A DNA stretch of 64,000 bases, taken from assembly GCA_964016885.1 (NCBI GenBank), contig OZ024742.1:297352001-297416000 (forward strand), in the 5' to 3' direction. The notes under the pieces are model-generated. The model saw only the letters and a program-made list of their open reading frames with translations. It was not told the DNA's origin and did not search any database. The position numbers and the translations under genes are program-made. Positions 1-64,000 of the stretch are shown here, in pieces. This DNA is from Eledone cirrhosa. Lineage: Eukaryota. Positions within the stretch are counted from its first letter, which is position 1; each line of letters starts with the position of its first letter.

Positions 1-947
1 CTTGATCTACTTAGTGCCTCTTTTAAACCTTATCATAAACCTAACGAGAATCTAAGATATATACACAAAGAGTCTTGCCATCCCCCTATAATTTATAAAA
101 ATCTTACTCATAATATTAGCCGTAGGATTTCTACCTTATCTTCGTATCTAGACATTTTTAACGAAGCCGTCCCTTATTATAATAAGGCCCTCAATAACAG
201 CAGCTTTACAGAACATATTAAATATTTACCAACTCCTCCCCACAAAACTAGTCATAATAACAGGAAAAGGAAAATTATTTAGTTTACATCCCGTTCTCTC
301 TAACTGTCAAAACTCATGTAGGAAGGAAATTCCTTGACCTCCTAGACAAACATTTCCCCCCTAATCATAGATATTATAAGATTTTTAATAGAAATGTAGT
401 CAAAATCAGTTACTCTTGCTGTCCATCAATGAAGTCTAAAATCACCAACTCTAATCGTACGAGAGTAAATCCAGGATGCAGTTGCAGGAAGCCGGAAGAA
501 TACCCATTACAGGGCAAATGTAATACTAAAGCCATTGTGTATGAGGCCAAATTGACACCGTTGGCTAACAACCAGCCAGCCAAGAGTGAACGATATGTTG
601 GCATGACTCAGGACAGGTTCAAAACCAGGTTTTATGCACATGTCGCTTCTTTTAAACACTCTGATAAAAGAACAACAACGGTTCTCGCAAATAAAGTGTG
701 GGAATTCAAAGACAAAAACATCCCGTACACTATCGATTGGTCTATTTTGGACCATTCTAGAGAATACCAAAGGGGCACAAAGTATTGCTCTTTGTGCACC
801 ACAGAAAAATTTAGAATTTTCCAAAATTTGAAAGCCAATTCCACTTGCCTTAACTCCAAGACCGAGATCTTCAGATGTTGTCCTCAGCTGAAATCACATC
901 TACTTTGTAACTGGATTGACATTCCTAAGATGACTCAACCACCTTGA
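1..947 (+). mobile_element. Penelope-like retroelement (PLE), 3' part of ORF (RT thumb + linker + GIY-YIG), decayed; Hydra-clade-like
   Basis: Frame 1 from base 1 reads LDLLSASFKPYHKPNENLRYIHKESCHPPIIYKNL...RKRKII*, with TAG at 280-282 where W of the IIWFNPP-type motif is expected. After a frameshift it continues ...VGRKFLDLLDKHFPPNHRYYKIFNRNVVKISYSC into ORF 429-947. These are typical PLE RT C-terminal motifs. Clade assignment is from recalled motifs only. Confidence 0.85.
429..947 (+). pseudogene. GIY-YIG endonuclease domain of the PLE
   Basis: CSC...PLQGKC linker, IVYEA...YVGMT (GIY-YIG), RFKTRFYAH, KVW, CSLCTTEK, CLNSKTE. Confidence 0.85.
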
Positions 948-1185
948 ATTCTTCTTTATTCATTACGCCTTACATCCACTACGATGATTATTATTACTCT
1001 CTGAACTCACATTCTGTACCCATATAACTCTCTGAACTCACATTCTGTACCCATATATTCTGTTTCCCCTCATCTCCTCTTATATTTATATATATTTTTT
1101 CCTTTGTTATTTATTTTTCCTATTCGTCCCTACCTTCTACCCTACCCTTTACACACCCACCTTTTTTATATATAGATCTTTATTT

Positions 1186-1232
1186 TTGTGTGTATGTATG
1201 TATATGTATGTATGTGTTTGTATGTATGTGTA

Positions 1233-1302
<70 letters not shown>
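1186..1302. repeat. (TG/TA)n microsatellite
   Basis: Direct reading. Confidence 0.95.
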
Positions 1303-1306
<4 letters not shown>

Positions 1307-1432
1307 GAAGTTCTATTTAAATTGTTGGGATACAAGCAAATATTTTTATAACTGATATAAAGCACTCAACAAATTATTGGAGTAAAAATACGATATATTA
1401 ACAAATGGAAACTATATTTATAAAACCATATT

Positions 1433-1497
1433 TATTTCATTATACATATTTCAAGGACACCAAGTTAAATTGTGGTGTGCTTTCATCAGATAAAATA
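1433..1497 (-). ncRNA. Type I minimal hammerhead ribozyme (family A, copy 1)
   Basis: Reverse complement of 2568-2632. Confidence 0.8.
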
Positions 1498-2567
1498 TAA
1501 TATAGATCAGTTTTATAAATAAATATTGACATACCCTTCAAGAATGCGACCATTTCTGTTGGAAGCTCCCGGATAGTGGGGTTATTAAATTTATTTAGTC
1601 TATTTGTTATAAAGGACTTCTTACGGTTTATGCTAAACAAACTTATATAATAACAGTCACAACTATATTACAGGTGGATTTATTAGATATAAAATTTATA
1701 AATTTTATAAAATTATAACTTACTATTAAATAATATAAGGTATGTATAATCTTAAATTTCCTTTATTATCTTAATATTTATAACACTTACTTTCCTTCAC
1801 GGTGTTTTGCTATTACATAGAAATGAATTTTCTCCGATTTTTTCTCCGATTTCTCCGAAAAATCTATAAGTTTAGAAAAGTTACTATATCTTAAACATAA
1901 AAAATCTTTTATTGTATATATATATGTGTATGTATATATATATGTATATATATATATATATGTGTGCGTATGTATATATATGAATATATTCTTTTAATAA
2001 TATATAGTTTTAATAATATATAGATTTTAATAATATATAGATCTCAATTTTAATGAATAGATCTCAATAATTTAATTGAAAATTTAATTGATAAACTAAA
2101 CATTTAATCATATTTAAACACTGGTAAAATTCTCCAGTTATTATTATTTATTTATTTTTATTCACACTTATTTACTGTTCTTAACTCATCCAATAAATAT
2201 TTATTTTTTCACTTCATCTTAAAAGTTACGCTAATACAACAACCTATCACTTGGGGCTTTCTCTTTCTCTTTCTTTTTTTCTTTTTTCTTTTTTCTTCTC
2301 TTTCTCTTTCTCTTTCTCTTTCTCTTTCTCTTTCTCTTGTTTTCTTATTTTCCTCTTAGAGTTTGCTCTTTTTCTCTTTATTTTCTTTCCCTTTTTTCTA
2401 TACCCCAACGGTTTATTTTAAATCTACTGTGATTTAAACATATCCGACACTAATTTGCATAATAGACTAAATAAATTTAATAACCCCACTATCCGGGAGC
2501 TTCAAACAGAAATGGTCGCATTCTTGAAGGGTATGTCAATATTTATTTATAAAACTGATCTATATTA

Positions 2568-2632
2568 TATTTTATCTGATGAAAGCACACCACAATTTAA
2601 CTTGGTGTCCTTGAAATATGTATAATGAAATA
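2568..2632 (+). ncRNA. Type I minimal hammerhead ribozyme (family A, copy 2)
   Basis: tattttat-CTGATGA-aagcacacca(caatttaact)tggtgtcctt-GAAA-tatgta-TA-atgaaata. Helix I is 8 bp, helix II pairs at 9/10 positions, and the cleavage triplet is AUA. Confidence 0.8.
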
Positions 2633-2678
2633 AATATGGTTTTATAAATATAGTTTCCATTTGTTAATATATCGTATT

Positions 2679-2933
2679 ATATATATATATATTTATATAT
2701 TAGCGGCGATGAATTAGTTTAGCGAGGTTTTTTATATGAAATCGTGTGTCGAAACAGATATTGTTATACTTTATATATTTATATATTTATATATGTATAT
2801 GTATATATATATATATGTGTGCTTTTGTGAGTGTGTAATTATTGTGCGTAAATATGCACGTTTTTGTTTATATATTTGTATGTATGCATATTTATTTATA
2901 TATATATATATATATGTGTGTGTGTATGTATGA

Positions 2934-2969
<36 letters not shown>

Positions 2970-3046
2970 TTTGTGCGTGTGTGTATTTTTATATTTTGTG
3001 GTGATTTAAATTTATGTATGTGTGTGTGCATATATGTGTATGTATA

Positions 3047-3140
<94 letters not shown>

Positions 3141-3285
3141 ATTATATAAGATATTAAACATTAAATATCATATTTACTCCATGAAAATTTTGTTGAGTGG
3201 TCTACTTCAGTTATAAACATTTATATTTTTATTTATATTTGTCGTATTTCCAACCCTTTGAATACCCCTTCCACCTTTTTAATGT

Positions 3286-3378
<93 letters not shown>
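2679..3378. repeat. Compound (TA)n/(TG)n microsatellite tract
   Basis: Direct reading; source of the spurious IY/CV ORFs. Confidence 0.9.
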
Positions 3379-3381
<3 letters not shown>

Positions 3382-3630
3382 AGCAGTGGTACCCGGCGTT
3401 GCAAAGGATAAGGTATTTTGGAAGGCGGGCCGTCAACAGACCTAATCGAGGATAAACTGCATGCCTGGACAATATGTAAAGAAAATAAACCGAATACTCT
3501 GATGGCTGGATAATCTTTAAGATTTTCCTCGATGAAGCAGAAAAAATACAGGTTTTCACCTAATGCGGGCCCTAGGGGATCAAGAAAATAATATTTTTTG
3601 ATGTGCATAATATGCCTTGAAATTTCGGGA
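3379..3630 (-). mobile_element. Degenerate Helitron-type 3' end
   Basis: accagcagtggtacccggcgttgca resembles the terminus at 5382-5410 (actagcaatgtatcccggcgttgcacggg) and abuts (TA)n; the right boundary is uncertain. Confidence 0.5.
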
Positions 3631-4008
3631 AAATCGGTGTATATGTTTTTATTGTATATATACTTGTGTGTATATATTTCTATATATGTGTATGTGTATG
3701 TATGTGTGTTTGTATTTGTTTATGTATGTGTGTGTATATGTGTATTTATGTGTGTGTGTGTATATATGTGTATATATATATACATATATATATTTTTATT
3801 TTGTGCTTTTGCTTACCCCGTGTGTTTGTTTATTTATTTTTATTTGTGTTTTTTCCTCTTTCATATCGCTTTCAACTTGCTAATTTTTATTTTTTATTTT
3901 TATTTCTTTATTTTTTACTTTTACTATTGATTTCTTGTATATGTATTTTGTCTTTGTATGGTGATGTGACTGCACATGGTCGTTTATTTATTTTTATATA
4001 TTTATTTA

Positions 4009-4049
<41 letters not shown>

Positions 4050-4249
4050 GTATGTATAAATATATGTGTGTGTTTGTGTATTTATGTGTATGTGTATGTA
4101 TATTTATGTGCAAATATATATGTATGTGCGTGTGTGTGTGTTTATATACTTATATATTTATTATCTTTTCCTCTTCTTCATTCAGCCTCTCTTTCATATT
4201 CCTTATAGTTTTGTTTTGAAATCCACATTCAATAAAAACACCAGGGATT

Positions 4250-4309
4250 TTTCATTCTGATGACTGAAAGCAGATTTGTTTGCTTTCAAGAAACCACTGG
4301 TAAATGAAA
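4250..4309 (+). ncRNA. Type I minimal hammerhead ribozyme (family B)
   Basis: tttcatt-CTGATGA-c-tgaaagca(gatttgtt)tgctttca-a-GAAA-ccactgg-TA-aatgaaa. Helix I 7 bp, helix II 8 bp, GUA triplet. It lies in a ~245-bp unique island between microsatellites. Confidence 0.85.
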
Positions 4310-4402
4310 TAATTATCTTATGTTGTTTATTACATAACTATTAAGCTCTGTAACCTACATAGAGCCCTCCTTTTTCCTGGACGTTTCAGACGGAATTACT
4401 TC

Positions 4403-4442
<40 letters not shown>

Positions 4443-4943
4443 TCATCATCATTTTACGTCCGCTTTTGCCTGCTTGCAAGGGTGGGATGCGAACTGATTC
4501 TGGCTTGATTTCTACAGCTGAATGCCCTTCCTAACACCAACCTCATTTACAGTGAGTACAGGGTGCTTTTTTGCCGTGGCACCTCTACAACCACTTGCAA
4601 TCGAATAGTTTTGAGTTTAATTCTCAGACCGGGTGACGTGTTGTTTCTTTGAGCAAGACACTTTATTTCACATTGCTCTAATTTACCCAGCTGTATACAT
4701 GAGATCATAGGGACTGGGGTCCCTATCATTCCACTGCAAAGTGGTCGTAGAGGTGCTACGGCAAAAAAAGCACCCAGTACTCACTGTAAATGAGGTTGGT
4801 GTTAGGAAGGGCATCCAGCACTCACTGTAAATGAGGTTGGTGTTAGGAAGGGCATCCAGCTGTAGAAATCAAGCCAGAATCAGTTCCTGTCTCACCCTTG
4901 CAAACAGGGAAAACGGACGTAAAATGATGATGATGATGATGAT
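4443..4943. mobile_element. Two RTE-derived 3' tails in inverted orientation (4443-4595 minus, 4735-4943 plus) around a CORE-SINE fragment
   Basis: Both arms contain gttggtgttaggaagggcat(c/t)cagctgtagaaatcaagccagaatcagttc and end in ggacgtaaaa(tga)n. The middle holds ttgagcaagacactttatttcacattgctc. Confidence 0.75.
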
Positions 4944-5282
4944 AGTATATATGTAGTATATATGTATATATATATTTATATATGCTTTAATTCCTTTAAA
5001 TCTTCATCAACACTCCTTCACTCCCACACTCATTAACACCCCACCCCCACACCCAAATGTCTCTTATATTTAGAGTCACACAACCTGATCTCAGTTTGAC
5101 AATCGCCACCGACGAATGCGAGAAAGTTCTCCAGGAAAGTTAACCAGCTATCTTTAAAAATCTCCCCACCAAAGTTAACAATGAACTCATTAGATCTACT
5201 AAATCATAGTAAAAAATTAAATCAAATTGTTTAGAACTACAAGGGAAGTCATTCTTATCCTTTTTAAATATATATATATACA

Positions 5283-5350
<68 letters not shown>

Positions 5351-5382
5351 TATATACATATACATATATATATATATATATA

Positions 5383-6509
5383 CTAGCAATGTATCCCGGC
5401 GTTGCACGGGTAAGAACATTGGTAATAGCACCTCCAATGAGAAACGTTTATTTGTGAGTGCCTGTTAAAAACTCACGAAAATATACCAACAGCAAACTTG
5501 TTTTATTTGGAGAAAATTAAGAAGTTTAAAGTACAGTTTAGCTGTCTACGTACATTGTTCATAAAAATATTGTTGAGACTCTTCTTTTCATACTCCTCTG
5601 TTTTGGCCTTTTGGAGTAAATGTGAAAGAGAAAGTCACAGGTTAAGTTGGCAGAAGGTTCCAGTGTCATAGCAGTAAGGCAAAAGTTCATTCGCACTTTT
5701 TCCACTAAGTTACTCTTTCTCTCTATCCCTCTCGGTGCAGTCCCTTGCGAATTTCTTGTGTAGGCCTGGTGTAGATTTGCACCCGATCCATCGGCCCTAT
5801 GCACATGTCCGCGTTGTACGGCTTTTGGAGGAAGAAATGACCAGCAGTACATTGTTCGGTATTATTAACTAACAGCTCGGGAGGAAACTGCTTACCTCGA
5901 AGATTCATTTGCCATCGTTCTTGTCAATGCTCCGTTTAGTTGGTATTTGTTGGTCTACAGTTAGATGAATGGCGCACAAAGGGTTAATATTTATTGGCAA
6001 GAAGTGCAACTGGACTGGCTTGCCTCGCTTATATTATATATTAAGATAACAGATTAAAGTTTAAGCAAAGAATCGATGCTTTCACCCTTAGTAGGATCTT
6101 CTGAAACTAAAAAAATCAATCTGTGAACGCGAAAGTAAATATTTCGCAAAACGTTGCAGCCAAAGGAAAACAGGAAGACGATACTTTGGTTCATGAAGAC
6201 GTTCCCTGGCAATGAACGGAAAATAGCGAACATAATACATCATCAATGTTTGTCAGAATGTCGTAATGCAGACAGCCAGGCATACAGACAGATATTATAA
6301 GTGCGCGACGGAGATGGATAACCGGCGCCTAACATCCCTTTAACAACAGAAAATTGAAAAATAAAAGCTACACTTAATATCTTTAGACCGCAAGGAATAT
6401 ATAAATATATGTAAGTTTGAAGCCAATCAGAGTAGAAATGTGGATTTGTATAGACTTTGCAAAAATGAGGACACACAGACAACTACAGTTTTATATATAT
6501 GTATATATA
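5383..6509 (-). mobile_element. Non-autonomous Helitron-like element
   Basis: On the minus strand a hairpin cccg-tgcaacgc-cggg (5395-5410) is followed 8 nt later by CTAG (5383-5386), the canonical Helitron 3' end. The other end (aagtttgaagccaatc...acacacagacaactacagttttatatata) resembles Lep1-type Helitron termini. Inserted in (TA)n. Confidence 0.7.
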
Positions 6510-7020
6510 CAGTCAGTAGGCACCTCTTAACAAAAATACACCCCCGTCCCACTACCCCACCCCATCCACACCACCCCTTTCAATGTAAAGTTATGTTGGT
6601 ACCACAACATCCAGTCCTAAACAAATGAGGTCGTGTAGGTGTCGCGACAAAAAACACACAGTCCACGCTGTAATGTGGCCGTGTAGGTAACACGGTAAAA
6701 ACCTCCCAGTCCACACTGTAAACGTGGTTGGTGTTAGGAAGGGCATCCAGCCGTTGAAAACCCGCCAGACGTGTAGGTGTCACGACAAAAAAGCACACAG
6801 TCCACGCTGTAATGTGGTCGTGTAGGTAACACGGTAAAAACCTCCCAGTCCACACTGTAAACGTGGTTGGTGTTAGGAAGGGCATCCAGCCGTAGAAAGC
6901 CTGCCAGGCAGTCCTGAACAAGACAACCAATCTTGTCTCAAGTGGGAAAACTCCCGTCCAAACCCATGCAAGCGTGGAAGATGGACGTTAAACGATGATG
7001 ATGATGATGATGATGATGAT
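6510..7020 (+). mobile_element. 3'UTR-only copy of the RTE LINE at 61378-64000, with an internal ~145-bp tandem duplication
   Basis: Colinear with the reverse complement of 61378-61750; ends ggacgttaaac(gat)n. Confidence 0.85.
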
Positions 7021-7990
7021 ATATGAGCAGTCATGTCTGTGTTTTTGTCATGTAACTTAGAAGTTTGATAAGAAAGAGATTGATAAAATATGCAAAAAGA
7101 ACTTAAACAATAAGTATATACTGGCGTCAAGAAAATCGACAAAATCACACTGGTGCCCCAGCATGACCACAGTCATGAGACTGTAGCCAGTAAATGAATA
7201 AAATAATGTTAATATACAAAGGAAGATAACATGTACCACTCTATACTTGGCAAAGTAGAAAACATTTACATTTATATTAAATAAAGAAGACATTATTCTA
7301 GAAACAAAACTCTGTAGAAGTAACATTTCTCAACCACTTTATAAGGTTAGCATGTGAGGTGAAAATATTTTGATGTACTTTTTGTTTTTGATAATAGTTG
7401 AAGTTAGAAATATATTTTGCTTCTACCTGATAACACTTAACATATTACACTGAAACATGGTTTCTAATGTATTATATTCACAGAAGCTGTGTATAAAATT
7501 GGTTTCTTTCTTCTGCGTTGGGTTTTAGTTATTATTAATATTGAAATTCCCATTTATACTAAAGACATTTGATGTTTGAAATGCCATCCAGCCTTAGAAA
7601 CCATGCCAAACAATGGCCTGAGAAGTCTCTTTGTTTGTATCAAGGACATGACAACGTCTTTAGTGCTGGTGGCACACTCTGTAATGTGATGTATTCAGCC
7701 ATAGAAACCATACCAAAATAGGAACATAAGGAAGCAAGATATGGGCACATTATCAGTAACAGGACAGTAAAGCAGATTAATTACTGATTTAGTTTGTGAT
7801 GACCTGTCTGATTCATGCCAGGCTTTAAAAATGGATATTAAAGGATGATGATGATGGAAATGACAATGACGATGATGATGATGAGGAGGAGGAGGAGGAA
7901 GACGAAGGAAGGAAATGATTTACACACTGTTTGAAAACTGAATTCAGTTGTAAATTGTATATTTCTGAAATTTTATTTCAGTAATAATAA

Positions 7991-8177
7991 TTGTTTTTAC
8001 TTTTGGCACAAGGCCAGCAATTATCCCAGTGTATTACTGGTGCTTTATTTTATCGACCCCGTAAGGATGAAAGGCAAAGTTAACCTCGGCGGGATTTGAA
8101 CTCAGAACGGAAGGGGCCGTAACTCTTTGCGTCAAAGCATGGTGTCCGACCCTCTACCGATACTGCCAATCCCCGCC
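7991..8177 (-). mobile_element. tRNA-derived Nin-domain SINE
   Basis: Minus strand: A-box-like tggcagtatcgg, B-box gagttcaaatcc, Nin-like gcctttcatccttacggggtcgataaaataaag, (att)n tail, TSD cagtaataataa. Confidence 0.8.
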
Positions 8178-8200
8178 TTTACAGTAATAATAATAATAAT

Positions 8201-8413
8201 GATTTCTACTTTAGGCACAAGGCCAGAAATTTGGAGAGTGTGAAAAGTTGATTACATCGACCCCAGTGTGTGACTGGTACTTTATTTTATGGACCCTGTA
8301 AGGAAGAAAGGCAAAGTTAAGCTCGGCGAGATTTGAACTCAGACCATAAAGAGCCATAACTCTACGCTGAAAAGCATGGTGTCTGACACTCTACTGATAC
8401 TGCCAATCCACCA
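8201..8413 (-). mobile_element. tRNA-derived Nin-domain SINE (second copy, variant tail)
   Basis: Same motifs as 7991-8177. Confidence 0.75.
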
Positions 8414-8519
8414 ATAATGATAATAATAATAATGACAATTATAATAAAGACAATAATAAAAAAGAAAAAAAAGGGAAATATAGAGAAAAAAGAGAAAAAG
8501 AAAGAAAAAAAAGAATGGG

Positions 8520-10045
8520 AAGGGGAGAGAATGGCAAGAGTTCTGGTGTTGCAGAAGAGAGGGGAGGGTGAAGGGGGAGTGTGATTGGGCAAGGGGGCAG
8601 AAGTGCTGCATCCTGCAGACAAGAACACAAAAGCATTCCTGCAGACGATGGCCAGTGACACACACTGCAACAGCCACCTAACCTTGCGGGGCTCCTTCCT
8701 CAGATGGGCTGCCGAAGTTTCAATCTTGCACAGGAGTTCAGCTGTACGGGGTCAACTACCCCTGAGATCTCGATGACAACTGTTACGAAGAGGAAGCAGC
8801 CAGACAAACCCTGGCATTTGTTTATTTTACGTTCTTCTGCATGGCTCGCCGCGATACTGGGGTTTGTTGCCAAAGTCACTAAGTTGGATGCAAAGAATGT
8901 GTTGCAGCAGGTGGTGTCCCAGATGAGGGATCTACCTCCTTCAAATGGAAAGAGGGGGATTTTGCAGAGGCCAAGGGAATGGGCTACTCCGATGCGAGTG
9001 CACCCATCATCAAGAAGGGTACCAGTTGATGAGGAGGGCACCGAATTGAGTGACGCACCGTTGTTGGGCTAAGAAGTGGAGCAGAGGCAGGTGAGGCGGT
9101 GTTAGTCCAAGCCAGACTTGATCTGTCTGACAGAAGACCTACAATTAATGTCGTCACAGTTACGTTGGGGGACGGAGAGTCCTTCGCCTTTCCAGTAGGG
9201 CAAAGCATGTCCCATCTCAGGAGCCAGGTCAGATTCGGCTGTCTGGCTGAGAACCTTGCTGACAACAGTGCTACTGGAGGAGATAGAGTAGAGGTAGGCA
9301 GCTAAAGCTAGATCCGAAGCTAATCGGAGGCCAAGGCCACCGAATCTTGCTGGGAGTGTTGCCTGTTGCTAGCCTGCGCTGTTGAAACTGTCATTGCAGT
9401 GTCGAATGGAGGTATCAAGTTCCCCAAGAAGATCTGTGTGGGGGTGGCAAGGTGCACCGCACAGCGTGAATGTGAATTTGGGGAGGGCAAAACAGTTCCT
9501 CAAGAGTAAGAGAGCAGGATGAACATCAATGAGGCGCAGCCTCTCTGCCAATTGGGACAAATCTGCATGCTTGGTCTCCAGGCATTCTCTTATCGATTTC
9601 AGGAGAATGAGGGAGTTAAAAATGCATGCAGCATCTTTGGGTGTCAGCCAAGCCCCAGCCAGGATGGGATGGGAGCAGAGTATGGCATTGCAAAGTTTGG
9701 CCTCTCCGTAGCTGATGTTGCTCACCTCAAACTTGGTTGGGTTGATCTCAAGTCGAAGGAGCTTTAAAACTGGGATGATTTGTCAAAGGTCCTCAACTAC
9801 CATCTCAGCCGGCTGTCGCATCCATGTCGCGTCGTTGAGGTACCAGATATTGGGGTGGGAGTGGGGGAAGATCAACTGAGCTACGTCATTGACTGCCAGA
9901 GCTAATAGGAGCGAGCCAAGTGGGTCCCCCTGCTGGATACCTGTGGCAGAAGTAACCCTGTTGTCAACAACCATGAATGAGCTGGGTCTTCCATACGAAA
10001 GGTGAATAAAGGGGTAGATGGAGGGGACTCGTCTAAGACTCAGAA
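8520..10045 (-). mobile_element. 5'-truncated, decayed CRE-type non-LTR retrotransposon (RT + restriction-like endonuclease)
   Basis: ORF pieces: GIQQGDPLGSLLLAL and NIWYLND (RT, YLDD-type); HPALLLLRNCFALPKF; and GRSLIWDTTCCNT...AASHAEERKINK...FVTVVIEISG (RLE PD-(D/E)xK region). Multiple frameshifts. Confidence 0.8.
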
Positions 10046-10338
10046 GATGAACATTTTTATTGTTTAAATACTTCATAAAATGTATTGAATCTTTCATCAG
10101 TTTCAGCAATGACTTTTCACTTTTATTTAATCAATTTAGTGGCTGAGTATTCCACAGACATGTTTACACTTAATGTAATTCACAAGCCAAATTGGCAGTG
10201 TGTAACAAAGCTTAATGTTTGGATTACAGGTGCAATCCGTATAAGCCCTTAGAACAGAAAAATATTATGATAAAGTTACTAATTCATTTCAATTTACAAA
10301 TTCCACTGTCATCTTCCAATTACGCACACACACACACA

Positions 10339-10411
<73 letters not shown>

Positions 10412-10415
10412 TATA

Positions 10416-11412
10416 TCACAGAAAAAAGAGATTCAGTGTTGCGACGAAAGGAATTTATTGGACATATTACAAATGTATCTCGGGCGACCAGCTCGAAGCA
10501 CAATCTCTGAAAACTCTCGGACGTCCGATACGTCTCGATTCTACGAAGCAGATTTTCCTATAGTCCTTTAACATCGAATTTCTTCGTTTGTTGATTTAGA
10601 TCCTGTTGTCGTCATTCCATGAGTGGTCAAGAATTGTACACGTCACCGGTATTTCTAGCCACTCATGGTTGCCCACTTCTTGCTTCTTCTAGTTCTCCAC
10701 CTGTCAATCAAAATTTCTTCATGTATCAGAATTACTACTGTAGTGGTAGAGGGGCTGTAATCTTGAACGGCTGGCATCACTTCGACGTCTTCATTGCCCC
10801 TAGGTGCCTTAGTCTACTTCGGTCAGGTACACACCCGCAATTATGCTGTATGCGGCATTCATAATAAATAATGTTTTGCGGGAATTTAAAAAAAACAACG
10901 AATCATGGGGATATTTAGCGTAACATTAGCAGGACACAACCTTAGGATACACTCCGCCATACATATTTCAAAAAGAAAAGGAAAAAGAAAAAGAAAGAAT
11001 CTGTAGCAAGAACGTTTTTTAAAAAACGTTTTTAAAAAGCTTTCAACAGCCATTCAAACGGAAGGGCTATATCAATGGTGTTTTCAACAAATAGACCCAA
11101 TACTACACTCACACACTGGACTCAGGGGAGTGTGCATAGCCAAGATTCCGCACATATATAGGCATGAGAAAAGAAAAATCCATGGTAAGTCATCCGTACC
11201 CCCACGCATACGTGCTCAGACAAATACATCGATCCATGCATGCACACACCCGTGCCCATGCATGTCTGTGTGGACCACACATACATACACGCACCCACGT
11301 GTTCAAGATCCGGGAGTCTTGAACATTTTCCTATTACCCACTCTACTACCCTAAGTATTGAGTACTCTGGTGCATTATGGTCCACCTGGTTCCTTACCAC
11401 ACTTCCTTCGTT
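10416..11412. mobile_element. Unclassified ~1-kb element between (TA)n tracts
   Basis: Its terminal ~85 bp (11329-11412) recur inverted at 36350-36435, also next to (TA)n. Confidence 0.5.
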
Positions 11413-11426
11413 ATATATATATATAT

Positions 11427-12608
11427 ATGTATTTTAACTTTAATTATATCTCATAAAATAATACAACTGGCTTTTCCACATAATACATATTGTTAGCACC
11501 CCAAACACTTAAATTGGGTTCATATTAAAATATAACCTAATGTTTGTTGAGTGAGATGGTTACCAGTCAGAGTTTAGCTTTAAACTATCTCTGTTATTGT
11601 ATTAAATATTTTACTCTTGGTTGGCCAGACGTTTTTATTTCCAAGTACCTTTTAAATTTGACTTTCCGTATTTATTACTGTTGTGGATTATTGTGGGGTT
11701 TTTTTGGTTGTAACTTCTCTGTTTTTTAGCCTAAGAAAATATATATGTATGCCTATGTATATAATTACATGCATACATTTATTTTTTTAAATTAATTGAG
11801 TTCTTTACACGAGGAATTGATATTAGTTTTGAAATAGCTAATTAACCCGCGTGTGTTTTATATTTTACTCTTAATTCGGCCGGAGATTTACATTCCCATT
11901 TGCCCTTTAAAACATAACTTTCCGTATTTACTACGGTTATGAGATGCGGTTTCTTATTCGGCTACAACTTCTGATTTTAGCCTAAGAAAATATCTATATG
12001 CGTGTGTAATTTATACACGCATATATTTATTTTTTTAATTTCAATTGAGTTCTTAACACGTTGGGTTGATAATGTTTTCGATAAAACTAATTAACCCGCG
12101 TGTATATTATTTTTTTTCCTCTTTTCGTGGATCGTAGTTGTCTCCCCTTCCCGCTTCGTGACGCTAAAATACTTCCTCAGTCAAAAACTGCTGGAATTTC
12201 AAATTTGGCGGTCATTCGAGGCGAGAAGGAGCAACTTAACAGACACGATTTTTGACTGCGGTAAGAATTTTTTTCTTTATCAAAGTTTAATGGGCTTCCA
12301 CTGATGATTTATAAACGCCCACCTAAATATATTCTTACATGAATGTATATTAGGCTTCTACATAAACTGGAAATATTCTCCCAATTTGTAGAAAACTTAT
12401 AATGAAACAATTGTTTGGAAAGAGAGATGTATTTTAAATTTAATTATATCTCATAAAATAATACAACTGTCTTTTCCACATAATACATATTGTTAGCACC
12501 CCAAACACTTAAATTGGGTTCATATTAAAATATAACCTAATGTTTGTTGAGTGAGATGGTTACCAGTCAGAGTTTAGCTTTAAACTATCTCTGTTATTGT
12601 ATTAAATA
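11427..12608 (+). mobile_element. Non-coding element with 182-bp direct terminal repeats and a hammerhead (PLE/retrozyme-like)
   Basis: 11427-11608 is nearly identical to 12427-12608 (offset exactly 1000). Both flanks are (TA)n. There is an internal ~255-bp diverged tandem duplication (about 11610-12110) and a hammerhead just before the right repeat. Confidence 0.8.
12296..12420 (+). ncRNA. Type I hammerhead ribozyme with 96-nt branched helix II (family C)
   Basis: ttcca-CTGATGA-t-ttataa...ttataa-t-GAAA-caattg-TT-tggaa. Palindromic helix III, GUU triplet. Two internal hairpins: cctaaatatattc/gaatgtatattagg and ttctaca/tgtagaa. Confidence 0.75.
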
Positions 12609-13450
12609 TATATATATATATATATATAGTGACTGTTATCAACCAACAAAATTCCATTTTAAACAAATAACAATCTGAGCCTATTTTTGGATAAAACAGA
12701 AAGAATTTTTGAACTCCAACTAGATACAAGATACACCACAAGATAATCGCAAACCCTCCATCTCACTCTTACTTTTGAAAATCATTAGAATTGTGAAACC
12801 AGTGAAGTAAATAAATATTCTTAAAAGACTCCAGTTGTATCTTCAATTTTTTTTCTTATATATATATATATATATACATACACACACACGCACACACACA
12901 CATATACATATATTTATTCTTTGGGAAGATCCTGAAGTTATCAATATCCGTTTCAACACACGATTTCACATCAAGAATCTTGCAAAACAAATACAAAAAC
13001 AAAGTACATATTCTATATGATGTTCCGTTTAGTCAGGAGTAATAACTGTTTCATCTTTATTTACAATATTTCTTTTTCCTAAGACAAAATCCTGATTAAA
13101 AAAATTTAAAAATAAATTTTAAATATTTTGAAAAATATATTCTTGTATTCTACATCCATTAAACTATGAAATATGTTTTCAAAAAAAGTGAAATCTTGCT
13201 TAAAGCATTGTGCATATGTGTTACATTCATGTTAAAGACACTGTTGAAAAAAAGAAAAAAATTGAAAAAATTATTTTATTTTTGTTGAATATATAAAAAT
13301 ATTTTCATCATACTTTCCATGTATATTTATTCGATAAACTACAATAGAGAAACATCACTATTATTTGATTTGAAATAATCATTTATTATTATTGTTGTTG
13401 TTGTCGTTGTTGTTTACGTTGTTATTTTTATTATTATTATTGTTGTTTTG

Positions 13451-13790
13451 CAGCATAGCCCTTTACGTTCTGAATTAAAATCCCCCGAGGTTAACTTTGC
13501 CTTTCACCCTTACGGGGTAGATAAAATAAAGCCCCAGTAATGCATTGGAGTAATTGCTGGCCCTGTGCCAAAAGAAGAAACATTATTATTATTATTGTTG
13601 TTATTAAAAAAATAAATAATAATAAAGAAACCATTATTTTTGTTATTATTATTATTATTATTTTCATCAATATTATTATTATTATGCCGAGGTTGACTTT
13701 GCCTTTCATCCTTACGGGGTCGATAAAATAAAGTACCAGTAATGCACTGGATAATTGCTGGCCCTGTGCCTAAAGTAGAAACAATTATTA
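13451..13790 (+). mobile_element. Two partial Nin-domain SINE copies separated by (att)n
   Basis: ccgaggtt(a/g)actttgcctttca...ggggt(a/c)gataaaataaag...ggccctgtgcc(a/t)aaag occurs twice. Confidence 0.75.
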
Positions 13791-14734
13791 TTATTATCGA
13801 TTATCATCATTTCACCATTGTAATCATTGTCATCCTCCTCGTCCTCCTCCTCCTCCTCATTACTTTCGTTCATTCTCTCCTTATCATCACCATCATCATT
13901 ATCATCCACCATCACCATCATTCTCCTTCTCATCATCATCCTCATTACTATTATTGCTGTTGTCAATGATGTTGTTTACATTATAAAGCTATTTAATCTC
14001 CATGATTCTAAAATATGAAATAATTTCAGGCATGACGTGATCAGTTTAGTCTATTATTTTCAATTCAATGGAAATGTTCTCTTCATTGAAATCAGAAAAA
14101 TAAGAATTGGCAGGTGCAAATCTATAAATCACATGCCAGTTCATATATAGCAGATAATATTTCATCAAAAACTGTTTTACGGAAATCTATAAGGAAGGAA
14201 ATGCATCTATATCACTTTCTCTCTCTCTCTCCATATATATATATATATGTGTATATATGTATGTATATAGGTCTCTCTGCCTCTGTATCACTCTCTCTCT
14301 TTTTTCCTCCATGAGAGATTGCTTTCTCAGCACAGCAAGCAACATATATCTGCCACTTCTGTTATGCTCACATCTCTCAAGACTTTTTCCCTCTATCTGG
14401 TTGAGGATATGATGAACGCTCTAATATTAATGTCACATTGGAATGTGTCCAGAACACTCAACAAGTGTTGGTACTGATGCCATGGTAAAACGTACCTAGT
14501 CTTCTCTGTAAAATGATAGTGTCAATGTCACAGTAAAATGCATCCAGCCCACTCTGTAAATTGATAGTGCCCATGTCTCAATAAAATCCTCCCACCTCAC
14601 TTTGTAAAGTGCTATTGTCAGTGTCATGATAAAATGCTCCCACTACCTGCTGTAAAGAGGTTGGCATTAAGATAAGTATCCAGCTGTATAAACCCTTCAA
14701 AAGGGTTTATACAGTGTGTTAGACCTCCATCATA

Positions 14735-15033
14735 TGACAATGAATTCACAAATTGTTTGACCAACAGAACAGCCTGCTTGTGAAATTAATGTGCAAGTGG
14801 CTGAGCATTCCACAGACATGTGTACCTTTAACTTATTTTTCAGGAAGACTTAACATGCCATAGTGTATGACAAGGCTGGCTCTTTTATTTACATGTATTA
14901 CTAATCATTTCTAGCTGGAGCAACATGAAGTAAAACATACAAAGCATATAAACCATACAAGTGCACAAGGAATTGAACTCACAACCTTACGATCATGATG
15001 TGAATACCTTTACCACTAAGTCATGCACTTTCA
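14735..15033 (-). mobile_element. Old tRNA/CORE-type SINE
   Basis: Minus strand gtgcatgacttagtggtaaag (A box) ... gtgagttcaattcc (B box), followed by a body shared with 10130-10250, 16125-16200 and 42230-42500. Confidence 0.55.
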
Positions 15034-16561
15034 CTAATAATTAGTATGACTGAATATGCGTCTACATCTATCGTAAATGTGTTGAGGCATTATAGCATAA
15101 GAAAAATTACACCACTGCTAAACTAGAGGATTGAACTCAGACTACAAAAGTATAAAACAAACAATACCAGGTATCTTGTTTTATGCTGAACCAAACAATT
15201 CTGCCAACTCACTGCTCTAAATTGTTACTTTATTTTAGCAAACCTTAAAGGTTGAAAAATAAAGTGGGGTTTGAACTCACAATGCAAAAAGCCAGAATAA
15301 ATGCAGCAAAATATTTTGTCCTATATTCTAATGACTCAACCCACTTCCCATTGATACAACAACAGCAAGTGTTTCAAGGCTATTTCGTCTTGCAGGTGCT
15401 ACGAGAAGCCTTATACTCACCTTGAGGTTATTTTTGAAGCAATGTTTTATGTTTAAATCTTTCCAGCCAGGATTCTCTCACCTCTTTCTGTTCAAACCGG
15501 CTGTAACCAACCACTCATACTGATGTTAAGGTGTTATTCTCAAAATAAACAATATAAAAATCTCATAGATTTTATTACAATGAAAATATATAGAGTAATG
15601 AAAGTGTTAATCAAGCTTACTTAGGTGTTCGACATAATCTGCCTCCCAGTTTAACACCACCAGCTGGCACTTAATTGTTTTTAACAGAGTCTACTCTTTT
15701 TCAAGTATTGCTACATCTCCAAGTCGGGAATACCCCTCTCACTTTCTCTCATTAATATCAGATGCTCTAAAAAGTGTCATGAGAACTGTTATTCCTTATG
15801 TGGGTAAACAGTGAAAACAACTCATTGTTTACATTCGATTACCTCATAAAACATAACTTTCCATAGGGAAGTGTTCATGTCTGGAGTTGCTAAATGTCAA
15901 ACTCACTCCAAAGTATTTACTTTCATTTAATTTTTAATTAATTTTGACTGATGTAAATTTTTGAATTGTCTCCTTTGCCTTTCTTAAATAGAAATATTTA
16001 TTAAACTAAAGGTATTTTTCATGGCAACATGGGTATAAATGGGTCACTGTCAGTTTGAAGGATGAGTATTTCACTTTTTTTTTTATTATTGTAATGAACT
16101 AATCATTGGAATAATGGGGGAATATGTGGCTGAGTATTCTCAGGAAAATTAAGCCTAACACAAAGTGTGACAAAGCTGGTTCTTTAAATTGCAGGGACAG
16201 ATTATCAAATAGGCTTCCAAATAGTTTTCATCTACCTTAATTTGTTTAAAAGCCTTTGTTCTACCCAAGGTTGTGGTAAAAGGCACTTGACCAAGATACC
16301 ATAAAGTTATATCAAACCCTTATTGTTGTTAAGCAAACATCTTAAACATTTGACTGTGCTGTGTCTCACTATAAGCATAATTAGAATTAATTAGGATGTT
16401 TTTATTTACTATATTTAATATGTTGGCTTTCTAACAAATTAATGTAATTTCTGCTGAAAAATTAAAATAATTTTGAAGCAAATAATATGCAATGTATCAA
16501 GAGTTTAGGTATTAATCTATGAATAGCACTTAACATTGCAAAGTTGTGAAAAATATTTTTA

Positions 16562-16834
16562 TTTAATCCTTTTAATACCAATCTACCTGAAACCACCAAT
16601 TTTGTATCACAAATGAAACAGAATTGTGTTTTAAAGTGTTTTTATATATATATATGAAAGAATTCCATCATAATTTTATGTATGAATTTTTGTTAAGTTA
16701 AATTCCAAACACCAGCTAAATAATGAAAATGTTAGTTATTTTACTTAACTCCACCAAAGTTCTAATTATTTTGAAAATTAATTAAAACATATTGGTAGTG
16801 TATTTCATTAGAAATATGCTAACAAGACAATTAA
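16562..16834. mobile_element. Decayed piggyBac-like MITE (other remnants near 18.8k, 22.5-22.7k, 28.14k, 39.64-39.86k, 50.13-50.27k)
   Basis: Recurrent termini ttaa-(c/t)cctt(t/g)..(t/a)tacca and tgg(t/c)a(a/t)caaa.ggttaa around a shared ~270-bp AT-rich body; TTAA+CCC ends are piggyBac-like. Confidence 0.45.
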
Positions 16835-17599
16835 CAATTGATTTTTCAGCATCTAATAGTTTAATTATATGTTGTCAGCCAACAATATAATTTCTAACCG
16901 AAAATATACAACATAGTGAAATAAAGGCAATACATATTTGTGCAATGTTTTAGAAGTAGTTTCCTTAAGAATCCGTACAGAGTATTACTTCAGGGTGTAT
17001 GTAGAAACTTTAGTTGCAATATTTAGCAGGTTGTGCAACTGCATAAAGGCTTTCTCTGCCATGCTGGTTGCTGGCTCTGATTGTAGATGTCTAATAATTT
17101 TTATTTTTATTCATCTCACTCCTTTCGGAGCATTAGGTGACAAATTAAAGTCCATCCAAGGACTAGAGGCTCATCAGACCAGAACTTATGTTAGTTTCAT
17201 TGGCATTAAATAACTGAAAGATTACACTGTTAATGTAGTGCAATCTGTTGAAAAGTTAAAATAGGTAAAGGACCCCTAACTCCTGATGGAACTGTAACAC
17301 AGAGTGCCTTGAGTATTTAAAACCTGACAATGCCCACTCCTCTACAAGTTAAAACTAATTTCTTCCATATAAAGTGAGAGGTAGAGATAGATAAATAAAT
17401 AGAGAGAATAAAGTGAGATAAAGGAAGAATTGACCCAAGACTAGTACCTATTTATCAACCACAAAAGCATAAAAGACAAAGTTGATCTTGATGCTATAGT
17501 CAGCCCATAGTCAACAGGAACAAATACCACGACACTTTAAATCCAATATCTTAATGAATCTGCCAATTTGCTATCTTTGCTGCAAGGTTAACCACCAAT

Positions 17600-17756
17600 T
17601 AATGTTGGTAGCAATTTTTCCAGCTGAGGGAAATGAAATAACATGAAATGAAGTGACTTGCTGAAGGACACAATGCACTGCCCCATCTGGGAATTGAATC
17701 GCAGAACCTAACGATTATGAGCCCAACAGCCTAACCAATAGGCTGCATGCTTTCAC
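17600..17756 (-). mobile_element. CORE-type tRNA SINE
   Basis: Minus strand gcatgcagcctattggttagg...gattcaattccc...cattgtgtccttcagcaagtcacttcatttcatgtt (MIR-core-like). Confidence 0.7.
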
Positions 17757-19589
17757 AATATTGTTTCTGTAATACTTATGGTAAGTTAATAAATGTCTAT
17801 CAAAGGTCTTGAGAAGACTGTAAATTCTGTAATCTGACAGCTTTCACAATATTTTATAACAAATGAGGTTTCCATATTATGTATTTGCCAATGTGTGTAT
17901 ATAACAAACATATGGTGTTAGCTTTTATGCATTCGACACAATATATTACCTATGTTTGAAACATTTATTAGCATCACAAATCAAGCAGTTTACTAATGTA
18001 TATGCATACTCCCTTGAGCCAGAGGTTGTATTTTTTTGTTTTTGACAGGTAGTTTTATAAATTGGTGAGTTATATGATCAACCTTTCTTTCTTTATAGCA
18101 GATCAAATCATAAGGTAACAAATTCACTGAAGTGAAAAACTCCTTGTTTTAGCCATGAAATTCCTTTAGCTATCTTAGAATAAAATGGGAATTTCTTAAT
18201 ATCAGTTTTCAGTTAATCTTGTTCTCTTTTTTACTTTGCTCCATATATTTTCAATATGGTTGATCTTGTTGTTAAACGGATATTTGTTGGCAAAGTCAAT
18301 TTCAAATGGATGAACCAACATTAATGAGAACTCCTTCTGTTGAGAAAAGTGGTCGATGATTTTCACCTGGAAATCGAGGAACAAAATCCTGATTTCACTG
18401 GATGCTGCATACCAAAACTAAAACAAATATTTGAGCTATCAAACAATTTCAAAATCATCACATTTCAATCTCCACAAAGATATGTTTCTCCAACCCATCT
18501 AGTCTCAGATTGTGATGACTTATCCAACCCATGCCAGGATGGGAAAGAATCATAAACTGATGATGATGATGATGATGAGACGAGATTTTTTTTTTTTTCT
18601 ATTCACTAGTATTTGACTGTTACTTGATATTATTAGCCTTAGAAGGATGAAAGGCTGCTTTTAGCTCTGTGGGATTTGAACTCGTGATGTAAAGCAAAAG
18701 CAGCAGAACATGTTTCTAAGCTTTTTGTTTGTTGCTCCAACAAATATAGCAATACATTTCCCTGAAATAATTGATAATTTGAGTAGATCTCTTCAAATCC
18801 TTTATTAATTAATTCAGATACAGATTATTTCATTAGAAATATGGTAAGAGAAGGGGTTAAAACCTAAAATAAGATTGAATCTACCCTCAACAGCTTTGGG
18901 CTTGAAATCTGTTGACCTAGTCCCCAGCTAAGATTGATATATAAGCTATTGATTTTCAGAACTGAAAAAGACAAATTTAGTGTTTGCTTTAATTACTCAT
19001 ATTTAAATGGAACTTTGTCAAAAGATTGTTCTAGATCAATTATTCAGCTGTTTTATTTCTTGAAATCTGCATCCAGTATATGATAGCCAAGAAATGTTAT
19101 TGGTCCATATTGATTTACTTCTAGAAATTAAACAAAACTTTAAGAGCACATTAATAAAATACTTTATTTGTGCTGCATACAATGTTCTTTTAAAAACATC
19201 TTCATTTTATGTCTGTTTTTTATGTTGGCATGGATTGAAAGTATTGTCAATGTCTGCATCACCACTTATTCAGAGTTACTGTCGTCCCACACAGGTTAGG
19301 TAAGCATGTCACACATATATACTTCAACATTTAGCATCCTGTCTACAGCCAGATCCCCCTCCTATTACCATTCCCTTCTATGGAATATATCAGGTACATT
19401 TTGACATAGAAACAAGCAATACAGAGGTTGTCATGGTCCACTGAAAGAGTTTTCTCAAGCCTATATTGTCACCGCTCTTTCACCAACCCCTTTACAAAGT
19501 GTATTAGGTGCATATTATCATGGTACAAATACTAGAGAGGTTATTGTACTCAACAAGACTGAAGGGATAATACAGAAGTTGTTGATATC

Positions 19590-20110
19590 TTCTGTTACTT
19601 ATGGAACCACATTGGCAGTGAGGTATGATGCTCTAAAATGGTAGTTGCTACTGTAAGAATTGGCTAGAAGATATTTAGGGAACTGACAACAAAGGGCTTC
19701 TCTCTCAAAGTGAAGGATAAATAGACTCATAATACCTGTTTACGAACTGCAATGCTACATGGCAGTAAGTCATGAGCCTTGACAGCAGAAGAGCTATGAA
19801 GGCTAAAAAGAAACCATATGTGCTCTGATGGATATGTAATGTTAGTGTGTGTGTGAACTCTGTTGCTTAAGCAAGCTATGAGGAAAACTCTATATAAGAG
19901 AAAGCCAATACAGAAAAAGACTGTGACGGTATGGACATTTCATGCATATGGAAGATGACAGCTATATAATGAATTGGAGAGAAATCTCAGTTGATATAAC
20001 TTGTAGAAGAGGTAGACCTAGTAAAATATGGGATGAAATTATAAAAGCAGAGATGGCAAAAGACTGCAGTGACAGTTGATATGCAGTACTGGAGAAAACT
20101 TGCCTATTAA
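19590..20110 (+). mobile_element. Old degenerate fragment of the RTE family (C-terminal ORF region)
   Basis: acaaagggcttctctctcaaagtgaagg...actgcaatgctacatggcagt...tatggacat matches KGFSLKMKG...TAMLHGS...YGH of ORF 61773-63890. Confidence 0.7.
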
Positions 20111-23100
20111 CCTAAAGATATGACATGATCTATTCTTGCCCCCTTCTGCCTAGTAATTATTTTTACCACTACATACCTGGATGTCCTCACTATCATATAT
20201 AAATCAAAACACACCAGCCATAAGTCATTATAGCAGCTCACATAATTATAGTACCATCCATCTCTATCCAAGATCATCTCACCTCTCCTTCTCTATCCAG
20301 GATTTCTAACTCCCACTCCATTATAATTCATAACATACCCGTCATAACACCTTGATTTTAAGAAATGATATAATTTTCATTTAAAAGTTAATAAAAATAT
20401 CAAGATTATTATTGTAAAATGATTCAATTTTTCTGCAAGTACAACAGTAGTGGTACTGGTACCACAATATAATGCACACAATACACTCTGTAAATTGATA
20501 GTGCTGGTGCCACTATGAAATGTAAAAATACACATTTAAAGTAGTAATGCTAGTTCCACAATAAAATGTACCCAGTGTATTCTGTTAAGTAGGAGTGCTG
20601 ATGCCAGGACAAAACACACACTATACACTCTTGTAAAATGGTAGTGCTGGTATGCAAAACTATGGAATGTATGGACAAGATGTGATTTACTGACCAATTT
20701 AGTCCTGGATCATGAAAATCAGTCCATCCCATGCTAGTAAAGAAAACAGATATAAAATGATGATAACGATAATACCAGTAGATATTTTTACCGTAAACAC
20801 TCCACCTATCTTTCACCTTCTCCACAAGTTAGTTTTCCTGTACAAAATACAAATTATTATCATGTAGAACTGATAGCAGTGTATAAGAATTTAGCTTCCG
20901 AGCTTTTTGTGAATAACAAAAGAAGTCATTCTCTGAGAAATCTGTGTAATATTGCCTGTTTGAATAGATTTATTATTTTTATAATAGGTGCTATCCCCAC
21001 CAACAAGAGAAGAATTGTATAACTATATGTCATCCAAGTGATAAAGGAAATGTTATAGCTTTTCTCAAATTATCAACACCTCAGAATGTATTTCTTCTCT
21101 TGAGAACACAATTTGTATATCATAAACAGAACAAAAATAGGCTGTAATGCCACAAGTGTATCACGAATGTATGAAAATGTAGGAAACTGAGGGAAAATAT
21201 TGTTGAAATATGATTATTTTTGCAACAATGTTCTGAAATTGACTGATATTAATGTTAATTTACAACAAGACATAGTCTATTATTTTGGAGTTGTACTTGT
21301 CTGGCTGAGACTGTGTGTTGACACTAAAGCAATTACACATCATGGAAGAGTCATTTTAGCAATTTAAGAGCACAAAGAAACTGTTAATTTCACTTTACAT
21401 TCATCATTGATTTCTTGGTACAAAATTTTCATTACATTCTTTGTGACATGGCTGCAAACAGGGAAATGGGAATTTAGACATCAGGAAATATGTGATGAAT
21501 GCAAAGGGAGGTTAATAGGTTTTGTGTGTGTGTTTTTAGTGGCTAAAATTTCTCTTTCACAATGTAATTGCTTGTGGTCAGTAGTATACTATTTATATAT
21601 TTATCATTATTATTTTTCCTTGCCACTAGTGGAATATTAATTGAGATTAAGCAGAGAAAATCCCCTTGAATGGCCCAACTATTTTCCAAATATAACAGTA
21701 TCACCATGACTCATCTAGATACTGTAGTGTTTACCCTATCTAGAAAGAAGCCACAGGTATTCAAGCTCTCAAACCGTATTCAGAATATAATACAGTCTTT
21801 GCCTAGTTATGTAAGACAATCAATATTGAATTAAATCTAAGGAGCAATATTTTATTTATTTCTTATGGAATAAACTATGAATATTTTTCACACTGAACTG
21901 GCTTATATGTGAAAATGCTATGTAGCTTGTCTTGAAATCAAAAACTGTATGATTGAAGTATGGGATGTCGAGACTTGTAACTGGTGAATATTTGACCATG
22001 CCATTTTGAAAAGAAATGGCTTACAGATAAAGAAATGTCATGAATATACATTCGTTGCCATAGACGTTGTTTAAACATTGTGTATATCGAAAGTACAAAA
22101 GCAAGTCACTATTTCACCTCTTTAACTGGCCTCATTTGCCCCCATGATTCCTGTGCTCTTTGAGATTAAAAAAAAAAAAAGTTCAGTGATGTGTTGAAGA
22201 GACTTAATTAGTTGGGAACTGAAGAAGAATTCAAGTTAAAATATTAGAATGTAACTCAACAAACAGAAAGTTCCAAAAGAAATTCTTAGTAAGAGCAGAC
22301 TGAGAAAATTGCCAGTGCGTTTCAAGCATCTTTGAAGAAGTGAATGAGAAACCTTTAATGGTATTTATCTATTGTCCTCAAGACCAAAAAGTGATCAGGG
22401 ATCAGCTTTCAATTTTATCAAAGAAAACATTGCTCACCTAGTCTTCCTAATATTTGATGGTATTTTGGATATATTTTTTTAATCTTTTGTGACTGTACCT
22501 CTAATGATATACAGACTATTTTAATTAATCAATGAAGAATTATGAAGGGTTTTTAAAATATAATTTGTTTCATTACCAAGATAGTAACGTAATATGTACT
22601 TCAAATATAAAAAGAAATTGTTGGAAGATTTTAATTTAAATAGGAACCCTTTAATATGGGTAAAAAGAGTTGGTTTTGGCCAGATTAGTATCAAAAGGAT
22701 TAAAAGTTTTCACTTTTCTTGTTTGTTGTGGCATTTAAATTAATATGGCAGCATTCTATTTCTTATAGTAACTAAACAAAGTACATAGCTTTGATTATTG
22801 TCCCAGAAGCGAGAATCAAAATTATAATTGAATTCATTAACATTCTTTGTTTAACATTGAATTTCAATTAAAATCTTGACATACACTTAAAAAATTCTAA
22901 ATAGATTTTATATACATAACTTAGGATATATGAGATATTGTATCAGATCATTATATATGAAATGTCCAATTTCAAATTGAAAGGGCTTAAGGAAATCGGA
23001 CATTACATACTTAAGAACATAATATACGTAGATCGTATCATTTTAAATGAAAATATGATGTTAAAGAGTAACATGTAATTTTACTACTGGAGCTACAGAA

Positions 23101-23279
23101 CTTGACTTCAAACTTTGTGGTACATTGTAAATGTTGAAAACAATCAGCAGAATCTGGAGAACTGCAAATGTTTTCCACATATATCACTTAATTTCCCTTA
23201 TTAAACATTTCTTGGGGCAATTAGATCATCATCATCATCATTTTACATCCGCTTTTCCCTGCTTGCGAGTTATGAAAAG

Positions 23280-23545
23280 AGCCAGACTGAGATCAATGTA
23301 AGACAGCAGAAGATATTTGGCCCTGTGCTACACATGCTCATGAAGGAACCAGTGAGAGCCTGTCTTGAGTAGAAACTAGAGGTGGATGTGGAAAATGAGA
23401 TAAACCTGGTTGATGAGTGTGGAGGAGAAGCTGATAGAAATGGGCCCAGCCTGCCAGCAGGCTTGTAACATGGTTTGCAACCTTGCTTGGAGGAGATCTC
23501 TCATTGCCTGGTCCTCCGTCAAAAGGGAGAGGAACTAAAGTAAGG
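23280..23545 (+). mobile_element. Degenerate RTE 3' end
   Basis: RQQKIFG(H)VL-like remnant and a taaagtaag tail. Confidence 0.4.
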
Positions 23546-26500
23546 TGAGCTAAATATTGTATGTAAAATGGAAGTGCAATATCTACTAGTGTAACATATG
23601 TATGATTATACACAGTAATTTTAGTTAGCAAGTTAATTATTTCTAATAAACTTTCTAGATTCTTCATAATAATAATTCATTGTTTATAATAATTCTTTAT
23701 TTTTATATTTTTGTAATTTTTAACGGGCCATTCAGTTTCGTTTATATCATTATGTAAAACTTTATGAAAATGAAATTTTTCTTGACACCATTCAATATTT
23801 TTCTAAACTATTGAATAAAATGATACATTGGAGTTGTTTGTTTGGATGGCTACATTTCTATCATTCAAAATTCATTTATAATTATTTTGCAGCCCGCATC
23901 TTTCTCTTGAGGATGAACACTCAAAGCTATAATGTTATGGTAACTGCTTAATCTCTTCCTTGCTTTCAATAAGAATAAGAAGAATGATGATAATAATAAG
24001 GATGATAATTAAAGTAATAATAATAATAAGAAGAAGAATGTTGATATTAATAATAAGGATGATAATTAAAGTAATAATAATAATAAGAAATAAATAAATA
24101 AATAAAATTGCTTACCTTATTGAAGAGATTTCCAAAAAGTAAATATTTTATATATTTTCAGGTGAATGGACAGATAGATAAACAAGTTAATGTTTTATGT
24201 GGAAATAAACAAAAACTATCAATTCCCTTGAAGCAAATCCTATTCTAGCACAATGACTATGTGATATTGATAAACATATTTTAATATTTAATATTTTAAT
24301 TATTAACGAACATTTTTATTGATTTAGTCTTTAAGTTATTTTCATTTTATTTATACTTTTTTTAGTTATTTGTTATTTTGTTTCGAATGAAATATTAATT
24401 TAAATGAAAATACAATATTTTCAAAATGACAAAATTCCAAGTAATCTATTTTCCTTAGAAATGTCATCATCACCATCAGATTGATAAAGATAAGACATTT
24501 TTATTTTTTATCAAATATTTCCCAGTAGATTCTGTTCAAGAAAAGCTATGAAATAAAAACAGCTAAACAATTATTTGTAAGCAATATTCCTTCAAATTTT
24601 TCCCAATCAGTGAGCAGAACTTTTGATGCTTTGAGCAAAAGTGTTTTAAATTCAAAACTAATGCGCATCAAAATTTTGAGATGGTCATCCATCCATGCAA
24701 CTTTAAGGCAACATTGTTTGGGAGAAACTAATAGATCTAGAATATAAATATTGTCTAAAATAATTCTTCTTATATTCATTTATCACCAGCTGAAGCTCTT
24801 AAATCCAGCATCTCATTGCCTAGCAACACCTATGGTCTAACATGTTTACACTTATCACTATTAATCTGTTTATCTGCCACTAGGGCAGCACTCTCAACAA
24901 CACTAAACTGAAATGTTGTTTACCACAGCCAAAGATTCTGGTGATACAGCACAGGCTATTGTATTATTAATTTTATCTTGTAATATGGAAAGTTATAAAA
25001 TAAAAAAATTTGTTTCTCTTCTGTGAATGTGAGGGAATTATTTTTATGACAAAGTTGTCTACGGCTGGAAATGAAATCATGTGAGGGTGAATGGTCTCGC
25101 TTTTAGGACAGTGCTAAATGGCAGCAAAAATTCAAAAATAATATATTTCAATTCAGTAACCATAATTATATATATATGTAATTATATATATATATATACT
25201 TCAATGAAAAAGGAAAGGTAGATTCGAAATATTGCTTTTTTTTGCAAAATTATGACATGTATTTCTGTGACCAGCAGACTATAATTATATCATGATGTAA
25301 GACATGTGGTTAGGTCTACCTATTACTTAAACCATCCAACAGAAATGAAAATAATATATATATATATAGTAATAATAAATACGAAGACTAAAATATATAG
25401 AAGACTTGATAAGGGTTGATATATATATAAGTATATATAAATCCTTAGAGAAAATATTTATTATGAGTACGGATTAAAAGTTTAATAAAAAAATTTCTGC
25501 GTTCACCCTAAGCAATGATCCTGCTTAGGGTAAAAGCAGAAATTATTTCGCTAAAACATTTAATCTGTACTAATTATATATATATTATCATGATCATCAT
25601 CATCATTTTACGTCCACTTGTTCCTGCTTGCAAGGGTGGGACAGGTCCTATTCAGCACAGCATTGGTCCTTTGTCATCTCCTCCATGAGCTTTAGTTTGT
25701 GTGTGGAATGAGATGGTAAACTATATTTATATAGGGGTCTCCCTTGGGCATTAATTTCTGTTTTTCAATATTTACCAGAGTCATCTTAGCATTACCTGAA
25801 TTTGGTAATCTAGACATTTTGCACTATATTTCTTATTCAGCCTATGTATGATTTTATGGTTTGTCCTGCAGCAAGGTTTCATGAAAGTTAATGACCCTCT
25901 AAGATATGTAAGATGAATGTTGTAAATTTACCTCTTGAACTGTGGTAAGAGGACGACTGCAGGAAAAAACATGAACAGAGTTGTTTTATGAAGATAGTTA
26001 CATAATTATCTAAAACGTCGATTATATATGGGGTGTTTGCTTAAAATCTGCATATGGTACAATAGTAAAAGGTGAGCCACATCAATTGGAAAGGCTTATT
26101 TCTATTTTGAAGATGAGACAACATTTGGTAAATAAATAGGCTGAAATAGCCTATGACTGAATGAAAAGTTAAAAATCTAAATTAAGCTGAAAGAATCAAA
26201 TTATTAGAAATACATCATTTTGTCACTGATTAAATGCTTTAACAGTTTTCCAATGTTTCAGGTAATTGAAATAGATTTAAAACTATTAGGGATGGATTTA
26301 CTATCTTTCTTTTTGTAGATTAGGCTTCTATTCTGTAGGAATTATGCCTTGCTTAATTGAATATTGGAATAGTAAAAAATGTAGTGATCTACAGCAATTG
26401 TTTGGAATAGAGTTTCAAATTCTGTGTGGACCAGTCAACCAAGTATAAAATTTCATCAATATCCTAAATAGAAAAGAAGATACCCAATTAAGGTTTATCA

Positions 26501-28875
26501 GTACAGCAAAGAGGTTGTGAGAATCAGTTAGAATTGGTAGATTAAATAGATTAATCTTTGTGTGTGGATGTTAATGATATTGTTGTTATGAACTAGTATT
26601 GGAATATGATGAACTTTCACAGCAAGAATCACTTGAATAATTTATGGAAATTTTTGAAGTTTATTTCATTCTGGGGGGATATGCTGTACTATTGATGAGA
26701 AATGAGCAGATTTATTGAATCTAACATAGGGTTTTTTACATTGTTTCATGTGACAGTGTAATATATTCCCTGCAGTAAACTTATGAACATAATTTGGATA
26801 ATTTTGGCTTTGGCTACGTGACTGATTTAAATATTAATCAGATATACATGCCAAAAAATGGTCCCAATATCTGTAGTCAAACATATCTGGTAACCCTGTT
26901 TATCACTATTTAACTCATCTTTTCACAGGCTGCAATGTTGCATGTGTTGCATAGGGAAAAATCAGAACCAATTTAATGCATGGGCACATTGGGAAGTTGT
27001 ACAAGGGGCCCATGTTAATCTATGTACGCTGTGACTTGCTGTACTATACTATACAAAACTATTAACATTTTTTTTATTTGGAAATGGCATATTTAGCAAG
27101 TATTTTACAAAAGATAATGAACAATATTTGTGTTAATTTTAATGATAACAAGTGGACGTTGGCATTTACATCTGGTTTAGGAGTCATGGTCATTTCTCCA
27201 ACCACATGTACATGTATGCATAGATATTTCACATTAATGATATTGTTGGGAGCACTAATATATATATATATAAAGGAAGTATGTTTCGAAAGTGTTGAGC
27301 AAAATTTGAAAATTGAATTTGAAGACTTCATTGTAACTTTGGACTAAATTACATTATCTAATAATGGGGCATGTAAACCCTTTGAATGAAAAAAATGGCT
27401 ATTAGCACTCATGGGAGCTGAGCCCATACTTCTTGTTTGTTGGACAAGTAGGCTACCATTACATCAATTAACCCAATCGGCTCTTTCTATTATTTTAGAG
27501 AACACCACAATGGACCACATGCAGCTTAAACCATCATGGTACATTGATATGAGAAATTGTACCAGTCTAAAATCAAATTATTAGCCTTATATTGAATTAT
27601 ACATTAAATTTCACGTCTCAAAATAGTTCTGGCTCTTAGCGTTCTAAATTGAAATCCTGCCAAAGTCAACTTTGCCTTTCATTCCTTTGAGCTTCATAAA
27701 GTACCAGTCCAGGAGCAATAGATTGGCAGATGTATGTTAAAGCATTGATATGATGCCTTGTGGTATCTGTTCTAGCTTTGAACATTCTGAGTTCATTCAT
27801 GTCTCCTGTCTTTGCAAAAACCATGTTGCAACTGACAGAAAATGTCAGCAATGGAAAGACCATTAGAAACAGTTTCCTTGATATAATCATACAATTGGCT
27901 TCTTTCCTTTTTGTTTTCTAAATTGATATTTTCAGTTTGAGTAGGAATTGGCACTGAAATAGATAACAAATATTTTCTTAAACTTTGTTTTTTGAATATT
28001 CTGAGAGAAAAGAAAAAATTATTTGCTTTGTACAGTAATGATGAAATGAAATAAAAAGTAAAATGATAAACACTTTGCTTCAAGCTAATTAATATTTCCG
28101 AAAATTCTGAAGGAAATCTGGTCTCTATCTATTTTTATCCCTTGTGATACCAACCCAACCAAAACTTGCTCTGGCTCTCTGCAACAAAACAACCTACTTT
28201 ACAGGTTTCCTATTTAAATAAAAACCTTGCAACATAATTTTATAAAAAGACCGTATGTTAGTAATGAAATAGATAATAATTTCATTAAATCTTTCAAAAT
28301 TCTTCATTTAATAATTATCTTTTTCAATTGTTTATGATTCATCTGTTTTGACTGCTTGTTAATTTCTCCCTCTCTCATTAATGTGTAAACATCCCGTCTG
28401 CTTGTTAATTTCTCTGTCACCAGTCTCTACATTTCTCCCTCACACAACAGCCTGTAAACCTTTTTCACTCTAAGAAGCATATTTTCAAATATTCTATCTG
28501 AATAGCATATTTTCAAATATTCTATTTGGGTAGCATATTTCCAAATAACAAACGTTTATCCCCTGTTGTCACAACATACACACTTTATTAATCGGTTGTC
28601 ATACCTTTTGCTTATGGCAACTATAGCCACTTATTGTCTGAAAAATATTTTTTGTTTTTATTTATAAGGGCAACTTTAACAACTTCTATAAAGAGTAACA
28701 AGGCTAAACTTTTACTGTTATTAACAGATGAATTTGCAATTTCTCAAATCTATTACATACTTGCAGGCCAGTTGACATTGGTATATGATTTTAAGGAGGA
28801 GGAAAAGGAGCTGCTTGACTCCAAATCTAGTTCTTTTATTCTGTTCTGTTGCATGTAAATACATCATGTTCACTA

Positions 28876-29530
28876 CATCATCATCATCATCATTACAGTT
28901 TAATGTCCATTTTCCCCACCTAGCATGGGTTAGAAGAGTTATCCCATTGTGATTCAAGCCAGATCAGATGATCGTGCCTTGCTCATACAGAACTGTTTCT
29001 GGTTTGGTTTCTATGGCTGGATGTCCTAACACCAACCACAGTTACATTGTGGACTGGGTGCTTTTAATCGTGGAACAAAATGACCCCTTTACAGTGTCAG
29101 CTGGGCGTTCTTATCATGATACCTGCATGACCACTTTACAGTGTAGAGTGGGGGAATGTGAGTGGTGATTGGAGAGGTGGATCTAGGGTGAAGCACTTAT
29201 CTGGTGAGGGGTGGGGTTGTAGGGACATGAATAAAGGATGGGGTGTTAGGACGTGTGAGGTGTATGGAAGAGGGAGGGGCAGGAAATATGATACATAATA
29301 GATGTATGCTTCAACCCGTGCACATTGTAAGACACAACACCGGAGATCTTGATCCTTTGTCATCACCTTTGAGAGGTGTAATTGTGCAAGGTCAGCTTTT
29401 ATCATCTCATCCCAATGTCTCCCTACTCTATAGCTGCCATCAACTTTGGGTGCCCTGCACCTTTTTATACAGCTGTCATCCTTCATATGCATCACATGTC
29501 CATACCAATGCAATCTCCTCTCCTGCACAC
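28876..29530 (-). mobile_element. 5'-truncated RTE LINE copy
   Basis: ORF 29136-29528 (QERRLHWYGHVMHMKDDSCIKRCR) matches 59645-60094; 3'UTR and (gat)n tail at 28876-28893. Confidence 0.85.
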
Positions 29531-30208
29531 TACATATATATATTTAGTATCGATTCCTGAAATACTTAACAAACAGTTTGAATGGACACCTACATTTCAC
29601 GTCTTGCTTCAACATACTAGCAGCTTTTTTTGTGGGGAAGGGATTCTACATTTTACATCTGGCCTAGGCTTATTACCCTTTGGATTGGAGTAGGATTTAC
29701 ATTTTACATCTGACCTGTGCTAGCTTTGGTGGTCTACATAACACTGCTACTATAAATCTTCCATTTAATTTCCAAACATTATAACTGATTTTATGTAATT
29801 CACATTTAACTGTTCAATTCTAATTGGTTTAAAAACACTTCATGGGCTGTTCCATACAGAAATATATAACAAGGCCAGAATCTAAATTGTGAGACTAAAA
29901 AATGATTTACTGCTAAAATCTCTATTTTCTGAGCATTGACATTTTATTTTTGACATTCTGTTACACCTTTAAGAGACTCCTTCTTTTAAATACTCTCACT
30001 AGAATGATGTAAAAGATTTTAAATTTGAAATCTATTATTTTTATTCACAATCTTGTTACCTCATGGCTATAAATTCTTCTTCCACCATGTATGGTTAGGT
30101 ATAAATGAATAAATTTTCTTTTAAAAAAAAAGAAAGAAAATTGAAAATATTCTAAACAAGGCTTGATATTATTGCATCAAATGTTACTGTGCCAAATTAG
30201 ATTAGATT

Positions 30209-30252
<44 letters not shown>

Positions 30253-31275
30253 CATGTGTGCAAGTATGTATGTATATATATATACTCTTTTATCTGTTCC
30301 AGCCATCTAGATTTTGAGGGTTACAAGTAAGCGTTTTACAGAAAATAATCTTAAATGAAAAACAATAATCAAATGGAACAAAATTGATGGAATGATTATA
30401 AATGAAAAGAATGAGGCTGAAATAGGATATGGTGATAAGGAATTATTTTAAACATTAATGTAAGATAATGGCAATGCGTTTTTAATCTAAGATTTCAAAA
30501 ATAGCAGAGGATGCAGGAAACAGAAATTAATTAAATATAATAAAAATTAGTTGTATTAGATTAAACAAATATTTTTTAGTATTGTTGGATCTATTAAAAT
30601 AAATCTGGAAATATAATTTAAAATGACAAAAATAACTTATTTGAAAAGAAATATGTATGAAAAAGTTTTAGGCAAAGGGAAAAATTGCCCATGTGTTACA
30701 AAAATAGATTTATCAAATGTAGGTAAATTTGAGGCAATGAAGTGGCAAAGACATTAGAACATCTGCTTTCTACACCCTGTCTTCAAATCCTGCTCAGATT
30801 TACTTTATTTTCCATCCATTCGAGGTTGATAAAGTGTCAGTCTAGCACTAGAGGTAATTCTTCTTTTTTTATGACAGTAATGAATGACTTGAGGGAGGTT
30901 ACACTGCTATTTCTATCAAGGAGAAAAACAACATAGCTTCTCTGTCATTGATCTTCGTACTAAATATATCATTATTTTATGTCTTATGTGGAGGCCTTAG
31001 CAAAATGAAAACAAAATTCCCTCTTACCATGATAAACACTTTGTCAGCTCAATGGATGGGGAGGGGGGCTATATGCCATTTTTCGACCTGTTAGAAACAA
31101 TAGACAAATCTCTCTCTCTCCCTGGAATAAATTGATGGGGACAGGCATCATCAGTTTTAAATATCTAAAACGGCACCCCTACAACTCAATCAATAGTTAA
31201 GGGCCTATGGCATGACAGGAGAAATCTAACCAATCTGTTAATTGTTAGTCTTGGAATTATTATATTGTGATACTG

Positions 31276-32992
31276 TGTACCAAATTGCCAAGAAAATCAC
31301 CGGCAGTTCTAGAGCTAACTCAGGCCCGGTGAAAGCGAAAGATGGTACGCTGCTTTCCAAGGGTGAAGAAAAGTTAGTCAGATGGGCTGAACATTTCAAG
31401 GAAGTCCTCAACCGACCGGAGCCACGTGTGCCAGCAGACACTAAGGAACCTACTAGTTTGTTGCCTATCAATACTGATGACATCACCGAGAAAGAAGTCC
31501 GCATGGCCATCAAAACCCTTAAGAATAACAAGTCACCAGGTATGGATGGCATTTATGCTGAAATGCTGAAGTCAGGAGGCGAAAGCATGGTCAAGTGGAT
31601 GGGCCACTTATGTAATCTTGTGTGGAACACGGGTGAAGTCCCAGAAGATTGGAGAAACGGAGCGGTTGTCTGTATCCCCAAGAAGGGCAACCTTGCCGAT
31701 TGTGACAACTGGAGGGGAGTGACACTTCTCTCCATACCAGGGAAGGTCTATTGTGTGATGATCCTGAACCGCATACGTGGCATGATAGACCGGGAACTGC
31801 GAGAACAACAGGCAGGGTTCCGACCAAAACGTTCCTGTGCAGAGCAGATCTTTACGTTACGCCGCATCATTGAGAGGTACAACGAATTCCAGAGGCCCCT
31901 CACCGTCAGCTTCATCAATTTCTCCAAAGCATTCAATAGCATTCATCGGCCGTCACTCTGGAGCATCATGCATGAGTATGGTCTACCCCAGAAAGTCATT
32001 TCGGCAATCAAACAGATTTATGCAAACTCCAAGTGCTGCATACGGACAGAGGATGGTTACAGTGACTGGTTTGAGGTGGTTACTGGTGTGCATCAAGGTT
32101 GCTCGCTCTCTCCAATTCTCTTTGCCATAGCCATTGACTGGGTACTAAGAAGAGCGTCTAAAGACCAGGGTATATCTTGGGTGGGAGAGCAAAAGTTGTC
32201 TGACCTGGACTTTGCGGACGATATTGTTGCACTTGCAGAGAGCACAGCTGACCTGCAAATCATTATGAACAATATCAATGTCGAAGCAGGAAGCTTAGGT
32301 CTCAATATCAGTGCTAAGAAGACCAAAAGCATGTTATCTGGGACACACCCATCACCAACTAGTGTTTCATTGAACAAGGGGAGGTGGAGATAGTGGACAA
32401 CTTCACCTACCTAGGAAGCTCCATTGACAATGGGGGCGCCATGGACAGTGAATTACAATGTAGAATGGGAAAGGCTTCAGCAGCATTTAACCAGCTTGTC
32501 AAGATCTGGAAGAGTAGGAAGTTGACCCTCAAAACAAAGATGAGATTCTACAACAGCAACGTGCAGTCCATACTCTTGTACGGAAGTGAAACATGGCACC
32601 TTAAGACCAGCCAAGAGAAGAAGTTGTACGTATTTGATTCCAGGTGTCTGCGAAAGATCCTGGGGATTAAATGGAGTGACCATGTAACAAACCAGGAAGT
32701 CAGGAACCGCACCAACCAGCAGCTAGTCTCTTCTGCCATCTGCAAGCGACGCCTGGGCTGGTTTGGGCACGCTTTGAGACTTCCCCCGGAGAGACTGGCG
32801 AACCAAGTACTTAAATGGAACCCACAGGGAAGCAGACGGAGAGGGCGACCCAAAATGAACTGGCGCCAGACAGTTGAGAGGGACCTGCGAGCGACAAACA
32901 GACAATGGCGGGACGCTGTGCAACTGGCTGCTGACCGAACGCGGTGGAACACTATGATTGCCTCATGCGTCGCAAGACGCGGGAGCTTCTGA
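31276..32992 (+). pseudogene. RTE reverse transcriptase ORF broken by one frameshift near 32380
   Basis: ORFs 31242-32393 and 32384-32992 join (LNKG/EVEIVDNFTYLGS); catalytic motif mutated to FINFSKAFNS. Confidence 0.9.
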
Positions 32993-33001
32993 GTCTGAGT
33001 C
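31276..33001 (+). mobile_element. 5'-truncated RTE-clade LINE (second family), frameshifted
   Basis: RT motifs KSPGMDGI, NWRGVTLLS, QAGFR, GVHQGCSLSP, DLDFADDI; C-terminal WFGHALR...RRRGRPK. (TCTGAG)n tail and TSD tgatactg at 31268-31275 / 33002-33009. Confidence 0.92.
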
Positions 33002-35676
33002 TGATACTGGTTCCAGCATCCTGTTTTCAACTCCCACTGAGGTCTACTTTGCCTTTCATCTTTTCCAGTGTCAAAAGAGAAAGCATCAGCTTGATCCAGG
33101 TGCAGCCTTCTCTCTCTGGCTGTCATATCCTGAATGTTCTGCTGAGTCAAGAGTGACAAAGTTGAAACAACACCAGTGTTTGCTCATGATTACATAGACA
33201 TCTAAAACCATTAGTGAAAGCATGGTTCTTGCTACAAGTTCATCCTCAATTTTAAGTGATGACCATAGTAGTTTTAGATAAATGTAGGACCATGTTGAAG
33301 CTAAGCATTAACAGCAACAATAGAAAATTGAACTGATTAAAATGTTTAAAACAGGAAGTGTAGTAAACACAAGAAGTAACGTAGCTCTTTCATTACCATA
33401 TTTCTTATGAAGAAGGCTGCCTATAATTTAACCTTTACATGATCAAGTTAACAATTGTTCTTAACATAGAATTGTGACAAACTTCAAAATAAACAGTTTT
33501 GTATCTTAAAACCAGATGCAATTTCAGTCAGTTTTCTGTGAAAAAGGTTAAGAATAAATTGAAGAATAGTGTCAACATAAATAAAATCTAGAAAGTTATT
33601 CAGATTTAAATTAAATTTTATTTTCTTAAGAAATTAAAAATCAACAAACATGTATCCATATATTTATAAGATACATATTCTTGATGTGTTGTTATTTATT
33701 CCCAGTTCAGCTCTGATATCTAATCTACCTCCTACTAAAAAAGTTTTACTTAGGAGAAGTCCCACATACACATATAAGGTAGATAGTGCTCTTCAGTCAA
33801 ATCAAGGACTGACAACATACATAGAGTTGTTACCACGATAAATTGCACCCAGTACATTTTGTAAAGATGTTGGTGTTAGGAAAGACATCCAACCATAGAA
33901 TCCATGTCAAGAAGAATTGAAAGGACTCCTTGGTTTTGCCTCAAAGATATGACAACCCTCCTAGTACTGGGGCCACCCAGTACACTCATTATAGTGCAGC
34001 AATATATGTATATCAGACTTGGTCCCTGTATCCGTATTGATTTAGTCTCTGACAACCTATTGAATCTTAGCTAGCAAGGAAAATAGACATTAAATGATGA
34101 TGATGATGATGATGATAAAAACTAAGTGTACAGGACCAATGACAAAAAAGCTTTGAAAGAACTTTTCAGTTGAAATAAGGCTATGATTAGCTCTTTAGTT
34201 TGTCAAGTGGTTAGCATTAGGAATGGCATCCAAACATAGAAATCATGCCCAAAATGGTTTGAGAGGACTCTTCAATCATTACAATGTCATAAAGAAATCC
34301 TTAGTGCTGGTGACTGAATTAATGTAGTTGGTGAAAAGAAGAACATCCAGTAGTGGTGGATTAAGGAGATACTGACTGGACTGCAGTCAAGAACTTTCAC
34401 AAAATGCAAAAGGTTTAATTAAACTATTTGCAACCATAAGTAATATGCAAAATCTCAGATGAGATTTTCAGTCAGGAGCCCCATGCAAGCCTAATCCAAC
34501 TCTATCATTCAAATTAAGAAACCCTGGCAAAAAGGTTTTGAGAGGATTCTCCAGTCATGTTGAAGACATGACAACCCCACAAGTGTTAATGCCACAGTAA
34601 AATTCACCCAGTACAAAAGACTCTCAAAATTGGAATGTATTTAAGCAAGATGTGGTTCCTTAGTTTGCCTAATGGGACGATATCACTGAATAATTTCTGA
34701 CTTGGTTTGTAATGACCCATTCACCCCCTGTCAGCACAGAACAATGGATATAAAATGATAATGAATACAACAACATGAATATACTGTATGGTTAACAAGT
34801 TTGCTATGCAATCAGGTGGTCTGACTTCATTCCTGCTTTGACAAAATTCTTCTACTATAGCCTGAGGTTGAGGAATGCCTTGTGAGTATAATTTGATAGA
34901 TGTAATCTTCAAAATCTTTGAGTGTCTGTCTGTGCTTTTGTCACATAATTTCTAAAGTTGCCTAAATCAAAGTGGTGCCCTAGCATGGCTGCTGTGTAAT
35001 GATTGAAACCATTAAAACAAAACAAAATGTCATAGAGACTAGTAAATATTAAAACTAAAGTAAGATTGAAAATGCAGCATATAGAATAATAAATATTGCA
35101 TATAAGAAAGTAAAACACAAACAAAGCTCTATTGGGAAAAGTATTGTCATAAACAACAATGGAATTAAATGGAAGATCTATAAAAGATTGCCTTGATATA
35201 ACAAATAATAGAATGGGAATAATAAACAGTGAAATTACAACTAAAATTTGAAGAAAGGAAATATTTAATTAAAAGATGAGAAATTAAAAAAAAGTATCCC
35301 TAGATGATATTTCTTAAAGATTTGCCATCGTCAGCTTAGATTTCTATTTCCTGTGTATGATATATCATAACTCATTAATTATCTTTATCTACCTCGATTT
35401 TACTCTGTAAATTCATATATATATATATATATACACGGTTCAAGAGTAAACCAATCTTAAAGAGAGAGATGGAGATAGGAGAGGAGAAGAGAGATTGGTG
35501 AATTTGTTAGAAGCCAAAAGTGTAAAGGCATGTGCTCAATGTGCAATATGCATATATATATAAGTTAAAACAAAAACAAAAACAATAACGAAGAGTGCAG
35601 TACAAAGTGTTAGTATTAGGTTCATGATTGAGAGTGGAGTGGGGTGTATATATATATACATCACCACCCCCACTCT

Positions 35677-35715
<39 letters not shown>

Positions 35716-36349
35716 TATATGCATATACATACAAACACACACATACACACACACATATATATATATATATACATTTTAAAGCATCTTTTTGGCCATTCTG
35801 CTTGAAACTATTATCTCATCTTTTCTTTTCCATTCTTACTTGTATAATCAATATAATTTCTATCTGTTCCACATATATTGGGTTAACGATCACTAATTTT
35901 CATGTGAATCACACACACACACACACACACACTAATAAATGCAAATACACACACACACATAATCGGATCCTTTCATCTATTGTATTGATAGTTCTTTGCT
36001 ATCTTCATTATCTTTTAGCTTGTATGACACAAAGACAATATCCTCCATCTGCTGCTTTCTCTACAGATATTTTCCCATTTCTTAACATTCTTCATTGAGA
36101 AGCCCATTGATGCAAAGGATATAGAGAGTCATGTATATGATGGTAATAGTGATTCATATGATATCCACATATAAAATGTTCTATATTCCAAATGTATGTG
36201 CAAGCTGTATATCTGCAAAATCTTCACTCTAAGCATTGTGGTTTTGTCAAATTAGTATATTTGCCATAGGTAGGAACAGACATAAAGGGCAAGAAGTGGT
36301 TTAGTTTTATATGGAGCTGATGACCTACATATATATATGTATATATATA

Positions 36350-36538
36350 TAACAAAGGAAATGTGGTAAGGAACCAGGTGGACCATAATGCACCAAAGTA
36401 CTTAATACTTAGGGTAGTAGAGTGGGTAATAGGAACGAGTAGGACCCCGACAGCTGAGCTCAAGCCATTTCGACGGCTAATTAGAATTAGCCGTTAAAAC
36501 GGCTTGAGCTCAGCCGTCGGGGTCCTACTCGTTCCTAT
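36350..36538 (-). mobile_element. Short element: shared ~85-bp terminus plus a 110-bp fold-back hairpin
   Basis: 36350-36435 is the reverse complement of 11329-11412. 36429-36538 is an almost perfect inverted repeat. (TA)n on both sides. Confidence 0.7.
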
Positions 36539-36799
36539 ATATATATATATATATATATATTGATTGAGTGAGAGGGATGATGCTGCATGTTTACTGATAA
36601 TGAGTGTTAGAAAGTTAAGGGAACACAAACAAGAGATAGACATTTTCCCTTCATCAGTTGTCTACTATGGGTCACAGATGTTTCAGTGCATTATAGACAT
36701 TACATCTATCCATAGCATACCTATAACTTATTATCAATAAGTTATGAGGGAAAGAAAAGATGAAAAAGAGGCGATAGTGAAAATATATATATATATATA

Positions 36800-37100
36800 T
36801 CATCATCATCGTCATCATCACCGTTTTACATCCGTTCTTCCATGCTAGCATGGGTTAGACGGGTTGTCCTGTTGTGGGCAGTGTCTAGTCGGCTGACCAT
36901 GCCTTGCTCATACAGGAACTGATTTTGGCTTGATTTCTACAGCTGGATGCCCTTCCTAACACTAACCTCATTTACAGTGAGTGCTGGGTGCTTTTTCCGT
37001 GGTGCCTACACGTCCACTTTACAGTGTGGGCTGGGTGCTTTTTTGCCGTGGCACCTCCACGACCACCTTGCAGTGGGAGGGTGTGGGGGCATATTGTCTA
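36800..37100 (-). mobile_element. 3'UTR-only RTE copy (same subfamily as 59348-59640)
   Basis: Colinear with 59348-59640; (gat)n tail. Confidence 0.85.
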
Positions 37101-37106
37101 TATATA

Positions 37107-37465
37107 TATAAAGAATTAGTATATCTACCAACATATTTATACAGATGTATACTTATGCTAGCAAAGATATATATATATATATATCTTTGGTAGCATAAGT
37201 ATACATCTGTATAAATATGTTGATAGATATACTAATTCTTTATAATTATCTCCAAATTATTTTGTTGAGCAAAAATTTGCCTGAATTACTACTATGGTTC
37301 ATAGTATTAGTTTGGCTACTGTCTTTTTAACACCCACTCCTCACTGATTAACCTCGATGTCATGTGATTGATTCTTTTGAATTTACCACTGACCAGGAAG
37401 GCAGTGAAATTTTCAATATCTTGGAATTTAGTCCGCGCTTACTTTTTTCCATCCACTGAATTATA
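37107..37465 (+). mobile_element. Fold-back fragment of the hammerhead element at 43481-44051
   Basis: 37107-37243 is a palindrome centred on (TA)n, and 37214-37390 is the reverse complement of about 43745-43920. Confidence 0.75.
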
Positions 37466-37584
37466 TATATATATACATATATATATATAAAACAGGCATA
37501 AATAAATTGAAATGAAATCATCTTGCTTTTGTGGATCAATCAAAATAAGGTGCGAAAAATATCATATTCATATGGTATTATTAT

Positions 37585-37777
37585 GGCAGTGGATTGGCAG
37601 TATTGGTAGAGGGTCGGACGCCATGCTTTGAAGCATAGAGTTACTTCCCTTTATGATCTGAGTTCAAATCCTGCCGAGGTTAACTTTGCCTTTCAACCTT
37701 ACAGGATCGATAAAATAAAGTACCAGTAATACACTTGGATAATTGCTGGCCTTGTGCCAAAAGTAGAAACAATTATT
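37585..37777 (+). mobile_element. Full-length Nin-domain SINE
   Basis: A/B boxes, Nin-like core, tail agtagaaacaattatt, TSD attattatgg. Confidence 0.85.
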
Positions 37778-38488
37778 ATGGAACAACAATAATCAGATTT
37801 GTGACACATATGACAAAGCAGAAAATAATCTGAAAAGAAAGTTTTTACTTACATTACTATTAAATTATCACCTATACTGTGGTTTCTAAACATAAAGAAA
37901 AATTCCAGTAATTACCATAATTTAAATAAACGAGATAATTAGCAAATTCAAGACATTGGTTTTTGTCAGTAGGTATGTCATTTTAGTGGTACATAATATA
38001 AAATATTCATTGGGAGTTGGAGTTGAAAACTGACTCACATATATTATTAAGCTAAGTTTGTAAAGTCAATCAAGAAACCCCTCTCCCTTTTGTGTACTTA
38101 TTTTCATTGACTTTTGATTTTACTATGCTTCTGACAAAACACAGCAGTCAATCATACTTACCAGGCTCAATATATATTGTTTTCCTCATTTTTTATTATT
38201 TTTTTATTATATTTATTCTGGCATTGTATTTTCATGAGTGATGTATTGAAACAATTGTAAAGCATTAAATGTTTTAAGAACTCTGACCTATTATTTAAAT
38301 TTGTTGTATATGTTCTGTGTTATATATGTCACCTTTTCTTCTGTCATTTAAGACATGTCTTTTATATTCTTATCTATAATGAGAGAAACACATTGAGCAA
38401 TAATAGATATATTATTGACTGGCAATCTCTCTTCAGTTAAATTTATGTGTGTGTGTATATACACACATTTACATGCACACTCACACAT

Positions 38489-38592
<104 letters not shown>

Positions 38593-39864
38593 TATATCAT
38601 CATCATCAACATTGCTTAACGTCTGTTTTTCCATGCTCATATTAGTTAGACAGGTCTTCCACATTATGAGACATGACTGGCCACATGGCCATGCTGTACC
38701 TTGCTCAAATGGAACTGTATATTGGTGATGATTTTTGTCATGAAAAATACTTAGTTTCAGATATTATTGCTATGGCTGTTTTTTAAGGATATGTTGATGT
38801 GACTGCACATGACATTAGAGCAATGGTTCACAACTTTTTAACTTCTAAGCTCCTTTTTATCTTTAAAAGAATTTTCCTCCAAATTTTCTGTTACAATTTC
38901 TGTTCTCTCAGATTGTTACATGAAGAGAATGACAATTGAAAGTGAAATGTTAGAGATGTGTGTGTAGAACAGTACGTGTATATTAAATTTTAACAAAATA
39001 CTTGATATTTTGAACAAAATGCATGTTCTTATATATAATAAAAGACAATGTTGAAACTAAACTTAGGACTAAAAAGTTACATCTTATTATACATGTGTAT
39101 ATGTTATCAAAAATGTTTACTAAACATAATAATACTCATTTTGAATGGCAAAATTGCAAACATTTAATGATAATATTTGTTCATAAATGGCATGTGGTAT
39201 GTCAGCAATATATATTTTGGAATCAACACATCATTTATCTCAGAGGGGAAATTGATAAAATAAATCGAGATTTTGTTGAATATAATGGTTCAAGTTTACA
39301 AAAAACTTCTACATACATATGACTGTACTTCAGGGTTGTTTTATACACAAGGGTGTAATTTATTCCATTTTCTTCTTTCTAGGTTGAAAAACAGGGCGCA
39401 TATTATACTCAAATCATGTTATACTCAATGAAATGTAGTAGCTCATGGAACTAGGTTGGGAACCATGGCATTACTGTCCTACAAAAAGATAAAGCTAAGA
39501 AGGGTTTAGAAATCATCACAGAAATTTCAATAGATCATGATTATCTATTTGAAAAAAAATGTGCATAATTTTCTATTTAATGAAGTTTATACCTTAAGAC
39601 AAATACAGTTCTAAAGTTGTTGTAGCAGGAGCACCATCGGGTTAGCTACTAAACCAATTGAAAATACTTCTGGTTCTAGCTTATATAGCTGTTTCTTATA
39701 AAGTGTTTATATTTATCTGCCATCATAATTTAATATTTTTATGTAAAGACTGTTATCTTTCAAACACCATCCTAATAATGACAGAAATTTGTTATTTTAC
39801 TAAATCTTTTCAAATTTTTAATTATTTTCCAAATAATTAAAAATATGGCAACAAAAGGGTTAAC

Positions 39865-40482
39865 ATTATTATTTCAAGAGCGGTGGATTTGCAGTATCGG
39901 TAGAGGGTCAGACGCCATGCTCTCCAGCATAGTTACGTCCCTTTACGATCTGAGTTCAAATCCCGCCGAGGTTGACTTTGCCTTTCATCCTTACGGGGTC
40001 GATAAAATAAAGTACCAGTAATGCACTGGGTAATTGCTGGCCTTGTGCCTAAAGTAGAAACAATTATTATTTCAAGAGCGGTGGATTGGCAGTATCGGTA
40101 GAGGGTCGAACGCCATGCTTTGACGCATAGAGTTATGGTCCTTGCCATTCTGAGTTCAAATCCCGCCGAGGATTACTTTGCCTTTCATCCTTATGGGGGG
40201 TCGATAAAATAAAGTAGCAGTAATGCACTGGGTAATTGCTAGCCTTGTGCCAAAAGTAGAAACAATTATTATTTCAAGAGCGCAGTGGATTGGCAGTATC
40301 GGTAGAGGGTCGGACGCTATCCTTTGCAGCAAAGAGTTATGGCCCTTTATGGTCTGAGTTCAAATCCCACTGAGGTTAACTTTGCCTTTCATCCTTACGG
40401 GGTCAATAAAATAAAGTACCAGTAATACACTGGGATAATTGTTGGCCTTGTGCCAAAAGTAGAAACAATTATTATTTCAAGA
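39865..40482 (+). mobile_element. Head-to-tail trimer of Nin-domain SINEs separated by an identical 15-bp spacer
   Basis: attattatttcaaga at 39865, 40063, 40265 and 40468, with three ~185-bp SINE units between. Confidence 0.9.
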
Positions 40483-41049
40483 TTATGCCTCCAGATGTGT
40501 ATCCTAAAAGGAAATGTAAATGTGATAGCAGTATATTCTAAAAGGGTTTTGTTATATTTATGATAATTATAAATGTTCATTATAAATGTACAAACATTCA
40601 GACTTCTGGGATAACTGAGTATTGGGATTCCCCAACATTATCTACTTAACACATCATAAACACTCTTCCCTAAATCAAAATAGTTGTCACCTGAAATAGT
40701 CCTAACCATGTGTAGACATTAAAAGATACAATACCAGACTATATGTAAACATGAATAAACATTCAATACAACAATAATATTAGCATAACATTGGGTAGTT
40801 AGTGTACAAAGACTGTTGTATTTATTTGAAATAGATTCCAAAAATACTATTAAAACCAGGTAATTGGTTAATCCAAAGAGCATGAGAATATATTCAAGGT
40901 GTAGTAGAAAAAATAGTATATAAGATATTAACTCTTAACGTCCTGTACTGCATGAAACTAAATTATAAAGACATTCTTGAAAAGTACAAACAGACTGCAT
41001 TACATTAAAAATTAAAGACACACACACACACAGACATATATATATGTAT

Positions 41050-41352
41050 ATCATCACCATCCCCACCATTTAACGACCATTTTTCCACACTAAGTTAGGC
41101 GAGTTGTCCTGTTGTGAGCAATGCCAGGTCAAATGACCATGTCTTGTTCATACAGAACTGATTTTGGCTTGGTTTCTACAGCTGGATGCCATTCTTAACA
41201 CCAACCTCATTTACTGTGAGGGTACTTTTTGTTGTGACACCTACATAGCTACTTTACAGTGTGACCTGGGTGTTTTTTTATCGTGACACCTACACCACTA
41301 CTTTACAGTGTGGCCTGGGTGCTTTTTGTCATGACACCTATACGACCACTTA
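41050..41352 (-). mobile_element. Diverged 3'UTR-only RTE copy
   Basis: catacagaactgattttggcttggtttctacagctggatgcc...acaccaacctcatttac is shared with 36800-37100. Confidence 0.75.
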
Positions 41353-42789
41353 TGCATATGTGTGTGTGTGTTTAGTTCCTGTAACTTAGCAGTTCAACAA
41401 AAAAGAAATTGATGGAATAAATACCAGTGTCTAAATGATTGACTAACATCCCTTCATGTTAGTGTCCCAGCATAACAAAAAGTTAATGCCTGAAGCCAGT
41501 AAAAGAATAAAAGTATAAGTAAGCCAATTTTATGAGATAAACACATACTGATACAGCAGTTTTTTTTTAATGTTGGTGCAAGAATTGTGATTTTGATTTG
41601 GATCCATTGGGAATTTCAAAGGATACAGATTATAGCATTTTAGTTAAAGTTTGCAGCTTTACTTGCTTACCTTTGTATATTGGGTAATCAAATGACATCA
41701 TCGTGTGATTATTGCCTTAGTTTATCTCTTAGGCAGTCTATACATGTACAGTATTCCATTTTAGAATTGTTTTACTTGATGTTCACCAGTACATAGTAAG
41801 CAGTGAAACTTATTTCATGACAATTTTCCTTGAAGAAATGCAAATTTTGACAGTTGTTATATCTCTCGATAAAATGCTGAACATAAACGTGACAGGCATT
41901 TAAACTGATGTAAACTCAATCACTTATTCACTGCATTCTCTCTCTTATTTATATAATTTTTATATACTTTCGTTTTTATGGCAGCTAGAAAAAATACATT
42001 TGTATTTTTGTTGGTAAGATTAGTGAAAAGAACCTTAACATTTTCATTATTTGTGTGAGATTTTGTAATTCTTGGGCCATTAACTGCAATACAAGGTACA
42101 CAGTATGAACAATGATAGCTTTATCTTCACATGATAAAAAAAAACTGGGGGTAGGCAGCAGTTTTAATGACTTATAGTTCTCAAGTATGATGATGTTATA
42201 TATTTTGGTATTCAGTTGTTTGTGGATATAGACATGACTCAGTGGTTAAGACATTTGTTTCACAATCGCAAGGCTCTGGGTTCAATCTCACTGCATAGCA
42301 TCTTGAATAAGTGTCTTTAAATATTGGTAGATGGAAACCCTTTAGGTGCCTATGAATGGATTGTACTTGTAATTCTAAGGTCGATCCTTGACACTTGTGT
42401 CATGCTGATATGGCTTGAGGATTTTGTTGAGGGTACATGTCACTATGGAATACTCCACAAAATATTTAGCTTCTTACATGTTAGTTTGAGTCAGACACAT
42501 AGATGATTGAAAACTAAATGTTTATTGTTGAGATTGATGAGGGATCCATCATTAGATTTGTCAAGTTTGTTTTGGAAATTAAAGCTTAGATAATTTTATA
42601 AAATAGACATCATGTAAATATGTCGTCTTCATTTCAGATAAATAAGAATATTTACTTAGGATATTTTTTTTTTGTTTTGACTCATTTACAGATGTCTTTC
42701 TTCATCTGGAACTAATAATTTATGTAGGTGTACATACATTGTCACTAGAACAGAGGAATCAAGCTGGCTGACCAGGTCATGAATGTCAC

Positions 42790-43140
42790 AGAAAGAGTTA
42801 TAACACAGCTGATCAGGGACCAAGTTAATCTAAATGAGTTACAGTTTGGATTAGTACCAGGTAAAAGTACCACTTATGTCCTGTGAGGCAACTGCAGGAG
42901 TAGTACCTAGCTAATGATAAACCCCTCTACTAGGCCTTTGTTGACCTAGAGAAGGCTTTTGACAGAGTCTCACATTCCATTATCAGGTGGCCACTTAGAA
43001 ACTGTGAGTAGATGAGTGGCTTGTGGGAGCAGTACAAGCTATATAAAAAGATACAACCAGCAAGGTTAGAATTAATAAAGAGCATAGTGAAGAATTTAGC
43101 GTGCAGGGAGGAGTCCACCAGAGCTCCATTCTTACCCCTC
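42790..43140 (+). mobile_element. Degenerate RTE RT fragment
   Basis: QFGLVPGKST, RQLQE*YLA, AFVDLEKAFDRV match ORF 61773-63890. Confidence 0.8.
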
Positions 43141-43480
43141 CATCCTATGCCCCAAATGCAAACTATGGGTACACAAGAGATGTAGTAGGACTTCATGTAG
43201 GTTAGCAAAGAATGCAGGTATTATATGTGGTCGTTTCACAAACATAGTAAATAGCAAGAACAGTTCTGTATGAGCAAGACATGGCCCCACATGTAAAAGG
43301 GTAGCACTTGAGAGTAATCTTCTCTTGGCTCATCAAGAACACAATACATTTGCAATATATGTGTAACACCCATATCTCAAATATATATATATATATGTGT
43401 GTGTGCGTGTGTATGTGCACCTACATAGGGTAGGGATTGTTTGTAAGTTTGTTTATGTGCGTGTACATATATGTATATAT

Positions 43481-44051
43481 ATATGAAAGAAGTAAAATAA
43501 GAAAATTATAAAAATTAACTTACTAAAATTTCACTCCAACTAATTAGTTTCTGAAAGAGAATAAACATAGTTTCCAAATGGAAAGCATGGAGAAACCTTT
43601 CGTCATCAGGAAGTCTGTTCTCAGCTAAGTTACCAGGCGATGCGTGGATACAGGGAACTTATACAAAAATAATTCAGTGGATGGAAAAAAGCAAGCATGG
43701 ACTAAATTCCAAGACATTGAAAAAAATCACTGCCTACTTGGTTGGTGGCAAATTCAAAAGAATCAATCACGTGACATCGAGGTTAATCAGTGAGGAGTGG
43801 GGTGTTAAAAAGACAGTAGCCGAGCCATTACTATGAACTATAGTAGCAGTTTTGGCAAATTTTTGCCCAACAAAATAATTTGGAGATAATTATAAAGAAT
43901 TAGTATATCTACCAACATATATATATATATATAGATGCATACCTATGCTAGCAAATATATAGGTTTCGTCTTAGTAACTTTGTGGTTGAATGCAAGGGGA
44001 TGCAGAACAATTATATGAAAGACGTAAAATAAGAAAATTATAAAAATTAAC
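43481..44051 (-). mobile_element. Non-coding hammerhead element with 39-bp direct terminal repeats (unit 532 nt)
   Basis: atatgaaaga(a/c)gtaaaataagaaaattataaaaattaac at 43481-43519 and 44013-44051; (TA)n flanks. Confidence 0.75.
43533..43614 (-). ncRNA. Type I hammerhead ribozyme with 51-nt helix II (family D)
   Basis: Minus strand: acttc-CTGATGA-c-gaaag...tttccatttggaaa...ctttc-a-GAAA-ctaattag-TT-ggagt. Palindromic helix III, GUU triplet. Confidence 0.75.
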
Positions 44052-44740
44052 ATATATATATATATATGTATATATATATGTATATATATATATATATGTA
44101 TATGTGTGTACGTGTGTATGTGTCTTCGGGAGCGTGTCTGTCTTTGTGCCTCTCTATAAGGACAGGCGTGTATATGTGCGTGTGTGTGCCTATGTATATA
44201 TCTGTACGTGTTTGTGTATATTAGCAAATGTACGCGCACGCAGATATGTGTCTTTGTATGCGAGTACGTGTATGTGTGCGCGTGTGCGTGCGTGTGAGAG
44301 CAGATGTACGAGGGCATATAGGCAGGCGCCTGTGGACGTGTATATTGGTATGTAGATGGTCGTGGGCGTGTGCGGGTGGGTGTGAGAGAGAGTGTGTGTG
44401 TATATGTATATGGGTGTGTATACGTACATATGTGTGTGTACATATGTGTATGCGTATATATGTATGTGTGCGCGCGTGTGTGTATATATGTGTGTGTGTA
44501 TGTGTGTGTGTATGTGTGGGTATATATGTGTGTGTGAGCGGACTTGTGAAATAAATACCAAACCCAGCATGAGTCCATTGAAGTGTATCGGATGGAGAGT
44601 AGGTGATGGCCAGTATGGCAGCAAATATTGACCAGAATTTATGATGACGTAGAAAAACAACAGCCAATAGCAAGACAAGAGAGGAAGATGTTTTTTGAAG
44701 CTAACACTTCAGTGAGAAAATTTGTTCCGAAAGTATTGCA

Positions 44741-44830
44741 TGTGTCCGAAGAACCTGCAGATCTAGAATCAGACAGATCCATACAATGATCGTGTCTCGA
44801 GCTATCTGCCGGCGAAACAATTGTAACACA
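44741..44830 (+). ncRNA. Degenerate hammerhead with 61-nt helix II (family E)
   Basis: tgtgt-CCGAAGA(core U>C)-acctgcagat...atctgccggc-GAAA-caattg-TA-acaca, followed by AATAAA at 44832. Confidence 0.6.
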
Positions 44831-45340
44831 CAATAAACTGAGTACAGATGCATCACTGATTTTTCGTTTTATATTACATCTATATACATCCCTGCTGACC
44901 ATTATCACAACAACGAACCTCTTTACTACTACTACATACACACACACACATATTTGTTAGACTTATTTCTCAGTCAGCCGACACAAACCTACATTTGGCG
45001 CAAAATCAATTTTTTACATTCACATGACCTCTACCGACCAATCAAAATTGTTTTGACCACAAGAATTTTTGCAACACGAATTGGCGCAAAACTTATTTTA
45101 ATACCGCTGGAGCCACTTTTTTAACATAAAAACAGGTAGAATTCCCAAAACTAATCAGATCAGAGCAAACATCACGGACGCTCTATCTCAAAATTATTTT
45201 TGAAAAGCATTAGAAATGCGCAACCGGTAAAACTTAAAACCAAAACTTAATACTAACCAATACTATTACTAATTATCACTTATTCCTAATTAAACTATTT
45301 TTCACTGTGAACAATTTGTCAGCATTTTCTATTCCGTTTA

Positions 45341-45397
<57 letters not shown>

Positions 45398-46719
45398 CAC
45401 CCTTGCAAGCATGGATAAGCGGACGTAAAATGATGATGATATATATATATATATGAAGGACTTCCACACATTTTCCATCTTCCAAATTTCATTTACAAGG
45501 TAATAGCTAATCTAAGGCTATGACAGAAAACACTTGACCAAGGTATTGTGCAGTGGGTTTGAATCTGACACTACAGGGCTGTGAGGCCAACCTCTTATAT
45601 ATACAGCCATGTCTGCTCCAATTTATATATATAATCAATTAACAATTAAGTACTTTTAGTCTCAATGATACAAATGAAAGTCTAAATCTTAAAATGACTA
45701 AACAGAAGGAATTTATGGCCATTTGAATTACTAAATTGAATTTGTAGTTATTGAAAAACAAAATTTGATAAAAGCTGATGGCAGTGGAATGAATAAAAAC
45801 ATGAAAACTATAAATTGAAGTGAATAGTAAAAATGTCATAGAAAAGCATTATTATATTCACTGAACACAAAAAAAAAAAAATATGGAATTCATAGAAGTT
45901 TGATATACAATCTCTTTGAAAACTGAAAATATAAATCTTAAAAAATAAATATAAATAAATAAGTAAATTTTGAAATAGGAAACAAAAATTGTAAAGAAAA
46001 AAAATGAAATCTAGAAGCAATAGATATATTCTAACAAAAACAAAAACAAAAATATAGAAAGCCCGTAATGATGGAAAATACATAATAGACACTTCAGCTT
46101 AAAAATGTTTAATCGTCAAAGATTTATAAAACAAAACAAAATACAAAGAACAAAAAAGTTTTAGCACAAAATATTAGCTAAATATGTACAGTTATAAGAC
46201 AAAATAAAACAAATTAATTTATTATTAATAAACACAAGGCTTTGATTTATAGGGATAGTTTAATTTTCCCTCAACATATTCACTCTACAATAGGTGATTA
46301 TGAACAATGATTAACTGTCAGTAAGATACAATTAAGGTGGTAAATTGGTTAAGTTGTTATAACTTTGGATAGAATGCGTTGTTGCATTTGTTCCAAAGCT
46401 CTGTACTAAGAATTCAAATCCTGCAGGGGTTGATGAAATACCAGTCCAATACTAGGGTTTGTTTCAGCTGCTAAGACCAAAAGTATGAAAGAATATGGGG
46501 CACCGATCTCATCAGGGAAGTGGCCTTATTCGATATGTATAAAAGGTGTAGACTTAAGCTCTACACAATGTAGTGGAATATATTGGTATAGTGGAATAAC
46601 AGGTGGACTAACAGGAAAGGAAGACTTTGTATATAGTAGATGTTAAATGTCAATTGATAGTAAGAGTGTCATAATAAAACAAAATCCCAGGAAGGATCCA
46701 TAGAAATGATTGATAGCTT

Positions 46720-47268
46720 CTGCTACCCAGGAGATATAATTAGCAGTAGAGGAGGATGCTCTGGAAGCATAGTAGCTAGAATAAGGACAGTATGGAAGAA
46801 GTTTAGGGTGCTACTCCCTCTGTTGACAACAAAATTTTCATACCTATGAATGAAAGATAGAATGTATGAAACCTGTGAGATATGGGAAGTGAATGCAGAG
46901 GACATGTGAAGGTTGGAAAGAAATGAGGCAAGCATGCTTTGATGATTGTGCAATATAAATGTGTGAAACAACAAAGCATGGACAAACTGAGAAAGAACCT
47001 GGATATCTGAGGTATCAGATGTAGTGTGTAAAAGAGTAGACAGTTATGGTATGGTCATGTGATGCACATTGATGATGATCATTGAATGAAGAAGTGCCAA
47101 GTAATCCAAGAGGAGGGAAGCTGTAGTAGAGCAAATCCAAGCAAAACCCAAGCAAAAGTGGTGAGGAGACAAAGAAGCAATACAACAAGTGGAGCGATAC
47201 TGTAATGAAAAGGACCCATTAATCCCATGCAAGCATGGAGGAGTGGATATAAAATGATGATGATGATA
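46720..47268 (+). mobile_element. Degenerate 3' part of the RTE LINE
   Basis: GDIISSRGGCSGSIVARIRTVWKKFR and LERNEASML remnants, then (gat)n tail. Confidence 0.8.
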
Positions 47269-49476
47269 CATATATTGGTATTTGTGTTTAAAATACGATT
47301 GTACTTACAATATTTAACATTAACTGAATGAGCACACACTCCATGCATGCATAATGTAAAATTTCAGAGTATATATAAATGTATTTCCCAAGCTGAATCC
47401 GTGTAACCATAAAGTGTGTCAAGGTTAGACCTGCAAATTACAATCATAGTTCATCCAACAGGTTAATGCAGTTTCCATTTATCCAATTTTAATCACTACG
47501 TTTGGTGTTGGCAAGAGGCTATATTAAAAATCTCTTGCTCAAAATGCTACACAGTAGGATCAAACAAATGTACTGCTTATCTATGTTTTGGTCAATTTGA
47601 AGCTAAGATAGGAGTAAATAGGTGATATTGAGTACAGATAATATAAATTTTGATATGATGGTGTAATTTGTGGAATGGGTATCTGTTGTAGTGTGGGATT
47701 TTCTGCAGGCGTAGTGTAAAGTAAAAGAAGGGTCATAAAAATCAGATGCTTAGATGTGGAATTCAGGTTGTAAGATCTAAATAATTGTGTATAATAACTG
47801 GCAGAATTGAATATATAGCAGAAACATGAGTCAAGCATTTAAGACTTTTAATGAGAGCAGATCAATTGATCAACTCTATGGATTCCAAACACAATCTAGT
47901 AAGTAACCGAAGGTATAAATGCTAGTTAAGTCTATATAATATATGTAAAGACCATGAAAATAAACAGTAACAGATAACAACACATTACAATAATGGTGTA
48001 TTAGTATAATGCTTAAAAGGAGTTAGAAAATAGCTTTGATCCTTTGGGCACTAGTCCTTCATCAGACAGTAGACACAGAGAGAAAATGGGGTACTTCAAA
48101 GAGAGGAGTAGAAAGAAGATGAATGAAAAAAAAAAGAAAAACACGAAAATGGAGATAAAAGGAGACAGAAAGAACGTTTATAGTTACTTATCAGCCTAGA
48201 GTTAAGTAATTCTCTATTCATTGTATTTTTAGGGTTGTGGTATACTATGTAAAAGACAAATTTTTTATATCATAATGATGCTGATACTCTTTGGGAAAAA
48301 TATCAGAAAGCTATAATACTATGAATAAATTACCATAGGATCATGAAAGAAATTTTCTAAATGGGTTTACAAATTGTGTTCTGACAACCCAGAGACACTT
48401 TCCTCGCCATATATAATTGATAGTCTAAGGCCAGATGCAATTATACACTCCATCACTCAAATATATTATTTGCAGCCAAAATGACATATGAAATAAATCC
48501 AGTTTAGGAAATAATGCAATCAGATATTCCAAATGAAATACATGCAGCTGGGTGAACATAAGACTATATCATAACTGTAGCAGAGGTTATCTACTGCCAA
48601 ATTTAAACTAAGCTACAGAGCCTCTTTCAAAGATCTATCTACATTAAAGAAAGTAATTATTGCCAGTGTGATTTACCAGCTTCAAAGCTTTTTTTATTTG
48701 ATGTTTGGCAACTTGAAACACCTATCTTCAGTTGAACAGTTAACATCAGAAATTGGCTTCTGGGAAGTAATTATTACAATCATCAGCTCATAATTTTGTT
48801 TGTTTATTTTGTATAGTCACCCAAAGAGAATTAATTCTTTATAAATACAATTCCCATGAAATATTTATAAAGGCAGCCTAAAAGAACTTTATCTAAAGAT
48901 AACCTATATAATATAGAGGTTGACTTTGTCTTTCGTCAGTTTATGGTTGATAAAGTACCAGTCTCAGGCAGTGGACTGGTGGAATCAGAGTATGTTTGGC
49001 TATTTGCACTCTGCATTCAAATTATATGTTAACCAAAATTGTTTGAATCAGATCATTTCTAGAATTACAAATTCCTTTGTGATTGTAACAAGGAATTCAC
49101 TGGTTTGATCTGCATAGCTTATACTAAATTATGTTCACAAGAGTCATTAGTAAAATATTTGAGTTTGTTCCTTGACATTTTCCATTTCTTACTTTCTGTA
49201 AGTGTTGAAAACCAGCTTGATTTCTTCTTTCTACTTTATAAGGTTTTCTTCTTTTAATAGATAAGATATAGAGCAACCCTTCCATTACTATATCTCTAAC
49301 AAAAGACAGTCTATAATTTCCAAACCCTTATGAAATTAATCAAAGTTTTGAAATATTTAATAATATATGTATAAATATTTCGTATCTCCAAAGAAATACG
49401 GTTTTAGGAAGCCGTAGCTATGCAAACACTGGGCGGCTAACGCCCTCTGGTGATGTCCAGCAGAAGCAAGGGGGAC

Positions 49477-49522
49477 AACCGTCTATGCATTTCAGGCTTA
49501 ACTGGCCATCGTCAGGACGGTC
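49477..49522 (-). ncRNA. Type I minimal hammerhead ribozyme (family F, copy 1)
   Basis: Minus strand: gaccgtc-CTGACGA-tggc(cagttaa)gcct-GAAA-tgca-TA-gacggtt. Helix I 7 bp, palindromic TGCA helix III. Confidence 0.85.
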
Positions 49523-49969
49523 CCTCCCACCGCTTGCGACTGCTGGACTAGGAGACAGGCGAGAATATATAGTTTTCTCGTCTGTGTAAATGAGGTGATT
49601 AATCTCATTTGCATATGAAGCTGCATAACAACTTATGCAGCTTCATATGCAAATGAGTTAAGCCTGAAATGCATAGACAGTTGTCCCCCTTGCTTCTGCT
49701 AGACATCACCAGAGGGCGTTAGCCCCCCCCCCCCCCCCGGTGTTTGCATATCTACGGCTTCCTAAAACCGTATTTCTTTGGAGATACAAAATATGTTTAC
49801 ATATTGTATTAAGCTATGCTTGAAGCGAAATCCTATTTCTTTTCTATTATAAGTTGAGCCAACTTATGCAGCTTCATATGCAAAAGAGATTAATCACCTC
49901 ATTTACACAGACCAGAAAACTATATATTCTCGCCTGTCTTCTAGTCCAGCAGTCGCAAGCAGTGGGAGG

Positions 49970-50015
49970 GACCATCCTGACGATGGCCAGTTAAGCCTGA
50001 AATGCATAGACGGTT
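49970..50015 (+). ncRNA. Type I minimal hammerhead ribozyme (family F, copy 2)
   Basis: gaccatc-CTGACGA-tggccagttaagcct-GAAA-tgca-TA-gacggtt, with one helix I mismatch. Confidence 0.8.
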
Positions 50016-52089
50016 GTCCCCCTTGCTTCTGCTGGACATCACCAGAAGGCGTTAGCCCCCTCGCCTCCCTCTTGGTGTTTGCATAGCTATGGCTTCCTAA
50101 AACCGTATTTCTTTGGAGATACGAAATAATATAACTAACTTTATCATTATTAAGTTGGTGTTTGAAACAAATTAACAGAAGCTCTTATATAGCATTATGA
50201 TGAAATGGTTTTGGATAAATATAGAGCTATTGTAAAACCAAGAGTGGTTTGGTATCAAACGGTTTAATGATTTCTTAATGTTATCTGCAAGAAGTTAATT
50301 CAAATGTTTTGACCAAGATTCTATGAAAGCTGTTATAAATTAACAAAATTGATTAATTTTGTACAAAAGGAAGACTTAATTCACCTTTAGCAATTTCTCT
50401 CCTTATGAAATAGGAAGTTATTCATGAAAATTAACAAGCTATGCCGGGTTTTGTTGTTTGTTGTGTTGTTTATCAGTTCCATGTTAAATATAGATTTCAG
50501 ATAAGGTATCTTTCAGTTGAACTACAATGTCTTTGAAGAAAATTGATACAGCAATAATATTTAGATTGGAAGATATCCAAAATAGTTATGCTAGAACCTT
50601 TACTCAATTTGATCTTTCCAGTGCAATATGTGAATGTTAACGGTGAGCAGTATTAAGTTTACATGGATTCCTGAGAAATTACAGACCTTATATATGAATT
50701 AAAACAGTGGTGTCACTAAACTACTCAGCTGCTCACACCAAAATGTTGCCATTTACATTAAAATGGTTATACAGACATCAGAATAATACTACTGAATACA
50801 ACAAAAAACTATTTTAATATATTCAGTAGATTGGTTTCTGATTTAGGCACAAAGCCAGTGATTTTGCAGCTCAGAAGATGTAAAAATAGTGGAATCAGTA
50901 TTCTACTTAAAAACAAGGGTTGACATTAGGAAAGGCATCCAGCCATAGAATATTGCTAAAAAGGTATTGTGCAACACATGCAAGCACAGGAATAATGGAT
51001 ATAAAATAATAATGAGGATGATATTGTGTTGGTTTGTTTTCTGCTTGTATATAAATATATTGTACTTATCTAATTATAAATATTGTTAGAACAATATAGT
51101 TCATAGATGACATAAAACTGAATTAGATGGTAATTTATTTATGGTAATTAGATGATAATTTATCTAATCATTTCATTCAAGAAATATTTATATCTTCGTA
51201 GGTCACTTTAAATAAACACAAGTTGGTTCAATACACTTTTTCTTCTTTAGAAAGAAGACATTATGGTTAAGCAATAAATCATTATATGAAATGTAATTAA
51301 TTTGGTTATTTAATTTTTAATTCTTTTTTCTTGATATTTTTTCTTCCCTTTGACCTAAGTTGAAATGTTTCCAGTCTAATGAACAAAATAAGTTCAAGAA
51401 ACTTTGACTTGACAAACCAAACAATTGCTTAATGATGAAGAATTTTCATGGAATGCCCAAATAAGGTTATTTGAGATGTCTTGTTATAAAAGAGGTTTTA
51501 TTTCCTTATCGTTTCATGTCAATGATTATTAAAAAAGAAGAGAATGAGAGGCACTGTTTACTGTAAACAAGTATTATAAAATCTAATAATTAGAACATAT
51601 GTATATTTCTTAGCTTAAAAATATATTTTATTGAAATTTATGAGAAAGTTAGAAATTTCGTCAAATGTTTTTTTGTTCTTTTTTCTATAGAAAAATAGTC
51701 TAAAAGATTTTTGATAATACATAAACAACCATCCGGTTATTAAACCAACCAACTGGAAATTTGTAATAAATTGAAGTGAAAACCAATAGACGTGTGTGTT
51801 TTTATTAGCAGCATGACCCCCAAGTATAAGAATTAATAATTTGCTAGCTACAAAAAGGCTTCAAATAACAGGCTATTGTCATGACATTCTCTTTTAGATT
51901 AAATAACATACAAAGTGATATATTTTCTAATAACCTGAGGTTCAGTACTCTTTACCTTTATAAAAATATGACAGATACTTGTTAATGGTAAAAATATGTT
52001 TTTCATGTCTCACATTGTTCCAGTGGAGATGAGATGCTATAAAAAATCCTACACAAAACAAATCACAAAAGAGGAGGTCCACAAAATAA

Positions 52090-52620
52090 TCACCCAACAT
52101 GTGAGTCCCTTTGAAGATCTGCTAAGAGGAGGAAGCTGGGGTGGTAAGGGTATGTAACAAGATAGAATGGACTCTCTAAGTCAATTCTCCAGAAAACAAA
52201 GGCAGGGCAGATAGAAGAAGTGGTAGACAGAAAACATAGCTGAGTTGACAAGAGAGAAGTTTGCAACAATCTAAGCATTTGCCTATAACTGGTAGAGATA
52301 GACGAAGTTGGTGCAGCATTCAACACTGCAGTGTACCAACGACCTCAAAAATGATTGCTTCATATATATACATGTTTTTCACTTGAGAATATTTCGGTGT
52401 ATGAGTGGAGTATTGCTCAAAGAGAGAAGACAACAAACAATGAATTGTAGAGGATGATGGAATTAGAAGATGTAATGAATGTTATGAAGAGAAATGGAAG
52501 GGAATTGCTCAGTCATATGTTGAGGAGCAATGAAATTGATTGAATGAGAAAAGTGATAGAAAGGAAAGTGGAAGAGGAAATTAGAAGGGAAAGAAGGCCA
52601 TGGTTACAAATGATGGACTA
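52090..52620 (+). mobile_element. Two very old RTE/BovB-type C-terminal fragments
   Basis: AKRRKLGW*GYVTR*NGLSKSILQ (cf. KRRKLxWFGHVTRxxGLxKTILQ) and SHMLRSNE...RKVIERKVEEE remnants. Confidence 0.55.
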
Positions 52621-52951
52621 ACCCATTCTTTAGCAAAACAAATAGTGTTAAAAAGCTGATTACTGTTGTTAAAACTAACAACAGTAATCAGCATTTAAGA
52701 CATACCTTTAAGCCATGATACTTTTAGTTCTGACAAACTATAATAGTCCCAACAAGAAGAAAAAAATTGCTTTATTTCTTTTTAATGGGATAAAGAATTT
52801 GACATAAAAATAGCAGTTACTCAAAGCTAATATAATTATGAAAAGCAAATTTCTTTCACAAGACCAAAGACTATATCAAAAGACACTTTCCTATGGAGCT
52901 ATGCAATGTGATTGACTCTGAAACCATGTTTTCACAAAGCATATTGTTAAG

Positions 52952-53082
52952 CCACATAGGCATATAAGTATGTTTCATTGCTTAAAGCTATATTAATGTT
53001 CGAAAACTATTAAGTCCACATAGGCATATAAGTATGTTTCATTGCTTAAAGCTATATTAATGTTCGAAAACTATTAAGTCCA
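52952..53082. repeat. Perfect 64-bp tandem duplication
   Basis: ccacataggcatataagtatg...gaaaactattaagt at 52952 and 53016. Confidence 0.95.
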
Positions 53083-55639
53083 GAAGAAGAATTTTTTTTA
53101 ATTCGTTTCAGTATTTCTTTTTCACAAAAATAAAAAAAATAATATGCAAGGAAACATTATCAGGAATAATCAATTCCCTATTTTATAAGCCAACAGATTA
53201 TTCTGAAATATTACTTATGCAATTTGTTTAATAACATCAAATTTATTTTAAAGATATACAAAAGAATGAGTTTCACATATTCTGAAAAACACGGGCTGTA
53301 TTATTGTTGAATGTTAAGTGTATATTAAATTCCAAGTATAATATGTATGATTACACATTTGAAACATTTATAGGGATATTTAAAATGATAGTGAACAGGG
53401 AGTTGTTAAAGTGCAGGACAAAATGCCTTGTGCTATATTTTTGCTCTCTGTACATTATTCAAATCCTACAGAGTTCAACTTTGCTTTTCATCTTTTCAGG
53501 GTTAATAAAATAAAGTGTCTGTCCAGGGCAATAGATTAGTAATAGTCTCAATCAATTGCCTAGTTTAACACCATCACACAGTCACTGGAGAACTTTAACT
53601 ATCCACTCTGCTGCATGATAATTTTCTAAGCAACTCTGAAAAGTCTAGTGTGTACTGCACTCTCTCCTCCCTGAATAAACAGTAAAAAGTGTATGCAAAA
53701 TTTTTAGTTTTACAATTTTTTGGTATAATCAGTTATCATGAGTTTATTAACTTAATTTCTCTGTTCGATGTGACTTTGTAATATTTATTTTCCTGCTAGC
53801 TGACTCATGGCATAAGTAATGATATGTTAAACATTTAATTTTTCAAGTGTAGGATTAGTATGCCTTATGTAAAAGCTTTACCAGACACAAACAAGCATAC
53901 AATCATACAAAATTACAGTTTGATACATTAATAGTTTGCAAGAGAAACCCCCATTGTTTACTGACATGTAGACGTGATTAAAGATAAAAATGACATTGTA
54001 ATAAATTATCTTTAGGATACAATTACATATATGCTCAGCATGTGTGTGCAAATGATATACAGGATTAAATAACTACTTACATGACAAAATGTAGGGTTAG
54101 AAGCCAGGACCTTGTGACTGGAAAGCAAACCTCTTATAGGAAAATAACTGTCATAAGAAATGCATAGTGTGTGATGCACATGTATAAATGTTTGCGTGTG
54201 AAAATTTCAGAAAGATATAGATATATAAATAAACATAGAAGTACATATGGCATATTATTATGGTTGATATCAACAGGAAAAATAACTTTCCTAAAAGCAT
54301 TTTACCTGATTCAATATCATACTCATTTCATGTAACTTTGTAACTAGGAATGCATTATCTTTTTGTTACATTTTTCCTATCAGTATTTTTACTCTTCATT
54401 TATTACATTATAAATGTATTCGGGAGTAAATAATAATGATATTATTATAATAATGTTATTAATATTCGGTTTGTTTGCTAGGAAACAGCCTTATTAACAC
54501 CATGTGTGTCTTCTAGTTGACCACATCAACCTTTTGTTCCAGTGGTATTGATATCTATTCATTTTAACATTTCTCTGATTTGTGACCTGACTCTCATGAT
54601 CATCACCATCATCCTCATTTTTATCTCCCCCTTTTCATGATTACAGTGGTTGGATCGGTTCATTTAATAAACAGGAACTTACCACTAGTTATCTTCCTTT
54701 GTTATCTCATTTGTGGTTTTGTTCATCCTGAAATCAGATTTTACAACTTCTACCCATGTTTTCAGTAAAGAATTTGAATTTAAAAAATCTCTTAAATGTG
54801 ATTTAGCTGAGAACAATTCCCATATAAATCTAATTTTGAGTTGCAGACAAAACAATGTATCATAATTAAAATCATTTAATTATTTGAGAAGGTTTTGTAA
54901 TTTTTCTTCATCTAATATTTATGTTGTTATATCATTTTAATTTTTGAATGTCTAGAAGTCAGTTTTGCTGTCTGTCAAACAACAAACATTTTGTTTTTGT
55001 TTTAATTAATCTGATTATAAAATCTGTTTAATAAATATTTATTATATAGATTTAATAAGATTATGTAATCTATTTACAACTCACGTCCACATACAAATGA
55101 AGACACCATTCTAATAAATATTGCCTGAACAAGTAATGAAAGTGTGTATACATTTTAGGGGGGACAACCTGTATACATACATATATATATATACACATAT
55201 ATATATATATATATGTTATCATCATCATTATTTATATCTACTTTCCATGGGTTCAATGGAATGTTATGGTACAAGCTCTGAGAAACCATATCCTGATTCT
55301 TACATACCATATGTGCCATTGTTTCTATGGCAATCAGTTCACAGAGTATACTGGATGTATTCTATCTTGCCACCAGCTCTACCTCATCACAGATTGTACA
55401 GGTTGAATGCAATTTGTCATAGCACCAACACTACTCAATAAAGTGGACCGGGTCCATTTTATCATAGCACCAGTACTTCTACTTCATGGCAGAGGTGGGT
55501 GTATTTTATCATGGAACCAGAACTAGCACTTTACAGAGAGTACAGTATGAATTTTATAGTGACACCTGCTCTAAAACTTTACATAGTAAACTAGGTGCAT
55601 TTTATTGTGGCACTAGTACTACCACTACACTACTGTTAT

Positions 55640-55930
55640 GGAGGGACATGGTCTAGTGGTAAGGTTGTTGGATGTACGATCATAATGTCATGAGTTTGAT
55701 TCCTGGGCTGGGTTGCACATTGTGGTCTTGAGCAAAACACTTCATTTCATGTTGCTCCAGTATACTCAGCTGAAAATGAGTACTAGCAATAGCTGGGAGT
55801 TTAACCCTATGATGGACTGGCGTCCAGTCCAGGGAGGGTGGGGAGTGTCTTGTACTCTCAGTCACTTCATGCTACGGAACTGGGATAAGCACTGTCCTAA
55901 CAAGCATTCTGGCTTGAGTCAAACTTTAGA
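55640..55930 (+). mobile_element. Full-length CORE-type tRNA SINE
   Basis: tggtctagtggtaagg (A box), gagtttgattcc (B box), cattgtggtcttgagcaaaacacttcatttcatgttgctccag (CORE-like). Confidence 0.75.
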
Positions 55931-56159
55931 CTAGAGAGTTTAAACTTGCCCTAACATTTTGTAGACGTCACCCTTAACCTTGAAATTGGATTATACTACC
56001 CATATATGAAGCCAAGTAAGTCTCTACGCCAAATTAAAGCCCGTATATTTTGACAAGTTAATGCCTGGCTATATGTCACTAATGATTGAAGCCATTATCT
56101 TGGTGATAATAGAGTTGTTAACAGAAACAAAACAACACACAAAATGCCATTGTGTATTT

Positions 56160-56770
56160 TAAAAGTAGAAAAAAGCTTGCTGATCTACAAAAACTTATTG
56201 GCAATGTGACATTATTTATCGCTTGTAAGTAAAAACAAAAAAAGCAAAAAGATTACACACCTCACCAACAAAGAGTGGAACATAAAATAGAAATAGGGTT
56301 TGGAGATAGTACAAGCAGAACTTTCCAATACAAGTTGATTATACTCAGACAATGACAGAGCTGTCAACAACATCACAAGAGAGTGGCTGAAATAAAAATG
56401 ATTAATAAAATATTCAACTGAAACCAAACATCAGTCTATAAAGATATGAGGGGCAATTCTATAAATATAACAGGCCCCATTCCAGAAAGACATTAATTCG
56501 TTCTGGAGAAAAATTTGGGGTGAGGAAAAGAAATTCAACCAAGATTGAAAGAGATCTGAACAAACTATTGCTCTTACATTACACCAGAAACATATAATAC
56601 TACAGATTAGAGAACATTTATGCTTAACTAATGAAGAATCTGCAGATACTTCAGCCTAACTATACCTTTAGATTTTACCTATGATCATTGGGGCTCTGAG
56701 ATATGTTACTAACTGCCTCAATACAAATCCTGAGAAGCTGGGTTTCATAAAACCAAAACAGTGTGGCTAG
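56160..56770 (+). mobile_element. Highly decayed R4/Dong-like non-LTR fragment
   Basis: NKIFN*NQTSVYKDMRG and INSFWRKIWGEEKKFN resemble the pre-RT region of R4/Dong ORFs (recalled motif). Confidence 0.4.
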
Positions 56771-57615
56771 TTAAGAAATTGCAAGTACAATCCATTAATA
56801 GAACTATAAATATATGCAAAACATTTAAGAAATTCAGTATGTAATAACAGCATAAACACATATATAGATTCAGAAACATATGCACTTCTACATATGTAAC
56901 TCAAAACACAGATCAACATATGCAATAACACCCATACCTGTATACACACATACACACAGACACACACACACATATTCATGTACCTAGGTGATGTCTAACT
57001 TCCAATGAAAGCGTCTTGATTCTATGTTAGAAACTGACCCTCTCTCTATTAGTGAACATTTATATAATTATAAAACAGAACATACACACATATATATATA
57101 TGTGCACACACACATGCACACACACACACACACATACACACAGACAGATAAACAGGCAGACAGACAGACAGGGATGAATTTAATTTGTGTATAACATTTG
57201 TTTGATAGAAGATAATTGTTATTATTATTTCATCATTTCAATATATGTCTTATAAGATCAATAAGAATCTAAATTGTACAATTAAGATTTGATTTTGAAT
57301 AGCTTTGCCTATAAATAATTTAAGCATATTCAAGTGTATCCTATGTGTAATTTCGTTTTAATTGTTATAAATGTCGAGAATGATAGACAAAATTGGAGAA
57401 AGTTTGAAAAGTTGTCTACCAAATAATTGGGAATAATATTATTATAGAGAGTATAAAGTACCAGTAATGTACTGGGTATTTGCTGGCCTTGTGCCAAAAG
57501 TAGAAACAATATTATTATAGATAGTAAAAACATTTAAGGGAACCAAAATAGATTTGTTTGCTTGAAATAGGCTTCCAATACTGTAATAATCATAAGAATC
57601 ATAATGTCATAGCTT

Positions 57616-57930
57616 AATAATTGTTTCTACTTTTGGCACAAGGCCAACAATTATTCCAGTGTATTACTGGTACTTTATTTAATCGACCCCGTAAGGATGA
57701 AAGGCAAAGTTAACCTCGGTGGGATTTGAACTCAGAATGGCATAATAATTGTTTCTACTTTTGGCACAAGGCCAGCAATTAACCAGTACATTACTGGTAC
57801 TTTATTTAATCGACCCCGTAAGGATGAAAGGCAAAGTTAACCTTGACGGGATTTGAACTCAGACCGTAATAGGACGTAACTATGCTAGAAAGCATGACGT
57901 CCAACCCTCTACTGATACTGCCAAATCGCC
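57616..57930 (-). mobile_element. Nin-domain SINE dimer (full-length copy + 5'-truncated copy)
   Basis: taataattgtttctacttttggcacaagg...gatttgaactcaga occurs twice. Confidence 0.85.
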
Positions 57931-58264
57931 AATAATGGCCTCTCATAAGGTTTACAATAGTTTATAATGAATGATTTGACTTTTGATTTTCTACAGAGTA
58001 ATTAATGGTTTCTGATTTTGGTACACTGCCTACAATCTGGAGGGAGGGGAGAGACGATTAAATCAACCCCAATCCACTACTAGTATTTTATTTTATTGAC
58101 TCCAGAGGGATAAAAGATAAAGTTCACCTCGGCTGGATTTGAACAAAGAATGTAAATATAAAATATAAAATGCGTACATCTATCAAAGGAATGTCTCTAG
58201 TTCTTATTCCATGATAAACTATGTCTATTACACAGAAATACAATAGAAATAACTATAAGAAATA

Positions 58265-58453
58265 ATTGTTTCTACGTTAGGCACAAGGCCAGCAATTACC
58301 CAGTGTATTACTGGTACTTTGTTTTATCGACCCCGTAAGGATGAAAGGCAAAGTTAACCTCGGCGGGATTTGAACTCAAAATGGCAAGGGCCGTAACTCT
58401 ATGTGCCAAAGCATGGCATCTGACACTCTACCAATACTGCCAATCCACTGCCT
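58265..58453 (-). mobile_element. Full-length Nin-domain SINE with 16-bp TSD
   Basis: TSD ataactataagaaata at 58249-58264 and 58454-58469. Confidence 0.9.
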
Positions 58454-59347
58454 ATAACTATAAGAAATACATGGGAAATACATGAATAACCAAGCCTGTT
58501 CAAAATAGGTATTAGGATTAGATCAGATGTAAAATTGTACTCCCTCTCTCATAGGCCACCATATTTGGTAATTGGCTCAGGCTATATGTACTGTAGGCTA
58601 CCAAAACAGGTAATAACCACACACATATACACACAGATCTACACACACACACACACACTCACTCATACACACAGAAAAGGTAATACTCCTAGGCCAGGTG
58701 TGAAATGTTGGCTCCAATTTCAATCAGCTCAAGATGTATTTTAGTAACCAGAGCTAAATATGTTATGTATATGGTTTACAGATATCCATAGAGTGTATGC
58801 AATCTTCTTTCAAGTAACAAAAGTAAAAATAAAAGAAATAAAATTTTGAGGGAAGATGCCTTCTTCACAAATATGCACTCATATCAACTGACTTACCTGT
58901 GCTGCACCTCTCATTTGACATCAACAGGATTGTATTTACTGTATTGTCATGTCAATATTTGATAGACTACTACTATTTAATTAAATAGTCAGAGGTTATT
59001 GATAAAAATAGTCTTGGTATATCCTCCATATGCAGTTTTTCTTTTACTAGTTTTAGTCATGAGACTACAGCCATTCTTTAAAGGTAGCTAGTTGATATAT
59101 ATCAACCTCAGTTCTTATTTTTCTCAAATCTCCTACTTAAGTTACCAATTTCCTTTTGATAAACTGCTAGTTACAATGGAAATACACAAATATTCTTGGT
59201 TATTTGTGGCATACTATTGAGAACATGTGGTTAGACATTAGAAATGATAGAGTGAACATAGAGGGTCTTCTAAGGGTGAGGGTTTCATAATATTAAAGGG
59301 TTTAATACTGTTAATATTATTATTTTTATTTATTATTTAACTTCAAT

Positions 59348-60542
59348 CATCATCATCATCACCGTTTTACGTCCGTTCTTCCACGCTAGCATGGATTAGA
59401 TGGGTTGTCCTGTTGTGTGCAGTGTCTGGTCGGTTGACCATGCCTTGCTCATACAGGAACTGATCTGGTTTGATTTCTACAGCTGGATGCCCTTCCTAAC
59501 ACCAACCTCATTTACAGTGAGTGCTGGGTGCTTTTTCGTGGCGCCTACACGTCCACTTTACAGTGTGGGCTGGGTGCTTTTTTGCCATGGCACCTCCACG
59601 ACCACCTTGCGGTGGGGGGAGTGGGGGCATATTGTTTATATGCTTCAGCATGTACCCATGGGAGGTCGGGTACCCTGTATTACTGCGTGACGCCAGAAGT
59701 CACGGTCGTGTGTCATTGTCTTTGAGAGGTGTAATTGGGTAAGGTCGGCTTTTATCACCTCATCCCAGGTCATCTTGGGTCTCCCCACTCCGCGGTTTCC
59801 ATCAACTTCTAGTGCTCTGCACCTTTTTATGCAGCTGTCATCCTTCATACGCATCACATGTCCATACCAGCGCAACCGCCTCTCCTGCACACAGCATTTG
59901 ATTCCTCTTATGCTCAGTCTCTCTCTCAATTTATTTATGCTTTGTCGTTCACGTATATTACTGTTACACATCCATCGGAGCATGCAGGCTTCGTTTCTCT
60001 CTAATCTACGTAAGTCTTCCACCTTCAGCGCCCAGGTCTCACTACCATGCAACAGCGATGTTTGGATACACGCATCATACAGTCTGCCTTTCATTCAGAG
60101 GGAGAAGCCTTTTGCAGCTAGCAGTGGTAGTAGTTCCCTAAACTTCTTCCATCCCGTTCTTACCCTAGTTATTGTACTTTCTGAACACCCACCTCTGTTG
60201 CTAATTCGGTCACCTAGGTAGCAGAAGCTGTCTACTGTTTCTACAGGACCCTCCCAGAGATTGGTGGTACTTGTTTCCTGTGGCTGTCTGCTGCTTGCTG
60301 TTTCAGCACAGCTGCTGCATGTGAATCCTACATTCTTAATTAAGCTTCCTGAGATCCCGCTACATCTCTTGTGTACCCATTGTTTGCATTTGGGGCAGAG
60401 AATGGAGTTCCTACCTACACCTTTCCTACATACTGAGCAAGGCCATTTCCCTGAGGGGATCTGGGTTCTGTTTTCTCGTCTACTTACAAGGACCTTAGTC
60501 TTTGTCATGTTGACTTTGAGACACTTTCTCTCTAGTCCCTGC
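59348..60542 (-). mobile_element. 5'-truncated RTE LINE copy (PHD-finger subfamily)
   Basis: ORFs 60095-60508 and 59645-60094 are in frame and separated by one stop. Homologous to the C-terminal part of 61773-63890. (gat)n tail; 5' end abuts (TA)n. Confidence 0.9.
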
Positions 60543-61000
<458 letters not shown>

Positions 61001-61377
61001 GTATTAATTGTACTACTTATGGTTATGAAAATACAAAAACCTTTTGCAGTTATATGTATTTTTTATACAAACCCTAAATAGTGGTAGGCAGTAATGTATT
61101 ACTACCTTATTACCAGTAAGTTAAGTAGCTCAATGTAAAAACATCAGATGATTTACAGAGCAGTTATATGAAATATAAGAATCAAAGAACTGTTCAAAAC
61201 ATTTCATTTCTCACTCTTAGTACGGCACTTACTTAAATGTAAGTATGTATGTATACGTACATACATACATATATATATATATATTTATATATATATATAT
61301 TTATATATATATACACTCCTATATATATATCCATATATATATATATATATATATTTATACATATATATATTTATATA

Positions 61378-64000
61378 TCATCATCATCATCATCAACGTT
61401 TAACGTCCGTGTTCCACGCTTGCATGGGTTTGGACGGGGGTAGTCCCGCTTGAGGCAAGAGTGATTGTCTTGCTCGCATAGGACTGTCTGGCAGGTTTTC
61501 TACAGTTGGATGCCCTTCCTAACACCAACCACATTTACAGTGTGGGACTGGGAGGTTTTTACCGTGTTGCCTACACGGCCACATTACAGCGTGGACTGTG
61601 TGTTTTTTTGTCATGACACCTACACGATCTCATTTGTTTCGGCCTGGATGGCGCGGCACCAGCATAACTTTACATAGAACGGGGTGGTATGGATGGGGTG
61701 GGGGTGGTGGTGGTGGGACGGGGTGTATTTTGTTAGAGATGCCTACTGGCTGGAGTAGGTTTTACTATATATTTAGGTAAGGCGGGTCTTCTCTGTTACT
61801 GAGTACCGCCAAAGGTCTTGGTCCAGTGACATTGTCTTGGAGAGGTGTAAGTGTGTGATGTCGGAGTTTATCAGCTCGTCCCAGGTTTTTCTAGGTCTGC
61901 CTATTCCGTGACTACCGTCTATCTTTATTGCCCTGCACTTTGTTATACAGCTATCGACTTTCATGCGCATCACGTGTCCATACCAACGTAGCCTTCTCTC
62001 GAGTAAACAACATCTGATCCCTCTTATCTCTAATTTTTTCCTTAGTTCGTTTATGCTTTGCCGTTCACGTATATTACTGTTACACATCCAGCGGAGCATG
62101 CAAGCTTCATTCCTCTCTAGTCTGCGTATATCCTCTGCACACAATGCCCAGGTCTCACTGCCATGCAGCATTGCTGTTCGTATGCAGGCATCGTACAACC
62201 TGCCTTTCATTTTTAGGGAGAACCCTTTAGCAGCTAATAGTGGTATAAGCTCTCTGAACTTTTTCCAACCAGTTCTGACTCTAGCTACAGTACTTTCAGA
62301 GCACCCTCCCCCACTGCTGATTTTATCGCCCAGGTAACGGAAGCTGTCCACTATTTCTATAGAACCCTCTGCGCAATTGAAAGAGCTAGTATTTTGTGGG
62401 CACTTGCTGCTACTTATTGCACCAGAACACCGGCCACATGTAAAATCTATGTTTTTAGTTAGCTTACCTTTGATCCCACTACATCTTTTATGCACCCATA
62501 CTTTGCATTTAGGACATAAAATGGAGTTTCTACCTACGCCTTTCCTACACACCGAGCACGACCATTTCCCAGAAGGGATCGCCGCCTTGTTTTCTTTCCT
62601 ACAAACTAGAACTTTGGTCTTAGCCAGGTTAATTTTAAGTCCTTTTGACTCTAGGCCGTGCTTCCATGTTTGGAATTTCTTCTCTAGCTCGGCCATTGAT
62701 TCCGCTATGAGTGTCAGGTCGTCTGCGTATAGGAGTTCCCATGGGCAGCCTGTCTTGAACTTCTCTGTTATAGCCTGAAGGGCAATAATAAATAGTAGGG
62801 GGCTGAGAACAGAGCCCTGATGGACGCCAACTTTTACGCTAAACTCTTCACTATATTCGTTGTTAATTCTAACCTTGCTGACTGTTTCTTTATACATGGC
62901 TTGTATAGCCCTCACAAGCCATTCGTCAACGCCTAGTTTTCTAAGAGCCCACCAGATAATGGAGCGGGGGACTCTGTCGAAGGCTTTCTCCAAGTCGACA
63001 AAAGCTAAGTAGAGGGGTTTACCTTTAGCTAGGTACTTCTCCTGTAGTTGTCGTACTATGAAAAGAGCGTCTGTGGTACTTTTGCCTGACACAAACCCGA
63101 ACTGCATTTCATCTAGGTCAATTCTCTCTCTGATTAGTTGCGCTATTACTTTTTCCGTGACCTTCATGACCTGGTCGATTAATTTAATGCCTCTATAGTT
63201 ACTCCTATCTAGGGCGTCTCCTTTACCCTTATAACAGTTAACGATGATGCTGCTATGCCAGTCCTTCGGAACAACCCCATTCTGTACGACTTGGTTAACT
63301 ATGCGGGTGACCATGGTGTGTCCCACCGTGCCAGATGCCTTCAGCATCTCAGCAACTATTTCCGAAGGCCCAGCCGCCTTACCCGTCTTCATATCCTTGA
63401 TTGCCTTACTTATTATACTCCCCTCGACTAACACTGCTGGTCCCTCTATTGGGTCGATATGGGGGAGACTGTCTTTCTCCCATTTATTCTCCTCATTTAG
63501 TAGCCTTTCATAGTGACACTTCCAAGCTACCTTCTTATCAGCGTCGGTGATGGCAAGTGTGCCATCGTCGTTTAGTACACACTTCTCCCCGACAATATCA
63601 CGGTTTTCCTTGACGCATTGCCTAGCAATCCTGAACACCTCACGTTTTTGGTCATCGCGTTGTAGAACATGCTTGAACTTTCTTTCCTCAGCTTCCCTTC
63701 TTGCTAAGTACACTTGTCTCCTAGCTTCCCTCCTGGCCACTTGATAGTCTTCTCTACTTCCCCCATCCCGCCATACTTTCCAAGCCTGCTTTTTGGCCTT
63801 AATTGACCCCTCCACCTTACTGTTCCACCACCATGTTACTCTCCTCCTGCCTACAGGCCTGCTCCAGCCACAGACTTCGTCTGTCGCCAACAGCAGGTTT
63901 GCTTTCAGAAATTCCCACTCTCCCTCTATATTGTCCGACTCTAAATGTTCTTCCTTACTGTCGAAAGCATCAAGTAATATGCTTTGAAATTTATTCCTGG
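61378..64000 (-). mobile_element. RTE-clade LINE, young, extends past the window end
   Basis: Uninterrupted ORF, ~400-nt 3'UTR and (gat)n tail at 61378-61394. Confidence 0.95.
61773..64000 (-). CDS. RTE ORF (partial): RT with YADD, PHD-like zinc finger and C-terminal domain
   Basis: The frame stays open upstream of 63890 to the window edge (RNKFQSILL...EWEFLKANLL). Motifs GKAAGPS, NYRGIKL, QFGFV, FVDLEKAFDRV, GVHQGSVLSP, LLYADDL, WYGHVMR, GRPRKTW. Confidence 0.93.
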   Translation of the reverse strand, partial: RNKFQSILLDAFDSKEEHLESDNIEGEWEFLKANLLLATDEVCGWSRPVGRRRVTWWWNSKVEGSIKAKKQAWKVWRDGGSREDYQVARREARRQVYLARREAEERKFKHVLQRDDQKREVFRIARQCVKENRDIVGEKCVLNDDGTLAITDADKKVAWKCHYERLLNEENKWEKDSLPHIDPIEGPAVLVEGSIISKAIKDMKTGKAAGPSEIVAEMLKASGTVGHTMVTRIVNQVVQNGVVPKDWHSSIIVNCYKGKGDALDRSNYRGIKLIDQVMKVTEKVIAQLIRERIDLDEMQFGFVSGKSTTDALFIVRQLQEKYLAKGKPLYLAFVDLEKAFDRVPRSIIWWALRKLGVDEWLVRAIQAMYKETVSKVRINNEYSEEFSVKVGVHQGSVLSPLLFIIALQAITEKFKTGCPWELLYADDLTLIAESMAELEKKFQTWKHGLESKGLKINLAKTKVLVCRKENKAAIPSGKWSCSVCRKGVGRNSILCPKCKVWVHKRCSGIKGKLTKNIDFTCGRCSGAISSSKCPQNTSSFNCAEGSIEIVDSFRYLGDKISSGGGCSESTVARVRTGWKKFRELIPLLAAKGFSLKMKGRLYDACIRTAMLHGSETWALCAEDIRRLERNEACMLRWMCNSNIRERQSINELRKKLEIRGIRCCLLERRLRWYGHVMRMKVDSCITKCRAIKIDGSHGIGRPRKTWDELINSDITHLHLSKTMSLDQDLWRYSVTEKTRLT

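Follow-up and report, generated by a model that had tools for sequence, protein, structure and literature searches.

Which enzyme inserted a noncoding, ribozyme-bearing element into a TA microsatellite, and in what state was the RNA that it copied? These questions are raised by positions 11427 to 12609 of a 64,000-nucleotide stretch of Eledone cirrhosa DNA (contig OZ024742.1), called the window below. We propose, with a probability of about 0.65, that the element is a nonautonomous, noncoding passenger of Hydra-clade Penelope-like retrotransposons, copied from a signal in the next unit through its terminal repeat (region A), the ribozyme, and one whole unit. The proposal draws directly on the anatomy of the element, its TA target, its divergent multicopy family, the lack of a coding frame, the Hydra-like features of the ribozyme, and, in autonomous relatives, a hairpin that covaries and has clustered 3' ends next to it.

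Penelope-like enzymes are the closest relatives of telomerase, and one Penelope-like clade has been reconstituted in vitro. With a short, covarying hairpin by the start site, the way these enzymes choose their RNA and start site could be tested directly in one more clade. The hairpin is also a rule for finding nonautonomous passengers that lack sequence similarity.

Layout of the element and its hammerhead motif

The element is ordered A, B1, B2, C, ribozyme, A (Table 1), i.e., a 1000-nt unit plus 183 repeated nt, which makes 1.18 units with one ribozyme. A sequence-only reading had described 182-bp direct repeats offset by exactly 1000 bp. The offset was confirmed, whereas the repeats measure 183 nt, with two mismatches (11438 C/12438 A and 11470 G/12470 T). 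As also stated there, the right repeat starts 11 nt past the predicted cut at 12415/12416: GUU occupies 12413-12415, the gap comprises 12416-12426, and the repeat runs from 12427. The element is flanked by (TA)n on both sides, showing insertion in a TA microsatellite, and has microhomology with this target at both ends, where target sequence could account for the initial AT of the repeat (2 nt) and for its final ATAT (4 nt). Because of the AT overlap and because a sister copy of the repeat in the left flank also has ATGTA after its TA run, the 5' end lies at cut +12 to about +17. Since the terminal ATAT could belong to the target, the 3' end lies at cut +190 to +194.

Table 1. Features of the element and its borders (window positions; the cut is the predicted hammerhead cleavage site)
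Feature	Position	Strand	Description
Left (TA)n target remnant	11412..11428	.	Overlaps first 2 nt of A; TA tail of older repeat 11328-11410
Region A, left copy (183-nt pseudo-LTR)	11427..11609	+	Cut +12 to +194 of upstream unit; 181/183 identical to 12427-12609
Module B1	11610..11862	+	Hydra-type signal halves ACUC-UUGG 11613-11620 and UUAA-UU-GAGU-UCU 11792-11804; 171-nt folded insert; long AU hairpin 11732-11789
Module B2	11863..12112	+	Duplication of B1 (74% identity) with signal halves 11867-11874 and 12041-12053 and a long hairpin, 11983-12037
Region C	12113..12290	+	Folded noncoding spacer before ribozyme, z -3.7; autonomous elements have ORF and 3' UTR there
Possible pseudoknot	12291..12321	+	12291-12295 with 12317-12321, 5 bp, P 0.73-0.98; both strands unpaired in forced hammerhead fold
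Type I hammerhead motif	12296..12420	+	Stem I 12296-12300/12416-12420; core CUGAUGA 12301-12307; U.U 12308/12403; predicted cut 12415/12416
Hammerhead 3' parts	12397..12415	+	Stem II 3' arm 12397-12402; GAAA 12404-12407; GUU 12413-12415; palindromic 2-bp stem III
Purine run	12417..12427	+	11 nt, spans gap between cut and repeat; sole run of at least 10 in element
Region A, right copy	12427..12609	+	3' end of insertion; runs into (AT)n; predicted reverse transcription start at last AUAU
Right (AT)n target remnant	12606..12628	.	Overlaps last 4 nt of A

The hammerhead has a 5-bp stem I, and its stem II (12309-12314/12397-12402) encloses two hairpins, which form a 96-nt branched insert. The family majority has G at 12315, adding a G-C pair to stem II. 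A hammerhead descriptor returned seven rows in the window, compared to three summed over 20 Markov controls of 64 kb, with no strong form among the controls. The hammerhead pattern is beyond chance, and cleavage is predicted from it. Rfam returned no gathering hits in the window, and its 21 weak hits at E ≤ 10 over 11300-12700 included no hammerhead, as expected since stem II holds the 96-nt insert; long branched inserts of this kind let hammerheads escape Rfam and standard descriptors. Some weak Rfam hits placed miRNA families over the B hairpins and were dismissed as far below gathering scores. The forced hammerhead fold lay 7.3 kcal/mol above the minimum, with the pseudoknot not counted. 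In the model, the helix listed in Table 1 competes with the hammerhead fold and is possibly compatible with the hammerhead as a pseudoknot.

Copies, coding capacity, and folding

Parts of the element were found in seven sequencing runs from three studies. Four runs (X1, X4, X5, and X8) were placed, by best rows only, on 11610-12850 without 12596-12638, with the left repeat and its flank outside the comparison. In X1, at least 2266 contigs lay on the element, with 563, 638, 741, and 324 of them at 99% or more, 95 to 99%, 90 to 95%, and less than 90% identity, respectively. X4 contributed 99 contigs and X8 3704 reads, and X5, which bears another organism label (organism B) than X1, contributed 37 contigs, one of them across the cut (12374-12559). 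One flank piece was identical in X1, which may thus be the source sample. The element therefore belongs to a multicopy family, divergent and present in two organisms or more, and is no local duplication. The earlier preference for a noncoding more-than-unit retro-insertion over a single-copy local duplication is borne out by the X1 contigs, of which only 563 fall in the top identity class, and by the organism B contigs. A scan with the family pattern yielded nothing in metagenome contigs, and a single viral-contig match, with just 27 nt alike, was taken as chance.

Summed depth in X1 rose from 3 to 24 thousand over 11610-11945 to 120 to 205 thousand over 12366-12575; depth is not copy number, and in qualitative terms only, the rise toward the 3' end is as from 3'-primed, 5'-truncated copies. 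No step in family depth was detected at the predicted cut. At 11521 and 12521, both A copies of the window have C, whereas T predominates in the family (97% of the X1 depth, and 129 of 134 and 252 of 305 X8 reads). The C allele at 12521 is not private but belongs to a subfamily, as its share in X4 was about 43%. Given this shared minor allele, both A copies likely derive from one template variant.

Several apparent breakpoints were discarded. Pile-ups of X8 read ends, one of them 3 nt from the cut (12412) and the others at 12011, 12202, 12442, and 12512/12515, all fell on AATT sites and are a restriction artifact of the RAD library; two X8 rows in which reads begin, at 11771 and 12022, are not among the pile-ups so explained. 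Loose ends at 12278 represent the same upstream sequence in diverged form and are no breakpoints. In addition, 19 X8 reads join 11739 and 12012 on opposite strands, as might result from the B1/B2 hairpins or from chimera formation in the library.

Could A be a genuine LTR of a nonautonomous element of the TRIM/LARD or plant retrozyme type, with priming at the purine run 12417-12427? The repeats are indeed near-identical, as in LTRs, and directly before the right repeat there are 11 purines with TG behind them, an arrangement found at 25 of 128,000 window positions, so that purine-tract priming could be meant. The same bases, however, are also explained by their pairing in stem I and in a hairpin (12424-12452), whose 5' arm they form. 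Furthermore, the repeat lacks a 3' CA and a terminal inverted repeat, TG occurs near its start, and no TGG adjoins the left repeat, the first one lying 9 nt after it. The element ends in (TA)n, and its type I ribozyme is located outside the repeat. Ribozyme depth equaled A depth in X1 and exceeded it in X5, and no loose end at 12427 was present among the matches listed. We regard the LTR explanation as very improbable.

With a GC content of 31%, the element has a longest ATG frame of 57 aa, which was rejected as a gene since common 1-nt deletions in the family cross the frame. A profile of six Hydra-type proteins did not match the element, and neither an ORF nor an ORF remnant was found in it. 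Modules B1 and B2 form a 250-nt duplication, and their AU-rich hairpins have z scores of -5.3 and -8.6. The circular fold of the unit reached -256 kcal/mol, compared to -187 ± 7 kcal/mol in 40 shuffles (z -9.7), an excess of -69 kcal/mol that was outside the range of 13 other 1-kb windows (-24 to +14). Local hairpins supply much of this stability, and RNAalifold on B1/B2 gave two-sided changes in 2 of 47 pairs, which is weak.

A hairpin behind the ribozymes of Hydra-clade elements

Positions 1-947 (+) of the window hold the 3' part of a Hydra-clade Penelope-like ORF with the reverse transcriptase thumb and the GIY-YIG endonuclease (profile E value 1.4e-59). This fragment, which has a frame change near 260-280, represents a candidate partner clade. 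By eye its protein resembles Hydra-1_Obim of Octopus bimaculoides; Pfam found no family on the endonuclease fragment. With the window protein and five relatives as queries, Hydra-type loci were collected, and the best 80 of at least 119 were used. The marks of the clade are RWK, DKT, a CxCx5C linker, plus GIY-YIG at the C terminus according to PMC8557442, and in six long Hydra-type ORFs we detected RWK in 6/6, CxCx5C in 6/6, and DKT in 5/6. From 30 of these 80 loci (best 80 of at least 119) we obtained 32 hammerhead rows, all on the ORF strand, with stem II spans of 12 to 30 nt and U.U at the stem II base in 17 rows. The published hammerhead table, which lists an octopus family, gives U.U in 14 of 26 Hydra rows (PMC8557442).

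The Hydra clade is described as preferring (TA)n targets (PMC8557442). In the window, (TA)4+ followed 53 to 190 nt after the cut in five of six hammerhead motifs, compared to a background of 16% (P = 6e-4); a weak seventh row was left out of this count, and two of the six rows represent one inverted pair. BLASTN detected no DNA similarity of the element to the Hydra fragment of the window or to the 80 loci of other hosts (best 80 of at least 119), and what it shares with these autonomous Hydra-type copies is a short hairpin motif only. Mobilization of the element by the Hydra clade is, in our view, highly probable.

The motif is a bulged hairpin, RCUC-N4-loop-N4'-UU-GAGY-NCU, which in the Hydra-type loci (best 80 of at least 119) lies downstream of the cut, near +39 to +75, with a second occurrence in many cases at +105 to +135. 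In the same set, GAGCAC was present in 14 of 25 postcut regions against a background of 4.5%. The inner stem covaries: 63 of 80 cells were paired, compared to 41.4 ± 3.7 in shuffles, with none of 5000 as high. This count covers 20 distinct arm pairs taken with no inner-stem filter, one instance being partnerless, and the shuffles ignore the kinship of the loci. We found no description of the hairpin in the open-licence literature; by eye it can be recognized in two published consensus sequences, Hydra-2_Amil and Hydra-1_Ajap (PMC8557442).

On same-family templates, 3' ends were located 1, 3, 1, 3, 21, and 0 nt before a motif copy, i.e., five of six within 3 nt; the count comprises same-family mappings and leaves out the cross-family cases L012, L041, and L072 on L045. 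A rule based on TA runs gave positions in 13 of 30 rows, nine at +29 to +51 (one of them an internal island), four at +101 to +113, and none between. These two groups match the two start sites behind the "tail" of the green anole element as described in PMC11167929. The right arm of an inverted pair in the window ends 3 nt before a hairpin motif, and the insertion end of the element lies 3 nt before the motif of B1, a loop-expanded version. A strict form of the motif with up to 200 nt between its halves had 5 hits in 128 kb of window strands, compared to 0.62 in controls; two were behind other hammerheads, one was in the left-flank repeat, and the remaining ones were B1 and B2. This descriptor had been widened to 200 nt and supplied with the NCU tail after B1 was known. 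Together, the sequence data suggest that the hairpin marks the reverse transcription start of the Hydra-type enzyme, just 5' of the motif. A separate observation is that at L038:2480-2512 the motif directly follows a TA run, as if the 5' junction of a copy had hit the start site.

The motifs in B1 and B2 probably serve as the start signal, an assignment that we hold with some reserve. When folded in isolation, their outer helix had P values of 0.74 to 0.84 (B1) and 0.41 to 0.47 (B2), and the inner stems had 0.16 to 0.22 and 0. In the fold of the whole unit, the outer helix had a P of 0.0 in both modules, and the ACUC of B1 paired instead with GAGU in A (P 0.99). A motif-like pairing within A (11498-11552) was dropped because of a mismatch and a P near 0.

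The next unit has its signal motif 3 nt beyond the 3' end of the insertion, which suggests that the 1000-nt stretch is a true cyclic unit, and the evidence favors the natural unit of about 1 kb proposed earlier. If instead two independent 5'-truncated copies of 183 and 1000 nt had entered one TA tract, or if a local duplication had occurred, 1000 nt would be no natural unit. TA tracts do gather nested insertions here, the left flank being such a tail; in addition, B1 is thinly covered and the A-B1 junction was seen once. However, no TA run separates A from B1, their junction lies 3 nt before the signal motif as do the ends of relatives, and the A copies share a minor allele. This origin appears very unlikely.

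Template RNA, known relatives, and other repeats

In the mechanism that we propose for the passenger element, a partner Hydra-clade enzyme would nick a (TA)n tract and would likely bind the bulged-hairpin signal in RNA, namely in module B1 of the next unit. Copying would start at the AU-rich bases (AUAU) just 5' of the signal, and reverse transcription would proceed through A, then through the intact hammerhead and a complete 1000-nt unit, with joining by TA microhomology at the far end. As the signal is 3' of the start, it would not be copied in that pass, so that only more-than-unit copies would regenerate it. With one ribozyme only, the window copy alone would give no full monomer. Tandems would not be renewed from such a copy, so that at some stage the family would depend on tandems, jumps, or circles.

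The 5' end of the element coincides with the first TA-like island after the cut. The autonomous copy L009 shows the same order: TA, a start at cut +34 at the first strong island, one unit, a ribozyme, an end at cut +41, and TA. Other relatives start at cut -43 (L024) and cut +125 (L007), so their 5' ends are not fixed at the cut. For the element, at slightly less than even odds, the template had a self-cleaved 5' end, either as a multimer cut at the upstream ribozyme only or through a jump between cut monomers; the basis is one junction with TA microhomology, 11 to 16 nt off the cut. Six Hydra-type contigs (L004, L008, L011, L012, L016, and L023) have first segments of 55 to 122 nt that recur at or near the end of the unit, and these recurrences are likely tandems collapsed by the assembler and no evidence of circles.

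Ordinary truncation of an uncut RNA at a TA-like island would yield the same element class, with the nearness to the cut a coincidence. The unit has 20 such islands, five of them in A, and the chance of this outcome is 5% overall and 20 to 25% given an end in A. The scattered starts of the relatives and the absence of a family depth step at the cut fit truncation as well. For the anole Poseidon element, PMC11167929 describes uncleaved RNA as the main template, cleavage as dispensable in vitro, and no RNA-seq ends at the cut; of nine predicted Xenopus retrozymes, eight are reported without cleavage in vitro (bioRxiv 2026.07.22.740005). On the other hand, both the element and L009 have their 5' end at the first island after the cut, and the hammerhead core, its stems, and the extra stem II pair of the family have been kept. 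We consider truncation unlikely, though of appreciable weight.

Still less likely is the classical retrozyme model, in which cut monomers are ligated to a 1000-nt circle and a Penelope-type enzyme copies 1.18 turns of it. Copying of a circle or of more than a unit has already been proposed (PMC4209133; PMC7229834), and circles are documented for coral, mussel, and axolotl retrozymes in PMC7229834. The strong circular fold, unmatched in the 13 other 1-kb windows, and the minor allele common to both A copies agree with a circle, and the inability of one-ribozyme copies to renew tandems implies that circles or jumps are needed. A circle, however, does not explain why the second pass should halt 11 nt from the cut, the window copy contains only one ribozyme, no tandem array was seen, and much of the stability is local.

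These elements can also be combined into a joint reading, which is tentative and as a whole doubtful. In it, Hydra enzymes would start 0 to 7 nt upstream of the hairpin, two hairpins would explain the 60-nt "tail" of the clade, and the uncopied signal would explain why partial tandems alone remain active. The 1-kb RNA would be a loop-inflated mimic of a 5' UTR, with a pseudoknotted ribozyme with branched stem II and two expanded signals, and its self-cleaved, purine-rich 5' end would set the far end and possibly act as second-strand primer.

Animal non-LTR retrozymes, as described in PMC7229834 and bioRxiv 10.64898/2026.07.22.740005, are likewise noncoding, multicopy, low-GC, strongly folded units with a type I hammerhead, and their proposed mobilization by Penelope-like elements parallels that proposed here. 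The axolotl HHR_Amex2 (PMC7229834) shares with the element the U.U at the stem II base and a 2-bp stem III. Their unit, however, is usually given as 150 to 450 nt, with a family consensus of up to 972 nt (bioRxiv 2026.07.22.740005), compared to 1000 nt here. At least two consecutive ribozyme-bearing units define a retrozyme in the same source, whereas the window copy has 1.18 units and one ribozyme. Unlike the stem II of retrozymes, that of the element carries the 96-nt branched insert, in an element known here from DNA and with predicted cleavage.

The Hydra clade as described in PMC8557442 resembles the element in its (TA)n target, its partial tandem with pseudo-LTRs, and its sense-strand hammerhead with U.U; its 3' end 30 to 200 nt after the cut and the bulged-hairpin motif behind the ribozyme also correspond, the cut of the element being 190 to 194 nt from the 3' end. 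In contrast, the element has no ORF (RWK, DKT, CxCx5C, and GIY-YIG are absent) and no DNA similarity to the autonomous copies compared, and its stem II of 96 nt and motif loops of about 170 nt exceed those of the clade (12 to 30 nt and 0 to 8 nt). Poseidon of the green anole is similar in its internal start downstream of a hammerhead, its two sites giving a "tail," and its AT-rich target, but belongs to another clade, and its start sites are placed in an AC-rich stem-loop inside the ORF (PMC11167929). Nonautonomous Chlamys elements, of which MRC1 is an example, are Penelope-like elements that were formerly taken for LTR elements and have pseudo-LTRs as well (PMC8557442); unlike the element, they are described there as green algal, generally with a 3' sequence common with the partner and mostly without hammerheads. 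Plant LTR retrozymes, as summarized in bioRxiv 2026.07.22.740005, are also noncoding, with a unit near 1 kb, direct repeats, and a hammerhead, but have a type III hammerhead in each LTR, PBS/PPT, and a 4-bp target duplication, whereas the element has a single type I hammerhead outside the repeats and a TA target. We classified the element as a variant of a nonautonomous Penelope-like element or non-LTR retrozyme, not as a proven retrozyme, and as no LTR retrozyme. Its novelty lies in a unit size at the upper limit, a branched stem II, and a candidate start signal, while the element class and the model of a circle or cleaved end are already in print.

The window contains further repeats. At 1304-2678, an inverted pair of 218-nt repeats (1387-1604 and 2461-2678) has a hammerhead in each arm and TA at the outer ends; its left arm is 83 nt longer and holds a hairpin motif. 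A separate Hydra-type tail at 4250-4439 (+) comprises a hammerhead with its cut at 4302, the hairpin motif at 4345-4365, and (TA)17. A hammerhead motif at 43480-43615 (-) has a stem II span of 51 nt, and (TA)n follows its cut at a distance of 53 nt. A minimal hammerhead-like motif at 49515 (-) is surrounded by nested repeats, direct and inverted (265 nt, 92%), at 49357-50128, with no TA run nearby. The left flank of the element (11328-11410) is the tail of another repeat, in which a TA run accompanies a hairpin motif (11340-11366). The sister of this repeat, at 36349-36536 (-), forms a fold-back element of 190 nt that is bounded by TA and lacks a hammerhead core, and the two have strong but different hairpins just before their common tail. 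Broken LINE-type reverse transcriptase frames were found at 31242-32992 (+; RVT_1 at 31242-32390) and, as judged from translations, at 59645-60541 (-), 61912-62778, and 9369-10130 (-). Finally, a 200-nt SINE-like repeat family, partly in tandem, is present at 13459-13797, 39865-40482, and 57615-57869.

Follow-up and report, generated by a model that had tools for sequence, protein, structure and literature searches.

Animal retrozymes have been described as tandem units of 170–400 nt that are expressed as circles, with Penelope-like elements (PLEs) proposed as their helpers (PMC7229834), and the units of metazoan non-LTR retrozymes measure 350–390 bp in mussel and 330/350 bp in axolotl (Cervera and de la Pena 2020, PMC7229834). 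In its canonical metazoan form, the type I hammerhead has a helix I of 6 bp, a helix II of 4 bp and a helix III of 1–2 bp with a palindromic loop, and needs a dimer for cutting (PMC4209133); natural variants with a U.U at the base of helix II are known (PMC7229834). Retrozymes have also been tied to the pLTRs of PLEs, and probably derive from these as non-autonomous elements (bioRxiv 10.64898/2026.07.22.740005). PLE copies themselves consist of partial tandems to which an inverted, 5'-truncated copy and in some cases a tail are added (PMC8557442), and non-autonomous head-to-tail elements are known as well (Craig et al. 2021, PMC8557442). Their insertions show 8–10-bp duplications, junction palindromes and microhomology deletions, the last being a published route of decay (PMC3846280). 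Purified PLE protein, a predicted dimer, prefers AT-rich DNA, cuts and extends both target strands, and initiates within the RNA at a pair of adjacent sites ~85–92 nt past the hammerhead cut; cleavage is not needed, and uncut RNA is the main substrate in vitro (PMC11167929).

Anatomy of the insertion

The locus described here lies in 64,000 nucleotides of DNA from Eledone cirrhosa (the whole stretch analysed, hereafter the window), which are AT-rich, eukaryotic in character and rich in microsatellites and dispersed repeats. An insertion of 757 bp between two target copies comprises one inverted and, as counted prior to the deletion, about 1.8 head-to-tail units of a 333-nt repeat (44% GC, longest stop-free frame 60 codons). 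From left to right, the left half of a MITE and a target copy are followed by copy A on the minus strand, a 4-nt centre, 29 nt of a direct unit and a 102-nt deletion; to the right of the deletion stand copy B with its linker, copy C, the other target copy and the right half of the MITE.

49274..49367, + strand: host MITE-like repeat, left half (outer end approximate), matching copies at ~16.6–16.8 kb and 39.7–39.8 kb
49359..49367, + strand: left target-site duplication, 9 bp, whose final 3 bases match the element end as well
49365..49628, - strand: copy A, inverted 5'-truncated unit, deletion-free (unit positions 49864 to 49804+333)
49381–49400 (-), 49769..49788 (+) and 50104–50123 (+): 8-bp hairpin just inside both insertion ends
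49478..49521, - strand: complete type I hammerhead of copy A, predicted cut between 49484 and 49483
49604..49657, no strand: head-to-head junction, perfect 25-bp palindrome (arms 49604–49628 and 49633–49657, 4-nt centre 49629–49632)
49629–49657, + strand: direct-unit segment left of the deletion, 29 nt
49656..49658, + strand: junction of the 102-nt deletion, unit positions 49889–49990 missing, 2-nt exact microhomology
49658..49859, + strand: copy B, with 3' half-ribozyme (triplet 49675), downstream arm and linker to the next unit
49849..49867, + strand: natural 8-bp hairpin of the unit, whose 3' arm is the meeting point of the inverted and direct arms
49860..50128, + strand: copy C, second direct unit, stopping 120 nt past its own predicted cut site
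49971..50014, + strand: complete type I hammerhead of copy C, predicted cut after 50008
50125..50133, + strand: right target-site duplication, 9 bp, whose first 4 bases also match the element end
50134..50267, + strand: host MITE-like repeat, right half (outer end approximate)

An earlier note on this DNA had placed the array at 49376..50128, of which the left edge has to be moved, the inverted copy reaching ~49365; the 333-nt spacing of 49675 and 50008 was borne out for the direct copies and for both AUA triplets. Both outer ends of the insertion are situated 118–129 nt past a hammerhead cut site and just 3' of the small hairpin, a possible recognition signal. The two ends are offset by ~11 nt (8–15), and another end in the family, 49847, is found 43–54 nt further. 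No ORF of 120 codons overlaps the locus, and the RT and GIY-YIG ORF of an autonomous PLE was not found there. The locus is a broken copy, one without likely function.

With its tandem, non-coding unit of ~330 nt, GC content under 50%, type I hammerhead and high copy number, the element resembles the metazoan non-LTR retrozymes (PMC7229834), which are delimited by a non-coding head-to-tail unit of 150–450 bp with GC under 50%; the unit found here falls inside these bounds. It also shares with them a target duplication over 4 bp (here 9 bp), the 4-bp duplication of LTR retrozymes being absent (PMC7229834). Unlike the retrozymes of that paper, in the main text of which inverted copies do not appear, this locus contains one, has one complete ribozyme on its direct strand and is known from DNA. 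The likeness to EN+ PLE insertions extends to the partial tandem, the inverted 5'-truncated copy, the head-to-head palindrome and the 8–10-bp duplication (PMC3846280, PMC8557442), and further to the AT-rich target, the ends ~100 nt past the hammerhead, the unequal ends and the microhomology deletion (PMC3846280, PMC8557442, PMC11167929). Unlike EN+ PLEs (Arkhipova et al. 2013; Frangieh et al. 2024), the locus has no RT or GIY-YIG ORF, and its end offset of ~11 nt differs from, and falls below, the 30–40-bp tail of these elements, which may count against a PLE origin. Given the Penelope-like layout, the insertion is probably that of an ordinary animal retrozyme which a PLE has mobilised, and the retrozyme-type unit and PLE-style inversion proposed in the earlier note are both supported.

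Li, Clavereau and Pollet 2026 (bioRxiv 10.64898/2026.07.22.740005) predicted that retrozymes depend on PLE machinery, with which the locus agrees; the basis of their prediction was co-occurrence and pLTR homology, whereas the basis here is insertion anatomy. Unlike the copies that they call 'active', this locus does not have two consecutive complete ribozymes, copy B being without its 5' half. In a literature search from which most subscription journals were beyond reach, we found no paper on inverted retrozyme insertions, which may thus have been published, and none on octopus hammerheads.

The hammerhead ribozyme

The hammerhead pattern occurred twice in the 64 kb and in none of 100 shuffles, and the sole complete type I cores are those at 49977 (+) and 49515 (-). 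Helix I is 6 bp long, helix II has 3 bp and a U.U, and helix III has 1 bp with a palindromic UGCA loop; judged from these helices, the hammerhead of the unit fits the published canonical metazoan type I form. The 1-bp helix III with its palindromic tetraloop is similar to that of axolotl HHR_Amex1, and the U.U at the base of helix II to that of HHR_Amex2 (PMC7229834). In copy C, helix I has one A.C mismatch (a CpG-type change), and the minimum-energy fold forms helices I and II in copy A and not in copy C. An A that pairs the base of helix II is carried by most of the depth in the contigs of run X1 (9115 of 11239 at 49984 and 52951 of 59605 at 49508). Rfam returned no hammerhead match, either at the gathering score or with E up to 10, so the hammerhead call rests on the motif and the helices.

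Cleavage had earlier been predicted at both 49675 and 50008. The latter site is complete, and the former is a half-ribozyme from which the deletion has removed the 5' strand of helix I, CUGANGA and the 5' strand of helix II. Without this half the locus would be cut at most once per strand and could not release a monomer. Circular folds of two natural units gave z-scores of -2.1 and -3.7, a moderate self-pairing that was exceeded by 1 of 24 composition-matched control windows and by 5 of 20 unfiltered ones and that may count against a retrozyme-type unit; the opposite strand of the unit folds more strongly than the ribozyme strand.

Target site and host repeat

When the flanks are joined with a single 9-mer, the junction aligns without gaps to two further copies of the MITE within the window. 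The two 9-bp target copies match perfectly; since shuffles of these AT-rich zones produced a 9-base match in 80 of 2000 cases, the duplication, weak on its own at 4% of shuffles, rests also on the gap-free MITE alignment. Hundreds of short-read MITE contigs run leftwards from 50127 into sequence like that of the left flank, with a peak of contig depth at 49276–49319 and a joint 49308->50127. The alignments and the contigs together support the earlier suggestion that the array interrupts a MITE.

Head-to-head junction and deletion

The perfect 25-bp hairpin with a 4-nt loop reported earlier at 49604–49657 was confirmed, with a fold z-score of -10.5. The hairpin at 49849–49867, on which the two arms meet, is the sole 8-bp stem with a loop of 3–6 within the unit 49676–50008. 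The ~100 nt formerly described as skipped at ag(ttaa) are 102 nt between unit positions 49888 and 49991; the shared AG was found again, and the TTAA match is imperfect. Template switching by RT, as put forward in the earlier note, is possible for the deletion, but these 102 nt are still present in the inverted arm, and a fold-back model must therefore place their loss after the insertion. Neither the fold-back nor the deletion is bridged by any contig among those listed, and both junctions are therefore known only from the window. We rejected the contig joint 49879->49658 as support for the deletion, as no joint would be expected for a contig that came from the present locus; the joint belongs to another copy, deleted or merely diverged. 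MicroRNA matches at lax E-values reflect only the perfect hairpin. Two other identities, a microRNA and a MITE bearing terminal inverted repeats, were also rejected, because both inverted ends are 3' ends of one and the same tandem unit and the duplication measures 9 bp.

The family in short-read contigs

Contigs of two runs from one sample (X1 and X3) were aligned to 1301 bases, giving 7299 and 7266 contigs respectively, MITE contigs included. In X1, identity was at least 99% for 1145 contigs, 95–99% for 1976, 90–95% for 2481 and under 90% for 1697. Summed contig depth was ~5,000–146,000 over the element vs 7–12 on the unique flanks, an order of magnitude rather than an exact copy number, and the family probably has thousands of copies; two further samples also contain it. 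Contigs of other copies span 49363–49527, 49401–49628, 49687–49835, 49789–49897 and 49818–49960, and by their overlap close the 333-nt cycle without an ORF, although single loci as dimers are not inferable from contigs.

Among the 15 joints listed, six connect the inverted with the direct arm. Three of these are head-to-head joints with short known inserts and were recovered from X1 as well as X3 at single-copy depth (7–17), and a fourth such joint was listed for X3; the joints 49609–49834, 49403–49921 and 49543–49984, for which the intervening sequence is not known, were not counted as inversions. The unpaired centres of the other head-to-head joints measure 54–140 nt vs 4 nt here. Given these joints, inversion is a habit of the family.

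Other elements in the window

The end of a GIY-YIG-type ORF is preserved as a remnant at 261–947, accompanied by hammerhead-like motifs of its own, and the same window contains a hammerhead-like family that is unrelated and includes an inverted pair; PLE-type elements therefore exist in this genome. Sequences similar to one ORF remnant are eukaryotic and most commonly from Mollusca (very few records), and Pfam gave no match for the ORF 261–947. The SINE- and MITE-like repeats of the window are octopus-like in appearance. Between the 333-nt unit and the window's other stretch with hammerheads, 900–4400, no similarity was seen, a further observation that counts against the PLE origin. A tRNA search found none. 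A metagenome scan with the ribozyme pattern gave 0 matches, and a single metagenome 20-mer match, of 24 bases in a contig of 58% GC without a hammerhead, was taken as chance.

Divergence of the copies

Over aligned bases, copies A and C differ at 10 of 253 positions, A and B at 6 of 128, and B and C at 11 of 138, and their poly-C tracts also differ. The copies had been called nearly identical, and the event recent for that reason; as they are 4–8% apart with different poly-C tracts, the description fails and the age does not follow from it. Private changes outside poly-C, polarised by three-way comparison and by majority letters taken partly from the variant rows listed, number 1 in A (over ~250 bases), 6 in B and 6 in C, and five of them are of CpG type. 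The majority contig letters at 49795 and 49797 are those of copy A. Where B and C are compared, they differ at 6 positions outside poly-C; in these columns the private changes of A number 0. The asymmetry amounts to 0:6 for A vs B (p 0.03) and 1:6 for A vs C (p 0.125), with a pooled p of 0.014 from a post hoc test on small counts.

A fold-back would mean that A was copied from the first direct unit, and a circle that B and C were identical at birth; both would need equal later decay. The asymmetry, post hoc and small in sample, tips the balance away from one circular template and in favour of two RNA templates, with priming from both strands of the target. The template of the direct part would then have been an old, diverged tandem transcript and that of A another molecule. 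The circular template of the earlier note is left without support: units copied off a single circle should be identical at the outset, but differences separate B from C while A is unchanged at those positions. The insertion may be young if two templates were used, and would be old under a fold-back or a circle.

Origin of the insertion

We regard it as very probable that the locus is a retrozyme-type element mobilised by a PLE, and as probable, on the more specific reading, that a non-coding 333-nt non-LTR retrozyme was inserted into the MITE, likely written in trans by a PLE protein. Whether the inversion arose through priming from both target strands is, in our estimate, evenly balanced. The junction, a near-perfect palindrome on the natural 8-bp hairpin, suits a fold-back and also the annealing of two cDNA ends. 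With the same element and the same machinery, the inverted arm could stem from one cDNA, or from an antisense template, that folded over at the 8-bp hairpin and copied itself, the deletion coming later. We consider this possible, though distinctly less probable: the central palindrome sits on the hairpin 49849–49867, the arms are identical across 25 bp, and palindromes at head-to-head PLE junctions have been read by Arkhipova et al. as self-priming (PMC3846280), a reading that stands against two-strand priming. However, A and B should then have started identical, whereas all 6 of their differences outside poly-C fall on B (p 0.03); the 25-bp identity is expected anyway at a probability of 0.2–0.5 given this divergence, the junction is 7 nt short of a clean snap-back product, and the centres of 54–140 nt at other joints of the family are unpaired. 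For the direct part, RT may have gone round a 333-nt circular RNA, which would explain more than a unit length (1.8 units), ends away from the ribozyme site and the cycle closed in contigs of other copies; retrozyme circles are documented in coral, mussel and axolotl and have been proposed as templates (PMC7229834). A linear multimer yields the same layout, though, and uncut RNA is what PLE protein mainly uses in vitro (PMC11167929), and in view of the B/C differences, in the poly-C tract as well as outside it, with A almost unchanged, we think a circle unlikely.

The unit might instead be a mere pLTR of an ORF-bearing PLE, the locus then being a doubly truncated PLE copy. Every structural mark is indeed a PLE mark, retrozymes resemble pLTRs (bioRxiv 10.64898/2026.07.22.740005), and a 692-nt contig of run X4 matches only 166 nt round the ribozyme, with 21 differences, and is unlike the unit thereafter. 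Yet, at this locus as well as in contigs from other copies, the 3' side of one unit leads directly to the 5' side of its successor, without an ORF; the hammerhead is canonical rather than of the minimal PLE type, and among those listed there is one element-internal loose end (49847, 33 contigs), which is AT-rich and heterogeneous, so we judge this reading rather improbable. An artefactual fold-back of the assembly or of a read is very improbable. It would agree with a palindrome and deletion that no listed contig bridges, but the arms differ by 4%, the flanking sequences make up the halves of a single MITE and carry a duplication, and the left boundary is spanned by a contig with exactly the sequence of the window (49100–49392, under a 31-base bridging rule).

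Under the preferred reading, a PLE endonuclease would cut both strands of the AT-rich target 9 nt apart, and both 3' ends would serve as primers for reverse transcription of retrozyme RNA, which would begin at internal sites close to each other, 118–129 nt past the hammerhead cut. The right cDNA would represent ~1.8 units off a linear multimeric transcript, and the left one 0.8 unit, probably off another RNA molecule; the unit's natural 8-bp hairpin would be the place where the two were then connected head to head. The 102-nt deletion would have occurred by microhomology before, during or after insertion, leaving the locus unable to cut out a monomer.

The 333-nt family is a new, species-level non-LTR retrozyme with a sequence of its own, and the marks of this locus are those of a textbook PLE insertion. 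The locus gives anatomical support to a published idea, still open as to mechanism, in which animal retrozymes are mobilised by PLE proteins. The unequal divergence of its arms is a testable hint on how PLE inversions are formed, which goes beyond the literature covered here. It is a tentative thought that the inverted arm of PLEs may be the product of a second RT, on a second RNA, from the other target strand, and that the family could prove both this and the insertion of retrozymes from linear multimers rather than circles. As the arms of the family are separable by subfamily variants, it constitutes a natural data set for the mechanism of PLE inversion.

Other elements in the window

Besides the 333-nt unit, the window holds hammerhead-like sequences of other kinds and remnants of protein-coding elements:

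1-947 (+), 3' portion of an ORF, with an open frame at 261-947 similar to the GIY-YIG endonuclease ends of Penelope-like elements (PLEs)
1387-1604 (-) and 2461-2678 (+), two 218-nt arms in inverted orientation, 99.5% identical to each other
4257 (+), another hammerhead-like motif, the third, reading CUGAUGA ... GAAA; its sequence shows no relation to that of the 333-nt unit
31242-32992 (+), remnant of a non-LTR reverse transcriptase, lying in two frames (RVT_1, E 3e-32; DUF6451)
59645-62778, pieces of a further non-LTR element; a PHD finger lies at 60095-60541 (-)

The 218-nt arms lie head-to-head, 857 nt apart. Both contain a hammerhead-like core (at 1489, -, and at 2576, +) that belongs to a family other than the 333-nt unit, and the pair resembles a young inverted insertion of the PLE type. 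The likeness of the open frame 261-947 to PLE endonuclease ends was given Atlas feature scores of 0.96-0.97, and GIY-YIG is present in 23% of one cluster; a Pfam search of this frame returned no match. Fragments of the PHD-finger element recur near 61900-62800. At 52947-53082 there is a perfect 64-nt tandem duplication, and at 52651-52696 a hairpin whose 21-bp stem encloses a 4-nt loop.

Possible relatives, folding and ends of the 333-nt unit

In short-read run X4, a 692-nt contig (depth 35) matched the unit only over 166 nt around the ribozyme, and is possibly a related family or an autonomous partner.

For 49365-49628 and 49794-50128, the predicted fold was stronger on the strand opposite the ribozyme (z -5.4 to -7.6) than on the ribozyme strand (z -3.7 to -4.3), a gap partly accounted for by a G.U effect.

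Position 49847, 172 nt past the predicted hammerhead cut site, is a frequent end of the family, at which 33 contigs of short-read run X3 exit the unit into AT-rich sequence. It may represent a second RT start site, with an (AT)n target bias.
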